Assembly (NCBI GenBank): GCA_963695545.1
Contig: OY968796.1
Span: 2,720,001 to 2,784,000, forward strand
DNA length: 64,000 bases
Direction of reading: 5' to 3'
Origin: Terriglobia bacterium
Lineage (GTDB): Bacteria > Acidobacteriota > Terriglobia > Acidiferrales > UBA7541
Within the stretch, counting starts at the first letter, position 1. Each line of letters starts with the position of its first letter. The notes beneath the pieces were generated by a model, which was not told where the DNA came from, searched no databases, and saw nothing but the letters and a program-made list of their open reading frames with translations. Position numbers and translations under genes: made by a program. Of the stretch, positions 1-64,000 are shown one piece after another.

Positions 1-780
1 AGGATCGAGCGTGCCGGACGAATCTCCCGGCGCCGCGGCACCGAGAGGAGCCGTCGCTTTCCCCACAACCCGGTCGCCATCGCGCAGTTCCACTTCAATC
101 GACAGGCCGTTGTCCGCGCCGGTCGCACCAGCGATAAAGCAATCCACATCCAGCGAAGGATTGCCGCTCAACACGTCTTTTGGATAGGCGAAAATGTTAT
201 CGATATAAGTCGCAGGCACGATGCGCAGCGCGACCTCGCGATAAATCCCGCCAAACGTCATGTAATCGATCTCGTAACCAAACGGAGGAATGTCTGCGCG
301 CTCGGTCGAATCCAGCTGCACGACCAAAACGTTTTCCGCGTCCTCGCGAAGATGCGGCGTCAGCTCGAATGAAAATGGAGTGAAGCCGCCTTTGTATTCG
401 CCAAGCGAAACGCCGTTGATCCACACGGTCGACGCGGTCATCGCGCCTTCAAAGTCCACAAACACGCGCTTGCCCGCGGCCGCGCGGGGCAGCCGAAAGC
501 GTCGTCGATATGTGGAAATGAATTCGTAATCCTTGTCGTCGAAGCTGTGCCACGGCGCGCGGATGTTCGCGTGAGGTATCACCACGCGCTCGAACGCGGA
601 GTCGTCAAACTCAGGCCGCTCGGCGCCATCCACTTTTGCCGGATGGTAGCGCCAGCCGCGGTTGATCGGCAGAATTATCCGGCCCATCGCAGTCTGCTCT
701 TCCGCGAACGCCGAAGTTCCTCGCAGAGCCGTTGCCGCCAGAGCCGCACCAGTTGTCTTGATAAAGTCGCGTCGGTCCAT
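1..780 (-). CDS. GH2 family beta-galactosidase-like glycosidase with Tat signal (5' part only; runs off the window)
   Basis: Not in the ORF track; translated by hand from ATG at 780 (RBS GAAAGGA upstream): MDRRDFIKTTGAALAA (twin-arginine signal) ... YRRRFRLP...RVFVDFEGAMTASTVWING...GEYKGGFTPFSFELT...DYMTFGGIYREV, typical of the GH2 N-terminal sugar-binding domain. Confidence 0.88.
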   Translation of the reverse strand, partial: MDRRDFIKTTGAALAATALRGTSAFAEEQTAMGRIILPINRGWRYHPAKVDGAERPEFDDSAFERVVIPHANIRAPWHSFDDKDYEFISTYRRRFRLPRAAAGKRVFVDFEGAMTASTVWINGVSLGEYKGGFTPFSFELTPHLREDAENVLVVQLDSTERADIPPFGYEIDYMTFGGIYREVALRIVPATYIDNIFAYPKDVLSGNPSLDVDCFIAGATGADNGLSIEVELRDGDRVVGKATAPLGAAAPGDSSGTLDP

Positions 781-878
781 GTGTCCTTTCGCAAAACAGT
801 TCGAGCTTCACGATCGCGGGCTCTGCTCCGAGTCCGCCAAAATTTTGAAAGCTGCAGATTCATGCACCGCGTGCGGCT

Positions 879-3020
879 TCACCTTTCAACTGTGATCTCA
901 TACCACGTCGTCACCGGCTGCCCGAGATGAATCTTCCAGCTGTCTCCGAGCTGTTCAGCTTTCGTCGGAGCACCGAGCGGCTGTCCCGCGCCGTCGATTG
1001 GTTGGACGTCGACCCCGCGCGCGCCTTGCAAGCCGGTCAGCGTAATCGTCCCTTTTACCTGATCGATCAGCGACGGCGAATCTCCCCAATTGGTCACATC
1101 CGTTCCCGCCGTATTCCATTGTTGCCCCGTATTCTCGACGCGCCCTCCCGCAACCAGAAGCAGCTTCGAAGCTTGATCGATCGGTTTCTCGTCGAGCGAA
1201 CTGAGTTCGATCGTGCAAAAAGCGTTATCCACCTGCGCCCCAAGATTGCTCACGGCTTTTTCATTCGCGCGCACGAATCCGATCAGCGCCTGGCTTCGCG
1301 GCGTATCGACGGTGACCACTCCGCCCTGCTGCGGCGACGTATACCACGTAAGCTGCCGCGTGTCGGACACGATGGGATCGGGCGCCGCCTCTTTCGGAAA
1401 AGTTTGCGTCGGGGGCCCATCGAGCGACGAAATCCGCACCTCATGTTCGAGCGGCAGATAGAGCGGAAAGCCGAGCGTAAAGTAAGGCCGGTCGGTCGTC
1501 GGCAGAATCATCGTGTCAAAAACTTGCTCCGCCGTGTAAGAACGTTCCACCACGCTGCGCGCCGTCTCCACGTCGCCACGCAGAAACAGCAGCGCGCCCG
1601 CCGCAAGCTCCGGCATTTTTACCGGATCGAGTCCGATGTCGAATGCGTCGCCCACATACGGCTTCCACGCCGGATCGAGTTTCGGTTCAAACGTGTACCA
1701 CATGATCGCGTCCCAATCCTGCAGCGCGCCGTAAGCGGCCAGGATCGGAATTCCTTCGCTGTCGTAGTCGTTCGGAAACGGATTATTCACTTCGCTCACG
1801 GTGTAAGGCTTTCCCGCGATCGCCGAGCGCGATAGCTCCACCACCGTCGAGTTCAACGGATCGTTCACCATCGGAGAGCGCCGAGAGTAAACACCCGGAT
1901 GCTCCCAATAATCGTGCCCATCGATCACGTCCATCGACGACATCGCGCGCAAAATCGGATAGCCGCTATTCGAGTGGCTGTGGTCCGCCGTCGCGATCAC
2001 CAGCGATTTCGATCCCAGCGTCTGCTTTATGTAATTCTCCATGTCCGCAAAATAATCGTGTTGCAGATCGTTGTAGAACTCCGCCTCCGCGTAAATGCGT
2101 TCCGGCGGCGCCGCGGCCTCCACTGGCGCCCCGCCGGGAAACGGCCCGCGCGGCTGCATCAGCGGCACGGCCGCACTGTCGTCTTTCACGCCGGCGATCG
2201 CGCGCAGCTTTGCGATCTCCTCGGCCGTGCGATGCTTCGCGAGCCACACGTTGTACATGTCCGTCAGCTCTTGCTCGTAGAACGGCGACGGTCCGCGAAA
2301 TCCGATGTTGATCGCGTTCTCGTTGTTGATTTCGACGAGCGCCACCGCCGGATCGTCCGTGTACTTTAGTTTCGTGTACGGATTCAGATGCCCCAGCAGT
2401 TGCTTCGCGTAATCTTTCTGCAATTCGATCATGCGCCGATCGTAGAGTGAAGTTCCCTTGGAACCTTGTCTCAACTGATCCGCATCCTGCACGCCGTCCC
2501 CAGCCTTGAACGGCCGCCCGACCAATAGATTGAAATCGATATAAATCCCGCGCTTCTCAAGCTCGGCGATAAAAAAATCCTCCCGATCGAGCGCGTCCGC
2601 GTCGAAACTCTGCGTGTCCGCGCGACCGGCGTCAATTAGCCCGCGCGGCGTCAGCAGATCGAGAAACTGAAACCGCACGCAATCCACGCCAAAGCGCGCC
2701 AACGTTCCCGCCCACAGCGCCGCGTCCGCTTTCGGCGGAATCTGTTGCGAGCCTTTGCTCCAATCCGTAATGTTCACGCCCCACAAGCGAATGCGCGCGC
2801 CGTCTCCCGTCGCCAAATGCCCATCCTTCACCTCGATAAATCCGTGTTTTCCCGCCGGCGCGTCGAGCAAGAACGACACATCCACCGGCGACGCCGTAAG
2901 CGCTCCCCGCCGATGATCCATCGTGAACGGCACCATCCCGTCCGTCGTCTGTGCCAGCAGCAAACTCCCACTCGCGGCAACGGCCAGCAGCAGCGCAATT
3001 ATCCTCACGCAGATTTTCAT
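879..3020 (-). CDS. Secreted clan GH-A glycoside hydrolase, GH148/GH5-like (paralog 2)
   Basis: Sec signal (MKICVRIIALLLAVAA; start 3020 after AAAGGGA). Motifs RLWGVN, VRFQFLD, NPYTKLKYTDDPAVALVEINNEN (acid/base NE), DGHDYW and TVSEVN (nucleophile). Family assignment is by motif recall. Confidence 0.7.
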   Translation of the reverse strand: MKICVRIIALLLAVAASGSLLLAQTTDGMVPFTMDHRRGALTASPVDVSFLLDAPAGKHGFIEVKDGHLATGDGARIRLWGVNITDWSKGSQQIPPKADAALWAGTLARFGVDCVRFQFLDLLTPRGLIDAGRADTQSFDADALDREDFFIAELEKRGIYIDFNLLVGRPFKAGDGVQDADQLRQGSKGTSLYDRRMIELQKDYAKQLLGHLNPYTKLKYTDDPAVALVEINNENAINIGFRGPSPFYEQELTDMYNVWLAKHRTAEEIAKLRAIAGVKDDSAAVPLMQPRGPFPGGAPVEAAAPPERIYAEAEFYNDLQHDYFADMENYIKQTLGSKSLVIATADHSHSNSGYPILRAMSSMDVIDGHDYWEHPGVYSRRSPMVNDPLNSTVVELSRSAIAGKPYTVSEVNNPFPNDYDSEGIPILAAYGALQDWDAIMWYTFEPKLDPAWKPYVGDAFDIGLDPVKMPELAAGALLFLRGDVETARSVVERSYTAEQVFDTMILPTTDRPYFTLGFPLYLPLEHEVRISSLDGPPTQTFPKEAAPDPIVSDTRQLTWYTSPQQGGVVTVDTPRSQALIGFVRANEKAVSNLGAQVDNAFCTIELSSLDEKPIDQASKLLLVAGGRVENTGQQWNTAGTDVTNWGDSPSLIDQVKGTITLTGLQGARGVDVQPIDGAGQPLGAPTKAEQLGDSWKIHLGQPVTTWYEITVER

Positions 3021-3040
3021 GGGATCCCTTTCCGTAGATC

Positions 3041-5218
3041 TCATCGTTGCACCGTAATCTCGTACCAGGTAGTGACCGTGTCTCCGATCGGAATCTTCCA
3101 GCTATCGCCAGCGTGCGCGGCATTGTCACTTGGCGCAGCACGCGTCGCCATAATCGGCGCGCCGACCGGCTGCCCCGCGCCATCGATCGGCTGCACGCTG
3201 ACCGCGCGCGCGCCCACGATCCCGCGCAACGTTATCGTGCCCTTCACCTGCTCGATGAGCGTCGGCGAACCTCCCCAATTCGTCACCGCCGTCTCCGCCG
3301 AATTCCACACTTGCCCCGTGTTCTCAACGCGCCCTCCCGCGATCAACAGCAGCTTCGACGCCTGCGCAATGGGCCGCGCGTCAAGCGAACTTAGCTGGAT
3401 CGTACAAAAAGTATTCTCAACCTCAGCAGCGAGATTGCTCACCGATTTACCATTTGCCCGCACAAATCCAACGAGCGCCTGGCTTCGCGGTGTGTCGATC
3501 GTCACCAAGCCAGTTTGTTGCACCGAGGTGTACCACGCGAGCTGCCTCGTGTCGGAAACGATCGGATCGGGCATCGCGCCTTCAGGAAAAACCTGAGTCG
3601 CAGGCCCATCCAGCGACGAAATCCTCACTTCATGCTCGAGCGGCAGATAAAGTGGAAACCCCGGCGTAAAGTAAGGCCGATCGGAAACCGGCAAAATCAT
3701 ACTGTCGAAAACTTGTTTCTCCGAGTACGAGCGTTCCACCACACTCCGCGCCTTTTCCACGTCGCCGCGAAGAAACATCAACGCCCCCGCTGCCAGCTCC
3801 GGCATTTTTACCGGATCGAGTGACACATCGTACGGATCGCCTACGTAGGGCTTCCATGCCGGATCGGCTTTCGGTTCAAACGTGTAAAACATCACCGCGT
3901 CCCAGTCCTGCAGCGCTCCATAAGCGGCGTCGATCGGAATCCCCTCGCCGTTGTAATCGCTCGGAAACGGATTGTTCGTCTCGCTCACCGTGTAAGGCTT
4001 CCCCGCGATCGCCGAGCGCGATAGCGAGACCACGCTCGAATTCAGCGGATCGTTGACCATCGGAGATTTGTGCTCGTACTGCCACGAGGGAGGAGTCCAG
4101 TAAATATGTCCGTCGATTACGTCCATCGACGACGTGGCATGCAGAAACGGATAGCCGCTCGCCGCATGGTTGTGGTCTGCGCTCGCGATCATCAGCGATT
4201 TCGCCCCGACCGTCGTCCTCAGATAATTTTCCATGTCCACAAAATAATCGCGCTGCAAATCGTCGTAGAACTCCGCTTCCGTACGGACGCGCTCCTCCGC
4301 CACCGCGGCCTGCGGCGGAACCGGCCCGTTGTACGTCGCCAGAGGCTGCGGCTGGATAATTGGCACCGGCGTGTCGGCCCCTTGCACTCCCGCGATCTCG
4401 CGCAGCTCCGCGATTTGCTCCGGCGTACGATGCTTCGCCAGCCACTGGTTATATATGTCCGTCAGCTCCTGCACATAAAACGGCGAGGGCAAGCGAAACC
4501 CCACGTTGATCGCGTTCTCATTGTTGATTTCAACGAACGCCACCGCCGGGTCTTCCGCGTACTTCAACTTGGTGTAGGGATTCACGTGGTCCAGCAGCTT
4601 CTGCGCGTAATCCTTCTGCAATTCAATCAAACGCTTGTCGAACAGCGAGACTCCTTTCGCGCCTAAACCCAGAAGTTGCGCATCCTCCACGCCATCGGCC
4701 GCCTTGAACGGCCGCACCACCAGAAGATTGAAATCGATATAGATGCCGCGCTTTTCAAGCTCGGCCAGGAAATAATCTTCCCGATCGAACGCTTCCGCGT
4801 CGAATGCTTGCGTGTCCTCGCGTTTGCCATCGATCAGCCCGCGCGGCGTCTGGAAATCCAGAAACTGCAGCCGCACGCAATTCACGCCGTAGCGCGCCAG
4901 CGTCGCCGCCCACATCGGCGCGTCCTCTTTAGACGGAATTTGCTGCGAACCCGGACTCCAATCCGAGATGTTCAGGCCCCAGAAGCGAATGCGCTGGCCG
5001 TCCGCGGTCGCCAGATGCCCGTCCTTCACCACCACGAAACCATGCTTGCCCGCCGGCGCATCCAGCAGGAAAGAAACATCCACCGGCGATGCTGCGAGCG
5101 CCCCGCGGCGATTATCCATCGTGGAGGGCACCATGCCGTTCGTCGTCTGCGCGACGAGCACGCCTCCGCTTCCGGCCAGGGCGAGCAATAGCGCGATCGT
5201 CGTGACGCAGATTTTCAT
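3041..5218 (-). CDS. Secreted clan GH-A glycoside hydrolase, GH148/GH5-like (paralog 1)
   Basis: Colinear and highly similar to 879-3020 (EINNEN, DGHIYW, TVSETN, SPMVNDPLNS, DPVKMPELAAGAL); signal peptide. Confidence 0.7.
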   Translation of the reverse strand: MKICVTTIALLLALAGSGGVLVAQTTNGMVPSTMDNRRGALAASPVDVSFLLDAPAGKHGFVVVKDGHLATADGQRIRFWGLNISDWSPGSQQIPSKEDAPMWAATLARYGVNCVRLQFLDFQTPRGLIDGKREDTQAFDAEAFDREDYFLAELEKRGIYIDFNLLVVRPFKAADGVEDAQLLGLGAKGVSLFDKRLIELQKDYAQKLLDHVNPYTKLKYAEDPAVAFVEINNENAINVGFRLPSPFYVQELTDIYNQWLAKHRTPEQIAELREIAGVQGADTPVPIIQPQPLATYNGPVPPQAAVAEERVRTEAEFYDDLQRDYFVDMENYLRTTVGAKSLMIASADHNHAASGYPFLHATSSMDVIDGHIYWTPPSWQYEHKSPMVNDPLNSSVVSLSRSAIAGKPYTVSETNNPFPSDYNGEGIPIDAAYGALQDWDAVMFYTFEPKADPAWKPYVGDPYDVSLDPVKMPELAAGALMFLRGDVEKARSVVERSYSEKQVFDSMILPVSDRPYFTPGFPLYLPLEHEVRISSLDGPATQVFPEGAMPDPIVSDTRQLAWYTSVQQTGLVTIDTPRSQALVGFVRANGKSVSNLAAEVENTFCTIQLSSLDARPIAQASKLLLIAGGRVENTGQVWNSAETAVTNWGGSPTLIEQVKGTITLRGIVGARAVSVQPIDGAGQPVGAPIMATRAAPSDNAAHAGDSWKIPIGDTVTTWYEITVQR

Positions 5219-5400
5219 AGGATCCCTCGTGAAACGTGCGGAGGTTCAAGGCACGTTCGCAGATTCCAAGCCAAATTCGGCGCCCGCGCACAAAACGGAC
5301 GCCACAACTCTACGCCCGTCACCTCCTGATGCGTATCCCACGAAAGTCGGATACCCCTTTCCTTGATGATTTGCGCCGCACCCGCCCTGTGGATATCCAT

Positions 5401-5750
5401 TCGAATACTCATAATGTAGTTGACAACTATTTTCGTCTGCGCTATACTCCTACGTGTTCGCTGATAACATTTCGAATTGCCCCTCGCCTCGCGGCTCTTT
5501 CCGCCCGCGGTTTGCCCTCGCTCATCTCGGATCGCCTGCCAAATTTCATCGATTCATTGCCATCGATCCGCACTCATCTGCACCAAAGTGCCTCTCCAAC
5601 CCCTTTATTTTCACACTCATGCAAAAGAGTGCGCATCTTATTGAAAATAAACACGATCAAGTCTATTGCGTTCACACTCATCCCCACTCTTCCCCTGCAA
5701 GTCCTTTGTTTTCTGTTCTTTCGCAAATTACACCGGGGGTGTATATACCC
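5401..5750 (+). repeat. Dispersed structured intergenic element, copy A (candidate ncRNA or non-autonomous element)
   Basis: Ordered motif match to the reverse complement of 54766-55106: TCGAATACT, TTGAC-N-TAT(A/G)CT, TTCGAATTG, CAACCCSTTTATTTTCA, TGCGCA..ATTGAAAA, AAGTCT, CACTCTT, CGCAAA, ACCGGGGGTGTA. Hairpin TTTATTTTCA(5604-5613)/TGAAAATAAA(5642-5651). Confidence 0.75.
5420..5448 (+). promoter_or_regulatory. Near-consensus sigma70 promoter
   Basis: TTGACA (5420-5425), 17 bp spacer, TATACT (5443-5448). Confidence 0.8.
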
Positions 5751-5902
5751 ACTCTCCTACTAAAGGCGGATTCACACCCCACCCCAACTGTGCTCCGATG
5801 CACCCGCGCGGAAATGCCCGAGCGTGAGTTGCGCCTGCCGCCCGCCGAAGAATCGACGGCCACGCCACCGAACGCCGAAATTCGCCAAAGAGGGAACGAG
5901 AC

Positions 5903-6787
5903 ATGAATATCCGCGAGCTTCCTCGCATCACGATCTGCCTGGCGCTCGCCCTGCTAACGTCGTGCACGGCAGCGCTCGCCCAGAAACCTGTCGTTGAGCT
6001 CTGGCCCAACGGCGCTCCCGGCTCGGAAGGCAAGACGTCGCCGGAGACCGTGCGCATTTCCGATCAGGGCGATCACGTGATCTCGAATGTCAATCGCCCT
6101 TCGATCACCGTCTATCTCCCGACCCCGGATAAAGCCACCGGCGCGGCGGTCGTCGTCATCCCCGGCGGCGGCCACAGTGAAATTTGGATCGACCACGAAG
6201 GCTACACCGTCGCCGCGTGGTTGAGTGATCACGGCGTCGCCGCCTTCGTCCTCAAATATCGACTCGCGCACGCTCCCGGTTCCACCTACACCATCGAAGG
6301 CACCGAATTGGACGACACCCAGCGCGCCATTCGTTTGGTACGCAGCCGCGCTGCCGAATGGGGCGTCGATCCGAATCGCATCGGCGTGATCGGGTTTTCC
6401 GCTGGCGGCCAATTGGCCGCGCTGGCCGGCACGCGCTACGACTCCGGCAACGCCGCCGCGACGGACCCGATAGATCGCGAAAGTTCCAGGCCCGACTTTC
6501 AGGGATTGATTTATCCCGGACTTCCCGACACTCCGCCTCTCGCTCTCACAAAGGACACGCCTCCGGCATTTCTAGCCTGCGGCGCTGATGACCGCCCCAA
6601 TGTTTCCGAGGGCGTTGCACGACTCTATCTTGCAATGAAGCAGGCCGGCATCCCGGTCGAGCTCCACATTTTCGCCGGCGTCGGACACGGATTCGGTATG
6701 CGCAACACCAACACCGGAAACATGAGCACGTGGACGGACCTGTTTTACGGCTGGCTAGGCACCAGCGGTTTCCTGACGCACAAATAA
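5903..6787 (+). CDS. Secreted alpha/beta-hydrolase esterase (BD-FAE / acetyl-xylan-esterase-like)
   Basis: Signal peptide; PGGGH oxyanion loop, GFSAGG nucleophile elbow, GADD and GVGHGFG (Asp, His); RBS AGAGGG. Confidence 0.85.
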   Translation: MNIRELPRITICLALALLTSCTAALAQKPVVELWPNGAPGSEGKTSPETVRISDQGDHVISNVNRPSITVYLPTPDKATGAAVVVIPGGGHSEIWIDHEGYTVAAWLSDHGVAAFVLKYRLAHAPGSTYTIEGTELDDTQRAIRLVRSRAAEWGVDPNRIGVIGFSAGGQLAALAGTRYDSGNAAATDPIDRESSRPDFQGLIYPGLPDTPPLALTKDTPPAFLACGADDRPNVSEGVARLYLAMKQAGIPVELHIFAGVGHGFGMRNTNTGNMSTWTDLFYGWLGTSGFLTHK

Positions 6788-6850
6788 AATTTGGTTGAAC
6801 GAGAAAGTCGACAAAAGATCACGCGCACAAGCGAAACGAGGCCAACTTCG

Positions 6851-9391
6851 ATGTCCCCGACGAATGATGATTCAGGACCGCTGCTAACCCGGCGCGATCT
6901 TCTCGCCCACGCTGCCCGCGGCGCGATGCTTGTTTCCGCGTCTCCCTATCTCGCGCGCGCCCAAGCGGCGCTTTCTCCGGAGAGCTCCGCCACCAGAACC
7001 AGAGACACCTTCGATTTCGGTTGGAAATTCCAGAAGGGCGATTTTCCCGGCGCGCAGCGGCCCACGTTTGCGGATGCGAGCTGGCGCGACGTCGATCTGC
7101 CGCATGATTGGAGCATCGAAGGCCCGTTCGACGAGAAAGCTCCCAGCAGCGGCCCCGGCGCCTATTTGCCCACCGGCATCGCCTGGTACCGAAAAAGATT
7201 TCGTGTGCCCGAAGCGGATCGCAGCCGCATCACCGTGCTTGAGTTCGACGGCGTTTATCAGAATAGCGAAGTCTGGATCAACGGCCAGTATCTCGGCCTT
7301 CGTCCCTACGGCTTTATCCCGTTCTCCTACGACTTGACGCCGCACCTCAATTTCGGCGGCGAGAACGTCGTCGCCGTTCGCGTGGACAATTCCCGCCAGA
7401 CCAACTGCCGTTGGTATTCCGGTTCGGGCATTGACCGGCACACTTGGCTGCTCGTCACCAATCCGGTCCGCGTCGCTTACTGGGGCACCTTCGTCACCAC
7501 GCCCCGCGTGTCGCAGCAGTCGGCCACAGTGCAGGTGAAAACACGAATCGCGAATGGCCAAAAGGATGCCGCTCAATTCACTCTCACCACCACGATCCTC
7601 GATAAGGATGGCAACACCGTCCAGACTGCGGAAGCGTCTCAGGAAGTCGACGCCAACGCAGAATACGAATTCGTCCAGCAATTGGCGGTAGATAAACCCA
7701 GTCTATGGTCACCCACGAATCCGTATCTCTACACGGTCCGCAGCACAGTGCATCAGGCGAGCCAGGTGTTGGATGTGTATGACACTCCCTTCGGAATTCG
7801 CGAAGCCATCTTCGATGCCGAGCGCGGATTTTTGCTGAACGGCGAGCACATCAAATTGAACGGCGCCTGCATCCACCAGGAAGCCGGCAGCGTCGGCTCC
7901 GCTGTTCCCGAGCGAGTCTGGGAGCGTCGCTTGCAAACTCTTCACGAAATGGGATGCAATGCCATCCGCACCAGCCACAATCCCTATCCCGCCGAATTCC
8001 TGGATCTCTGCGACAAGATGGGCTTCCTGGTAATGAACGAGGCTTTCGACGAATGGAAAGTGCCCAAGGGCCAGATCAAATACGGTTACAGCGTTTATTT
8101 CGACGAGTGGCACGAACGCGATGCCACGAACTTCCTCCATCGCGATCGCAACCACCCATCCGTAGTGCTCTGGAGCGCCGGGAACGAGATTCCCGACCAG
8201 GACGTTCCCATGGGCGTAGACACCCTGCGCGGTTTGCTCGATATCTTTCACACCGAAGACCCCACGCGCCTGGTGACGGCGGCCTGCGACCACATCGCCG
8301 CGGATCCTCCCGTCGGCGGCAGGGTGTTGCCGGAATTTCTCGCCCTGCTCGATGTCGTCGGCTACAACTACGTGGACCGCTGGCGCGACCGCGCGCAGAA
8401 ATATTACAGCATCGATCACGACGCATTTCCCGAGCGCCGCGTGGTCGGCACCGAAAGCGGCGCGATGGGCGGCGTTCGCGGCGATTATCGCTCCTTGGTC
8501 GGCGATCCCATTCCCGAGCTTCCTGCTCGATTCCGATTTGCGCCCGGCCGCGACGTCGATGTCGAACAACTTTGGAAGTTCGTCGGAACTTACGACTACG
8601 TCACAGGCGATTTCATGTGGACGGGCATCGACTATTTGGGCGAGGCCTTTTGGCCTACAAAAGGATCTTCCTCCGGCGTAATCGATACCTGCGGCTTCAA
8701 GAAAGATGGATTCTATTTCTACCAGAGCCAGTGGACCGCCGCGCCCATGGTGCATCTGTATCCGCACTGGAATTGGGCCGGCAAAGAAGGGCAGTTGATC
8801 CCGGTCACTTGCTACACCAATTGCGACACCGTCGAACTCTTCCTGAATGGTAAGTCTCTCGGCGTGCGGGGCTACGAATTTCCGCGCTACGGAATGGAAG
8901 GCAAGTGGGGCAATTTGCCGCCCCGCGCCAGAACCGCGCGAACCACCGGCGACCTCCATCTAACCTGGGACGTTCCCTACGAACCGGGAACGCTGAAAGT
9001 CGTAGGGACCAAAGATGGAGTCGCAGCGGCCACCATGGAAATCTCGACCACCGGAGAGCCAGCCGCCATCAAGCTATCGGTCGATCGAGCGAATATCGCG
9101 GCCGATCGCCGCGATGTCGCGCATGTCACCGTCGAAATTTTAGATGCGCAGGGCCGCGTCGTGCCGGACGCCGCGAGCCAAGTCACATTCGACGTTCAGG
9201 GCGCAGGCAAAATCATCGGCGTGGATAACGGCGATCCGCTAAGCCACGAGGATTTCAAATCCAATCAGCGCAAAGCCTTTAACGGCATGTGCCTGGCAAT
9301 CGTCCAATCGACCGCCACGCCCGGCCAAATAAAAATCGCGGCGTCATCTCCCGGTCTGCAATCGAGCGATGTATCGATCACCACCGCCTAA
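6851..9391 (+). CDS. GH2 beta-galactosidase-like glycosidase with Tat signal
   Basis: TRRDLL Tat motif; LPHDWSIE, RWYSGSGI, GCNAIRTSHNP, NHPSVVLWSAGNE (acid/base), GTES, FMWTGIDYLGE and C-terminal GVDNGD. Start taken at ATG 6851. Confidence 0.92.
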   Translation: MSPTNDDSGPLLTRRDLLAHAARGAMLVSASPYLARAQAALSPESSATRTRDTFDFGWKFQKGDFPGAQRPTFADASWRDVDLPHDWSIEGPFDEKAPSSGPGAYLPTGIAWYRKRFRVPEADRSRITVLEFDGVYQNSEVWINGQYLGLRPYGFIPFSYDLTPHLNFGGENVVAVRVDNSRQTNCRWYSGSGIDRHTWLLVTNPVRVAYWGTFVTTPRVSQQSATVQVKTRIANGQKDAAQFTLTTTILDKDGNTVQTAEASQEVDANAEYEFVQQLAVDKPSLWSPTNPYLYTVRSTVHQASQVLDVYDTPFGIREAIFDAERGFLLNGEHIKLNGACIHQEAGSVGSAVPERVWERRLQTLHEMGCNAIRTSHNPYPAEFLDLCDKMGFLVMNEAFDEWKVPKGQIKYGYSVYFDEWHERDATNFLHRDRNHPSVVLWSAGNEIPDQDVPMGVDTLRGLLDIFHTEDPTRLVTAACDHIAADPPVGGRVLPEFLALLDVVGYNYVDRWRDRAQKYYSIDHDAFPERRVVGTESGAMGGVRGDYRSLVGDPIPELPARFRFAPGRDVDVEQLWKFVGTYDYVTGDFMWTGIDYLGEAFWPTKGSSSGVIDTCGFKKDGFYFYQSQWTAAPMVHLYPHWNWAGKEGQLIPVTCYTNCDTVELFLNGKSLGVRGYEFPRYGMEGKWGNLPPRARTARTTGDLHLTWDVPYEPGTLKVVGTKDGVAAATMEISTTGEPAAIKLSVDRANIAADRRDVAHVTVEILDAQGRVVPDAASQVTFDVQGAGKIIGVDNGDPLSHEDFKSNQRKAFNGMCLAIVQSTATPGQIKIAASSPGLQSSDVSITTA

Positions 9392-9496
9392 CGAGGACCA
9401 GAAATCGTGACCTCGAATATTTCCGAAATCGGTGACCGCGCATGATCTTCGCGCTGACCTTGGACGCCGGTGCGCTTCGGTTGTATCCTCACGCCC

Positions 9497-10870
9497 ATGG
9501 CGCGACCCCGCGGCACGTCTCCGACCTTCGGCCTTTTTCTCGGATTGATCATCACCCTCGCCGCTGTGGTGGCCTATTCGCGCTATATCACCGTGCAAAT
9601 CTCTGGCCTGAAGAAACTGCAAACCGATTTGACCGAGCGCGATCGCAAGGACTCTCTTCAATTGCTTCGCGCTCAGAACGATCTGAATTCTCTCGCGCTC
9701 GCCATGCGCGACATGCTGGATAACGATGAACCCTATCCCATCACCGCTTGGTCCGCGCAGTTCGAGCGCATTCACGCCGATCTCGCTGACGCGCTCCAGC
9801 GCGAGCAGAGTCTTGCCGTCGCCACCCGCACCCCCGATCAGCGCGAATATCTGGCCACATCGCTCGCGCAATTTTGGGATGCGGTCGATCGCACGTTTTC
9901 GCTTGCGCAGCAAGGCAAGGATCGCGACGCGCGCGATCAGATTCGCATCACGCTGCAAGCGCGCCAGGCCGCTCTCAGCACCGCCGTCGCTCGCTTGCTC
10001 GTTGAAAACAATGAGAGCGAAGAACAAGCCGCTGTCCAGATCACGCAAATTTATGACAAGGTGCAGCGGCAGGTTTACTGGTTTCTTACCGCAACTCTCG
10101 GTGCAATTCTTCTTACCAGTCTCTATTTGATTTATTCAAACCGCCGCTTGTTCGCGCAGCTCGCCGCACTTTCCGAGCAGCGCAGTGAGCTCGCGCAGAA
10201 ATTGATCGCCACGCAGGAATCGACTCTGCGCCACATTTCGCGCGAGCTGCACGACGAGTTCGGCCAGATTCTCACCGCGGTCGGTTTGATGCTCGGCCGC
10301 GCCGAGCGCCACGCGCCGGAAGGTTCCCCCATTCGCGCCGAGTTGCGCGAGGTCAGCGAGATCGCGCAGTCCACGCTCGATCGCGTTCGCAGTCTCTCGC
10401 AAGCGCTGCATCCGGTGATGCTCGATCAATCCGGATTCGAGAACACCATCGATTGGTACATCGCCACCGTCGAGAAACAAGCCGGAATTTCCATCGCCTA
10501 CGAAAAATCCGGCGCTCCGTTTCCCGTGCCCGCTAGCGCGGGAATTCACATCTATCGCATACTGCAGGAGGCATTGAATAACGTCGTGCGTCATTCAGGC
10601 GCGCGCGAGGTCTCGGTGCGGCTGCGCTTTCGCCCGGCCGATTTGGAGCTAGAAGTGGAAGATCACGGCAAAGGATTCGTCGCGCACGCCGCCGGGCACG
10701 CAGCGCAGGCTGCGCACGGAATCGGATTGGTCGCGATGCGCGAGCGCGCCGAGCTGCTTCGCGGCGCAATTAGATTTTCTCATCCAGCGCAAGGCGGGAC
10801 GCTGGTGCGCCTCACGGTGCCGAGAGCTGGCGCCAGCGGCGACGAAAGGCCGGATGCGCATGGCGAATAA
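9497..10870 (+). CDS. Membrane sensor histidine kinase (HisKA_3, NarX/UhpB-like)
   Basis: Two TM helices flanking a helical periplasmic domain; ISRELHDEFGQ H-box; QEALNNVVRHS, DHGKGF and GIGL ATPase motifs. Confidence 0.92.
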   Translation: MARPRGTSPTFGLFLGLIITLAAVVAYSRYITVQISGLKKLQTDLTERDRKDSLQLLRAQNDLNSLALAMRDMLDNDEPYPITAWSAQFERIHADLADALQREQSLAVATRTPDQREYLATSLAQFWDAVDRTFSLAQQGKDRDARDQIRITLQARQAALSTAVARLLVENNESEEQAAVQITQIYDKVQRQVYWFLTATLGAILLTSLYLIYSNRRLFAQLAALSEQRSELAQKLIATQESTLRHISRELHDEFGQILTAVGLMLGRAERHAPEGSPIRAELREVSEIAQSTLDRVRSLSQALHPVMLDQSGFENTIDWYIATVEKQAGISIAYEKSGAPFPVPASAGIHIYRILQEALNNVVRHSGAREVSVRLRFRPADLELEVEDHGKGFVAHAAGHAAQAAHGIGLVAMRERAELLRGAIRFSHPAQGGTLVRLTVPRAGASGDERPDAHGE

Positions 10871-11489
10871 AATTTCAGTATTGCTGGTCGACGACCACAA
10901 TCTCGTTCGCCGCGGTTTCCGGCGAATGCTTGAGGATGAGCCGGACATCGACGTCGTGGGCGAAGCGTCTGACGGCAAGGAAGCGATTCGCCTGGCAAAG
11001 CGGTTGCGGCCGCAAGTGATCGTGATGGATTGCGCGATGCCGGAAATGAACGGTCTCGTAGCGACGCGGCGCATCCTCGCGGATTCGCCGTCGTGCGCAA
11101 TTCTGATGTTGAGCATGCACTCAGAGGACACGCTGGTGCGCCAGGCGCTCGACGCCGGCGCGCGGGGATATGTGCTGAAAAACGCGATCGATCTTGAATT
11201 AGCGACTGCAATCCGAAAGGTGGCCGAGGGCGAAACCGTTCTCGAACCGAAGCTTGCGCGCGCCGCCACACTCAAAGGTGAAAAGCCCGCCGGGCTTACC
11301 GCGCGGGAACTTGAAATTTTGCAATTCATCGTCGACGGCAAATCGAACAAGGAAATCGCGGAGGATCTCTCATTGAGCGCCAACACCGTCGCCGTCCACC
11401 GCGCGAACATCATGAGCGCGCTGGGAATTCACAAGACCGCGGAACTTGTGGCCTATGCGATCCGCAATGGTTTGGTGAGCATTCCTTGA
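10860..11489 (+). CDS. NarL/FixJ-family response regulator (REC + LuxR HTH)
   Basis: LLVDDH, VMD, LSMH and GYVLK receiver motifs; LTARELEIL...GKSNKEIA...TVAVHRANIM HTH; overlaps the kinase stop. Confidence 0.95.
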   Translation: MANKISVLLVDDHNLVRRGFRRMLEDEPDIDVVGEASDGKEAIRLAKRLRPQVIVMDCAMPEMNGLVATRRILADSPSCAILMLSMHSEDTLVRQALDAGARGYVLKNAIDLELATAIRKVAEGETVLEPKLARAATLKGEKPAGLTARELEILQFIVDGKSNKEIAEDLSLSANTVAVHRANIMSALGIHKTAELVAYAIRNGLVSIP

Positions 11490-13207
11490 ATCGCAGATCG
11501 TTCCTCATGGGGATTGCTGGCCTGGCCTCCGCATCGAGCCTGCGACTGCCCGTCGTCGGATTCGACGATGTGCGCGCGGCATCCCCGCCGCAAAATCCCG
11601 GCCCCGGATTTCGGTTGACGGACATCACAGCGGCAGCCGGCATCGATTTCAACCACTACACCGGGGCGTTTGGCGGAAAGCTGCTCCCGGAAACGCTGGG
11701 CTCGGGCTGCGCTTTCCTCGATTACGATGGCGACGGCTGGCAAGATATTTTGCTGATCAACAGCATGGATTGGCCGGGCCACCAGCAGAAGCGCGCGACG
11801 CCCCGACTGTATCGCAACAATCGCAACGGCAGTTTCACGGACGTCACGCGGCAAGCGGGCCTCGATCTCGAAATGTACGGCATGGGCGCGGCGGTCGGCG
11901 ACTACAACAACGACGGATATCCGGACATTCTGATCACCTGCGTCGGACAGAATCGTCTGTTCAAAAACACGGGCAAGGGGACGTTTATCGACGTGACGCG
12001 AGCGAGCGGGCTTGCGGGCAAACAGAGTTTCAGCACTTCGGCGCTGTGGTTTGATTACGACCGCGACGGTTTGCTGGATCTTTTCGTTTGCAATTATGTG
12101 AGATGGTCGCCGGCTACGGACGTTTTTTGCAGCCTGGACGGAAAGCACAAATCCTATTGCACACCGGAAGCGTATCGCGGCGAGACCTGCTGGCTCTACC
12201 GCAATCGCGGCAATGGGACGTTTGAAGACGTCACGGCGACCAGCGGAATTTTCGACAGCAGCTCAAAATCGTTCGGCGTAGCGATGTTCGATTACGACAA
12301 CGATGGCTGGCCCGATCTGATCGTGGCCAACGACACGCAGCCCAACAAACTTTATCGCAACCGGCGCGACGGCACATTTGAGGACGTCGCCGTGCAGGCC
12401 GGAATCGCTTTCAGCACCGAGGGAAAAGCGCGGGCTGGAATGGGCGTGGACACCGCGGATTTCGATGGATCGGGGCGGCCGGGCGTCGCGATCACGAATT
12501 TCGACAACGAGATGATCGGGCTCTATCGCTCGATCGGCGGCGGAGTTTACCAGGACGTTGCGCAAACGGCGGGGGTCGGACTCGCTTCGATGAACACGCT
12601 GGGATTCGGCTGCGCGTTTCTCGATGTGGATTTGGATGGAGCGGTGGATTTGGCCGTGGCCAACGGGCACATTGATGAAACGGTGCGGAACATTCGCGGC
12701 AACGTGGGCTACGCGCAGTCGCCGCAACTTTTCCTGAACGATGGCCGCGGGGATTTTCACGATGTGGCCGCGGCGTTGGGCGCCGATTTCGCAAAACCAC
12801 GCGTGGGCCGTGGTTTGTGCTACGGCGATTTCGATCGCGACGGCGATCTGGATATTTTGCTGACTACGAATAATGGCCCCGCGGTTCTGTTGAGGAACGA
12901 CAATCTTTCGGGAAACAAGAGCATTCGGTTTCATCTGGTGGGCACGAAATCGAATCGCGACGCGATTGGCGCGGTGGTTCAAATCTTTCACGAAGGATCG
13001 ATGCAATCGCGCATAGTCAAAACCGGATCGAGCTATTTATCGCAATCCGAATTGCCGGTGACATTCGGCGTGGGACCGCGTGACGCGATCGATCGAATGG
13101 TGATCGATTGGCCGAGCGGCAGAACCGAAGAGTACAAGAATCTCGCGGCCGGCCGCGCATACGAATGTGTTGAATCGAAAGGCATCGCGCCCCGATCAGG
13201 CACCTAA
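11486..13207 (+). CDS. CRTAC1-like FG-GAP repeat / ASPIC-UnbV protein with Tat signal
   Basis: MNRRSFL Tat motif (TTG start overlapping the upstream TGA); repeated DYDxDGxxD and NxGNGTFxDVT; C-terminal SNRDAIGA...SSYLSQSE...FG...WPSG (ASPIC/UnbV). Confidence 0.9.
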   Translation: MNRRSFLMGIAGLASASSLRLPVVGFDDVRAASPPQNPGPGFRLTDITAAAGIDFNHYTGAFGGKLLPETLGSGCAFLDYDGDGWQDILLINSMDWPGHQQKRATPRLYRNNRNGSFTDVTRQAGLDLEMYGMGAAVGDYNNDGYPDILITCVGQNRLFKNTGKGTFIDVTRASGLAGKQSFSTSALWFDYDRDGLLDLFVCNYVRWSPATDVFCSLDGKHKSYCTPEAYRGETCWLYRNRGNGTFEDVTATSGIFDSSSKSFGVAMFDYDNDGWPDLIVANDTQPNKLYRNRRDGTFEDVAVQAGIAFSTEGKARAGMGVDTADFDGSGRPGVAITNFDNEMIGLYRSIGGGVYQDVAQTAGVGLASMNTLGFGCAFLDVDLDGAVDLAVANGHIDETVRNIRGNVGYAQSPQLFLNDGRGDFHDVAAALGADFAKPRVGRGLCYGDFDRDGDLDILLTTNNGPAVLLRNDNLSGNKSIRFHLVGTKSNRDAIGAVVQIFHEGSMQSRIVKTGSSYLSQSELPVTFGVGPRDAIDRMVIDWPSGRTEEYKNLAAGRAYECVESKGIAPRSGT

Positions 13208-13328
13208 TGTTTTTGCACTATTGTGCCGGTCTGCAATCAGTGGCTTAATCCCGCCCGCTTGTAGTTCAAGTCCCGATTTCGGGGAAACCAAAAATCTATT
13301 TTGCGCTTGCGTCGTCGGAGGTGCACCG

Positions 13329-14399
13329 ATGTCCCGCGAAATGTCACGGCCCCTCAGTGCAATCGTTCCAGTGATTTGTGTTTTGGCGCTCTGCTGCAGC
13401 GGAACGCTCGCGCGCGCGCAAGGATGCGTGGCCGCGCACTCGAATCAGGGTCCCATGGACGAACTGTGCGATTCGGATACCACGCGTGGAGTGGATGGCG
13501 GAGCCTGGATTCACAGACTCACCGTGAATATTGGTTATCGCGTTTTCAGTTCTGAATATTATTTCGTCGGGACGCAGGAACTTCCGAAATCGCCCGCAAC
13601 CGAGAATCATCAGAATATTTGGGACGTGGGGATCGATTTTCGTCTGTCGCACAGGTGGAGTCTGATTGCCGACGTGCCGGTGTATGAAGGAGATCGCAAT
13701 CAGATCTATCCGCCCTCAGGGATTTTTCGAGTGGCCGGCATTGGCGACATGACGGTGGGCGCGCAAACCTGGATCTTTCGCCCGCCGACGGAGAGCAACG
13801 GAAATATTGCATTCAGCGTCTCGCTTAAAATTCCCACGGGCGTCGACAATGCCACCGGGGCAGCGCTGCTGCATGGGCAAACGGTTATCGCCACAGCCGA
13901 TCAATCGCTTCAGCCGGGCGATGGTGGCTGGGGATTCGTGCTCGCGTCGCAGGCCTACAGACAAATCTGGCTCCAGACTATGCTGTACTTCCAAGGGCAA
14001 TACTTGTTCAACCCGGAGGACACCAACGGCGTGGCTACTTTCCGCACCCAGCCGGGACAGAGCGTGATGTCTATAACCGATCAATATTTGTTTCGGGGTG
14101 GCTTTTCACACGGCATACCACATTTTCGGCGCCTGGAGTTGAGTCTGGGTGGCCGCGTGGAAGGTATACCCGTGCGCGACGCGTTCGGCGCGAGCGACGG
14201 TTTCCGACGCCCGGGCTACATCGTTTCGATCGATCCCGGGTTGATGTTCAGCTTCTATCACGAAACGATTTCGGTGAATGGTCCCTGGGCGTTGCTGCGC
14301 GATCGGGAAAACAGCGTTCCCGAAATGGCAGCGGGCGAGAATGGCGATGCGTTCTTCGCGAACTACACCGTTATCGCAACAATGTCTCACTACTTCTAG
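13329..14399 (+). CDS. Secreted protein, probable outer-membrane beta-barrel (MetA-pathway/transporter-like)
   Basis: GGAGG RBS; signal peptide ending ARA-QGCVAAH; GIGDMTVG, LKIPTG and LQPGDGGWG motifs; amphipathic beta strands; terminal Phe (SHYF). Confidence 0.55.
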   Translation: MSREMSRPLSAIVPVICVLALCCSGTLARAQGCVAAHSNQGPMDELCDSDTTRGVDGGAWIHRLTVNIGYRVFSSEYYFVGTQELPKSPATENHQNIWDVGIDFRLSHRWSLIADVPVYEGDRNQIYPPSGIFRVAGIGDMTVGAQTWIFRPPTESNGNIAFSVSLKIPTGVDNATGAALLHGQTVIATADQSLQPGDGGWGFVLASQAYRQIWLQTMLYFQGQYLFNPEDTNGVATFRTQPGQSVMSITDQYLFRGGFSHGIPHFRRLELSLGGRVEGIPVRDAFGASDGFRRPGYIVSIDPGLMFSFYHETISVNGPWALLRDRENSVPEMAAGENGDAFFANYTVIATMSHYF

Positions 14400-14409
14400 A
14401 CGCGCGTAG

Positions 14410-14958
14410 ATGACGCACCTTTGCCATCGGCGACGGATTGCGCGGGCATGCGCTCAGCTTCTCTGCGGAATCGTTGTAGTGGCGCTCACGGCGAGATCGG
14501 AAACTTATCCCGAGCTGCCCGTGAAGGATTTGGCAGGCCGAGCGCAATCGCTTTCCGAGCATAAGGGCAAGATCGTGGTAGTCAATTTCTGGGCCACGTG
14601 GTGCGGGCCGTGCAGGGAAGAATTGCCCATGCTCAATCAGCTCGCCGGCCAATATCCCGCGGCGGACGTTTTCTTCGTGGCGATCTCGTTGGATGATGAG
14701 ACGACGCAAAACAAGATTCCCGGCTTCCTCGAAAAGAAAAAAATCACGCTTGCGGTATGGACGGGAGCAACTACCGATACACTCAAGCAGCTCGAGCTCG
14801 GCAAATTCGTTCCCGACACGATCATTGTGGATCGAGACGGCACGATTGTCGGCAGAATTTTGGGAGAGGCGCAACGCAAGGATATTACGACTCGAGTGGA
14901 TTGGCTTCTGAATGGGAGGATGGGTGCAGCGCCAAATCCGGTGGTGAAGCACCTCTGA
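14410..14958 (+). CDS. TlpA/ResA-family thiol-disulfide oxidoreductase
   Basis: VVVNFWATWCGPCREELP; N-terminal signal or anchor. Confidence 0.9.
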   Translation: MTHLCHRRRIARACAQLLCGIVVVALTARSETYPELPVKDLAGRAQSLSEHKGKIVVVNFWATWCGPCREELPMLNQLAGQYPAADVFFVAISLDDETTQNKIPGFLEKKKITLAVWTGATTDTLKQLELGKFVPDTIIVDRDGTIVGRILGEAQRKDITTRVDWLLNGRMGAAPNPVVKHL

Positions 14959-14964
14959 AATCAA

Positions 14965-16029
14965 ATGACGCTACTGACTGAACCAATTGGAAGTATCCCT
15001 CGACCGCCGCAGTTGCTGGCGGCGATGGCGGACTTGGGCGCATCGCGCATTTCGAGCGCGCAGTTTCGAGTTACAGAAGACGCGGCGCTGCGCGATACCA
15101 TCGTGCGCTTTGAAGAAACGGGATCGCCGGTGATCACCGATGGCGAGCAGACGAAGTCGAGTTTCGCTACTTATCCGCTGGCGGGAATCTCGAATCTTGC
15201 GCCCAATGGAGTGGTGATTCCGTTTGCGGACGGCCATACGCGGCAACTTCCCAAGCTGACGGCGGGCCCATTTCGATATGGGGTTCACGCGGCGACTTTC
15301 CTGGAAGCCGCGCGGCGATACGCCCACCGTCCGTTGAAGCAGGCGGTGATCTCGGCATCGGCGTTGAGTTTGCTTTATCCGCAGGAAGGGCTGGCGGATT
15401 ACTCGCGCGAAACGTTTATCGACGATCTTACCGACGAGGCGGAGCGCGACATTCGCGAGTGCATCGATGAAGGCGCCTTCTGCGTGCAAATCGATTTCAC
15501 GGAGGGCCGCCTCGCTCTGAAACTGGATCCTTCGGGCAACCTGCTGAATTCATTTATCAATTTGAACAATCGTGTGCTCGATCGGTTCACCGCCGCAGAG
15601 CAGAAGAAAATTGGCGTGCACACGTGCCCGGGCGGCGACCACGACTCCACGCATAGCGCCGACGTGGATTACCTCGAATTGCTGCCACTTCTGTTTCGCT
15701 TGAAAGTCGGAAGGTTCTACATTCAGTTGGCGAGCGAAAGCGATCGCGGCCAAGTGCTGAAGGCCGCGCGGGACCTTCTGAAACATGGGCAGACGCTTTT
15801 CGTGGGGGTCACGGACCCCATCAATCCGAAGGTGGAGACAGCGGAGCAAGTCCGGGATCGCGTGCTTGAAGCTGCCAAATTTATTCCCGTGGAATCGCTT
15901 GGGACCACTGACGACTGCGGTTTTTCTCCGTTTGCCGACGATACATCCACTTCGCGCGACACTGCGTTCGCAAAAATTCGTAATCGCGTGGAAGGCACGC
16001 GGCTGGCGTCGGCTATCCTGGGAGTTTAG
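14965..16029 (+). CDS. Cobalamin-independent methionine synthase II family protein (single MetE catalytic domain)
   Basis: PIGSIPRP, ITDGEQ, HTCPG and DDCGFSP zinc-ligand motifs; 354 aa core-type length. Confidence 0.85.
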   Translation: MTLLTEPIGSIPRPPQLLAAMADLGASRISSAQFRVTEDAALRDTIVRFEETGSPVITDGEQTKSSFATYPLAGISNLAPNGVVIPFADGHTRQLPKLTAGPFRYGVHAATFLEAARRYAHRPLKQAVISASALSLLYPQEGLADYSRETFIDDLTDEAERDIRECIDEGAFCVQIDFTEGRLALKLDPSGNLLNSFINLNNRVLDRFTAAEQKKIGVHTCPGGDHDSTHSADVDYLELLPLLFRLKVGRFYIQLASESDRGQVLKAARDLLKHGQTLFVGVTDPINPKVETAEQVRDRVLEAAKFIPVESLGTTDDCGFSPFADDTSTSRDTAFAKIRNRVEGTRLASAILGV

Positions 16030-16104
16030 GTTCGCTGGGCGAACACTCTGGTTTCGGCGCAGCGCTAGAGAAAACACACGTCGGGAAAAAGCGAGGCGAG
16101 GGAG

Positions 16105-18039
16105 TTGACGCGTCGTGCGAACGCCCGCATGATTTGGGCCCGGATGCGATTTCATTTCCAGGTTTGTCTGCTAGTCCGAACCGAGCCCCGAGAATCTCTG
16201 TCTTTGTTTCGTGCGGATGACCGCGTTTTTCGACAGAGCGACGCGGAGCCCCCTCACGCCATCGACGCCCTGCCACTTATTTCTAGCGCTCGCCATTTCT
16301 GCACGGCCTGCCTGTTGATTGCGCTGTTTGCTCAGGCGCTTTGCGTTTTCGGGCAGGCGCCGGCGGCGAAACCCGATGCTGTCTACTTCGAGGATATCGC
16401 CGCGCGAGCGGGAATCACGGCGCTCGATGTCTATGGCGGGGACAAGCACAAGGAATTCATTATCGAGACCACGGGCAACGGCGCGGTGATCTTCGATTTC
16501 GACAACGACGGCTGGCCCGACATTTTTTTGCCAAACGGATCGACCGTCGAAGGTTTCCCGCCAGGCGAAGCGCCGACCAGTCATCTCTATCACAACAATC
16601 ATGACGGGACTTTCACGGACGTCACCGTGAAGGCTGGCTTGGCGCACGCGGGTTGGGGACAGGGCGCGTGCGTGGGCGACTATGACAACGACGGCTATCT
16701 CGATCTGGCCGTGACTTATTGGGGACAGACGATTCTGTATCACAACAACGGCGATGGGACTTTCACCGACGTGACGGAAAGAGCCGGGTTGAAAACGGCG
16801 CGCGCGGAATGGAGCACGGGATGCAGCTTTGTCGATTACGACCGCGACGGAAAAGTGGATCTTTTTCTTTCGCGTTATGTGGATTTCGACTACGACACGG
16901 TGCCGCGCCCGGGCCAGGCCGAATCGTGCAATTGGAAAGGAATCGCGGTGATGTGCGGTCCGCGAGGGCTGAAGACCAGCGTAAATGCGCTGTACCACAA
17001 CAACGGCGACGGCACGTTCACCGATGTTTCGGTGCAATCGCACATCACGCAGGCTTCGCCGTGTTTCGGTTTTACGGCGCTCACGGCGGACTTCGATATG
17101 GACGGGTGGCCGGATATCTATGTGGCGTGCGATACCACGGCCAATTTGCTTTATCACAACAATCATGACGGAACGTTTACGGAAGTGGCCAAGCAGGCGG
17201 GCGTGGCTTACAACGAAGACGGGCTGCTGCAGGCGGGGATGGGATTGTCGGCAGCGGATTACACGCACGACGGGCTTCAATCCGTGGTGCAAACGAATTT
17301 CAGCGACGATTCGCCGACGCTGTACTTGAACCGCGGCGGGATGAATTTCGACGATGTGACGTACACCGCGGGCCTGGGAAAAATTCGGAATTGGCTCGGG
17401 TGGGGAGTGCAGTTCTACGATTTCGACAACAGCGGCTGGCCGGGAATCCTGATTATCAACGGTCACGTGTATCCGGAGGTCGACAGCAAGAGTTTGGGGA
17501 CGAGCTACCGGGAGCCGCGCGTGCTTTATCGCAATTTGCGCGACGGCACGTTTGCCAACGTCACGGCCGACGCCGGCCCAGCGCTGAGCGAAATGCACTC
17601 CGGGCGCGGGATTGCGCTCGGCGATCTTTTTAACGACGGTCATCTCGAGGCGCTGGTGAACAACATGAACGAGAAGCCTTCGCTCTATTACAACACTCAG
17701 GCCGTCGGGAATTTCATCAGTTTGCAGCTCGTAGGCGTGCAGTCGAATCGCGCGGCGATTGGGGCGGTGGTCACGCTGGAAACTGGCAGCGACCGGTACG
17801 CGCAGGAAGTTCGCAGCGGCGGCGGATACATTTCGCAGAGTGACCTGCGATTGCATTTTGGTTTGGGCAAGGCGACACACGCTGAGAAAATTATGATTCG
17901 TTGGCCGAGCGGATCGGTTGAGACGCTGCAGAATCTTCCGGCAAATCAATACTACGTGGTGCGAGAGGGAAGCGGGGTCGATGCCAGTAGGACGCACGGC
18001 GTGAGCCCGACGCCGGCGCTTGTTGGCGCACAGAAATAA
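16105..18039 (+). CDS. CRTAC1-like FG-GAP / ASPIC-UnbV protein (start uncertain, probably downstream of 16105)
   Basis: DFDNDGWPD, DYDNDGYLD and DYDRDGKVD repeats; MCGPRGL; C-terminal SNRAAIGA...GGYISQSDLRLHFGLG...WPSG. Confidence 0.88.
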   Translation: MTRRANARMIWARMRFHFQVCLLVRTEPRESLSLFRADDRVFRQSDAEPPHAIDALPLISSARHFCTACLLIALFAQALCVFGQAPAAKPDAVYFEDIAARAGITALDVYGGDKHKEFIIETTGNGAVIFDFDNDGWPDIFLPNGSTVEGFPPGEAPTSHLYHNNHDGTFTDVTVKAGLAHAGWGQGACVGDYDNDGYLDLAVTYWGQTILYHNNGDGTFTDVTERAGLKTARAEWSTGCSFVDYDRDGKVDLFLSRYVDFDYDTVPRPGQAESCNWKGIAVMCGPRGLKTSVNALYHNNGDGTFTDVSVQSHITQASPCFGFTALTADFDMDGWPDIYVACDTTANLLYHNNHDGTFTEVAKQAGVAYNEDGLLQAGMGLSAADYTHDGLQSVVQTNFSDDSPTLYLNRGGMNFDDVTYTAGLGKIRNWLGWGVQFYDFDNSGWPGILIINGHVYPEVDSKSLGTSYREPRVLYRNLRDGTFANVTADAGPALSEMHSGRGIALGDLFNDGHLEALVNNMNEKPSLYYNTQAVGNFISLQLVGVQSNRAAIGAVVTLETGSDRYAQEVRSGGGYISQSDLRLHFGLGKATHAEKIMIRWPSGSVETLQNLPANQYYVVREGSGVDASRTHGVSPTPALVGAQK

Positions 18040-18048
18040 GTTTATCGC

Positions 18049-19494
18049 CTAGGTCAATGATGAGCGATCGGGCGGACGGCGGAAGGCGCCGCACGCTTCT
18101 TCAATCTTTGCCGCGACGGCGAGAATCGCTTCTTCCTGCCATGGACGCCCCACGATTTGTACTCCGATCGGCAGACCTTCCGGCGATTGACCGACGGGCA
18201 CGACCACGGCGGGATTGCCAAGCAAGTTGAACCACTGTGAATATGCCATAGCCTTGAGATATTCGATTTTGCGTCCCGCGACAGTCCACTCTCGTTCGCC
18301 GTGGCGAAATGCCGGAATCGCGCAAACGGGACAGATGAGGATGGGGGAGTGCTCCATCTTTGCGAGGAATTTTCTGCGCAGATCATCGCGCTGGAGAAGC
18401 GTATCGAGGAGTTCGTCGGCGCTAAGCGGCGGCTGGGATGCGACGTAACCGCGAAACTGCGTGAGAAGCGGGCTCAGGTCGGCATCGTGGCCGGCGAGCA
18501 GAGGAGCGAAGGCCATTTGTCCGGCGCGGCCGAAAAGATTCCACCACAACTTCCAAACTTGATCGAGATTTTCGGGACGCCATTCTTGAACGTGAAATCG
18601 CTGTTGCTCGAGTGCCCCAGCGGCTCGGCGAACGGCGGCAGCGGTTTCGGGAGTTGCCGGCGCAAAATCGTGTGAATCAAAAAATCCGACGCGAAGTTTT
18701 CGGAGTTCGCGATCGCCCCATTTTCGCAATGCGACTGGCGCGGCACACGGATCGCCGGGGTCGGGGCCGGCCATCACCTCAAAGAGCTTTTTCACATCGC
18801 CCACGGTGCGAGCCATCGGGCCTACGACTCCAAGCTGCGCGAAAGGGCCGGCCGATTCTGGAAAATGGCCGGTGGAAGGAATTCGGCCGGGCGTCGGCTT
18901 GAGGCCGCAAATGCCGCTGAAATGTGCGGGAATGCGAATCGAGCCGCCGCCGTCGCTCCCGACGCCCCCGGCGGAACAGCCTGCGGCGATGGCGGCGGCT
19001 TCTCCACCGCTGGAGCCGCCGGGCGTGCGGCCGAGATCCCAGGGGCTATTCGTGCGGCCGTAGAGAAGGTTGTCCGTTTCATACGCCATCAGAAATTCGG
19101 GAACGTTGGTGTTTCCGAGAATGATCGCGCCGGCGGCGCGCAATCGCGCGACGAGGGGAGCGTCGCTGACGAAGCGATTGCCCGCGCGTATCCGGCTACC
19201 GCATTCGCACGGGAATCCGGCGACGTCAATCGAGCTTTTGATCGTGATGGGAACGCCGCGGAGAGCGCGCGCCGCGCCATTCTTGTAATGACGCGACCGC
19301 GCCTGGTCCGCGTCGCGCGCCTCGGCTCTGGATTGGTCGAAGCAGAAGTGCACGAATGAGTTGAGTTTGGGATTCACACGTTCGATTTGAGCGATGTGCG
19401 CTTCGACTAATTCCGAAGCGGAAACTTTGCTCGCGCGAACGAGATTTGCCATCTCAACCAAAGAGCTGTAGACGATCTCGCTCAAATTCGTCAC
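18049..19494 (-). CDS. Amidase signature family protein
   Basis: GVPITIKS (Lys), TPGGSSGGEAAA and GSDGGGSIRIPA (Ser-cisSer-Lys triad), GLPIGVQIVG; GTG start at 19494 after AAGGA. Confidence 0.92.
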   Translation of the reverse strand: MTNLSEIVYSSLVEMANLVRASKVSASELVEAHIAQIERVNPKLNSFVHFCFDQSRAEARDADQARSRHYKNGAARALRGVPITIKSSIDVAGFPCECGSRIRAGNRFVSDAPLVARLRAAGAIILGNTNVPEFLMAYETDNLLYGRTNSPWDLGRTPGGSSGGEAAAIAAGCSAGGVGSDGGGSIRIPAHFSGICGLKPTPGRIPSTGHFPESAGPFAQLGVVGPMARTVGDVKKLFEVMAGPDPGDPCAAPVALRKWGDRELRKLRVGFFDSHDFAPATPETAAAVRRAAGALEQQRFHVQEWRPENLDQVWKLWWNLFGRAGQMAFAPLLAGHDADLSPLLTQFRGYVASQPPLSADELLDTLLQRDDLRRKFLAKMEHSPILICPVCAIPAFRHGEREWTVAGRKIEYLKAMAYSQWFNLLGNPAVVVPVGQSPEGLPIGVQIVGRPWQEEAILAVAAKIEEACGAFRRPPDRSSLT

Positions 19495-19560
19495 CGGTTC
19501 CTTCGCGATTTGGGAATCGAATGTTAGCACGTGGCGTCCGCTCAAGCTTTCTCGCCAAGC

Positions 19561-19710
19561 GATTCGGCGAGCGGCAGGATCGAGAAGGCCAAGAGCTGGC
19601 GACCGTTAGCGCGACTGCGTTGAATCGAAGGTGAAAGCGCGGCGATCGGGTCCCTAATGCTTTTGCACTATTGTCCCAGTTTGACGAGCGTGTCGTAATT
19701 CGTCCCGCTT
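19561..19710 (+). pseudogene. Decayed duplicate of the 3' end and downstream region of the ASPIC gene 11486-13207
   Basis: 19621-19710 aligns without gaps to 13171-13260 (65/90 identical by manual count, including CCTAATGYTTTTGCACTATTGT). 19561-19620 is a frameshifted DSASGRIE... copy of DWPSGRTE... (13106-13170). Confidence 0.75.
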
Positions 19711-19841
19711 TCGTGGTCTGATCGCCGTGTCACTCAGAGATATTGCCGATTTGAGTGATAAGATTCGCGGCTGCGAAGGGATTTCGGCCCGGGGGCATGT
19801 GTGTCATTTCTCGTCTCGATCCCTTTGTTTCCTGACTCACG

Positions 19842-22685
19842 ATGAGAAGGCTTAGCCGCATCCTGCTGGCCGCGCTTTTCCTTTCAGCGGCGTATCTCTT
19901 CGCGTGGCCGTCGGCGACGGTGCCGTATTTTGGGGCCGTGATCCTGCATCTGATCGCAGGCGTGGTTTTTCTGTTCAGTTTGATTTTTGTATTTCGCGGG
20001 ATCTGGCGAGACGCGAGTCCAATTGCGCGGATCGGTTGGATTCTCCTGGTTCTCGGCGGAATCGCGGGAGCGGCGCTGATCTATACGGGGACGCCCCACA
20101 GTAAATGGGATTTGGTGTACGCGCACATCGGGGCGTGCATGGCGGGGGGATCGCTACTTCTATCGGAGTGGATCGGCAAGCGCGGATTTATGCGCGGCGG
20201 GTATTTCGCCGGCGTGCTGCGGGCGACGATTGTTTTGATCGCCGCCGGAGCCGTAGCGGCGGGCGCGTATTGGGTTCGCACGGTGCCGTGGCAGCGCGCG
20301 AATCGCATTGACAATCCTTCGATTGCTCCAGAAACGATGAACGACGAAGGCGATGGGCCGAGCGGCCCATTTTTTCCGAGCTCCGCGCAGACCGAGGGCG
20401 GAGTGCACATTCCGGCGAGCTATTTCACGGAGTCCGATAGTTGCGAGCGCTGCCACGCGGATATTTACAAGGAATGGCAAGGCTCGGCGCACCATTTTTC
20501 ATCGTTCAACAACGCGTGGTATCGCAAGAGCATCGAGTACATGCAGGACACGGTGGGAATTAAGCCGTCGAAATGGTGCGCCGGGTGTCATGATCCCGCG
20601 CTGCTCTATAGCGGAATGTTTGACCGGCCGATCCGCGAAGTTGAGGACACTCCGGCGGGGCAAGCGGGCCTTGGTTGCATGATGTGCCATTCCATCGCGA
20701 AGGTGAAAAGCACGATGGGCCAGGGAGATTTCGTGCTGGAGTATCCTGCGTTGCATCGTTTGGCCGCGAGCAAAAATCTTTGGGTGCGCCGCTTTCACGA
20801 TTTCCTGATCGATCTCAATCCCGAGCCGCATCGGCGCGTGTTCTTGAAACCGTTCATGCGCACGCAGACCGCGCAATTTTGCTCTACGTGCCACAAAGTG
20901 CATCTCGATGTGCCGGTGAACCACTATCGCTGGGTGCGGGGCTTCAACGAGTACGACAACTGGCAGGCCAGCGGCGTATCGGGCGGAGGCGCGCGTTCGT
21001 TTTATTATCCGAAGGCGCCGCAGATGTGCGCGGACTGTCACATGCCGCTCACGAATTCTACGGACGCAGGAAACGTCGCCGGGTTCATCCATTCCCATCG
21101 TTTTCCGGCGGCGAATACCGCGCTGCCTTTCGTGAATGGGTTGACGGCGCAACTCGACGCCACGGAAGATTTCCTTACGAAGAATCAAGTGAGCGTGGAC
21201 ATTTTTGCCATTTCGCCGGAAAGCGAATCGCGCGCGGCGAACCAATCGAGCGCCGCAGCCGCGAGCCCTGAATTCGCGACGACGTTCGCGGTGGGCGAAG
21301 AAGCGGAGACGGCCGGCCCCGCGAATGCTTCGCCGGAGTCCGCGACGCCTACCGCGATGCTGACGGCTCCGATGAATCGCGCCGATGTCGAGGTGCGCGG
21401 GGGCGGAACTTATCGCGTGGATGTTGTGGTGCGCACGCGCACCGTTGGACACTTTTTCCCAGGCGGCACGGTAGACGCGTACGATTGCTGGCTCGCGCTT
21501 GACGCCACGGATGACAAAGGCCGGGTGATTTTCTTCAGCGGATACGTTCAGGATGATGGCAAGGGGCCCGTGGATCCGAGTGCGCATTTTTACCGCTCGT
21601 TGCAAATCGACGCCCACGGCAACGCGATCACTAAACGCAACACCTGGTCCACACGCGCAGTGGTTTACGTTCACTTGATTCCGCCCGGCGCGGCGGACAC
21701 GGTGCACTACCGAATTAAAATCCCGCGCGATGCGGTCGGGCACATACATCTGCGCGCGCGTCTCAATTATCGAAAGTTTGCATGGTGGAATACGCAGTTT
21801 GCGTTCGCCGGCGTGCACGATCCGAGCCAGAGCAATCCCCAGGTGTCCCCGGACTTCGACGATACGCGATGGGTTTTTACGGGTGACCCGTCCCGCGCGC
21901 CCGGCGGCGCCAAGGGGATTCCAAATCTGCCGATTGTGACCATGGCCGAAAACGATCTGACGGTGGGGATTCTGCCTGAAGGCGCGAAGGAGCCTGCGCC
22001 AAAAATTGCGGCGAACGGCGACGATTGGTCCCGTTGGAACGATTACGGAATTGGCCTGCTCACGCAAGGCGATCTTTCGGGCGCCGCATTCGCATTTCGA
22101 GAGGCCACAGCAGCCGCACCGGAGAATCCCGATGGCTGGGTGAACATCGGCCGAGTGCGCGTGCAAGAAGGGAACGACGCCGCAGCGGAGCAGGCGCTCG
22201 AACGCGCGCTCGCGCTCAGCCCGCACCTTGCGCGCGCGCACTATTTCTATGCCAGAGCGTTGCGCAACGAGGGCAAGTACGACGAGGCCATGACGCACTT
22301 GCGCGAAGTGCTGGAGCAATATCCGGATGATCGTGTGGTGCACGATGATCTCGGACGCATTCTTTTCCTCGAACGCCGCTACTCGGATGCGATTCGCGAA
22401 TTTCAAGCCACGACTGCGATCGATCCCGAGGATTTGGAAGCGAATTACAATTTAATGCTGTGCTACACGGGTTTGCGGCAGCCCGGAACGGCGGGAGAAT
22501 ACGAGAAGAGATATTTGCGTTTTAAGGCCGACGAAGCGTCGCAAACGCTCACGGGTCCGTACCTGCGCACGCACCCGTACGACAATCTGGAACGGCAACT
22601 TATTCACGAACACACCTCTAGCTACGTTGAGTCTTCACAGGAAAAGCGATATGAAGCGGCTGCCGGCGGGAGCGGTGCAAATTGA
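19842..22685 (+). CDS. Membrane-anchored multiheme cytochrome c (c554-like) fused to C-terminal TPR repeats
   Basis: About five N-terminal hydrophobic helices; five CxxCH motifs (CERCH, CAGCH, CMMCH, CSTCH, CADCH); C-terminal TPRs (WNDYGIGL, GWVNIGRV, ANYNLML). Confidence 0.88.
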   Translation: MRRLSRILLAALFLSAAYLFAWPSATVPYFGAVILHLIAGVVFLFSLIFVFRGIWRDASPIARIGWILLVLGGIAGAALIYTGTPHSKWDLVYAHIGACMAGGSLLLSEWIGKRGFMRGGYFAGVLRATIVLIAAGAVAAGAYWVRTVPWQRANRIDNPSIAPETMNDEGDGPSGPFFPSSAQTEGGVHIPASYFTESDSCERCHADIYKEWQGSAHHFSSFNNAWYRKSIEYMQDTVGIKPSKWCAGCHDPALLYSGMFDRPIREVEDTPAGQAGLGCMMCHSIAKVKSTMGQGDFVLEYPALHRLAASKNLWVRRFHDFLIDLNPEPHRRVFLKPFMRTQTAQFCSTCHKVHLDVPVNHYRWVRGFNEYDNWQASGVSGGGARSFYYPKAPQMCADCHMPLTNSTDAGNVAGFIHSHRFPAANTALPFVNGLTAQLDATEDFLTKNQVSVDIFAISPESESRAANQSSAAAASPEFATTFAVGEEAETAGPANASPESATPTAMLTAPMNRADVEVRGGGTYRVDVVVRTRTVGHFFPGGTVDAYDCWLALDATDDKGRVIFFSGYVQDDGKGPVDPSAHFYRSLQIDAHGNAITKRNTWSTRAVVYVHLIPPGAADTVHYRIKIPRDAVGHIHLRARLNYRKFAWWNTQFAFAGVHDPSQSNPQVSPDFDDTRWVFTGDPSRAPGGAKGIPNLPIVTMAENDLTVGILPEGAKEPAPKIAANGDDWSRWNDYGIGLLTQGDLSGAAFAFREATAAAPENPDGWVNIGRVRVQEGNDAAAEQALERALALSPHLARAHYFYARALRNEGKYDEAMTHLREVLEQYPDDRVVHDDLGRILFLERRYSDAIREFQATTAIDPEDLEANYNLMLCYTGLRQPGTAGEYEKRYLRFKADEASQTLTGPYLRTHPYDNLERQLIHEHTSSYVESSQEKRYEAAAGGSGAN

Positions 22686-24406
22686 CGCGGCGACGAAGCG
22701 CGTTGCATTTCGCGGCGGTTTGCTGCGTTGTGATTTGCGCTGCGTGGATTAGCGCATCGCTCGGAAGTCCGACCAAAGTCACCGCGCAGCCGGCGGGCAT
22801 ACGATTTGAAGACATTACGCGGGCCGCAGGCATTCATTTTGTTCATAACAACGGCAGTTTCGGCAAGAAATGGCTGCCCGAAACCATGGGGCCGGGCGTT
22901 GCTTTTATCGACTTTGACAATGACGGCTGGCAGGACATCTTGATCGTGAACGGAATGGACTGGCCAGGCCACGTGCGGCATCACTCGACGCTGGCGCTTT
23001 ACCGCAACAATCACGATGGCACGTTCACGGACGTTACGGCCAAGGCCGGCCTCGATGTTGAAATGTATGGGATGGGCGTGGCGGTCGGGGACTACAACAA
23101 CGACGGCTATGACGACATTTTTGTCACGTGCCTGGGGCAGAGCCACTTGTTTCGCAACAATGGCAATGGCACGTTCACGGATGTGACGAAGCGAGCCGGG
23201 CTGTGGGGACCGAACGAATTCAGCACGAGCGCCGCGTGGGTGGACTACGATCGCGACGGTCACCTTGATCTCGTAGTCGCGAATTACGTGCAGTGGTCGC
23301 CTGCAAACGACATCTACTGCACGCTCGACGGTAAGACGAAATCGTACTGCACGCCGGAGTCCTATAACGGAACCTCGGTGCGACTGTGGCACAATCGCGG
23401 CGATGGGACCTTCGAGGACGCGACCGCGAAGGCCGGCTTGCTCGATCCGACGTCGAAGAGCCTCGGCGTCGCGATCCTCGACGCGAATCGGGACGGCTGG
23501 CCCGACATCCTGATCAGCAACGACACGCAGCCGAATAAGTTGTACATGAACAACGGCAACGGCACGTTCACGGAGAAAGGCGTCTCAGCAGGCGTGGCCT
23601 ACAGCGAGGACGGAATCGCGCGCGCCGGAATGGGCGTGGACACGGCGGATTACGATAGGTCCGGTTATCCGAGCGTGCTGATCACGAATTTCGCGAATCA
23701 AATGGTTTCGCTTTATCACAACGAAGGCAACGGGCTGTTTGTCGATGAAGCGCCTCAATCGGAAGTGGGGCATGCCACGTTGCTCACGCTCGGATTTGGC
23801 TGCTTTTTCTTCGACTACGATCTCGATGGATGGCCTGACATCTACGTCGCCGACGGCCACATTGAAGACGCGATCGAGCGAGTGCAGCCTCTGGTGCGCT
23901 ATGCCGAGCCGCCACACATGTTCCGCAATCTTGGCAACGGGAAATTCGAGGATGTCACGGGCACGTTGGGCACAGCATTCGCGGCCCCTGAGGTCGCGCG
24001 AGGTGCCGCATACGGTGATATTTATAACGATGGGGCGCTCGATCTGCTTGTCTCCACAAACGGCGGCCCCGTGCATCTATTCCGCAACACGGGCACGACA
24101 AACAATAGCCTGCGCATCAAGCTCGTGGGAACGAAGTCGAATCGCGATGGGATCGGAACGGTTGTGCGCTTGGCGGCCGGCAGTGACATTCAATCGAAGA
24201 TGCTCTCGAGTGGCTCGAGCTACCTTTCCTCCAGCGAACTGATTTTAACGTTCGGCCTCGCAACGCATGCGCAAGCGGACACCATCGATCTCTATTGGCC
24301 AAGCGGACAGACTGAACACTTGACAGGCATCGCGGCAAATCAAATCATCACCGTCAAAGAGGGCCAGGGCGTCGTGTCGTCGAAAGCCCTCGCGAAGCGC
24401 CCATAG
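22682..24406 (+). CDS. CRTAC1-like FG-GAP / ASPIC-UnbV protein (close paralog of 11486-13207)
   Basis: LPETMGPG, DYNNDGYDD, CTLDGKTKSYCTPE, NDTQPNKLY, SNRDGIG and WPSG; TTG start overlaps the upstream stop. Confidence 0.9.
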   Translation: MTRRRSALHFAAVCCVVICAAWISASLGSPTKVTAQPAGIRFEDITRAAGIHFVHNNGSFGKKWLPETMGPGVAFIDFDNDGWQDILIVNGMDWPGHVRHHSTLALYRNNHDGTFTDVTAKAGLDVEMYGMGVAVGDYNNDGYDDIFVTCLGQSHLFRNNGNGTFTDVTKRAGLWGPNEFSTSAAWVDYDRDGHLDLVVANYVQWSPANDIYCTLDGKTKSYCTPESYNGTSVRLWHNRGDGTFEDATAKAGLLDPTSKSLGVAILDANRDGWPDILISNDTQPNKLYMNNGNGTFTEKGVSAGVAYSEDGIARAGMGVDTADYDRSGYPSVLITNFANQMVSLYHNEGNGLFVDEAPQSEVGHATLLTLGFGCFFFDYDLDGWPDIYVADGHIEDAIERVQPLVRYAEPPHMFRNLGNGKFEDVTGTLGTAFAAPEVARGAAYGDIYNDGALDLLVSTNGGPVHLFRNTGTTNNSLRIKLVGTKSNRDGIGTVVRLAAGSDIQSKMLSSGSSYLSSSELILTFGLATHAQADTIDLYWPSGQTEHLTGIAANQIITVKEGQGVVSSKALAKRP

Positions 24407-24408
24407 AA

Positions 24409-27400
24409 ATGCCTCGATCGGCCCGCACCGGGGGGACCGTGAATCGTTGGAAGCGAATTCTCGCGCCGGCGGCGATGATCGCTTGCGCGTTCCTGTGCGT
24501 TGCCTCGCGAGGCGCGAAGGATTCCGCGGCTTTCCAGCAGACGGCGACTGGGGACAGCGCGACGCATCTCGAAGCGGTGCGCGAAAATAATTTCGGCGTT
24601 GCGTTGATGAATCGCCAGCAATTTGGCGACGCGCTTGCGAAATTCCAGGCGGCGTGCGCGCAAGTGCCTAAGACCGATGTTCCGTGCGTGAATGTGGGCA
24701 TCACGCTTTTCAACCTGCAGCGCTACGACGAGGCGCGCAAGCTACTCGCCGAAATTGTAGGCCTCGACCCACAGAGCGCGCGAGCGTGGTTCAACCTCGG
24801 CCTCCTAGATAAAGCGGCGGGCGCGTTCGATGCGGCGCTCGTCGATTTCAACCGAGTCGCACAGATCGATTCCGACGACGCGGATTCGCGATACTTCGTC
24901 GGTCTTATTTATTCGCAGCAGAAACAGTACGACAAGGCCATCGCGTCGTTTCGCGAGGCGCTGGCGCGGAATCCGTTCCATCTTTCGGCGGAGTTCGGAT
25001 TGGCGCAGGCGGAGCAGCGGTCGGGCGATCTTGCGAGCGCAAAAGAGAATTTGGAAAGTTTCGAGCATCTGAACGCGACAAAACTCGGTGTGCCGATTGG
25101 CTCCGCGTACGGCCAGCAGGGGAATTATTCGCTTACGGCGTCGATGACGCCCGCGCCCGAGCCCGTGCCGCCGCCAATTCCAGTTCATTTTGTCGATGTC
25201 ACCGCGTCTGCCGGCCTCTCACCGACGCCCTCTCTAGAGAAGCCGGCAGTAGATTCCACGCTCGCTAATTTCCTCGGCAGCGGGGCTTGCGTGATCGACT
25301 ACGACGGCGACGGCAAGCCCGACATTTTTTTTCTCGATGCGGATGGACGCGGCGACGCGGCGCTCTATCACAATATCGGCGACGGCAAGTTTGTGGATGT
25401 GACGAAAGCCGCGGGACTCGATCTTCACGGAGAGGGAACCAGCTGCGCCGTCGGCGATTACGACAACGACGGTAAGCCGGATTTGGCGATTGCATGGAAC
25501 GGCCACCTTATGCTTTTTCACAACGAGGGGAACGGCGTTCTCAAAGACGTGACCGAGAAGGCGGGGATTAAGACCGACGGCCTTCTGCTGGGCATAACTT
25601 TCGTCGATTACGATCACGACGGCGACCTCGATCTGTACGTCACACGCTTCGAAAACTTTCCTTTTCCCGGCCCCTCGCAGCCTTTTGCGTTTCCCGCGGA
25701 CGCGTCTGCGCCTGGAAACGTTCTCTGGCGCAACAACGGCAATGGCACGTTCACGGAATGGACAAACGAAACGGCTCTCGGCGGTGACAAGCCTTCTGTT
25801 GCAGCGATCGCGAGCGACGTGAACAACGACCGCGCGGTCGATCTCGTTGTCACAGGCTGGGGCAAATCGCCGCAGGTGTTTCTGAACCCGCGCGAAGGAA
25901 AATTCAAGGCCATAACTCCATGGACGTCCGACATGCCGGCGCCAACCGCGGGAGCCGTGGCGCTCGATTTCGACAAGGATGGCCGGATGGATCTCGCGTT
26001 CACGCACTGGGGCGCGCCGGGTCTCAGTTTGTGGCGAAACGTCGATGGGAAATCGTTCGAGCGCGTCGCGCTGCCCGACCTCGGCTGGGAGCGCGGTTGG
26101 GGAGTGGCGCCGATCGATTATGACAACGATGGCTGGATCGACCTGGTGGCCGTCGGAGAAACCAAATCGGGTGAAGGGCGGATTGCGCTGTTGCGCAACG
26201 AAGGCCCCGCTGGATTTCGAGACGTATCTCACGACGTCGGCCTCGACAAAATCGTGCTGCGCAATCCGCGCAGTGTGATCGCATTCGATTACGATGGCGA
26301 TGGCGCAGTTGATTTGCTGATCACGCAAAACAATTTGCCGCCCGTTTTGCTTCGCAACGTGGGAGGCAGCCGAAATAATTGGCTCGAGCTCGCGCTCAAA
26401 GGCGAGCATGACAACGCGACGGGAATTGGCACGAAAGTTGAGATTTCCGCCGGCGCTCTCCAGCAGAAATGGGAAGTTCCCGGTGCGTCGGGATATTTGG
26501 GGCAAGGCTCGGCCGAGATTCACGCCGGCTTGGGCGACGAGCAACAAACCGACATCGTCAGGCTGCTTTGGCCTACGGGCGTGCTTCAGGACGAGCTGGA
26601 TATTCCCGCTGGGAAACGGAACGAAATCACTGAGATCGACCGCCGCGGAAGTTCCTGCCCGATTGTGTTCGCGTGGAACGGGAAGAAATTTGATTTTCTT
26701 GCGGATGTGATCGGTCCGGGCATCGTGGGTCACTGGATCGGACCGAACCAGCGGAATACTCCCGACCCCGAGGAATATTTTAAAGTTGCTGGATCGGAGG
26801 TGAGCCCGAAAGCTGGGCACATTCTATTCCGGATGATTGAGCCGATGGAGGAACTCGATTACCTCGATCGTGTGCGGCTGCTCGCTGTTGACCACCCCGC
26901 CGATGAGGAAGTTTATCCAAACGCATATTTCGCGAGTAATCCGCCGTTCCCGGAATTCAAGGTGATCGCGAGTCGCGGAGCGCATGCTCCCGCGGGCGCG
27001 TGGGACGATCAGGGGCGCGACGTTCTGCCGCTACTTCTCAGACGCGATCGAAAATATATTTCGGATCTGCCGGAGGCCCCGTACCAAGGATTCGCGGGAA
27101 TGCACTCGCTGAAACTCGATCTTGGTCCGTGGGATGCATCGCGCCCGCTGCGCCTGCTGATGGATGGGTTCACGGATTATTTTTCCGCGAACTCGATGTA
27201 CGCTGCGTGGCAGGCGGGGATTCAGCCGGTCGCGCCATTCATCGAGGCGCAGGATGCATCGGGCAAATGGATTCGCGTGGTGGACGACATGGGATTTCCC
27301 GCGGGTCTCGCGCGCACGATGGTTGCGGATTTGACGGGAAAACTTCCGCCCGGAACGCGCTACATTCGGATCACCACAAATCTGAAAATCTATTGGGATC

Positions 27401-27951
27401 GGATTCGCGTAGATAATTCGCCCGCCAATTTGGCGTATCGCGTCACCGAGGCGCCTTTGTCCGGCGCGAATTTGCGTTTTCGGGGCTATCCGCGCGTGAT
27501 CGAAGGCAATCCGAAGAACGACATCACGTACGTCTATGACGACGTGAGCCGAAGTGGTCCGTACGCGCGACAGGCGGGGAACTATACCCGCTACGGCGAC
27601 GTCACCGAGCTTGTGCGATCGAGCGACGACGAATACGTGGTCTTTGGTTCGGGCGACGAAGTCGCGGTAGATTTCGACGCAACGCGCTTACCCGATTTGC
27701 CGGCCGGTTGGACGCGCGATTATTTCTTCTACGCGGATGGCTTCGCCAAGGACATGGATTTCTACGCGGCGTATGGAGATACCGTCTCGCCGCTTCCGTT
27801 TCACACGCTGGTTCCGTATCCATATCCGCAAGGCGTTTCTTATCCGATGGACGACGAACATCTGAATTATTGGCTCGAGTACAACACGCGCGGAGTGGCG
27901 GGCCCGGCGAGCCCGAGCTTCAAGTTCAACTATCCGTCAGAATCACACTGA
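24409..27951 (+). CDS. TPR + FG-GAP + ASPIC-UnbV protein with a long C-terminal extension
   Basis: Signal or anchor, N-terminal TPRs, many DxDxDG repeats, NATGIG...GYLGQ...WPTG ASPIC domain, then GSSCP and a ~430 aa C-terminal domain. Confidence 0.88.
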   Translation: MPRSARTGGTVNRWKRILAPAAMIACAFLCVASRGAKDSAAFQQTATGDSATHLEAVRENNFGVALMNRQQFGDALAKFQAACAQVPKTDVPCVNVGITLFNLQRYDEARKLLAEIVGLDPQSARAWFNLGLLDKAAGAFDAALVDFNRVAQIDSDDADSRYFVGLIYSQQKQYDKAIASFREALARNPFHLSAEFGLAQAEQRSGDLASAKENLESFEHLNATKLGVPIGSAYGQQGNYSLTASMTPAPEPVPPPIPVHFVDVTASAGLSPTPSLEKPAVDSTLANFLGSGACVIDYDGDGKPDIFFLDADGRGDAALYHNIGDGKFVDVTKAAGLDLHGEGTSCAVGDYDNDGKPDLAIAWNGHLMLFHNEGNGVLKDVTEKAGIKTDGLLLGITFVDYDHDGDLDLYVTRFENFPFPGPSQPFAFPADASAPGNVLWRNNGNGTFTEWTNETALGGDKPSVAAIASDVNNDRAVDLVVTGWGKSPQVFLNPREGKFKAITPWTSDMPAPTAGAVALDFDKDGRMDLAFTHWGAPGLSLWRNVDGKSFERVALPDLGWERGWGVAPIDYDNDGWIDLVAVGETKSGEGRIALLRNEGPAGFRDVSHDVGLDKIVLRNPRSVIAFDYDGDGAVDLLITQNNLPPVLLRNVGGSRNNWLELALKGEHDNATGIGTKVEISAGALQQKWEVPGASGYLGQGSAEIHAGLGDEQQTDIVRLLWPTGVLQDELDIPAGKRNEITEIDRRGSSCPIVFAWNGKKFDFLADVIGPGIVGHWIGPNQRNTPDPEEYFKVAGSEVSPKAGHILFRMIEPMEELDYLDRVRLLAVDHPADEEVYPNAYFASNPPFPEFKVIASRGAHAPAGAWDDQGRDVLPLLLRRDRKYISDLPEAPYQGFAGMHSLKLDLGPWDASRPLRLLMDGFTDYFSANSMYAAWQAGIQPVAPFIEAQDASGKWIRVVDDMGFPAGLARTMVADLTGKLPPGTRYIRITTNLKIYWDRIRVDNSPANLAYRVTEAPLSGANLRFRGYPRVIEGNPKNDITYVYDDVSRSGPYARQAGNYTRYGDVTELVRSSDDEYVVFGSGDEVAVDFDATRLPDLPAGWTRDYFFYADGFAKDMDFYAAYGDTVSPLPFHTLVPYPYPQGVSYPMDDEHLNYWLEYNTRGVAGPASPSFKFNYPSESH

Positions 27952-27964
27952 GTGGGAATTTGCG

Positions 27965-28525
27965 TTATTTCACGCGATGTAATTCGATGTAATCGCGGCC
28001 ATGATAGAGGCGATAGTTGCCCGGCTGCGCCGCCGCGACGAACTGTAGCGGGATGGGGCGATGGATGTCGGCGTCGCGCGTCGAGGTCGCGTGCAGCACG
28101 TCGTTCGCGGCGAGATCCATAACTACGAACTGGTTGTTATCGAGAAATCCGAAGCCGTACGCGCCGGGCTGCAGCGTCTGGCCGCTGATTTCGATCGGAA
28201 CTTCGGCGATCAGGTAGGCCTGATATTTCACTCGAATGCGCGTGGCATAGCCGGAACTATCCACGAGGCCCGCGAGAAGCAGCAGCCCGTCGGTGAAGCG
28301 GACGCCGCCGACGTTGTCCATTTGGACTGTAGCGGTCTGTCCGCGGAAAAAAACGGTCGTGGGAAAAAGATGGTCGGTGATATCCGTGGCGGCCAGGATT
28401 ACATCTTTCGTCTGCGGAGCGGCGGCTGCGTCTGGCGCAGGTGCCGGCGTGCCTTGGGCAAAGGCAGTCGCGGAGGCGACGAGCACAAGAAGGGCGATTC
28501 CGGCTAGGGTGTGGCGGGCATTCAT
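27965..28525 (-). CDS. Hypothetical secreted protein
   Basis: GAGGAG RBS, ATG at 28525, signal peptide ending AFA-Q; beta-rich mature part (LQPGAYGFGF). Confidence 0.7.
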   Translation of the reverse strand: MNARHTLAGIALLVLVASATAFAQGTPAPAPDAAAAPQTKDVILAATDITDHLFPTTVFFRGQTATVQMDNVGGVRFTDGLLLLAGLVDSSGYATRIRVKYQAYLIAEVPIEISGQTLQPGAYGFGFLDNNQFVVMDLAANDVLHATSTRDADIHRPIPLQFVAAAQPGNYRLYHGRDYIELHRVK

Positions 28526-28785
28526 GGGATTCTCCTCGTGGGCGAGCTCGGTTGGCGGTCGACGGCATTCTAGCACGGAGTTTCACGCATTGGGCCGCGC
28601 AGACGGCCGGACTTCCACGCGTCGCATCGGTACAGAGAATCGACGATTCGATCTGATATTGATTCGTACCTGCGTCTGGAGTGCATCCTATAATCACGAG
28701 GACAGAGCCCAAGGCGTCGCGATGCAAGGTCTAGAGTCGGCCAATTATTTTCCCGGCAACGATCGCCTGCGAAAGTCGTGATTCG

Positions 28786-29835
28786 ATGAACGGTTCTTTT
28801 ACAGCGCGAAGTGTTCTATTGACCGGGGCCGGCGGCTCGATCGGCTCCGCACTGGCGAAGGCGATCGCCTCGCAAGGACCTCGTTCGCTCGTGCTCCTGG
28901 ATCATTCGGAACAAAATCTTCAGCAGATCGATTTCGATCTGAGCGCCGTTCACGGCGCGAAGGTTTGGTCTCCAATCCTCGGAGACATCGCCGATGGCGC
29001 TCTGCTTTCAGAAATCTTTGACGAGTACGAACCGGAAGTGATCATCCACGCGGCAGCCTTCAAGCATGTACCGCTGATGGAGAAAAATCCGATTCCAGCC
29101 ATTCGGAATAACTCGCTTGCCACGAACCTCCTGGCGAAAAAGGCTGGCGCGCACGGCGTGGCCACGTTCGTCATGGTCTCCACGGACAAAGCGGTTAATC
29201 CGCAAAGCGTGATGGGCGCCTCGAAGAGATTGGCGGAACTTGCGCTGCTGCGATGGAGCAGCGCGCGCACCACCATGCGGGCTGTTCGCCTCGGTAATGT
29301 TTTTGGATCGCGCGGAAGCGTGGTGCCCACCTTCCTTCGGCAGATTTCTGCGGGAGGGCCGGTGACCGTGACGCATCCGGATGTGACGCGTTATTTCCTG
29401 AGCATGAGCGAGGCGGTCGAATTGCTCACCTTGGCGGACAGTCTCTCGGGGCGGGGCGGCATATACATTTCAGACCCTGGTGAACCCGTGCGAATTCTCG
29501 ATCTTGCACATCAGCTGATTGAGAACGCTGGCGCCGGACACGAAGGCGAAATCCCGATCGTGATGACGGGCCTTCGCCCAGGCGAAAAGATGACCGAGGA
29601 GTTTTATTCAGACGGTGAAACGGTTGCCGAAGCGGGCGGCCGAAAGCTGCGGCTGATCAATACACCGGAGCCGCCGCGCGAACAGTTCGACGTGCTGATG
29701 ACGGAGTTACAAGAAGCTGTGGATCGGCGCGATTTGACGGACGCACTCGACCGGCTATGCCGGCTGGTGCCCGAGTATCGCCCCAGCGAAACGATTCTCG
29801 CGTTGCGGCAAAACGCCGCGTCTCAATCCGCATGA
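28786..29835 (+). CDS. CapD/PglF-like nucleotide-sugar 4,6-dehydratase (catalytic domain only)
   Basis: LTGAGGSIGS, HAAAFKHVPLME, STDKAVNP..MGASKR, RLGNVFGSRGSVVP and GLRPGEK. Confidence 0.9.
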   Translation: MNGSFTARSVLLTGAGGSIGSALAKAIASQGPRSLVLLDHSEQNLQQIDFDLSAVHGAKVWSPILGDIADGALLSEIFDEYEPEVIIHAAAFKHVPLMEKNPIPAIRNNSLATNLLAKKAGAHGVATFVMVSTDKAVNPQSVMGASKRLAELALLRWSSARTTMRAVRLGNVFGSRGSVVPTFLRQISAGGPVTVTHPDVTRYFLSMSEAVELLTLADSLSGRGGIYISDPGEPVRILDLAHQLIENAGAGHEGEIPIVMTGLRPGEKMTEEFYSDGETVAEAGGRKLRLINTPEPPREQFDVLMTELQEAVDRRDLTDALDRLCRLVPEYRPSETILALRQNAASQSA

Positions 29836-31022
29836 AACGCACCATCGTAGTTGTGACGTCCTCCCGGGCCGACTATAGCCATTTGTATTGGCCGTTGCGA
29901 GATCTGTCTCGAACGGAATCGGTCGATCTCAGAATCGTAGCGCTCGGTCCCCACCTCTCGCCCGAATTTGGCAATACATTTCGGGAAATCGAAAAAGATG
30001 GCTTCACGATAGACGCGCGCGTCGAGTGTTTGCTCAGCTCCGATAGCGACATTGGAATGGCCAAAACGATCGGGGTCGCCACGCTGGGCCTTGCGGATTT
30101 GTTCGGCAAGATACGGCCGGATCTGCTTCTTTTGATCGCGGATCGATACGAGATGCTTGCCCCGGCATCCGTCGCGTTAGCTCTGCGGATTCCGATCGCG
30201 CACATCGAAGGCGGCGAGATCAGCGAAGGCGCAATCGACGATGCCGTGCGCAACGCTTTGACGAAGATGAGCCACATTCATTTCACGGCGACCGAAGCCG
30301 CACGTGAGCGCGTAATCGATATGGATGAAGAGGAATGGCGTGTTCACTGCGCGGGGGCGCCGTCTTTGGATCATCTCCGAAGGCGAACGCTCCTTGAGCG
30401 CGAGGAAATAGAATCTAAATTACGCGCGGATTTATCGCGGCCGACAATTCTGGTCGCCTACCATCCGGTCACTCTCGCGCGAGACACGCTTGAGGAAGCG
30501 GACGCCCTATTCGCGGCACTGGAAGAAATTCCGGAGCAGCTTCTATTCTGTTATCCGAATGCGGACGCCGGCAGCCGCGCGCTGATCGAGCGCACCAAAT
30601 CCTTTACCGAGTCTCGAGGATGCGGCGCCGTATTCACCAATCTTGACGCCGTCACTTATTGGAGCCTGTTGCGCGAAATATCTATGTTGGTGGGAAATTC
30701 CAGCAGCGGAATTATGGAAGCGGCGTCCTTCCGTCTCCCGACGGTGAATATAGGCATGCGACAGCAGGGAAGAGAACGCGCCAGGAACGTGCTCGACGCA
30801 GCAGCGAATAAAGCATCCATCTTGAAAGCGATAGAGATTGCTAAGACGCTTCAATTCCGCCAATCGCTTGTGGGCATGGTCAACCCATATGGCGACGGCC
30901 ACGCGTCCGAAAGAATCGTCGAGGTCTTGACCACAGTTCCGTTGAACAAGGACCTGCTGGTGAAGCGCCGCGCTGCGTCCGCGAAATCGCCGTCCGCCGC
31001 CAGAGTGAAGAGCGCGCCGTGA
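29832..31022 (+). CDS. neuC: UDP-N-acetylglucosamine 2-epimerase (hydrolysing), NeuC/LegG family
   Basis: TSSRADY, DRYEML, HIEGGEISEGAIDDAVRNALTKMSHIHF, GNSSSGI, RQQGRE and NPYGDG; ATGA coupling with the upstream gene. Confidence 0.88.
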   Translation: MKRTIVVVTSSRADYSHLYWPLRDLSRTESVDLRIVALGPHLSPEFGNTFREIEKDGFTIDARVECLLSSDSDIGMAKTIGVATLGLADLFGKIRPDLLLLIADRYEMLAPASVALALRIPIAHIEGGEISEGAIDDAVRNALTKMSHIHFTATEAARERVIDMDEEEWRVHCAGAPSLDHLRRRTLLEREEIESKLRADLSRPTILVAYHPVTLARDTLEEADALFAALEEIPEQLLFCYPNADAGSRALIERTKSFTESRGCGAVFTNLDAVTYWSLLREISMLVGNSSSGIMEAASFRLPTVNIGMRQQGRERARNVLDAAANKASILKAIEIAKTLQFRQSLVGMVNPYGDGHASERIVEVLTTVPLNKDLLVKRRAASAKSPSAARVKSAP

Positions 31023-32194
31023 AAATCCCTCTTTCCGCTCCCGATATACAAGAAGACGAGATCGAAGCGGTTGCCGGCGTGCTTCGCAGTCCGCGCCTGA
31101 GCATGGGGCCGAGGCTTGAAGAATTTGAAAGTGCGATCGCGCGCTACGTCGGCGCCGAGCATGCGATCGGCGTGAGTTCGGGTACGAGCGGCCTCCATCT
31201 TTCTGTGCGCGCGCTCGGAATCGGCGCGGGCGATGAAGTGATCGTTCCATCGTTCGCGTTCATCGCCGTGGCCAACGTGCTGCGCTATGAACACGCGATC
31301 CCGTTATTCGTAGACATCCAGCCGGCAACACTGAATCTCGATCCGTGCAGAATTGAAGCCGCGATCACCGCCCGCACCAAGGCCATCCTTGTCGTGCACA
31401 CTTTTGGGTGCCCCGCAGATTTAGCGGAGATCCTTGCGATCGCGCGGCGACATCATCTGCACGTGATTGAGGACGCATGCGAAGCCATCGGAGCCGAATA
31501 CGATGGCCGGAAGGTGGGCGTGTTCGGCGACGCGGGCGTCTTCGCGTTCTATCCCAATAAACAGGTCACGACCGGCGAAGGCGGAATGATCGTCACCGAC
31601 AATCCGGTGATAGCCTCCGCGGCGCGTGCGCTCCGCAATCAGGGCCGAGCCGAAACCGACAATTGGTTCCAGCACTCCGAAGTCGGCTACAACTATCGGT
31701 TGCCGGAAATGAGTTGCGCGCTGGGAATCGGTCAGCTCAAGCGAATTGATGCGATCCTATCGCGGCGCGAGGAAATCGCGAAAACCTACAACGAGAAACT
31801 GGGAGGGAACGAAAATCTGATACTTCCGCCGCTGAGTGTGCCGCGCCGCAAGATCAGTTGGTTCGTGTATGTCGTTCGGCTGTCAGAATATTTCTCACAA
31901 GGTCATCGCGATTGGATTGTGAAGGAGATGGATCGCCGCGGGATTTCGTGTGGCCGATATTTTGCGCCGATTCACCTCCAGCCGGCGTATCACGATGTGT
32001 TTGCGCCGCGCGCCGCGCTCAAAGTCACCGAGTATCAGGCGGCGCGCACAATCGCATTGCCCTTTTTCAATCGATTGCAAGAATGGCAGATCGACGAAGT
32101 GTGTAAGAACTTGAGCCAGCTGACGGATCAAGCCAGGAGAATAATTTCTTTGGACGAACCGGTTCTCAAATCAAGCGGTGCGTCGTTCGAGTGA
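31019..32194 (+). CDS. DegT/DnrJ/EryC1/StrS PLP-dependent sugar aminotransferase
   Basis: SSGTSGLHL, GDEVIVP, IEDACEA, FAFYPNKQVTTGEGG (PLP Lys) and GYNYRL. Confidence 0.93.
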   Translation: MKIPLSAPDIQEDEIEAVAGVLRSPRLSMGPRLEEFESAIARYVGAEHAIGVSSGTSGLHLSVRALGIGAGDEVIVPSFAFIAVANVLRYEHAIPLFVDIQPATLNLDPCRIEAAITARTKAILVVHTFGCPADLAEILAIARRHHLHVIEDACEAIGAEYDGRKVGVFGDAGVFAFYPNKQVTTGEGGMIVTDNPVIASAARALRNQGRAETDNWFQHSEVGYNYRLPEMSCALGIGQLKRIDAILSRREEIAKTYNEKLGGNENLILPPLSVPRRKISWFVYVVRLSEYFSQGHRDWIVKEMDRRGISCGRYFAPIHLQPAYHDVFAPRAALKVTEYQAARTIALPFFNRLQEWQIDEVCKNLSQLTDQARRIISLDEPVLKSSGASFE

Positions 32195-32384
32195 TTCTCG
32201 GCGGGTGGCGCCGCGGTGGAGAGACTGGGCCAGCGCGCTACAATGGCCCGCCATTTGCCCTGCACCGCCGGGCGAGCAAAACGTGCTGGCGGGCGCCGCA
32301 AGCCGCTCGCTTGCCAACTGGCGACGTTTCGCGCGCCGATGTATATTCTGATTGAGCTGGAAGCGATCAGAATCCCTATCATTC

Positions 32385-33473
32385 ATGCGAATCCTCGCGG
32401 CCATTGTCGGATGCTTCTTGCTCGTCACGGTTATCGTCGATTCGTTCCAGACCGTGATTCTCGCGCGGCGCGCGAATCGCAAGTGGCGCATCACGCGCGC
32501 TTTTTATCTCTCCACGTGGACGATTTTTTCCGCCATCGCGCGGCGCATCAAGCTCGACCGGCGCCGCGAGACCTACCTGGGCGTTTTCGGCGCGCTCTCG
32601 CTGGTCTCTCTATTCGCACTTTGGGCGTGCGGGCTGATTCTCGCGTTTGCGCTGATGCAGTGGGCTGCGCACGGGCAATTGCTCGACGCCTCCACCAGTT
32701 TTGGAAATGCTTTGTACTTCAGCGCGGCGACGTTTTTCACTCTGGGGTCGCCCGTGTCCGGAAGTTTCTGGGTGAAACTCCTGACGGTTTCCGAGGTCGG
32801 CCTCGGATATAGCTTCCTTGCACTGGTGATCAGCTACCTCCCGGTGTTCTACGGTTCGTTTTCGCAGCGCGAGCTGCGCATTTCGCTTCTCGATGCGCGC
32901 GCCGGCTCGCCTCCCGTGACGAGCGAGCTCTTGCTTCGGCAAGGCGTCAACCCCGACAAGTTCGAGCGGCAGCTTGCCGATTGGGAGGAGTGGGGCGCGG
33001 AGCTTCTCGAAAGCCATCTTTCCTACCCGGTGCTGGCTTATTTTCGCTCGCAGCACTCGAACCAATCCTGGCTAGCCACGCTGACCACAATTGTCGACGC
33101 GAGCGCCGTGGTCATGATCACGGCCAAAGGCGATTTGCGTCAGCAGGCCGAGGTCACGTTCGCCATCGGGCAGCACGCCCTGAAGGATTTGACGGCCGTC
33201 TTCCGCAAGACGCCGCGAGCGCCGCATTCCGATCGCTTGCCAGAGGAGGATTTCGCGCGGCTGCGGACCGCGCTGGCCGCGGGACCCGTTCCTTTGCAGT
33301 TCGACGACACCTCCGAAGACAAATTGCGAAATCTGAGAGCGGCTTATGAGCCGTACGCATACACTCTCTCTCTCCATTTTATGATGTTGCTTCCGAGCTG
33401 GGTTCCGGGCGGCGTGGTTCATCACAATTGGCAAATAGACTCCCCGGCGCGGCCGGCGCTGTTCCGGGCGTAA
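32385..33473 (+). CDS. Two-TM potassium-channel-like (Ion_trans_2) membrane protein
   Basis: ALYFSAATFFTLG pore helix; LVISYLP...FSQRE and LDARAGSPP; ESHLSYPVLAYFRSQH. Confidence 0.75.
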   Translation: MRILAAIVGCFLLVTVIVDSFQTVILARRANRKWRITRAFYLSTWTIFSAIARRIKLDRRRETYLGVFGALSLVSLFALWACGLILAFALMQWAAHGQLLDASTSFGNALYFSAATFFTLGSPVSGSFWVKLLTVSEVGLGYSFLALVISYLPVFYGSFSQRELRISLLDARAGSPPVTSELLLRQGVNPDKFERQLADWEEWGAELLESHLSYPVLAYFRSQHSNQSWLATLTTIVDASAVVMITAKGDLRQQAEVTFAIGQHALKDLTAVFRKTPRAPHSDRLPEEDFARLRTALAAGPVPLQFDDTSEDKLRNLRAAYEPYAYTLSLHFMMLLPSWVPGGVVHHNWQIDSPARPALFRA

Positions 33474-33490
33474 ATCGAATCGAGCGCATC

Positions 33491-34228
33491 GTGGCCGAAG
33501 CTACAGAAAATAATCCCACGGCGGATAATCCGCCAATCGATCAGTTGAAGCTGGCCGCCGCTAACGCGGCCGTCGCGCAACTCGAAAGCGGCATGATCGT
33601 CGGCCTCGGATCGGGGTCGACCGCGACGCTGGCCATCGGCGCGATGGGCAAGCGCGTTGCGGAAGAAGGTCTGCGAATCATTGGAATTCCCACGTCAGAG
33701 AAATCGGCCGCGCTAGCGCGTCGCGTGGATATTCCTTTGACCACGTTGGGCGAACATCCGCGAATCGACGTGACCATCGACGGCGCAGACGAAGTCGAGG
33801 TGGGCGCGCTCAATTTGATCAAAGGCGGTGGCGGAGATCTTCTGCGCGAAAAAATTGTGGCGAGTGCGAGCGCGCGATTGGTGATTATCGTCGACGAGAC
33901 AAAATTGGTCGATCGGCTGGGCCGGCGCTTCGCGGTGCCGGTTGAAGTCGAACCATTTGGTTGGCAATCCACGGCCATCCATTTGAAGCGATTGCGCGCG
34001 GATCCCACGCTGCGCCTCGCGCCCGATGGCCGAACCTTCGTGACCGATGGCGGTCACTACATTCTGGACATGGCGTTTGGACCGATCGAATCGCCAGCGA
34101 CCCTCGATGAAAGCTTGAACAACATCGTCGGCGTCATGGAGCACGGCCTGTTCATCGGCCTGGCATCGCAAGTGATCGTCGGCAGCTCGAAGGGCGTCCG
34201 AATGTTGTTTCGCTCGGGCGCGAAGTAA
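33491..34228 (+). CDS. rpiA: Ribose-5-phosphate isomerase A
   Basis: GLGSGST, IDGADEV, IKGGGG.LLREKIV, VPVEV and EHGLF. Confidence 0.95.
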   Translation: MAEATENNPTADNPPIDQLKLAAANAAVAQLESGMIVGLGSGSTATLAIGAMGKRVAEEGLRIIGIPTSEKSAALARRVDIPLTTLGEHPRIDVTIDGADEVEVGALNLIKGGGGDLLREKIVASASARLVIIVDETKLVDRLGRRFAVPVEVEPFGWQSTAIHLKRLRADPTLRLAPDGRTFVTDGGHYILDMAFGPIESPATLDESLNNIVGVMEHGLFIGLASQVIVGSSKGVRMLFRSGAK

Positions 34229-34294
34229 TGAGAAGCGCTCCCTCGCCCAGTGCGATCATCAGAGAAATGTTGCGCGCGGACGTTCGCAGCAGAG

Positions 34295-35272
34295 CTATGC
34301 GCCAGCCTCGCTCGCATTTGCTTCCGCTTCTTCCTCCTGCTTGGGCGCCTCGAGTGGAAAGCCCCGCCGACGCCACGCGTCCAAGCCGTCGGCCAGCGGA
34401 CGAATCTGCGTGATTCCCAGCGCGCGGAGCCGAAGCGCGACGCGGGCGGACGTCGCTTCATTCGGGCAGCTGCAAAACACCACGATCTCGCGATCGCGCG
34501 GAATCACTTCAAAGGCTTCCTCGAGATCCGCTGCGTCCATCTGTACAGCGCCCGGAATTGTCAGCGGTTCGGCCTCAACTTCTAGCGCGGATCGCAGATC
34601 CACGATCACCACGTCCTCGCCCGAATCCATTCGATGCTTTAGTTCGTCCGCGGTGATCCGCGCGATCCGCAAGTTGTTCAGAAACCGCTGACGGTTGAAA
34701 TATTTAAATCCGATGTATCCGCCCAGCGCGGCAAGCAGCAGCACAAATAGCCCGCTGCCCAGGAACGCGAGATGAACCGCAACCCGTTCGAGTTCGCCGC
34801 TGAACAAGTAACCCGTGCCGATATACGCGGTCGCCCAGAGAATGGCCCCAAGCCCCTGGAACACCACGAATCGCTGCCAGCGCATGTGACTGATCCCCGA
34901 CAGCGGTGCCGCCACCGAGTTCAGTCCCGGAACAAATTTGGCGACGAGCAATGCCCGCGCGCCGCGGCGGGCGAACGTCGTCTGTGTTTTGCGCACGCAC
35001 GAGTCCGGTTCCAGGGAAATCCGGCAGATCAGCTTAAGAACGCCCACACCACGCCTGCGTCCAAGCACGTACCAACCGTAGTCGGCCGTCGTTGCGGCCA
35101 CTATCGCCAGGGCCGCGACGGCGTACACATTCATGCGATGAGTTCCCGCGAGCGCGCCGGCAGCGAGCAATAGGGGACCGGCGGGTATCGGCAAACCCGC
35201 TTGCTCGACGAATACCCACACAAAAAGAAGCCAGTAGCCGTGCCGAACCAGAAATTCGAGTATTTCGTTCAT
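34295..35272 (-). CDS. DedA/VTT membrane protein fused to a rhodanese domain
   Basis: EQAGLPIPA, CRISLEPDSCV and AKFVPG (DedA); IVDLR, IPGA, CSCPNEATSA and GLDAW (rhodanese). Confidence 0.9.
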   Translation of the reverse strand: MNEILEFLVRHGYWLLFVWVFVEQAGLPIPAGPLLLAAGALAGTHRMNVYAVAALAIVAATTADYGWYVLGRRRGVGVLKLICRISLEPDSCVRKTQTTFARRGARALLVAKFVPGLNSVAAPLSGISHMRWQRFVVFQGLGAILWATAYIGTGYLFSGELERVAVHLAFLGSGLFVLLLAALGGYIGFKYFNRQRFLNNLRIARITADELKHRMDSGEDVVIVDLRSALEVEAEPLTIPGAVQMDAADLEEAFEVIPRDREIVVFCSCPNEATSARVALRLRALGITQIRPLADGLDAWRRRGFPLEAPKQEEEAEANASEAGA

Positions 35273-35601
35273 TTGCGATGAAGCCTTTCTTGCTCCGTCG
35301 CGTTTCCTTCGCTGCTACCGCCATCGCCGCGATACGTACGCGGAAATCCGCGCGCGCGATGAGCAAGCGCCGGACTAATCAGGCTTTCGACAGATAGCAT
35401 ATTCTTCCAAGGAAGACGAGCGATTGACGAACGTCCGCGATGCGGCAGCCCAGGTGGGTTCGCGGGGCCGCAACTTTTCGGCAAATTACGGACCGCGACA
35501 TTCACGCCCGAAACAGATACCCAGTTTCCTGCCAGATGCAGGATAATGGAAGCAGCCGCGGCAATTCTGATTTGCGCGCGTGAGCAGACCTACTAAACCG
35601 C

Positions 35602-37377
35602 ATGCCACCCAAAGATAAACCGGAACAATTACGCAGCTTTCGCTGGTTCGGCGGCAAGTCGATGACCGACTTCATGCATCGTTCTCGGATGCAGCAACTA
35701 GGATTTCGCCCGGAAGATTTTGTCGGCAAGCCACTGATCGCGATCATCAACACCTGGAGCGAAATGAATCCGTGCAACGCGCATCTGCGCGAGCGCGCGG
35801 AAGCGGTGAAGCGCGGCGTCTGGCAGGCGGGCGGCTTTCCGGTGGAAATTCCGGCGTTCTCGATTCCCGAACCCTACATGAAGCCGAGTCCCATGATGTA
35901 CCGCAATCTTCTGGCGATGGAGACCGAGGAAGCGTTGCGTAGCCAGCCGGTGGACGGCGCAGTGCTCATGGGCGGTTGCGATAAAACGACGCCGGGTTTG
36001 CTGATGGGCGCGATCAGCGTGAATTTGCCTGCCATTTATTTGCCCGGCGGACCGATGCTTCGCGGCAATTGGGAAGGTCAGCCGCTCGGCAGCGGAACCG
36101 ATCTCCGCAAATTCTGGACCGAGCGCTGCGCCGGCACGATCAGCGAGCAACAATGGAACGATATGGAGGCCGGCATCGCGCGCTCGCCCGGCTTTTGCAT
36201 GACCATGGGCACTGCGTCGACGATGACGGCGCTCGCCGAAGCGCTGGGCGTCACGCTGCCTGGCGCATCCTCGATTCCCGCGCCCGACTCGAATCACACG
36301 CGCATGGCCATGAATTGCGGCCAGCGCATCGTCGAAATGGTTTGGGCCGACGCGCTGCCGAAAGATATTCTTACGCGGAAAGCATTCGAGAACGCCATCA
36401 CCGTGGATATGGCCATCGGCGGATCGACGAACGCCATCATTCATCTTGTCGCCATGGCAGGCCGTTGCGGATTGCCGCTCGAGTTGTCTCTGTTCGATCG
36501 CATCTCGCAGCGCGTTCCCGTGCTCGCCAACATTCGCCCGTCCGGCGCGTTCCTGATGGAGGATTTCTACTACGCCGGCGGCCTTCGCGCGTTGATGTCC
36601 GAGATAGAAGACCTGCTGCATCTTGACTGCATGACGGTGAACGGCAAAACGCTGGGCGAAAATCTCGCCGGTGCGAAAGTGATCAATCGCGAAGTCATTC
36701 GGCCGCGCGGCAATCCGCTTTCGCCGACCGGCGGCACGGCGATTCTTTACGGCAGCCTGGCTCCAGACGGCGCCGTGCTGAAAACTTCCGCAGCCACGCC
36801 GCGCTTGCTGAAACATACCGGACCCGCCGTGGTGTTCAAGAATTACAATGACTTGGAAGCGCGCATCGACTGCGAAGATCTCGACGTGACTGAAGATTCT
36901 GTGCTCGTGTTGCAGAGCGCCGGTCCGTTGGGTGGACCGGGGATGCCGGAATGGGGCATGCTGCCGATCCCCAAGAAGCTTTTACTCAAAGGCGTGCGCG
37001 ATATGGTGCGCATTTCCGATGCGCGCATGAGCGGCACGGCTTACGGTACCTGCGTTCTGCACGTCTCGCCGGAAAGTTTCATCGGCGGGCCGCTGGCGTT
37101 TGTGCAAGATGGTGATCTCATCTCGCTCGACGCCGACGCGCGACGCCTCGATCTGCTTGTCGCCGAAAAGGAATTGGCGGCTCGCCGCGCGAAATGGGTC
37201 AAGCCTCAAGCCAGGTTCGGTCGCGGCTATGGCGCGTTGTACGCGGAGCGCGTTACGCAGGCCAACCTGGGCTGCGATTTCGATTTCCTCGAGGCGGGCG
37301 CCGAACCGAGCGCGGAGATGGACGACGACCAGCCCGTAAGCCGACGCACCGACACGCGCGAACCCGAGATCCACTAG
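35602..37377 (+). CDS. IlvD/Edd-family sugar-acid dehydratase (L-arabinonate dehydratase-like)
   Basis: NPCNAHL, GGCDKTTP, CMTMGTASTM, GGSTNA, GPGMPE, RISDARMSGT and C-terminal EPEIH. Confidence 0.9.
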   Translation: MPPKDKPEQLRSFRWFGGKSMTDFMHRSRMQQLGFRPEDFVGKPLIAIINTWSEMNPCNAHLRERAEAVKRGVWQAGGFPVEIPAFSIPEPYMKPSPMMYRNLLAMETEEALRSQPVDGAVLMGGCDKTTPGLLMGAISVNLPAIYLPGGPMLRGNWEGQPLGSGTDLRKFWTERCAGTISEQQWNDMEAGIARSPGFCMTMGTASTMTALAEALGVTLPGASSIPAPDSNHTRMAMNCGQRIVEMVWADALPKDILTRKAFENAITVDMAIGGSTNAIIHLVAMAGRCGLPLELSLFDRISQRVPVLANIRPSGAFLMEDFYYAGGLRALMSEIEDLLHLDCMTVNGKTLGENLAGAKVINREVIRPRGNPLSPTGGTAILYGSLAPDGAVLKTSAATPRLLKHTGPAVVFKNYNDLEARIDCEDLDVTEDSVLVLQSAGPLGGPGMPEWGMLPIPKKLLLKGVRDMVRISDARMSGTAYGTCVLHVSPESFIGGPLAFVQDGDLISLDADARRLDLLVAEKELAARRAKWVKPQARFGRGYGALYAERVTQANLGCDFDFLEAGAEPSAEMDDDQPVSRRTDTREPEIH

Positions 37378-37493
37378 GCCGCAGGACTATGCGCAGCGCG
37401 TTGCCCCAACGCGCGCGGCACCGTGATTGCCTCAACGGCTCTGGGCTTGATATCGGCGGTGCGATTTGGTGCAGAGTGGTGTATACTTGCTCC

Positions 37494-37751
37494 ATGAACG
37501 CTTCGCAGAAATCTGTACGCCAGAGCATTTCACTTCCTTCGGATCTGGCCACGAAGGTACGCAAGCTGGCGAAAAATCAGCGAACCAGCACCAATCATGT
37601 GCTTGTGGACCTTATTGAGACCGGCATCGACTCCAAAGAAAACCAGCGGCGCAGATTCTTCGATCTCGCCGATCGGTTGAGCGCGTCATCCGATCCGGCT
37701 GAGCGAAAACGCATTAAGAAAGACTTGGCGCGCCTGACGTTCGGGGAATAG
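37494..37751 (+). CDS. Small ribbon-helix-helix-like DNA-binding protein (putative antitoxin)
   Basis: 85 aa; RQSISLP strand followed by two helices; ATG 6 nt after a TATACT -10 box (37482-37487), consistent with a leaderless mRNA. Confidence 0.65.
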   Translation: MNASQKSVRQSISLPSDLATKVRKLAKNQRTSTNHVLVDLIETGIDSKENQRRRFFDLADRLSASSDPAERKRIKKDLARLTFGE

Positions 37752-37994
37752 ATGCCCCGGATTCAGTGGACCGATTTGCCGCCAGCGCTGCGCGATCATC
37801 TCTTTGAGCGTCTTCGCGAGCGCAAGATAACCGCGGCGGATTTGTACCAACTGAGACTTTGGCGCGAATCGGAACCTGAGGCGCCGGAAGGCCCGTGGTT
37901 CAAGGACTTCGGTTCGTTCAAGATTTGCGGCTACGGGAAATATCCGAAAACCTTCCTCCTGCGCGGCCAACCGGCTAAAGGTCAGAAACTCTAA
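37752..37994 (+). CDS. Small basic hypothetical protein (putative toxin partner)
   Basis: 80 aa, directly abutting the upstream stop (TAG-ATG); MPRIQWTDLP...HLFERLRER...WFKDFGSFKICG...PKTFL. Confidence 0.6.
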   Translation: MPRIQWTDLPPALRDHLFERLRERKITAADLYQLRLWRESEPEAPEGPWFKDFGSFKICGYGKYPKTFLLRGQPAKGQKL

Positions 37995-38052
37995 GCGCGG
38001 CCGGGAAATCGCGTTGTGGTGTTGTAGGGAATGACTTCAATATTCGGCGTGT

Positions 38053-39396
38053 TCACGATATCCCCATGCGCTCCTGCAATTGCTCGAGCGAGGCTTGCTT
38101 GGTTTCGGGAAACAAAAACAGAACCACGAAGAATTGCACCACCATCATCGCCGCGAAAAACACGAACGGGTATGCGCCCGATCGTTGCGCAACGATCGGA
38201 AACCCGAACGATAGCAGCGCGTTCATCACCCAATGTGCGCCGGCGCCAAGGCTCTGGCCCTTGCCGCGCACGCGCGTGGGAAAAATCTCGCTGAGGTAAA
38301 CCCAAATCACCGATCCCTGTGAGATCGCGAAGAACGCGATGTAGATTACCAGCAGCCACACCAAATATTGCGCGTGACGATGCGTGAAAAATACCGCCGC
38401 CACTCCGCCGAGACACGCTGCCGTGCCCACCGAGCCAACCAGCAGAAGACGCTTCCGGCCAACGCGATCGATCAGCGTCATGGCGAAAAGCGTGGCGAGC
38501 AGATTCATGCCGCCGATAGCGACGGCCTGCAAATTGCTCGAGACGCGGCTAAAACCCGCGGCCGCGAAAATGTCGTTGAGGTAGTACAGAATCGCGTTGA
38601 TGCCGGTGAATTGATTGAACACGCCGATCGTGATGGCCAGGAAAATCGGCGTGCCGTATTTCAGTTTGCCGCCAACGCGCCTGAACAGCGGCTCGTTGCG
38701 CGTGATGCGTTCCGCTTCGATCGATTCGCGAATCTCCGCAAGCTCAGCGTGCGCGTCGGGCGAACCCATCAGTTCAAGCACAGCCAGCGCCTCGGCCATG
38801 CGGTCCTGTGTGGCGAGCCATCGCGAGCTGCGCGGAATGCCAAACAAGAGCAGAAGAAAAAGCAGAGAAGGGATCGCCGCCACGCCGAGTTCCCATCTCC
38901 ACTCGACGGCGCCAAGATGCGCGAGGCCGATCAAATAGTTGGAAAAATAGGCGAGCAGAATCCCAACCACGATGTTGATTTGAAATGTGCCGACCAGTCT
39001 CCCGCGCAGTCGCGGCGGCGCGAGTTCCGCGATGTACACCGGACACAGAACCGACGATCCTCCGATTCCCAGGCCGCCGAGAAAGCGCGCGGCGAGAAAT
39101 GCGTGCCAACTCCACGCGAACGCGCAGCCGAGCGAGCACACCAGATAAAGCACCGCCATCCATCGCATCATCTCGCGCGAGCCGTATCTCTGCGCCAGCG
39201 TACCCACGCATAGGCAGCCGATTACAGTTCCCCAAAGCGCGATGGAGACCGTGAATCCAAGTTGCGCGGGACTGAGGCGATAAACGCGAGTGAGTGCCGC
39301 GGTTGTGCCGGAGATCACGGCGGTGTCGAAGCCGAAAAGCAGGCCGCCGAGCGCGCCTACGAACGTGCTTCTAACAACGTAACGGTTCAACGCCAC
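38053..39396 (-). CDS. Sugar porter family MFS transporter (XylE/GalP-like)
   Basis: GGLLFGFDTAVISG, YIAELAP..RGRL, FNQFTGINAILYY, IDRVGRK, SEIFP and PETK; GTG start at 39396 after GGAG. Confidence 0.93.
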   Translation of the reverse strand: MALNRYVVRSTFVGALGGLLFGFDTAVISGTTAALTRVYRLSPAQLGFTVSIALWGTVIGCLCVGTLAQRYGSREMMRWMAVLYLVCSLGCAFAWSWHAFLAARFLGGLGIGGSSVLCPVYIAELAPPRLRGRLVGTFQINIVVGILLAYFSNYLIGLAHLGAVEWRWELGVAAIPSLLFLLLLFGIPRSSRWLATQDRMAEALAVLELMGSPDAHAELAEIRESIEAERITRNEPLFRRVGGKLKYGTPIFLAITIGVFNQFTGINAILYYLNDIFAAAGFSRVSSNLQAVAIGGMNLLATLFAMTLIDRVGRKRLLLVGSVGTAACLGGVAAVFFTHRHAQYLVWLLVIYIAFFAISQGSVIWVYLSEIFPTRVRGKGQSLGAGAHWVMNALLSFGFPIVAQRSGAYPFVFFAAMMVVQFFVVLFLFPETKQASLEQLQERMGIS

Positions 39397-39412
39397 TCGC
39401 TCGTCTCCCGTT

Positions 39413-42400
39413 TCACTGCGCTGGTTTGGCCGTCGCGCTGCCGTGCGCTGCGTATCGAGCAGGTGAATCCGGCGAAAAAACAATTTTCACCGTCTCGATC
39501 GAAAACGGAGCCGTGTGAATCGTCACGCGATTTCCGTCGAGCGGAAGCGGCTCGCCGGGCTGCTCCAGCAAGTTCGCGCGGTACGCTTCCTGCGCGCCTG
39601 GCGGCAATTCCAGGGTGACGTCGGTTGCGCGCCCCGCCCATTCGTAGAACCGCGCGATCAGCGCGTCGTCGTCCTCGTCCTTCTTGAGCGCGGTGAGCAC
39701 TACGTTGTCGGGCGTGACGCGCAGAAACGAATGCACGCTGCCGAGCGCGCCGTCGTGGCTGGCCAATTGCGATGCGATCAACTTGTAGTTGAGCTCGTAG
39801 CCCTGCCGCACGGTGTCGGCCTTTCGCCAGTCTTGATCGTGCGGATAGAGCGAGTACGTGAAGTGGTGGCGGCCCTGGTCAGCCTGCGGATCCGGATACG
39901 TCGGCGAACGCAAAAGCGAAATGCGCAACACGTTGTCCTTCCCGTCGTAGCCGTACTTGCAATCGTTCAGCAGGCTGAAGCCGTGCGCGGCGTCGCCGAG
40001 ATCGGCCCATTGCAGTGCGGGCACCTCGAACATGGCTTGTTCCTGCGGCGTGCGGCGCGTCGTCGGCCGCTCGATCGAGCCGAAGGGGATTTCATACGTC
40101 GCAACGTCGGAGTGCGCCGCGAGCGTGAATCCGGCTTTGAGCAAAATATGTTGCTCGTGCCAATCGGCGTCGGTGACCACATCGACGCGCGGAATCCCGG
40201 CGGACACCGTGATGTCCTGCACGAACGTCGAGCTCTGAAATTTCTTGGTCACGCGAATCACGGCGCACAGAGGCCCGCGCTCGACGAGTTGCACGCTTTC
40301 GGCCTGCGTCAGGTCCCAATGCACTTTCTCGAAATCGGCGTCGATATTCCACGCGTCGTATTCTTTCGGCTTGTCGACAAAAGTCTGCAGCAGATTGCCG
40401 CAACTGCCGGGTACGAGCGCCTCGTAGTTGCTGGATTTCAACACAAGGCTGGTGATGCAGCCTGTCTTCGCATCCACGCGCACGCGAAGAAACTCATTCT
40501 CGAGCGCGCCTTCGCTCGCACGCAGCGTTGTCGGCGCCACGCGCGGCTTCGCCGCAGGAACCACGCGAAACACTTCGTAACCGAGCGAAGGCACCGCGCG
40601 CGCGAGGAAACGCACGCGAAACGTATTCGTCTCGGGGTGCCGCTCGACGATTTCGGACAGTACGAGCCGGCCCGTCGCGTCCAGCACTTCGACTCCGGGC
40701 GTTGCGTGTGGCATCTGAACCGTCGCTTCCGTGACGTCGGTTCTGTCCCATGCAAGCGGATTCATCACGAGAACTGCGACGCCCGGTCCGTTTGTGTCGG
40801 CATACGCGGCCAGCGTTCCGAGCGAATCGCGCAAGCTTTCGTCGCCCACGTGGCGCACCTCGGCGTAGTCGCGGGCCGCATCCTTATATATGGCGGGGAT
40901 GCCCGATCCCGCCGCGACGTCATGAAATTGGTTGAAGAGCACTTTTTTCCACGCGTCGTTCAATTGCTGGCCCGGATATGTCGCGCCGGCCAGCGATGCA
41001 AGCGAGGCGAATTTCTCCGCGTTCAAGAGCAGTTCTTCGCTCTCGCGATTGCGGCGCTTCGTTTCGGCTTGCGTAGTGAAAACGCCGCGATGATATTCCA
41101 GATACAGCTCGTTTTTCCAAGTGGGCAAATCCAGTGCAGGTAGCTCCCGCTCGACGTCCTGGAAGTAGCCGAGTGCGGTGCCATCGAAAATGCGCGGGAA
41201 CGGCATTTTGGGATTCATCCATTGCTGTCCTTCCTCGAGCATCGCGCGTGTTGGCCCGCCGCCATGATCGCCGATGCCGTAAAGGTGCATCATTTCGTCA
41301 AGGCCCGGCGTCTTCGACTCGAGATCGGCGAAATCGCCCGCGATTTTCACCGGATCCATGGTGTTCACATAGCTGTGAGGAAAATACGCCAGGACTCGGC
41401 TTCCATCCGGCGCCTGCCACCAGAACAAGTTGTATGGAAATTTCCACGTGTCGTTCCACGAGATTTTTTGCGTCACGAAATAATCCACGCCGGCCTTCTT
41501 GTAAATTTGCGGAAGCTGCCAGTTGTAACCGAACGAATCCGGATTCCAGCCCACGCGCACGTCCACGCCGAACGCATCTTTAAAATAGCGCTTTCCAATC
41601 AGCAATTGCCGCACTTGCGATTCGCCCGTGGGCATGTTCAGATCGGGCTCGTTCCACATTCCTCCGACGATCTCCCAGCGGCCTTCGGCGACGCGTTTCT
41701 GAATTTCCGCGAATAGATCGGGATATTTCTCCTGGAGCCAGACGTCCATCTGCGCCGACGATTGCGTGTAGATGTAGTTGGGATATTCCTGCATCAGTTG
41801 CAGCGCCGTGCTGAATGTGTTGCGCACCACTTCCATCGCTTCCGAACTCGGCCACAGCCACGCGAGGTCGATGTGCGAATTGCCCACCGCGCGCACCGAA
41901 TATTTTTTCAGCGCGGGGTCGAGCGCGCCGAGTTGCGCGACCGCCCCGGTCAAAGACGCATCGAAGGTTTTCTGATCGCCCCTCGCCAGCGCTGCTGAAT
42001 CCACGGCCGCGTTTGCCGAGTCGATAATCGCCGTGGCCTCGGTCTTCGTCGGTTGCGTCGTGTCGGAAAAGAAGCCCAGCAATTCCCGGTCGGCCTCGAG
42101 CGCGTCTGCCACCATCCCGGCATCGGGCCGGCCCGCGGCGGCGTGCACGGAAATCGTCGCGCTGCGGAAATGATTTTCGACGGGCATGCACAGCACCTTC
42201 ACCGCAATCACAATCTTCTGGCCCGGCTGCACGTTCGTGCCGATCGGGATCGGTTCAAGGTCGGTGCCCATCGCGGCGCGCACGCCATTCACATAGATGA
42301 TGTTCGGATAACTGCGCGTCGTGTCCGATGAAAACGAGAACGTCAGCGTCGCGCCGGTGAAATCGTAGCCCGCGCCGGCCGGCGGCACGTCGATCTCTCG

Positions 42401-42667
42401 CCGGAACCACGCCGCGCCCGATGACCACTCAAACCCCGAGCTGACTTGTTGCCACGTGGAATCATCGAGCGCTGGATCTTGCCCTTCCGGCAGATCGGCC
42501 GCGTGGAATCGCCATGGCCCATCGGGAAAACGCGCGATGCCGCGCAATACATCGATTGCGGGACTTTGAACCGGAGCCTCGGGCGAAGCATTCTGCGCGC
42601 CGGCGCGCCCACTCGCGAAAACTAAAATCCCCAGCGCCAAACCGACGATTCCGAATCGTGATCGCAT
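39413..42667 (-). CDS. Secreted GH38 alpha-mannosidase with an N-terminal accessory domain
   Basis: GGAGG RBS, signal peptide; GNSHIDLAWLW, WNPDSFG (nucleophile Asp), GDHGGGP, ELYLEYHRG and NQFHD. Confidence 0.93.
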   Translation of the reverse strand: MRSRFGIVGLALGILVFASGRAGAQNASPEAPVQSPAIDVLRGIARFPDGPWRFHAADLPEGQDPALDDSTWQQVSSGFEWSSGAAWFRREIDVPPAGAGYDFTGATLTFSFSSDTTRSYPNIIYVNGVRAAMGTDLEPIPIGTNVQPGQKIVIAVKVLCMPVENHFRSATISVHAAAGRPDAGMVADALEADRELLGFFSDTTQPTKTEATAIIDSANAAVDSAALARGDQKTFDASLTGAVAQLGALDPALKKYSVRAVGNSHIDLAWLWPSSEAMEVVRNTFSTALQLMQEYPNYIYTQSSAQMDVWLQEKYPDLFAEIQKRVAEGRWEIVGGMWNEPDLNMPTGESQVRQLLIGKRYFKDAFGVDVRVGWNPDSFGYNWQLPQIYKKAGVDYFVTQKISWNDTWKFPYNLFWWQAPDGSRVLAYFPHSYVNTMDPVKIAGDFADLESKTPGLDEMMHLYGIGDHGGGPTRAMLEEGQQWMNPKMPFPRIFDGTALGYFQDVERELPALDLPTWKNELYLEYHRGVFTTQAETKRRNRESEELLLNAEKFASLASLAGATYPGQQLNDAWKKVLFNQFHDVAAGSGIPAIYKDAARDYAEVRHVGDESLRDSLGTLAAYADTNGPGVAVLVMNPLAWDRTDVTEATVQMPHATPGVEVLDATGRLVLSEIVERHPETNTFRVRFLARAVPSLGYEVFRVVPAAKPRVAPTTLRASEGALENEFLRVRVDAKTGCITSLVLKSSNYEALVPGSCGNLLQTFVDKPKEYDAWNIDADFEKVHWDLTQAESVQLVERGPLCAVIRVTKKFQSSTFVQDITVSAGIPRVDVVTDADWHEQHILLKAGFTLAAHSDVATYEIPFGSIERPTTRRTPQEQAMFEVPALQWADLGDAAHGFSLLNDCKYGYDGKDNVLRISLLRSPTYPDPQADQGRHHFTYSLYPHDQDWRKADTVRQGYELNYKLIASQLASHDGALGSVHSFLRVTPDNVVLTALKKDEDDDALIARFYEWAGRATDVTLELPPGAQEAYRANLLEQPGEPLPLDGNRVTIHTAPFSIETVKIVFSPDSPARYAAHGSATAKPAQ

Positions 42668-42843
42668 CGCTCCCTCCGAGTGCGGGCCCAATGGCCGCAT
42701 CGTGGACAATCCAATAGCGCGCCCGTTATATCACGTCACAGCGCTGAAGAATTTCGATCTTTCATGGTTGAATGTACGGGGCGTCGTTGGGTCGAGCGGA
42801 CGGTGATATTATCCGCCGGGCGTTCAATTTGGCGCGACAACCA

Positions 42844-43836
42844 ATGGCCACACAAGACGCGTTGCATCTCGGAGTGGATATCGGCGGCACGAAAGTGGCC
42901 GCGGGTCTCGTGGATTCCTCCGGCGAAATTGCTTTCCGCACGCGTGTTCCGATGAATGCGCGCGGGACCGCTGCGGAAGGATTGGACGCCGTGCAGCGCG
43001 CCATCGAGCAAGTACGCGCCGCAAGGCCCGACGTCTCGCTCGATTTTGTGGGCATCACCTCGCCGGGCCCGCTCGATCCTGGCGCGGGCGTCGTGCTAAA
43101 TCCGCCGAACGTTCCGTGCTGGCGCAATTTCCCGTTGGCCCGCGAAGTCGAGCGCGTTACCGGTTTGCACGTCCGCCTCGATAACGACGCCAACGCCGCC
43201 GGCTTGGCCGAAGCTTTCTGGGGAGCTGGGCGCGCGTACCGCAATGTTTTCTACACGACGCTGGGCACAGGCATCGGCACGGGAATTATTTTGGACGGGC
43301 AAATCTATCATGGGCGAACCGGCGCCGCAGGCGAAGGTGGTCACACGACGATTGACTACCGTGGGCCGCGCTGCGCCTGCGGGAAGCGCGGTTGCATCGA
43401 AACGCTCGCCGCGGGCCCGGCGATCGCCGCGCGCGCCAGGGAAAAAGTCGCGCACGACGCGGCGCGCGGCGCGCGATTGCTGGTGCTGGCCGGCGGCGCT
43501 CCCGAAAAACTGTCCGCGGAGATCGTGGCGGAGGCCTGGCGCGAAGGCGATACGCTGGCGCGCGAGGTTCTCGAGGAAACCTGGGATCTACTCGCCATAT
43601 GGCTCGGCAACATCGTGGACCTGCTCGAGCCGGACGTATTCATTTTCGGCGGCGGCATCGGCGAACTGGCAAGTCACGGCTTCGGGCGCATTCGAGAGGT
43701 AATGCAGCGGTGGTCGATCAATTCCCGGAGCGGCGAAATTCCATTATTGCTCGCGCGCTATGGAGCTGACGCCGGTATTCCGGGCGCCGCGGCGCTGGGC
43801 TTCGCTCCCGGAACGATTCCAAGTTCCCATAGCTGA
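42844..43836 (+). CDS. ROK family sugar kinase (glucokinase-like)
   Basis: GVDIGGTK, DNDANAA, GTGIGTG and GEGGH...CACGKRGCIE; no N-terminal HTH. Confidence 0.92.
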   Translation: MATQDALHLGVDIGGTKVAAGLVDSSGEIAFRTRVPMNARGTAAEGLDAVQRAIEQVRAARPDVSLDFVGITSPGPLDPGAGVVLNPPNVPCWRNFPLAREVERVTGLHVRLDNDANAAGLAEAFWGAGRAYRNVFYTTLGTGIGTGIILDGQIYHGRTGAAGEGGHTTIDYRGPRCACGKRGCIETLAAGPAIAARAREKVAHDAARGARLLVLAGGAPEKLSAEIVAEAWREGDTLAREVLEETWDLLAIWLGNIVDLLEPDVFIFGGGIGELASHGFGRIREVMQRWSINSRSGEIPLLLARYGADAGIPGAAALGFAPGTIPSSHS

Positions 43837-43857
43837 GCGAGGCCGATCGTCGCGGCA

Positions 43858-45174
43858 TCATTTGTAGAGAGCGCCGACGATGAAGCCGAGCGACGCGACG
43901 AGCATTACCACGGTCGCGGCCCAGCCCACGATCGTGACGTAGAGCGGCGGTTTGAAGTCTCCGGTGATTTTTGGGTTCGACGACATGTGCATAAGCATGA
44001 TCATCAGCGGAACGGCCACGATGCCGTTGATCACCGCGGACCAGAACAGCGCGCGAATAGGGTTCATGCCCAGAAAATTCAGCGAAATTCCGATCAGCAT
44101 CGCGACGGCAAGAACGCCGTAAAATTTCGGCGCTTCTCGCGGTTTGCTTTCAAGATGCGCGCGCCAGCGGAAAGCTCCCGCTACGGCGTATGCCGCGGAA
44201 CCCGCGAGGACCGGCACGGCGAGCAGTCCCGTTCCGACGATTCCCAGCGCAAACAGGAGAAACGCAAAATGTCCGGCGAGCGGCCGCAGCGCTTTCGCCG
44301 CATCCGCGGCGCTTTCGATATTATTTCCGGCGGCCGAGCCGTGCAGTGTCATGGCGGTGGTGAGGATGATGAAGAACGCGACCAGGTTCGAGAAAGCCAT
44401 ACCCACTCGCGTGTCGATTGCGATGCGGTGGAACTGCGCGGCGGCCTGAGAAGGCTGTTTATTGAGAGGATGATCACTTCTTTTGAGGCGCTCGTCTTCA
44501 GCTTCCTCGGACGCCTGCCAGAAAAACAGATACGGGCTGATGGTGGTGCCGAGTACGGCCACGAGCGCCATCCAGTACGCGGCGGTCCACGAAATCGACG
44601 GCATCAGCGTCGCGCGAAGCGCCGCGAGCCACGGAACGTGTACCACGAACGCTGTGGCCACATAGGCGAATAGCGCGAGCGTCAGACCCTTCAAGAAGCG
44701 AACATACCTTTTGTACGGCACAAAGATCTGCAGCAGAAGCGACACGAAGCCAAACGCGAGCGCGTAGGCGTTCAGCGATCCGCCGAACACCAGTTGCGCC
44801 GCGGCGCCCATCGCCGTGACGTCGGCTCCGAGATTGAAAATATTCGCCACGCACAGCAGCCCAACCAGTCCGTAAAGCAACGGCTTCGGATAATTTTTGC
44901 GGATGTTTTCGGCGATGCCTTGGCCCGTAATTCGGCCCAGGCGTGCGCAGATCTCCTGGATTGCGGACATGAGCGGAAACGAAAACAGCATGGTCCACAG
45001 CATACCCATGCCGAATTGCGCGCCCACTTGGGAGTACGTTGCGATCCCGCTCGGATCGTCGTCGGCCGCGCCGGTGATCAAGCCTGGGCCGAGGCGGCGA
45101 AGAAAACTCACGCGACGCGCGCGCGGAACGGACGCGTGAGCGGCCACTTTCGGATTTGCAGGCAGCTTCGGCAT
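43858..45174 (-). CDS. NRAMP-family divalent metal transporter
   Basis: LGPGLITGAADDDPSGIATYSQ and LGTTISPYLFFWQ; about 11 TM helices. Confidence 0.9.
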   Translation of the reverse strand: MPKLPANPKVAAHASVPRARRVSFLRRLGPGLITGAADDDPSGIATYSQVGAQFGMGMLWTMLFSFPLMSAIQEICARLGRITGQGIAENIRKNYPKPLLYGLVGLLCVANIFNLGADVTAMGAAAQLVFGGSLNAYALAFGFVSLLLQIFVPYKRYVRFLKGLTLALFAYVATAFVVHVPWLAALRATLMPSISWTAAYWMALVAVLGTTISPYLFFWQASEEAEDERLKRSDHPLNKQPSQAAAQFHRIAIDTRVGMAFSNLVAFFIILTTAMTLHGSAAGNNIESAADAAKALRPLAGHFAFLLFALGIVGTGLLAVPVLAGSAAYAVAGAFRWRAHLESKPREAPKFYGVLAVAMLIGISLNFLGMNPIRALFWSAVINGIVAVPLMIMLMHMSSNPKITGDFKPPLYVTIVGWAATVVMLVASLGFIVGALYK

Positions 45175-45530
45175 CCGAATCGGACTCTTCCTATTGCCGG
45201 CGGACAGGAAACACGAACACTTTCGTGAACGGACTGCGCAATCCGGCTTCATCGTCTCATTATTTGTGTGGGCCGGACAGTCCAATCGAGCCGACGAATC
45301 GTGTGGCGATGCACACGCATGTCCTCGGGCAAACACGTATCGCGGGCGCTACAGATAGCTCGGCCCGACCAACGATTGCCTCGCGGCGCTGCGATCGCGA
45401 TGCTCAACGTTGGCATTCCGCTTGCATCAACCCGCATTTGGAGAGATTGTTGTGCGCGGTCAGGGCGCGAATGTGAATTCGATCTTCATTCCACGCTGAG
45501 TTTCCAACGGTGTTTCGATTTCTTGACAAG

Positions 45531-46412
45531 ATGATGACTGCGCGCGCGGCAAGGCTCGGAATCATGGCTAGCGGAATCGCGGTTCTGGCTCTCGGAGTGC
45601 TGGGGAGCGCGCAATACGCGCGTTTGTGCGCGCGCGCGAAAATTGCGGCAACTGCTTCAGTCCCTTCGGCCGCAGCCCGAATTTCAATCGATTGGCAGGA
45701 CCGCTTTGCGGATGGGACGCCGGATTTCTTGCGGCTTGATTCGCCGGCGGATCAGGAGGCGTTTCGGCGCTGGTTCACGCTGATCGCGGAATATCAGGCG
45801 CTGCGGCCGCCCGCGGATGTGCCGGCCGAGATCGACGATTGCGCCGCGCTGCTGCGCTATTCGTATCGCAACGCGTTGCGTGAACACGATGCCGAGTGGG
45901 TTCGTGAAAATAGCATTGTGCCGCCATCGGCGCTGCCGTCGATTGAAAAGTACAACTATCCGATGACGGCGCTGGGCGCGGAGCTGTTCCGTGTGCGGCC
46001 CGGGCCGTTTCGCGCGGAAGATCTGAAGAACGGCGCTTTCGCGGAATTCGCCGATGCCAAAACGCTGAAGGATTTCAACACCTACTTTCTCTCGCGCGAT
46101 GTGCGCGTCGCGCGGCCGGGCGATATTTTGTTTTTCCGCCAACTCGAACAGAACTCGCCATTCCACTCGATGATCTTCGTCGGCCGCAGCCAGTGGTTGT
46201 TTGGCGCTGGTCCCGATCGCGGGCGGCCCGAAAGCGGAGCCGACGATTTCCTCGTGTACGACACCGGTCCGATTGGCAAGGCTCGCGGCCAAATGAGGCG
46301 GATGCGTTTGACGGAGTTATTGCGGTATCCTTCGCCGCGCTGGCGCCCATTGGCCGGCAATAGCAATTTCCTCGGAGTCTATCGGTGGAACATTTTGAGA
46401 GGACCGGAGTGA
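45531..46412 (+). CDS. DUF1175 / YfaT-like protein
   Basis: FRRWF, DCAALLRY, PGDILFF, HSMIF and RWRP...NSNFLGVYR; TGATG-coupled to the alpha-2-macroglobulin gene. Confidence 0.8.
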   Translation: MMTARAARLGIMASGIAVLALGVLGSAQYARLCARAKIAATASVPSAAARISIDWQDRFADGTPDFLRLDSPADQEAFRRWFTLIAEYQALRPPADVPAEIDDCAALLRYSYRNALREHDAEWVRENSIVPPSALPSIEKYNYPMTALGAELFRVRPGPFRAEDLKNGAFAEFADAKTLKDFNTYFLSRDVRVARPGDILFFRQLEQNSPFHSMIFVGRSQWLFGAGPDRGRPESGADDFLVYDTGPIGKARGQMRRMRLTELLRYPSPRWRPLAGNSNFLGVYRWNILRGPE

Positions 46413-49400
46413 TGCAACGCGCACCACTGTGGCGGAATTTTCTGCGCTGGAATCCGGCGTTCTGGAGAATGTCGGGCCGCAGAGCGCTGCTCCTGCTCTC
46501 TCTCGTTCTTTTCGCCGGCATCGTTCCCGCCGGCGTGCGCGGCGCTGACGAAGCCTACTTCTCGATCTCCACCAGCAAAACATTTCTTCCGGGCGAACAA
46601 ATCGGCATTCATCTGTACGCCTCCGGCGTGGACGCGCTGGAATTCCGTATTTACAAAGTCAAAGATCCGGTTGCGTTTTTCGAGGGTCTGGACGATCCGC
46701 ACCAATTTGGTCACGTCTCCGAAAACGAAGAAATCGAAACGCCGAGCCGCCTCGAGCTCTTCTACGATTGGAAACAGGAACTGTGGGGCGAGATTCGCGA
46801 ATTCCTCCGCATGCAATTTTCGTGGCGTTCGCGCGCCGCGATTCGCGCCGAAGAGTTGCGCGCAAACGGCACGAAGATCGGCAGCGCGGCCGTGTTCGCG
46901 CAGGCGCCCGTGCTGAACAGTTCGCAACTCGTCGCGCGCTGGCGGCAAGCGCTGCCTCCGCGATTTATTTCTGAGTCGGAGGATGTGCCCGTTAACTCGC
47001 TGCCGAAGGGCGCGTATCTGGTCGAAGCGACCGACGGCACGCTGCGCGCCTACACCATCGTGATCGTCAGCGATCTGGGCGTGCTCACCAAGTCCGCGCC
47101 CGGGCAAGTCGTAGCGTTCGCAGCGGATCGGCAAACCGGCGTGCCGGTGGCCGGCGCGGACGTGCGCGTTTGGGCGGACAAGAAAGAAGACGCCCACGTG
47201 CAGACCGACGCGACCGGAATCACAGAAGCTCAATTGCCGGCCGGCCAGTTCAACGACGTGCGCGTCCTCGCCGTGCACGGTGACGACGTTGCCGTGGTGA
47301 TGCCTTATTCTTACAACGTCAGCAGCGATCCCACGCAGGACTGGACCGGATACGTCTACACCGATCGGCCGGTTTATCGCCCCGGCGACACCACGCATTT
47401 CAAAGTCGTTCTGCGATCGCGCAAACAAGTGGGCTTTCAATCCATCTATCAAGTTCCCGCCGGGCAGAACTTGCAGGTGCTGATCGAAGACCCCGCGAGC
47501 AAAGCGGTTTTGCAATCGAACTTTACGGTTTCGTCGTTCGGCACGCTGCACGGCGATCTCGATCTTCCAGCCGGCGCCGCGCTCGGTTACTACTCGATCG
47601 CGGTCAATAGCGCTGGCGGCCAATCGTATCCGATCTCCGGCGGATTCTACGTTGAGGACTACAAGAAGCCGGAGTACGCCGTGAAGGTCACGCCGGCTAT
47701 GCCGCGCGTTCTGCAAGGTGGATTTATCGAGGCCACTATCGACGCCGAGTATTACTACGGCGAGCCGGTGGCCGGAGCGGCCGTCACTTACGACGTGCAC
47801 ACGTCTCCGTATTATTCGCCGTTCATCGATCGCAATTCGGACGACGATTCCGACGCGGACGCCGGGCCAGCGGACTCCGACGATAGCGCGAGCGACGACA
47901 GCGACGATCAGGATTATTCGGGCGATGAAATTTCGGAGCAGACCGGTCAATTGGATGCAAACGGACAATTGCAGATTCGCATTCCGACTCGTGCGGACAA
48001 AGACCACCAGGATATGGTGTACAGAATCGAGGCGCGCGTCACCGACGCCGCCAATCGCGAAATCGACGGGCACACCGCCGTCATCGCTACCTACGGAAGT
48101 TTCCAGGTGGGCATTTCGCCCGAGAATTACGTGTACAAGGCCGGCGATACCATTCGCGCGACCGCCGTGGCCAAAGACTATGACGGAAACCCGATTCAAA
48201 CCGCCGTCCACGTCGTACTCGTGACGCAGAGTTCCACGGATCCGCAGAACCCTGGAGTTACGGTCGAATCGCACGACGCGCAAACGGCAGCGGACGGCAC
48301 AGCCGTCGTCACCTTTGCGGCGCGCGACGCGGGAGATTTTGTTCTGCGCGTCTCGGCGCGCACACCCGAAAAGCGCACGGTGAACGGTGATTCGTGGCTT
48401 TGGATCACGGGCGCCGCCGAAAATTGGTGGAGCGGAGACACCAAGGGATTCCGAATCATCCCGGACAAGAAATCGTACAAAGTGGGCGACACCGCGCACT
48501 TGCTTGTGCTCACCGGCGTGCCCGATGCCTATTTGTTCGTGAACAAGGAAGCCAGAACGGTTCAAGGCCGATGGGTGGTTCACGGAACATCGCCGGCCGT
48601 AACCGTGAACGTGACCTTCGAGGCCGCGCAGCAACCGAACGTATACATTTCGATTTCGTTTTTCCACGGCAACACGCTCTATCAGGCCAGCAAGAATTTC
48701 AATTTGCCCGCCGTCCAGCAAAAACTGCAAGTCGCGATCCAACCATCGGCAACGCAGTTCGAGCCGGGTCAGAAAGCTACCTACACGATCCAGGCGCACG
48801 ATTCCGATGGAAAACCCGTTGTGGGTGAATTCAGTCTCGGCATCGTGGATGAAGCCATCTACGCCATTCATCCCGATGCGAGCGGCGACATCAGCAACGC
48901 GTTTTTCGGACCGGCCTACGACAACGTTTCGTCCGATTCGTCGCTCAATTTTTATTTCAGCGGAGAAGCTGGCGCGAAAGAGATGTTCCTCGCGTACGAC
49001 AGCGCAAATCGCCCGCGCCCGCTCGCGCAATTGAAGCCGACGGAAACGCTGGTGCAGCCGAAGGTGCGAAAGGTGTTTCCGGATACCGCGCTGTGGATGG
49101 CGGACATCGATACCGACGCGAAAGGGCAAGCCATCGCGCAGCTCGAGTTTCCGGACTCGCTCACGAGCTGGCGCGCCACGGTGCGCGGCGTCACCGTGGA
49201 CACCAAAGTCGGTAGCGCGACCAACAACGTGATCGTGCGCAAGAATTTGATCGTGCGCCTGGTGGTGCCGCGATTCCTCCGGCAGGGCGACGAAGTCGTG
49301 GTGTCGGCGATCGTGGACAATTATCTGCCGACCGCGAAGATGGCCCAGGTATCTCTCGACGTGAAAGGCTTGGACGTGTTGAGTGGCGCGACGACGCAAG

Positions 49401-51163
49401 TGCAAGTCGCAAGCAAAGGTGAAGCGAAAATCGATTGGCGCGTGCGCGCACAGTCGGTGCCGTCGGCGGACATTATCGGCAAAGCACTGACCGATCAGGA
49501 ATCCGACGCGATGGAGCTCACGCTGCCCATACTGCCGGTGGGCGTGAAGCAGACCGATGCGAAATCGGGCTCGCTGGCCGCGGCCGAACAGGATGAAACA
49601 ACTACGGTGACTCTACCCGGCGATCCGGCTCTCGCGGCGCCGGCGCTGGATATTAATCTCAGTCCCTCGATTGCCGGCAGTATTTTTGCGGCGCTCGATT
49701 ACCTGACGAGCTATCCATATGGCTGCACCGAGCAAACCATGTCGAGCTTCTTGCCGGATATTGTCGTCGCCCAAGCGATGAAAGATTTGCAACTCACGAC
49801 GACTGTAGACACGCCGGAACTCGAACAACAAATCCAAGCCGGAATGGCGCGTCTGAAAGATTTCCAGCATGCGGACGGCGGTTGGGGCTGGTGGAAAGAC
49901 GACGATAGTCTCGTATTCATGACGGCCTACGTCGTGAGCGGTTACGGGCAGGCGCACGCCGCCGGTTACGACGTCGATTCCGATTCGCTCGCGAACGCGG
50001 AAGGTTATCTGCATACCGCGCTGCAAAACAATCCGGACATGCGCGCGGATTTGCGCGCGTACGTGGTGTACGCGCTCGAGCTGAATGGCGCGGCGCAGAG
50101 CGATGAACTCGCAGCGGCTTGGGATGCGCGCGGTTCGATGACCACGCAGGGTCTTGCCATGCTGGGTCTCGCGTTCCAAGGCACGGGCGATTCTGCGAAG
50201 GCGCAGGAAATGGCGGCGAAAATCGAATCTCTCGCCACGGTTGACAATCAGGAAGCGTACTGGGCCTCGGATTATGATTCGTTCATGGAATTCGAGATCG
50301 AAGATTCCGCGGAAACCACGGCGTACGCGGTGCGCTTGCTGAGTGTGGCGAAACCTTCGAGCGCACTGCTGCCGAAGGCCGCGTTCTGGCTGGTCAATAA
50401 TCGCAACGGCGGATATTTCTGGGACAGCACGAAGCAAACCGCGATGGTTGTTTTCGGCCTCACCGAATATTTGAAAGCCAGCCACGAACTCGGCGCCAAT
50501 TTCCGCGCCGACGTGTACGTCAACGGCAAGCAGGTGACTTCCAAACAATTCACCGCAGCGGACGCGTTCAATCCGGCGCAGCCGGTGATTCATCTCGATT
50601 CTTCGCAGCTGCAGTCCGGAGTGAACCAAATCCGCATCCACAAAACGGGCGCAGGGCGACTTTATTGGTCGGCGAGCGGATCCTATTATTCGACGGACAA
50701 GCATCTGGTGCAGAACAACAAGCTTTCGCTGAACATCACGCGCGATTATTTCAAGATGGTTCCGGAACAAACCGGCGGAAAGATTGTGTACGACCTCGAT
50801 CCGCTCGCGGGCGATTTGCAGGTGGGCGATGTCGTAGCCGTGCGCATCACGCTGAGCGGCAGTGAATGGCGTTATCTGCTGATGGAAGATCCGATTCCCG
50901 CGGGAGCGGAATTCATCACCAGCGACAATCTCTACGAATTGAAACAGCCGCCTTCGTGGTGGGAATCCGATTATACCAGCCGCGAATTTCACGACGATCA
51001 TGCCGCCATCTTCCAGGATTATTTCACCGGGCAGCGCGAGTACGTGTATCTGCTGAAAATTGTGAATCCCGGGAAATTCCAGGTGAGTCCGGCTGAAGTG
51101 CAGCCGATGTACCAGCCGTCGATTTTCGCGACGAGTGACGCGACCACCGTGGAGGTGAAGTGA
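46412..51163 (+). CDS. Bacterial alpha-2-macroglobulin with intact thioester motif
   Basis: YTDRPVYRPG, VEDYKKPEY, VRKVFPDTALW, FPDSLTSW, YPYGCTEQT (CxEQ thioester), QHADGGWGWW, EDPIPAG and PMYQP. Confidence 0.95.
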   Translation: MQRAPLWRNFLRWNPAFWRMSGRRALLLLSLVLFAGIVPAGVRGADEAYFSISTSKTFLPGEQIGIHLYASGVDALEFRIYKVKDPVAFFEGLDDPHQFGHVSENEEIETPSRLELFYDWKQELWGEIREFLRMQFSWRSRAAIRAEELRANGTKIGSAAVFAQAPVLNSSQLVARWRQALPPRFISESEDVPVNSLPKGAYLVEATDGTLRAYTIVIVSDLGVLTKSAPGQVVAFAADRQTGVPVAGADVRVWADKKEDAHVQTDATGITEAQLPAGQFNDVRVLAVHGDDVAVVMPYSYNVSSDPTQDWTGYVYTDRPVYRPGDTTHFKVVLRSRKQVGFQSIYQVPAGQNLQVLIEDPASKAVLQSNFTVSSFGTLHGDLDLPAGAALGYYSIAVNSAGGQSYPISGGFYVEDYKKPEYAVKVTPAMPRVLQGGFIEATIDAEYYYGEPVAGAAVTYDVHTSPYYSPFIDRNSDDDSDADAGPADSDDSASDDSDDQDYSGDEISEQTGQLDANGQLQIRIPTRADKDHQDMVYRIEARVTDAANREIDGHTAVIATYGSFQVGISPENYVYKAGDTIRATAVAKDYDGNPIQTAVHVVLVTQSSTDPQNPGVTVESHDAQTAADGTAVVTFAARDAGDFVLRVSARTPEKRTVNGDSWLWITGAAENWWSGDTKGFRIIPDKKSYKVGDTAHLLVLTGVPDAYLFVNKEARTVQGRWVVHGTSPAVTVNVTFEAAQQPNVYISISFFHGNTLYQASKNFNLPAVQQKLQVAIQPSATQFEPGQKATYTIQAHDSDGKPVVGEFSLGIVDEAIYAIHPDASGDISNAFFGPAYDNVSSDSSLNFYFSGEAGAKEMFLAYDSANRPRPLAQLKPTETLVQPKVRKVFPDTALWMADIDTDAKGQAIAQLEFPDSLTSWRATVRGVTVDTKVGSATNNVIVRKNLIVRLVVPRFLRQGDEVVVSAIVDNYLPTAKMAQVSLDVKGLDVLSGATTQVQVASKGEAKIDWRVRAQSVPSADIIGKALTDQESDAMELTLPILPVGVKQTDAKSGSLAAAEQDETTTVTLPGDPALAAPALDINLSPSIAGSIFAALDYLTSYPYGCTEQTMSSFLPDIVVAQAMKDLQLTTTVDTPELEQQIQAGMARLKDFQHADGGWGWWKDDDSLVFMTAYVVSGYGQAHAAGYDVDSDSLANAEGYLHTALQNNPDMRADLRAYVVYALELNGAAQSDELAAAWDARGSMTTQGLAMLGLAFQGTGDSAKAQEMAAKIESLATVDNQEAYWASDYDSFMEFEIEDSAETTAYAVRLLSVAKPSSALLPKAAFWLVNNRNGGYFWDSTKQTAMVVFGLTEYLKASHELGANFRADVYVNGKQVTSKQFTAADAFNPAQPVIHLDSSQLQSGVNQIRIHKTGAGRLYWSASGSYYSTDKHLVQNNKLSLNITRDYFKMVPEQTGGKIVYDLDPLAGDLQVGDVVAVRITLSGSEWRYLLMEDPIPAGAEFITSDNLYELKQPPSWWESDYTSREFHDDHAAIFQDYFTGQREYVYLLKIVNPGKFQVSPAEVQPMYQPSIFATSDATTVEVK

Positions 51164-51969
51164 TGGCGCGGCGGGGAATCGTGCGCGGCGCGCTGGTCGG
51201 CACGCTGCGCGATCGTCGGCTGTGGCTCCTGCAGTTTTTCGCGAATCCAGTTCTGGCGGTGCTGTTTGCAGTTTGGCTGCTGATTCCGGTGGCGAATGCT
51301 TGGTACGTCGTTTTGAACGTGCTCGTGGCGCTGGTGATTGCGGCGTCGGTGGTCGTTCTGCATGGAGGCACGCTCGATTATTTTCGCGATCGTGAACGGG
51401 ACGACAGCGCGCCCTTGAAGCCCGCATTTGTTCGGGCGCTGCGACATGTGCTCGCGATCGCTGTATGTGTGGCCGTGTTTTATTTGTTCTGGCGGCTCAT
51501 GGATCGTGTGGACGCGTATCAGGATTCGTTGCCGGCGTATTTGCGATCGATCATGCCGGTTTTCTTGCGGCGGCACATCACATTGGGATTTCTGGAATCC
51601 GCGTATGGCTGGAAGGTTTTTGCATTGCGCTGGTTGATTGTTCCTGGATTGATCTTGCCATTCGTGATTGCCGCTGCGGATCGAGGTTTTAGCGGCTTCG
51701 GCGGCGCGGGCTTCGCCGCTTGGAAACGCGCAGTGTGGTGCTTGTCGTATTGGGTTCTGCTGGTGGTGGCAGTCATCGTGGGAGTTTTGGCAACGCAGGC
51801 GGTCATGGCTTGGACGCCGAATCTCGCGGCTTCGACATTTCGGTTTGAAACAATCAGTTTGGTTGTACGCGCGATTTGCGCTTACGATCTCGGCCTGTGG
51901 GCTTGGGTGCTCGCGTGTTACGCGGTCGCGCACGCGTCGTCTGCTCCGGTTGACGAGGCGGCTCATTGA
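51163..51969 (+). CDS. Hypothetical multi-pass membrane protein
   Basis: About six hydrophobic segments; TGATG-coupled to the alpha-2-macroglobulin stop. Confidence 0.7.
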   Translation: MARRGIVRGALVGTLRDRRLWLLQFFANPVLAVLFAVWLLIPVANAWYVVLNVLVALVIAASVVVLHGGTLDYFRDRERDDSAPLKPAFVRALRHVLAIAVCVAVFYLFWRLMDRVDAYQDSLPAYLRSIMPVFLRRHITLGFLESAYGWKVFALRWLIVPGLILPFVIAAADRGFSGFGGAGFAAWKRAVWCLSYWVLLVVAVIVGVLATQAVMAWTPNLAASTFRFETISLVVRAICAYDLGLWAWVLACYAVAHASSAPVDEAAH

Positions 51970-53708
51970 GGCGCGCAGGTTGAAGCGTCAGCGGGAATGC
52001 CGGACGCGAGCCATTCGATCACTGTTTGCCTTCCGTGCAGTTTGACCAGCGACGCGACGCGGTTTTGTGCCGCGGCATAGGCTTTTTCCTCGTCATTGCG
52101 GTTGGCAGCGTCTAGAAGGCCGGCTTCCATCTGCTGGTCCGTCATGGCGGAAGCATTCGCCGGCTGCGCGTCGGGATTCGCGAGATAGAGGACGATCCCT
52201 TCGCGAAACCAGAGCGGCGTGTTCGGTTTTGCGCGCGACTCCACCAGAAGATGAAAGAATTCATGGCGCAGCGTGGATTCGACGATGGAGCGGCGCTGCA
52301 ATTCAATGAGCGGCTGCAGTCGAATGACGTGGCCGCGCACGGAGGCGGCGATCCAGCCGGGCTCGCCGGTGGTATCGCGATAAGAATCCATCGTCGGAAA
52401 CAATTGGAGTTGCGGGCGGAAAGCGAGTTGCCAGCCGATGGCGCGCTCGTCGTCCTCGAGGATGCGGTCGGCGATGGACAAGATTGCGGCATCGGCCTGT
52501 GGATTCGTGCTGAGGAGATCGAGGCGTTCGCTCGATTGTTTCTGCCAGATTTCGGCGCGAGCCGAGACGAGTTCGGTGTCGGGATAATAGAAGTTCAGGA
52601 TGTCGCGATAGGTTTTTCTCTCGCGCGCCATTTCTTCCGCGCCGGCCTGGCAGAGGCCGACGCCGTGGCCCGATCCGCGGCCTGAGAAAACAATCTGGCC
52701 GCCGGTGCTGTTGACGTCGTAGAGATCGCTGCGAATTTTGTTCCAGCCCAGGGCTCGATCAACCGCAAAACGAAACGTGGAAGCGGCAAGCGGAACATTC
52801 GCGGGAGTTCCGCCGGTGAAATTCAAGCGTTGCGCGCGGCCGCTCGCGGTGCGTGAGGCGACTTCGAGATTTGTCCAGTGCGCTGGGAGCAAGAGGCCGG
52901 CGGCACGCAGGGCGTGATCGATATCGGCGATGGAGATCGTGGTCTCCCACTTAAGAGTGCCGGCGGCGAGGCAGTATGGATCGGCATGCGCGACGAGATA
53001 GGGCTCGTGATTCGTGGGCCACTCCTCGGAGCTGGCCGCGATGGCACCGCCGCAATTCTGATGGTAGTAAGTTTCGGCGGGAGCGCCGGCGTAGGACAAG
53101 GTTTGGCCGCGCGTGTCGTCTACTGCGGCGGCGATTCGCGGGGCAACCGCATCGAGGCTCATGGCCTGGCAATGCGTAGTGTCGCAGAAATCGAACCCCT
53201 GCTTCGCGTGCCTGCCGCGAAAACGCAGAGCGTAAGTGCGGATTGCGACCGCCATGGCTTTCAAGGATTCCGATTGCTTGAAATCGCCGCTTTCGGCAGC
53301 GAGGACGGCCTTGACGTAATCTTCGATCGGCATATTGACCGTGATCAGAAGCTGGCCGCCGAGCGTGCGGATGCGCAGTGGGAACTCCGATGAGAATGGC
53401 GGCGCATCCGCGCTGGCCGGCGGATGGAGTTGGTAGTTTCCCGCGATGTAAAGGTCCGGCGTTGTTTGCTCGGCGGTGGATTGCGAGGGTTCGAGCGTTA
53501 GTCCGGAAATTGTGGCCGCAACGGAGAGGCTCGCGCCGGTTTTGGCGGGACACGTAGGGCAGGTTCGCCAGGTGATCGCGTCGTCTGTGGCGGCAATGGT
53601 GATGTTTGCTGGCGGGTGCGCGGCGTAGAGGCGCACATCGAAGCTCTGCGCGCGCAGCGCGCACGCGGGAGCGACGCAGAGAATTGCGGCGATGAGTTTC
53701 CATTTCAT
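51963..53708 (-). CDS. SpoIID/LytB-domain protein (YfaQ-like) with a C-terminal HExxH peptidase-like domain
   Basis: Signal peptide; YVKAVLAAE, LKAMAVAIRTY, DFCDTTHCQ, YHQNCGG, GHGVGLCQ and ILNFYYP; C-terminal LRHEFFH...PLWFREG. Confidence 0.85.
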   Translation of the reverse strand: MKWKLIAAILCVAPACALRAQSFDVRLYAAHPPANITIAATDDAITWRTCPTCPAKTGASLSVAATISGLTLEPSQSTAEQTTPDLYIAGNYQLHPPASADAPPFSSEFPLRIRTLGGQLLITVNMPIEDYVKAVLAAESGDFKQSESLKAMAVAIRTYALRFRGRHAKQGFDFCDTTHCQAMSLDAVAPRIAAAVDDTRGQTLSYAGAPAETYYHQNCGGAIAASSEEWPTNHEPYLVAHADPYCLAAGTLKWETTISIADIDHALRAAGLLLPAHWTNLEVASRTASGRAQRLNFTGGTPANVPLAASTFRFAVDRALGWNKIRSDLYDVNSTGGQIVFSGRGSGHGVGLCQAGAEEMARERKTYRDILNFYYPDTELVSARAEIWQKQSSERLDLLSTNPQADAAILSIADRILEDDERAIGWQLAFRPQLQLFPTMDSYRDTTGEPGWIAASVRGHVIRLQPLIELQRRSIVESTLRHEFFHLLVESRAKPNTPLWFREGIVLYLANPDAQPANASAMTDQQMEAGLLDAANRNDEEKAYAAAQNRVASLVKLHGRQTVIEWLASGIPADASTCAPQ

Positions 53709-54631
53709 TGTGGCCGCCGATTTTTTGCAAACGCGGCGAAGACCGATTGAGCGACGGCGGCGGCATCCATCCCGCGGCCTTGTTCTAGAAAGACGACCAT
53801 CACGATTTCCGGATGGTCGGCTGGCGCGTAGCCGACGAAAAAGCCGTGCGTGCGCGGCGTGTTCGCGGATGCGGCGGTTCCGGTTTTGCCGGCGATCTTC
53901 ATGCTGTCTACAAATGCAGCATGCGCCATGCCAAATGCGACGGAGTCCTCAAGGCCCGCGAAGACGGGAGCGTCGGCGCCGAGATCGCCGGTGCGCTTTC
54001 GTAGCGCGAGCTGGCGATAGGCTTCGAGGAGACTTATCGGCGTGACTTCGATTCCTCGGGCGCCGAGAGCTTCGAGCTGCAAATCCTGCTGATTCGCTGG
54101 GACGGAGATGTGGCCGACGGATTCGTTGTCCGCGAGGCCGCTTGGGGAGTCGAGGCCAGCGCGACGGAAGGCGGTGACCAGTTCGAGAGCGCTGAGTCGT
54201 CGCGCGACCGTTGCGACGTAGGTGTTGCAGGAATAGGCGATGGCGTTTTCGGCGTTCAGTTCGGTGATGGATGCGGGGTGTGTGCAGTCCATTTCGATTG
54301 AGCCGATGCGGAATTTGCGCCGGCAAAAAATGCGCTGAGCGGGATCGAGTTTCCCGGATTCGAGAAGCGCGTCCAGGACGAAGGGCTTGAGAGTGGAGCC
54401 GGGTCGCTCGAGACTCTTTTCGGCGGATTCGAGATTGTGCGCGGCGAGGATCGCGCCGGAGGAGACATCCATCACCACGAGCGCGCCGGAGTGCGCGGCC
54501 ATGGCTCGGTCGGCGGCTTGCTGGAGGATGGCATCGCGCGCGGGCGCGGCGGCGGAGGGAGAAACGGCCAGGGCTGCGGCGAGGAACATCGTGGCCGAGC
54601 GGGAACTGAGTTGTGGTTGCACGATTTTCAC
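53705..54631 (-). CDS. Stand-alone penicillin-binding transpeptidase-domain protein (start uncertain: 54631 GTG or 54589 ATG)
   Basis: PGSTLKP (SxxK), YSCN (SxN) and AGKTGTA (KTG); ATGA-coupled to the SpoIID gene. Confidence 0.85.
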   Translation of the reverse strand: MKIVQPQLSSRSATMFLAAALAVSPSAAAPARDAILQQAADRAMAAHSGALVVMDVSSGAILAAHNLESAEKSLERPGSTLKPFVLDALLESGKLDPAQRIFCRRKFRIGSIEMDCTHPASITELNAENAIAYSCNTYVATVARRLSALELVTAFRRAGLDSPSGLADNESVGHISVPANQQDLQLEALGARGIEVTPISLLEAYRQLALRKRTGDLGADAPVFAGLEDSVAFGMAHAAFVDSMKIAGKTGTAASANTPRTHGFFVGYAPADHPEIVMVVFLEQGRGMDAAAVAQSVFAAFAKNRRPQ

Positions 54632-54765
54632 GGGCCTCAATATGCATCGGGGGCGGCGCGGTGTCCAAACTAAACGTCGCTGGCGAGGGAGCGGCCGCGC
54701 GCACTGCGGATTTTGCCGCGGCGAGTGAAGTCGTAAGTTGATGAAAAACAATCGGATGAATTCGA

Positions 54766-55106
54766 GGGGGGGTACACCCCCGGTATGTTTTGCGTAACGG
54801 ACTCATAAGGCAGGAGTTCCAGGAAAAGAGTGCAGATGTGTGCGCAATTGATTGCAAATAAAAGACTTAGCGACGGGCCTTTGTCCAGTGTTTTCAATGA
54901 TTTGCGCATTTTTTTGGAGGAGTGCGGAATCGATTGAAAATAAACGGGTTGCTGGGGCAAGAAAAGAGGGGCGCGGATGAATGCAAATTGGCTAGACGCG
55001 CCGCGGGGAAAAGTCGAGGCAGCGAACAATTCGAATGGATTGCGCGTGAACATTCAGAAGCATAGCATGGATATATCTCAGCGTCAAGTAAAATATAAGT
55101 ATTCGA
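54766..55106 (-). repeat. Dispersed structured intergenic element, copy B (candidate ncRNA or non-autonomous element)
   Basis: The reverse complement carries the same ordered motifs as 5401-5750; inverted repeat TTTTCAAT(54891-54898)/ATTGAAAA(54933-54940); terminal GGGGG-TGTA-CCCCC stem. Confidence 0.75.
55059..55087 (-). promoter_or_regulatory. sigma70 promoter of element copy B
   Basis: TTGACG (55087-55082), 17 bp spacer, TATGCT (55064-55059). Confidence 0.7.
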
Positions 55107-55133
55107 TATAATACTCACAGGCCGGCTTGGAAC

Positions 55134-55161
55134 TGGCGAATGGCGAGTAGTTAGTGGCGAG
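55134..55161 (+). repeat. Short heptamer tandem repeat
   Basis: TGGCGAA TGGCGAG TAGTTAG TGGCGAG. Confidence 0.5.
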
Positions 55162-55293
55162 CGCTTGCGGAGTGCCAAGCGGGAGATTGGCGTTCCCGGG
55201 AGAAAGCGGGGATTAATCGCGAAGGTGCGGATCCCCTGGAGAAACGATCCACTCGTGCATACTCGGGTCTCGTTTGCGATGGCAGTCAGTATC

Positions 55294-55322
55294 TTGACAG
55301 CGGCGGTAACACGGAATAGGCT
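55294..55322 (+). promoter_or_regulatory. sigma70 promoter upstream of the 55352 gene
   Basis: TTGACA, 17 bp spacer, TAGGCT; 29 bp before the ATG. Confidence 0.6.
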
Positions 55323-55351
55323 CGCGCAAAGTTTTTCGGAGACGCAAACAC

Positions 55352-57370
55352 ATGACAGATTCCACTGAGCCAGAAGGAAAACGGGCGCCTGACGGAAGTG
55401 CCGCGCCCGACAGATACGAGATTGCGCAGCCGGAGTCTTATCCGGCGTTTTCGAGCCCAACCGTGACTCCGGAGACAGCAGCTCCGGGTGCGGCGCCGGC
55501 GGCAACCGCAATCGCGGAGACGGACTTTGCGCCGCGCATGTTGCCCGCTGAAGCAGAGCGCGGTCCATACGCGGAGTCTTGGGACGACGGTGACAAGACC
55601 GCGCCCGCGGCGGCGGACAAACCGAGTTTCTTCTCTTCGCACCTGAAGAGGACGAAAGAAAAAGAGGCGCACGGCGTTCGCGAAAAGCGCGCGGTCTGGA
55701 TCGTGCATGGCATGGGGCAACAAATTCCGTTTGAGACTGTCGACAACTTGACGCAGGGCCTGCTGAGCGTGGCTTCGCCCAAGGGAGTGACGCCGCGGCT
55801 GCGCACGGTGAAGCTGGGCAACCAAACGATGCAGCGCGTGGAATTGGATGTGGACGGCGTGGAGATGAAGGATGGCAAGCCGCTGCGCCAGTATGAATTG
55901 CATCTTTACGAGGCGTATTGGGCGCCGGAGACGGAGGGCGTGGCGAAACTGCAGGACGTCATGAGTTTTCTTTGGGATGGGGCTTTGCGCGGACTGCTGA
56001 ATTCTTTGGAGAGTTTCAGGCGAGCGATGTTCGGCGGAATGCAGACGTTTCGGATTCACAAGCGAACGGCGATCTGGATTTCGATAACGCTGTTGCTTCT
56101 GCTGGCCCTCGGAGTGATCAATGCAGTGGTGGTGGCAGCGGGGGCCGCGGCTGCGGCGGCGAAAATTGGCGTGTCTTCCCTGGGCTCTCTGCCGTTCGGT
56201 TCTTATTGGCCGCCGCTGACGGCGCTGGCGAGTTGGATGACGGCCGTCGCGTTTACGTTCGGGACGGTGCTTTATCTGGCGGAACTAAGCAGACCGGACA
56301 ATTTGCCGCACGTGATTCGCGTGGCGATTTCGGTTTTAGGCTGGGCGGCGACGGCCGCCACAGCGGCGACGATTCTGGCGACGGCGGGCGTGATGGCGCT
56401 GGCGACGGACACGGATTGGGCGCGCGGGTGGCTCGAACATTTGCCGCAAGCGAAACTGCAGGCGTTTGCGACGCTGCTGATATTGAGCTGCGCTGCGGTG
56501 GTGGCGGCGTCCATGGGGTGGCGCGGGCATTTGCGATCGTCGGAACAGGAATTGCGGGCGAATCCATTCTTGTTGTTCTTGTTTGCGCTGGCCTTCGCGA
56601 TTCATATCGTTGCCGTGGGCGCTCCGCTGATGCGTTTGGCGGGCCATCATTTCCATGTGACGTTGCCGGCGTATTTGAATTGGGCGTCGAACTCGATTTG
56701 GGTGTGGCCATTCCTGATCGCGCTGAGCACGAAGGTGCGCACGATCATGGTGGAGTATGTGGGCGACGTGGCGATCTATGTGCAGCCGAACAAAGTGGAT
56801 CGCTTCAGCAAGGTTCGCGACGAAATCAAGAAGACCGTGAGCGATGTGGCCTCGGCAATTTATCTGGCATGCGAGGCGGGCACGAACGATTTTCTGTATC
56901 ACGAGGTCGCGGCGGTGGGGCATTCGCTGGGATCGGTGATCGCCTACGACACGCTGAACCGGTTGATGCTGGACGATTGGCTCGGGCGGAATCATCTGGG
57001 GATTGCGGATCGGACGAATTCGCTGGTGACGTTCGGTTCGCCACTGGACAAGACCGCGTTTTTCTTTACCATCCAAGGCAAACAGACGCTGCATATCCGC
57101 GAGCGATTGGCCGCGACGGTGCAGCCGATCATCGAGAGCTACCGGAAATTCCGCAAATTCCGGTGGATCAACGTGTATTCGGGAAACGACGTGGTTTCAG
57201 GGAAACTGATTTTTTACGACCTGACGGATATGCAGACGCCGAAGGAAGTGCCGCCGCTGGCCGTGCACAATCTGATCGATCCGAATGCGTCGGTTCCACT
57301 CGTGGCCCACGTGGACTATTGGAAGAATGAACTCGTGTGGACGCAGCTGATGCAGCAGATCGCGCCGTAG
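55352..57370 (+). CDS. Alpha/beta-hydrolase (lipase-like) interrupted by a multi-TM membrane domain
   Basis: IVHGMGQQ oxyanion motif and YEAYWAP; about 6-7 TM helices; YVGDVAIY, GHSLGS nucleophile, TFGSPLDK, DVVSG (Asp) and AHVDYW (His). Confidence 0.75.
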   Translation: MTDSTEPEGKRAPDGSAAPDRYEIAQPESYPAFSSPTVTPETAAPGAAPAATAIAETDFAPRMLPAEAERGPYAESWDDGDKTAPAAADKPSFFSSHLKRTKEKEAHGVREKRAVWIVHGMGQQIPFETVDNLTQGLLSVASPKGVTPRLRTVKLGNQTMQRVELDVDGVEMKDGKPLRQYELHLYEAYWAPETEGVAKLQDVMSFLWDGALRGLLNSLESFRRAMFGGMQTFRIHKRTAIWISITLLLLLALGVINAVVVAAGAAAAAAKIGVSSLGSLPFGSYWPPLTALASWMTAVAFTFGTVLYLAELSRPDNLPHVIRVAISVLGWAATAATAATILATAGVMALATDTDWARGWLEHLPQAKLQAFATLLILSCAAVVAASMGWRGHLRSSEQELRANPFLLFLFALAFAIHIVAVGAPLMRLAGHHFHVTLPAYLNWASNSIWVWPFLIALSTKVRTIMVEYVGDVAIYVQPNKVDRFSKVRDEIKKTVSDVASAIYLACEAGTNDFLYHEVAAVGHSLGSVIAYDTLNRLMLDDWLGRNHLGIADRTNSLVTFGSPLDKTAFFFTIQGKQTLHIRERLAATVQPIIESYRKFRKFRWINVYSGNDVVSGKLIFYDLTDMQTPKEVPPLAVHNLIDPNASVPLVAHVDYWKNELVWTQLMQQIAP

Positions 57371-57385
57371 GCCGCTGGAGGATAA

Positions 57386-57409
57386 CGCAGAGGCGCAGAG
57401 GACGCGGAG
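57386..57409 (+). repeat. Short CGCAGAGG-type direct repeat between convergent genes
   Basis: CGCAGAGG CGCAGAGG A CGCGGAG. Confidence 0.45.
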
Positions 57410-57499
57410 CCTAGCAGAGACGGAACGACAACCGAAAGCACTTCTTCTGCAAACCGTAAAGGCGTGCCCCGACGACGGCCATTTGCGCGGTGATTTCTG

Positions 57500-58585
57500 C
57501 TAGATGAGATGTTCGAGCTTTACGTGTTCCTGCGCGTAGGCGCGGCCAAGTTCGCGTAACTCCGGGATCATCTTCACGTCGTCTAGCTTCGACAATTTGG
57601 AATCCGCGAGCAGCAACGCCTGGGCTTCTTTTCCCAGAAACGACCGATTGTAGCGGACGTAACTGAACCATTTGCGGCCAGGGAGATCGAGGCCGACAAG
57701 GTCGCCGATTTCGGAATCGATGGTGTCGCCATGGAGGCATTCACCGAGGCAGCGGCAAAGATAATCCTGCTCGAGAGCGATGCCCTGAATCAACGCCGCG
57801 GGAATTCGAGGCAAATTGAAGCCCAGCCACATTTGCTTTGCGGTGGTGTCAAAGGCCGCGGTGGAGAAACGCATCGCGCCGATGGAAATCATGCGAATTT
57901 TGTCCGGGCCGGGCTCCCAGGCGATTTTGTAAGGTGGGAGCACAGCGGTGAGCGCGGCGATCAACGCGGGATTGTTATACGGCGTGATGCCGCCATCCAC
58001 AAAAACGTGAAGACGATCGCCAAGCATGATTTGTTCAGGATCGAAGTACGTGGGCGCGGCAGTGCTGGCGCGCACGAGCTTGAAAAGAGGAATATTCAGA
58101 TTGCAATCCGCGAGACTGGAATCGTTGTAGAGGGCTTTGGGATTGTTGGTGACGGGCCAGGCCGAACCGGTGGTCTGATTGCGGACTACCACGAGCAACA
58201 GGGTTTTTAGTTTCCTGGTACTCAAGAGGGCGGGGATTTTACCCGCGCCGTCTTCCGAAAAAGTGCGCTGGAGGAGTTCGGAGAGAGGCTTGGCTTCGTA
58301 GCGGGAGTGGATGTACTTCTTCGGGTTGTACCAGGGAACGGGCTCGAACATGGTTCTGCCGTGTTGAACGTAGACGTCCATGATGGTTTGCGCGTCCATC
58401 CCCCAACTGAGGGCCGTGGCGATCATCGCGCCGGTGCTGGTGCCAGCGATGAAATCGAAATGATCCGCGAGCATGAGTTTCGGATTGCCGTAATGTTCGC
58501 GAAGCAATTCCTGCATGCGGAGCAGAATCTCAAGCGTGAAAACGCCGCGAATTCCGCCGCCGTCGAGGGAGAGAATGTGTTTCAT
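57500..58585 (-). CDS. Patatin-like phospholipase
   Basis: LSLDGGGIRG, AGTSTG (GxSxG), RASTAAPTYF and FVDGG...NNP. Confidence 0.93.
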   Translation of the reverse strand: MKHILSLDGGGIRGVFTLEILLRMQELLREHYGNPKLMLADHFDFIAGTSTGAMIATALSWGMDAQTIMDVYVQHGRTMFEPVPWYNPKKYIHSRYEAKPLSELLQRTFSEDGAGKIPALLSTRKLKTLLLVVVRNQTTGSAWPVTNNPKALYNDSSLADCNLNIPLFKLVRASTAAPTYFDPEQIMLGDRLHVFVDGGITPYNNPALIAALTAVLPPYKIAWEPGPDKIRMISIGAMRFSTAAFDTTAKQMWLGFNLPRIPAALIQGIALEQDYLCRCLGECLHGDTIDSEIGDLVGLDLPGRKWFSYVRYNRSFLGKEAQALLLADSKLSKLDDVKMIPELRELGRAYAQEHVKLEHLI

Positions 58586-58589
58586 GGGA

Positions 58590-60092
58590 TTATTTGCTCG
58601 GCAGCTTGCGATGCCGAATGACGGATCTCCACTCGATCACCTCGATCAGAAGAGCGCGCTCGATGCGATTGGCCACGTGTAGCACGCTGGACCAAGTGCG
58701 CAGGCGTTCGAGCTGTTTATCCCATTCGGCGAGCAGGTAGTACATTTCGCGATAGCGCTGCCGGCGCCGTTCACAATCATTCACCACAATCAGCGCGCCC
58801 GCAACCGTGGCGATCTCGAAAGCGACCGAGGCCGCGAGAGCGAGGCCGTGCTCCCAGGGTAGCAAATTGGCACTGTGGAAATGACGAGCGCCGGTGTAGA
58901 GCCAGACGTTTGCCAGAATCGCAAGAACGATTGAGATGCGGATCACGGCGTGATACGTCTCCGCCTCCGCGTTTGATTTCGCGGCGTGTCTTTTGAAGTA
59001 GGCAAGCTGGTCGGCCACGCGTTCATCGCGATAGTGTTGCTTGAATTCTTGGAGGGGCATTTTGGCTTGCGCGCGATCGCGCATTTTCAGGAGATTGAGC
59101 GAGATCAGCAAGCCGGAGAATTCGGGGATGACTTCCGGTCCGATGACTTGATAGGCAGTCGGCGCGTGCCAAAAAGCCAGAACGGAGCGGCACACTTCGG
59201 CCGCGGTGCGCGTGCGCGCCCACACATTTTGCCGCCCGTGCAAACGCAGCGCGATCGGAAGCACGGCGGCCGCGACGCCCAGCGCCGATCCGACGGAGAG
59301 CAATAGGCCCACGTTGTGGGCCCAGGAAGCGGCTCCAGTGAAGAGCGCGGCGGCCGCGGTACAGATAATGGGGATGGCCGCCAAGCGGCGGAGCTGCGGC
59401 GAGGATTGGTTCGCGCACTCGTCCATTTTGCGGAACCAGGCCCAGACCAAGCCCTGGGGCGTGTGAGTTTCGGCGTCCTCTTTCGGGTCGGGCAGATTGT
59501 TCAGGAAATCGAGCTCGGGATCGTGGAGCAGCTCCTGCTCGGATTTCTTATTGAAGGTGTGCGCTTCGCCGGTCGCACTGTGGAACCACACCACGGGTCT
59601 GCCGAGATCCTTGGCAAACGACACGATGTCTTCGGTGCCGCCCATGCCCTGCGACGCTTCGCCATTCCAGAGCGCGACGAGCAGCCGGCTTTGCTGCACG
59701 GTTTCGATGCCGCATTCGTAATAGAGCTCGTCGCGCGGCTGATTGCCCCCCGTGATCTCGACGGAGACGGCTTTCTTCATGATCTTCTCGGCGCGGGCCC
59801 AAGTGGGCTCGTCGAAATCTTCGCGGAATTGTTCGACGGGCATGGGCAGAAGAACCAGAAGGGGAATTTCCAATTCAATGCAACTTTCATCGAAGAGCAG
59901 ATCGGCGCCGGCGGCGACGGAGGCCACGCCGTAGATCATGCCCGGGGCGGCGGCCTTTCGCTCGCTGAGAAAGTCGTAGAGGAGCTTTCGGCACTTCGAT
60001 TCGTCGGGAAGGGTGCGGTGCCCAGTAAATCCGATGGCCAGCGTCGCCGGAAGCCGGATCGAAGAGGATGTCGCGCTCGGCTGTGGCGTCAT
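58590..60092 (-). CDS. SLOG (YspA-like) nucleotide-sensing domain fused to tandem SLATT-like 2TM domains
   Basis: N-terminal IGFTGHR, AAGADLLF and LVALWNG....GGTEDIV (SLOG fold). The C-terminal half has two 2-TM hairpins, followed by WARTRTAAEVCRS and by RIERALLIEVIEW, with an intervening RVADQLAYF, a SLATT-like pattern. Confidence 0.7.
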   Translation of the reverse strand: MTPQPSATSSSIRLPATLAIGFTGHRTLPDESKCRKLLYDFLSERKAAAPGMIYGVASVAAGADLLFDESCIELEIPLLVLLPMPVEQFREDFDEPTWARAEKIMKKAVSVEITGGNQPRDELYYECGIETVQQSRLLVALWNGEASQGMGGTEDIVSFAKDLGRPVVWFHSATGEAHTFNKKSEQELLHDPELDFLNNLPDPKEDAETHTPQGLVWAWFRKMDECANQSSPQLRRLAAIPIICTAAAALFTGAASWAHNVGLLLSVGSALGVAAAVLPIALRLHGRQNVWARTRTAAEVCRSVLAFWHAPTAYQVIGPEVIPEFSGLLISLNLLKMRDRAQAKMPLQEFKQHYRDERVADQLAYFKRHAAKSNAEAETYHAVIRISIVLAILANVWLYTGARHFHSANLLPWEHGLALAASVAFEIATVAGALIVVNDCERRRQRYREMYYLLAEWDKQLERLRTWSSVLHVANRIERALLIEVIEWRSVIRHRKLPSK

Positions 60093-60125
60093 GGTTCGGC
60101 CTGCTCGAGAGCGGGCACGGTCAGA

Positions 60126-61562
60126 CTATTGTGTGCTCAGCTGAAGAATCGACGGAAGCGGGAACTTGGAAATGTCGACGGTGACCTGCGCGGTAAGCTG
60201 AGTGAGCAGGCGAAAAACGTCGCGGTTCCAATCCAGGTCTGCGCTGGGATTCGCCGGCGGCGGCGCGCTGGCGTCAGTAACGGCGTACGATGCATTCCGG
60301 TAGGTCAATTGAACCAGTGGCGGAATGGTTGGCTGGGTAGCGTCCCACTTGAGATGCAAGATCGGCTGCTGCTCAACCGGAGGGACCACGTCGGTGAATG
60401 GCAAGGTGGCGTTCGGATCGGCCGCGGTGGGGGCGGGGATGGCAGGATTTGTCGACATGAAATCTTTGAAACTGTCCTGCTCCTGAGCTGCCGCGGCCAT
60501 CACGCCGATCAGAGAACGCATCACGATCTCGCACGAGAATTTTTTCTGGTCGGCCACGTCGGTCGCGTTGTAACTCTGCTGAACAGTGAATCCATCCTTA
60601 AGGACCTGGACAAAGATCTGTTGGACGGTTTGTCCTGCCAGTCCACCCTTGTTCAATTCCGGCATGTCGGCGTCGATCGTGGCGTTCAGAGCGGCATCAG
60701 CGGCAGCCTGCGTCTCGCCTGCGGCCGCGGGCTCGTTCAAAGTAAATACGCCGACGACGTTGTCCTGATTCAAATCCCATTGGCCCTTATCGTTCTGCCT
60801 CCAAACTAGCCCCTTGGATTGCGCGTCCATAATGTTTTGGGCGGTCGGTGGACCAACGATGGACGAGCCGGCAACGGGAACGAACATCTCCTTGCCTTGC
60901 AAGCGCAAAAAGCCGCGCTTCTGCATCTCGTAGGCGATCGCGCTGACTCGAAGGAAGCGCGCATAGTTTTCGGCATTATCGAGAGTGGCGGAATTGCGGA
61001 TCACTTCCCAATACTTTGTGCCGGGCTGGCGAAACTCGATGCGATCGACCATCAGGCGGAAAAGCTGGTCCACGCGCCAGCCTTGCTGATAAAGGTTGTA
61101 AAAAATCAGAGGATCGATCGGCTTCAATAATTGCTGGGCCGTTGTGTCGTCATTCACCGGAATGAACTGGAAGCTGGGATTTTTCTGGTAGAACAGGGTC
61201 GGCGTCCCGCCGCCGATCGCGTTGCCGGCGGAAGCGGTGCCCTGAATCACATAGTTTCCGGTGCCCTGGAGGCCCGCCGACATTTGGTACGACGTAGCGA
61301 TCTGTCCGAGCTTGAAGAAATACGTCGGGTCGTGCTGATCGAGGCGCGCCAAGTTCAAGAGCATCTCGCGGTTGGAAGTTAATGCGTAGATGTCCTCGTA
61401 GTCGGTGTAGTCCGCCTTCAGGCGTCCCGCGGCGGAGCATCCCGACACAAACATGACGAAGAGGCACACAGGAGCCAGAAGACTTCCGGTGCGCGGTCTC
61501 GGCTTTGGCAACGGCGTCTCGCTGATCCGGTGCCCAAGGGGGCATGAAGTTCCGGGTTTCAT
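60126..61562 (-). CDS. Hypothetical lipoprotein (paralog 2)
   Basis: Lipobox-like FVSG-C; MLLNLARLDQHDPTYFFKLGQI, FQFIPVNDD and YQQGWRVDQLFRL shared with 61661-63556. Confidence 0.75.
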   Translation of the reverse strand: MKPGTSCPLGHRISETPLPKPRPRTGSLLAPVCLFVMFVSGCSAAGRLKADYTDYEDIYALTSNREMLLNLARLDQHDPTYFFKLGQIATSYQMSAGLQGTGNYVIQGTASAGNAIGGGTPTLFYQKNPSFQFIPVNDDTTAQQLLKPIDPLIFYNLYQQGWRVDQLFRLMVDRIEFRQPGTKYWEVIRNSATLDNAENYARFLRVSAIAYEMQKRGFLRLQGKEMFVPVAGSSIVGPPTAQNIMDAQSKGLVWRQNDKGQWDLNQDNVVGVFTLNEPAAAGETQAAADAALNATIDADMPELNKGGLAGQTVQQIFVQVLKDGFTVQQSYNATDVADQKKFSCEIVMRSLIGVMAAAAQEQDSFKDFMSTNPAIPAPTAADPNATLPFTDVVPPVEQQPILHLKWDATQPTIPPLVQLTYRNASYAVTDASAPPPANPSADLDWNRDVFRLLTQLTAQVTVDISKFPLPSILQLSTQ

Positions 61563-61579
61563 GTCTATTGAATTGCGTA

Positions 61580-61621
61580 ATTCTATATACAGAGTGGGCG
61601 GTTGACAACATCAATGTTTCT
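61580..61621 (-). promoter_or_regulatory. sigma70 promoter with an overlapping imperfect palindromic operator
   Basis: TTGTCA (61608-61603), 17 bp spacer, TAGAAT (61585-61580); on the + strand GACAACA-N4-TGTTTCT (61604-61621). Confidence 0.65.
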
Positions 61622-61660
61622 TGCTCGCGGCGATTGGCGGCCGGAAGGCGGGCGCGCAGC

Positions 61661-63556
61661 TTATTGAGCGGTCAACTGTAGGATTGTCGGAACGGGGAAC
61701 TTGGAAATGTCTACCGTAACCTGCGCGGCGAGTTGAGAGATGAGGCGAAAGGAATCACGGTTCCAGGCGGCGTTATCGTCGGGCAGCGCTGGCGCGCGCT
61801 GGCCGTTGGCGGGCGCGTTTGGGGCGCCCTTGCCCGCGGCTTTCACGTCCGTGACCAGGTATTGCTGATTGCGATAGGTGAGTTGAACCAGCGGCGCGAT
61901 GACCGAATCTTCGGGCTTCCACGTGAGGGTGATGATGGGCTGCTGCTCGATGCGCGGCACGACATCGGAGAAGGGCCGCATCTCCGTCGTGCCGGCTGCC
62001 GTGGGAGTGGGGATGTACGGATAATTTTTCAATTGATCGAATTCGTCCTGCTCCTCCGCGGCCGCGGACATCACGCCGATCAGAGAACGCATCACCAAGT
62101 GACAAGAGACGTTTCCCGAGTCGTCGCCGGAATCGGCTGAGTTCGACGCGGAAGCGGCGGAGTCTTTGGTCGAATTCGTTGAGCCTTGGGCCGAAGCCGT
62201 GGAGCTCTTGCCGGGAGTTGCGGAGTTCTTTGTCGAATGTGAGGACCCTCCGGCAGAAGAGCTTGTCGTCTCGTCGGTGGAATCCGAAGAGTCGTCCGGC
62301 GAGTCTGCTGAGTTGACGTTTCCTTCAACCGTGAATCCGCTCTCGAGAATGGCGAGAAACACCTGTTGAACGTTCTCACCGCCCCTTCCACCAACGGCCA
62401 GTTCGGGCATGTCCGCGTCGATTCTGACGATCATAGAATTCTGCGCCGAAGCGGCGGCAGTGGCAGCGGAGGTCTTAGCAGTGGCAGCGGCGGTCGCGTC
62501 AGCGGGATTTGCAGCCGCCGTTTTAGCATCGGTTGCGGCGGCGTCGGCGTCAGCGGCGGCTTTGTCGGCGGCGGCTTTGACACTCTCGGCGGCGATCTTA
62601 GCGGCAGCGGCGGCAGGATCGCCGGGATTGGAATTCGCCGTGGCCTCGGCGGCGAGAGCGGACGCATCGGCATCGTCAGCGGCATTTTGCAGCTCAGCCG
62701 GAGTGGTGGGCACGTTCAAGATAAACACGGGAATCAGCTTGCCCTTCTTTTCCAGCTCCCACTCGCCGGTGGTCGCGTCCTGCTTCCAATTGAGGCCTTG
62801 GGATTGCGCATCCAACATGTCTTTCGCGGAGGGCGGGTTCCACGATTCGGAGGTGCTCACGATGCGAGTGGGTTGCTGGCGGCCTTCCAGGCGCAAGTAT
62901 CCGAGCTTCTGCATTTCGTAGGCCACCGCGCTGACGCGAAGAAACCGCGCGTAGTTCTCGACATTATCCAGCGTGGGAGCATTGCGGATGACTTCCCAAT
63001 ACTTGCCGTTCGGCTCGCGAAATTCGATGCGATCCACCATCAACCGGAAGAGCTGATCGACGCGCCAGCCCTGCTGGTAGAGCGCATAAAAAATTTCAGG
63101 GTCGATGGGTTTCAATAAGAGTTGAGCCGTGGTGTCGTCATTCACCGGGATAAATTGAAACGTTGGGGTCTTCTGATATGAGACGGTTGGGGCCCCGCCG
63201 CCGCCCACGCCGTTCGCGTTGCTCGTGGGACTGAACATGCCGTTGCCGGTCAGCGAAGCGCCCATTTGATATTGCGTTCCAATCTGCCCGAGCTTGAAGA
63301 AAAATGTGGGATCGTGTTGATCGAGACGCGCGAGATTCAAGAGCATTTCCTGGTTCGAGGTCTGCGCGTAGGCAGCTTCGTAATCGGTGTAGTCGGCCTT
63401 CAATCGCGTCGCGGCGCAGCCGGATGAAAAAATCAAAGCGAGGCACAGGGGCGCGAAAGTCAGCAGGGCGATGATCCGACGAACCGCGTCCGACCGTTTT
63501 TGCGGCAACGTCGCACGCCTCCGGCGATTTCCGGTGCGATGTGGATTGGGCCCCAT
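61661..63556 (-). CDS. Hypothetical lipoprotein (paralog 1) with Ala-rich and Ser/Thr-rich insertions
   Basis: Lipobox-like FSSG-C; same core motifs as 60126-61562; start placed at ATG 63556, just downstream of the predicted promoter. Confidence 0.75.
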   Translation of the reverse strand: MGPNPHRTGNRRRRATLPQKRSDAVRRIIALLTFAPLCLALIFSSGCAATRLKADYTDYEAAYAQTSNQEMLLNLARLDQHDPTFFFKLGQIGTQYQMGASLTGNGMFSPTSNANGVGGGGAPTVSYQKTPTFQFIPVNDDTTAQLLLKPIDPEIFYALYQQGWRVDQLFRLMVDRIEFREPNGKYWEVIRNAPTLDNVENYARFLRVSAVAYEMQKLGYLRLEGRQQPTRIVSTSESWNPPSAKDMLDAQSQGLNWKQDATTGEWELEKKGKLIPVFILNVPTTPAELQNAADDADASALAAEATANSNPGDPAAAAAKIAAESVKAAADKAAADADAAATDAKTAAANPADATAAATAKTSAATAAASAQNSMIVRIDADMPELAVGGRGGENVQQVFLAILESGFTVEGNVNSADSPDDSSDSTDETTSSSAGGSSHSTKNSATPGKSSTASAQGSTNSTKDSAASASNSADSGDDSGNVSCHLVMRSLIGVMSAAAEEQDEFDQLKNYPYIPTPTAAGTTEMRPFSDVVPRIEQQPIITLTWKPEDSVIAPLVQLTYRNQQYLVTDVKAAGKGAPNAPANGQRAPALPDDNAAWNRDSFRLISQLAAQVTVDISKFPVPTILQLTAQ

Positions 63557-63575
63557 ATCGAGCGATTTGCGCGCC

Positions 63576-63617
63576 ATTCTATATATGGTCCTCGCGGCTG
63601 ACAACACAAATGTTGTC
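63576..63617 (-). promoter_or_regulatory. sigma70 promoter with a perfect palindromic operator overlapping the -35
   Basis: TTGTCA (63604-63599), 17 bp spacer, TAGAAT (63581-63576); GACAACA-CAAA-TGTTGTC (63600-63617). Confidence 0.7.
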
Positions 63618-63765
63618 CACGCGCAGGCCTTTCGGAATGAATTCAGCAGGCGATTAAATAAATGCTAAGGGTGGCAGCGATCACGATCGCGGGGCCGTGC
63701 AGCAGCGCTCCGCCCCAAATGGCCAACGTGATTCACAGCGCGGGAAGGGAAGCGAACGCGCTCCG

Positions 63766-63999
63766 TCAGGATTGGTCTGGATCCTGGTATTCGAGAGGAA
63801 CATCATCCTCGGGAACTTCTCTGGTCGTCACTTCGCCCTGATCGGGATCCTTGGCGTTTTCCACGCCGCTGACGGCTTCGGCTTCGAAGTCCTGGCCCTC
63901 TTCGGCCAATTCCTCGACGCTTTCGGAATCGACGTCTTCCTTCTCGGACAATCCCTGAGTGTCGCCGGATTGCCCGCCGGATGCCGAGCCCGTGCCTCG
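63766..63999 (-). CDS. Small acidic hypothetical protein (3' part; start lies outside the window)
   Basis: The frame is open to the window edge: ...GSASGGQSGDTQGLSEKEDVDSESVEELAEEGQDFEAEAVSGVENA...EVPEDDVPLEY. Confidence 0.7.
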   Translation of the reverse strand, partial: RGTGSASGGQSGDTQGLSEKEDVDSESVEELAEEGQDFEAEAVSGVENAKDPDQGEVTTREVPEDDVPLEYQDPDQS

Positions 64000-64000
64000 G

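Follow-up and report, generated by a model that had tools for sequence, protein, structure and literature searches.

An evenly spaced family of promoter-bearing elements with leaderless open frames in a Ca. Acidiferrales genome, possibly a grid of packaging sites

Introduction

The small terminase (TerS) of SaPI elements hijacks a large terminase (TerL) both at the SaPI pac site and at pseudo-pac sites, according to the part of the published account used here (PMC6687093). The element family described below is like SaPIs and PICIs, as that part presents them, in that a small protein encoded by the element is predicted to redirect another element's TerL to the element's own site, and in that further sites are spread over the chromosome. 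It differs in that modules for integration, replication and repression are all missing and nothing excises as a unit, in having about 110 selected, promoter-bearing and evenly spaced sites where the satellites have chance look-alikes, and in carrying a Cys3His finger where they carry a helix-turn-helix.

A second comparison is with RcGTA, the gene transfer agent (GTA) of Rhodobacter, with gp1 as its TerS. In the portion of PMC6854486 on which I draw, the layout of TerS includes a C-terminal segment for TerL, and the TerS of GTAs is without a DNA-binding domain. The present case shares with RcGTA, so far as that portion goes, a widely kept and mostly single-copy head and terminase cluster and, in the position of TerS, a short protein with no evident DNA-binding domain and a conserved C-terminal segment. 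GTAs package at random and have no known sites, on the same partial authority, whereas the present proposal has a further TerS-like protein that is site-specific, as well as a grid of sites; the cluster here is a candidate GTA. In T3 and T7, a pause by RNA polymerase starts packaging (from the relevant part of PMC3276506). Here too a promoter lies upstream of the proposed cut site and transcription would be needed to reach it, although the promoter is a host sigma-70 promoter on the chromosome, the leader is translated and there is no phage polymerase.

The element also calls to mind short dispersed repeats: MITEs and the Correia, RUP, BOX, ERIC and REPIN families. With these it shares about 100 short intergenic copies and empty sites in relatives, and with Correia elements the carriage of promoters. 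It departs from them in being without terminal inverted repeats, target duplications and young copies, and in having selected leaderless translation, even spacing and its own cognate gene. The DNA uptake sequences DUS and USS are likewise signals evenly spread over chromosomes, possibly kept by a bias in gene transfer, but they are words of 9-12 nt, not composite promoter cassettes of 350 bp, and the element is proposed to act at packaging rather than at uptake.

No published description of the element was found in a literature search that stopped short of most subscription journals. Eichorst et al. (PMC5900883) describe clusters of acidobacterial prophages; the portion of that paper used here makes no mention of the element, and its abstract lists no subdivision-2 genome. 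Three properties fit no described repeat family: some 110 copies selected for translation with an unconserved product, a near-regular spacing of 37 kb, and a large cognate protein family. The element is real and under selection, and no known family was found to match it; it fails a defining test of structured RNA families, of MITEs, of PICIs and of conserved small genes alike. The mechanism that I propose for it is plausible and unproven.

Two copies in the window

The window, the whole stretch of 64,000 nucleotides that was analysed, is G000:2720001-2784000. G000 is a one-contig genome of 4.16 Mb with 60.6% GC; database labels of its protein homologs and motif matches read Ca. Acidiferrales / Acidoferrum, Acidobacteriota. 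A first-pass annotation of the window had pointed to two intergenic regions, copies A and B (Table 1), as homologous in opposite orientation. The motifs that it named in them are all where it placed them, the distance from the -10 box to the end motif is 295 nt in A and 286 nt in B as it said, and the homology is well beyond chance (the local score is 50, whereas 300 dinucleotide shuffles average 20.3 and never exceed 30). Its supposition that the two belong to a multi-copy family was borne out by the searches described below. It recognised no named RNA family in them, and Rfam gave no match. Of its overall reading, the dispersed, promoter-bearing family is supported and the structured non-coding RNA of about 290 nt is not. 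What escaped it are the conserved leaderless start and the frame kept open from there, the array of repeats, the zinc-finger gene that belongs to the element, the regularity of the spacing and the connection with a terminase cluster.

Table 1. Positions of the features of copies A and B in the window, and of the head cluster elsewhere in G000
Feature	Position	Strand	Remark
Copy A upstream operator-like site, CTGTGGA..TTCGAATA	5387..5409	+	
Copy A TCGAATACT	5401-5409	+	
Copy A sigma-70-type promoter, TTGACA-17-TATACT	5420..5448	+	TTGACA 5420-5425; TATACT 5443-5448
Copy A leaderless ORF	5454..5906	+	GTG, 150 aa, open through element
Copy A second TTCGAA site, TTCGAATTG	5471..5479	+	3' of start
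Copy A CCGCGG	5505-5510	+	
Copy A repeat array	5597..5727	+	four units of ~27 nt, second inverted; predicted protein-binding sites
Copy A 17-mer	5597-5613	+	
Copy A end motif, ACCGGGGGTGTA	5732-5743	+	
Copy A terminal G run, ACCGGGGGTGTATATA	5732..5749	+	
Gene 3' of copy A	5903..6787	+	host alpha/beta hydrolase, BD-FAE; outside element
Copy B upstream operator-like site	55098..55120	-	start motif 55106-55098
Copy B sigma-70-type promoter, TTGACG-17-TATGCT	55059..55087	-	-35 55087-55082; -10 55064-55059
Copy B leaderless ORF	54670..55053	-	ATG, 127 aa, open through element
Copy B second TTCGAA-site counterpart	55035-55027	-	
Copy B CCGCGG counterpart	55006-55001	-	
Copy B repeat array	54789..54951	-	17-mer 54951-54935
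Copy B terminal G run, then C run	54766..54784	-	end motif 54784-54773
Gene 3' of copy B	53705..54622	-	host transpeptidase domain; outside element
Head/terminase cluster	G000:3384434-3419758		outside window; bounds by eye

The two copies had been said to share no ORF. Both carry one, starting six bases past the -10 box, though the peptides are unlike, and that of copy B reads the first repeats in another frame than that of copy A. The stop codon of the copy A ORF overlaps the ATG of the following gene. Within the repeat array of copy A the AAGAGTGCGCA and CACTCTT blocks are near-invariant; its G run is the 3' limit of homology and lies near the limit of stop-codon avoidance. On the reverse strand the upstream site of copy A resembles a DnaA box. 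A short-read contig covers 4610-5998 with 0 differences, possibly from the source sample and hence not independent. No joint that skips copy A, as excision would leave, appeared in four contig sets (contigs drop rare variants).

The family in the genome

Iterated nhmmer finds 113 loci in G000 at E<=1e-3, copies A and B among them, or 111 once split pieces are merged, and the family is present in other Ca. Acidiferrales as well. The loci comprise 96 of type 1, the type in the window, and 17 of type 2, which has a different repeat. Across 60 type-1 cores the median identity is 68%, and even the closest full-length pair of copies reaches only 85.7%, which argues against a recent burst.

The order of parts is TTCGAA, the promoter TTGACA-17/18-TGnTAnnnT, a gap of 5 nt, ATG or GTG, a variable spacer, the repeats and the G run, with 156-472 nt (median 263) between start and G run. 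There are one to three TTCGAA sites per copy, often joined to a TTTCCACA motif, and 47 of the 49 genomic bins with this composite fall in elements. The array again consists of four units of about 27 nt, the second of them inverted. At the 5' end the homology is fuzzy.

Several likenesses were pursued. A direct repeat of the LexA type occurs with a spacer of 7 in 33/101 promoters, as against a spacer of 5 in 28/101; the lexA promoter of G000 itself has ATTC-N7-ATTC, and recA is preceded by a weaker look-alike. Likenesses to the XerC/D dif and IHF consensus were dropped by eye as partial only. Guide-like spacers were likewise rejected: of the variable regions of >=30 nt in a set of 89 loci, 15 match outside elements, as short matches resembling other dispersed repeats. 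Many type-2 copies in other genomes have GTTAAC about 10-20 nt past the G run (loci L137, L138, L145, L149-L152, L154, L159, L160, L162 and L163), a possible cut or target motif.

A start codon and a frame kept open

An ATG or GTG stands six bases past the -10 box in 89 of 94 well-scoring promoters, in a test where the start codon went unscored and the 19 of 113 loci below the promoter cut-off were dropped. Promoter-like matches have such a start in 78/92 cases inside elements and in 3/171 outside, and the same layout is found at 10 of the 2,433 genes of G000 predicted by home-made gene calls. From that start, the frame is open to the end of the element in 85 of the 90 copies whose end was located (101 loci have the start), compared with 16/90 and 13/90 for the other two frames. 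Counted by frame, stop codons number 7, 142 and 216 in about 8,000 codons each, fewest in the start frame. This bias is marked as far as the G run and fades within some 60-120 nt beyond it: the first 60 nt hold 18, 36 and 49 stops, and at 120-240 nt, with 61, 79 and 69, it no longer shows. The open frame is found in 60/65 copies before a same-strand gene and in 24/24 before a convergent gene (89 loci, one having been left out for a mis-called end).

A conserved family of small-protein genes was rejected as a reading: over the first repeat the copies divide 27:27 between two frames, and the frames agree in which columns are conserved (Spearman 0.68-0.84), with no consistent codon-position pattern. 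The frame is kept open in whichever frame has no stop, and the peptide itself is not conserved. Element ORFs look like genes, which would explain a class of spurious hypothetical proteins.

The same is seen in congeners, where 60 loci were fetched: the start is present in 42/46 good promoters, and its frame is open in 31/35 as against 3 and 0 in the other frames. A more distant set of 33 loci gave 31 that could be scored and 19 with a good promoter; ten of these 19 are leaderless and all ten are open, so translation is not universal. The subtype in other genomes that is without a leaderless start (L132, L135, L139, L142, L147, L153 and L158) has (T/C)(A/G)GGT(A/T)A near +1, sometimes followed by a GC hairpin.

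Of the bases in the transcript, 34% are C and 18% are G. Rho terminates C-rich, G-poor, unstructured RNA unless it is translated.

Tests for RNA structure

Rfam gave 0 matches in the window at gathering score, 0 over 5200-5950 at E<=10 and 0 in five loci at E<=0.1. The alifold consensus of 60 cores has 5 invariant pairs only, at -3.1 kcal/mol; in the sole long potential stem, pairing is no commoner than independence predicts; the pairs with the highest mutual information are neighbouring, non-pairing markers of subfamilies. The two window copies fold with stabilities of z -1.56 and -0.55. The first-pass claim that pairing persists between diverged copies finds no support in consensus fold, covariation or stability; absence of covariation was one of the two conditions that it had named, jointly, against its RNA reading. 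Constraint acts on primary sequence (TTCGAA, promoter, start, repeats and G run), not on RNA structure.

Spacing along the chromosome

Spacing was analysed in one genome, G000. The gaps between its copies have a mean of 37.5 kb, a median of 35 kb and a coefficient of variation (CV) of 0.56, where random intergenic draws give a CV of 0.98 +/- 0.09 with a minimum of 0.70. None of 20,000 draws was as even as observed, and the same holds for three stricter nulls with 10,000 draws apiece. Type 1 alone has a CV of 0.61 and each strand alone 0.71; the 17 type-2 copies taken alone are not regular, and a control repeat has a CV of 1.16. The mean gap is close to the span of about 35 kb of the head cluster described below, whose bounds were set by eye. 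Polarity of the replichore or KOPS type was rejected, the leading strand holding 47/101 copies, with no bias. In other genomes the sequence patterns caught 13 loci in G015 and 1 in G067/G082.

A zinc-finger gene family

Four G000 copies have a gene right after the G run. Its products, of 139-170 aa, are one family, with an invariant C-x9-C-x11-C-x2-H and a helical hairpin. This family is large (664 homologs; 2,186 clusters at 50% identity) and unannotated: it belongs to no Pfam, NCBIfam or meaningful PHROG family, and its Atlas neighbours are unnamed, the nearest named being DUF5763 at 0.84, a lead only. A structure model (pLDDT 73, pTM 0.47) has no Foldseek match at E<=0.001, and its best VIA Z is 6.6, to generic helical bundles. 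No longer, fused forms occur among 8,000 candidates (a weak indication). Neither IMG/VR nor GenBank phages hold the gene, and the repeat pattern has 0 matches in viral contigs.

The gene is found in 54/120 genomes of the family, with 1-13 matches each, and phylum-wide there are weak matches in 6/200 genomes. Whole genera have neither the gene nor the element motif. Element-rich genomes, defined by >=4 raw terminal-motif matches (30/121 genomes), have the gene in 29/30 cases, kin among them not being independent. Repeats and G run precede the gene in at least about 20 of 29 loci, 23 of which were inspected by eye; among 31 loci from more distant genomes, none has the gene 3' of the element.

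ORFs around the four gene-bearing copies include no integrase, replication or regulation module such as satellites of the PICI and SaPI type have in a unit of about 10-15 kb, and none of the 5 integrase matches adjoins them. Directly 5' of three of the four (L009, L011 and L012) are pairs that look by eye like toxin-antitoxin genes (PIN-type, HigBA-like). One gene-bearing copy, L011:2369-3055, has an internal tandem duplication of about 140 nt; its frame nevertheless stays open for 222 aa and meets the zinc-finger gene in an ATGA overlap.

A head cluster and its terminase

The tails of two G000 zinc-finger proteins have one further match, a 92-aa ORF in a phage-head cluster of about 35 kb, and three of the four proteins share the tail with it. 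The cluster contains TerL and a major head protein (PHROG). Its TerL is kept in 80/121 family genomes, mostly at one locus, and the closest TerL of a GenBank phage is about 33% identical. The cluster is a candidate gene transfer agent of Acidobacteriota, though it may be a prophage, because a replication-initiator-like gene is present (a weak PHROG match). No integrase was found inside the cluster, and in G000 it is interrupted by an IS.

Homologs of the 92-aa ORF exist in 18/120 relatives, in 15/18 within 1.3 kb 5' of terL; in G000 it sits 9 kb downstream within the cluster. Members of this family consist of two helices and a conserved tail, IxWDxPxP, and a DNA-binding domain is not evident in them, a layout that matches what is described for TerS, that of GTAs in particular, in the part of PMC6854486 used here. 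By position and layout only, then, the 92-aa protein is a candidate TerS; by sequence, it matches no named PHROG or PDB entry. Among 20 further terL loci, a similar tail stands on the upstream ORF in about half (by eye; profile match 3/20), and a zinc-finger gene upstream of terL in none.

Profiles of the 92-aa and zinc-finger families align over the last helix and tail (77%, E 2e-5), and the tail pattern occurs in 156/254 zinc-finger homologs against a mean of 33.5 in shuffles. A predicted complex of TerL with the C-terminal half of a zinc-finger protein reached 0.43 where the best of 3 controls reached 0.00, with contact agreement of >=93% between runs and a partner pLDDT of >=71. The mark set for the tool is reached by 116/157 solved and 2/215 mismatched pairs; of the pairs that reach it, just 18 solved ones, but both of the mismatched, score <=0.60, so that the prediction lends weak support to binding of TerL by the zinc-finger tail. 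The cluster TerL is absent (E<=1e-30) from 10/30 element-rich genomes and from 23/55 with the zinc-finger gene, several of them 98-100% complete. A large zinc-finger subfamily, one of the four G000 genes included, has an acidic end and no tail, and from one genome to the next the zinc-finger tail does not vary together with the tail of the resident TerS.

Gain and loss of copies

The first-pass annotation had suggested that orthologous loci be compared for empty sites, and such sites exist. That of copy A is empty in congeners G003 and G004; that of copy B, likewise empty in G004, is occupied by another subtype in G003. In the other direction, 28 of 60 congener loci have syntenic flanks in G000 (19 filled, 9 empty); the flanks mapped far apart for 13 (possible mis-mapping), and one flank only was found for 19. 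Congeners are about 80% identical to G000. At shared sites, judged by the 5' module, the G000 counterpart is among the 15 best of 101 in 15/24 pairs but the very best in only 3, and terminal motifs look by eye genome-specific. This suggests vertical descent with homogenisation among copies. No terminal inverted repeats or target duplication were seen at the copy ends examined or at the empty site of copy A, though a short target duplication could be lost because the flanks are only about 78% identical.

The facing gene lies on the same strand for 73/101 copies (p 9e-6) and is convergent for 28/101. Same-strand copies end in an ATGA overlap of stop and start in 11/73 cases and in an in-frame fusion in 10/73. 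Downstream genes are unrelated, the only recurrent element-specific family being the zinc-finger gene.

Transposase genes were noted near some copies. Five of six matches to a Y1 (RAYT-like) transposase are within 2.5 kb of a copy, compared with 14% of the genome; those near copies form 4 clusters, around G000 positions 1199000, 1387600, 1425000 and 1474700-1479100. Transposases that look IS1595-like by eye lie beside truncated type-2 copies at G000 246628-247506, 343647-344630 and 3687944-3688876, and insertion sequences of this kind may target element repeats.

A proposed role in packaging

I propose, with a probability of roughly 40%, that the copies form a grid of pac-like sites which an alternative small terminase recognises. 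The zinc finger would bind the repeats of the element and the tail of the same protein would dock on TerL, which would cut near the G run and fill phage-like heads with chromosomal DNA. Gene-bearing copies would then be minimal satellites, consisting of a site and an alternative TerS, and copies without the gene would be served in trans, with roughly one site to each headful. Transcription from the element promoter may have to reach the G run, as in T3 and T7, a weaker step in the argument. Translation indifferent to its peptide would shield RNA polymerase from Rho on RNA that is C-rich, G-poor and unstructured. Recombination from copy to copy and transfer by particles would be the likely sources of new copies. 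The proposal in its fullest form, that Ca. Acidiferrales chromosomes are pre-marked with a transcription-activated packaging grid, served by a zinc-finger TerS and a domesticated head cluster, with a leaderless ribosome licensing each site, is more doubtful. If packaging is the answer, then gene transfer in these abundant, mostly uncultured soil bacteria would be organised, genome-wide and directed to sites, by a system standing between GTAs, which package at random, and satellites, which package themselves. It predicts exact positions of read starts in data from virus-like particles of soil. In favor of packaging count the conserved start and open frame, the even spacing with a gap close to the span of the head cluster, the presence of the zinc-finger gene in 29/30 element-rich genomes, and the tail shared with the candidate TerS together with the predicted TerL complex. 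Against it count the element-rich (10/30) and gene-bearing (23/55) genomes without the cluster TerL, the subfamily that has no tail, the failure of tails to track each other by genome, the lack of a zinc-finger gene upstream of 20 further terL genes, the absence of gene and motif from the phage sets searched, the naming of the 92-aa protein by position and layout only, and the distant copies (9/19) that are not leaderless.

How do other explanations fare? A structured non-coding RNA family, the main reading of the first pass, would account for a promoter and a defined 3' limit in every copy, and the inverted repeats could pair; with no consensus fold, covariation or unusual stability, and with a start codon conserved and its frame open, it is scarcely credible. 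A non-autonomous element like a MITE, moved by some transposase or recombinase, does better, while still on the unlikely side. The transposase would bind the repeats as ends, the zinc-finger protein would have a regulatory or accessory part, target immunity would space the copies, and the open frame would lower polarity on host genes. Empty orthologous sites (9/28 syntenic congener sites are empty in G000), unrelated flanking genes, the excess of copies that point into a same-strand gene (73/101) and the Y1 matches close to copies (5/6) all favor it. It must then be explained why there are no terminal inverted repeats, no target duplication, a fuzzy 5' end and no young copies, why 19/28 syntenic sites are common to congeners only about 80% identical, and why the frame is open in all 24 copies facing a convergent gene. 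Nor does it explain the TerS-like tail. That tail is equally foreign to the idea that the copies organise the chromosome, with the zinc-finger protein oligomerising on the arrays and constant transcription and translation setting supercoil or domain boundaries about 37 kb apart. Even spacing on both strands, the absence of replichore bias, long vertical persistence and the DnaA-box-like upstream motif are all as this idea would have them, yet so patchy a distribution (gene in 54/120 genomes, whole genera with neither gene nor motif), the gain and loss of copies and a zinc-finger gene that is multi-copy and inside the element make it rather improbable.

Two further possibilities give the zinc-finger protein other work to do. 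It might be an inducible mimic of a small terminase that draws the TerL of an invading phage to some 110 sites of the host, the heads being either filled with host DNA or wasted. One preprint, in the part of it used here, deals with a defence aimed at the terminase complex (10.1101/2025.02.27.640495). All the evidence for a terminase link applies equally to such an anti-phage decoy, which moreover accounts for genomes without a resident TerL and would sit well with the toxin-antitoxin-like genes seen by eye upstream of 3/4 gene-bearing copies. A decoy has no need, however, of a promoter and open frame at gene-less sites, and the resemblance of the tail is to a cluster of the host itself, one that is mostly single-copy; I regard the decoy as rather improbable. 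Alternatively, the copies could be promoter-leader cassettes under regulation, or sponge RNAs without structure; the Cys3His protein would bind the repeats in the RNA, and a ribosome on the leaderless frame would control read-through into the host gene. The conserved promoter with its operator-like site fits, and so do the orientation toward same-strand genes and the overlaps and fusions with them, although in a GC-rich genome these last are plausible by chance. The downstream genes share no function, the 28 copies that face a convergent gene keep all features, one repeat is inverted as for DNA sites, and even spacing goes unexplained, all of which makes cassettes or sponges very improbable.

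Other features of the window

Directly 5' of the promoter of copy B, on the opposite strand, is a 672-aa ORF with no Pfam match (55352-57370, +); no counterpart of it was found at the syntenic site in G003 and G004, both congeners. Two adjacent ORFs of like size, about 720 aa, again with no Pfam match, occupy 879-3044 and 3041-5218 on the minus strand; the second has close homologs in G003 and G004. At 46385-54622 an alpha-2-macroglobulin gene converges on genes for SpoIID-domain and transpeptidase proteins, an ordinary envelope-protection locus. Short REP-like repeats, common in the genus, occur at about 57380-57425 and in many element spacers, inside or beside copies.
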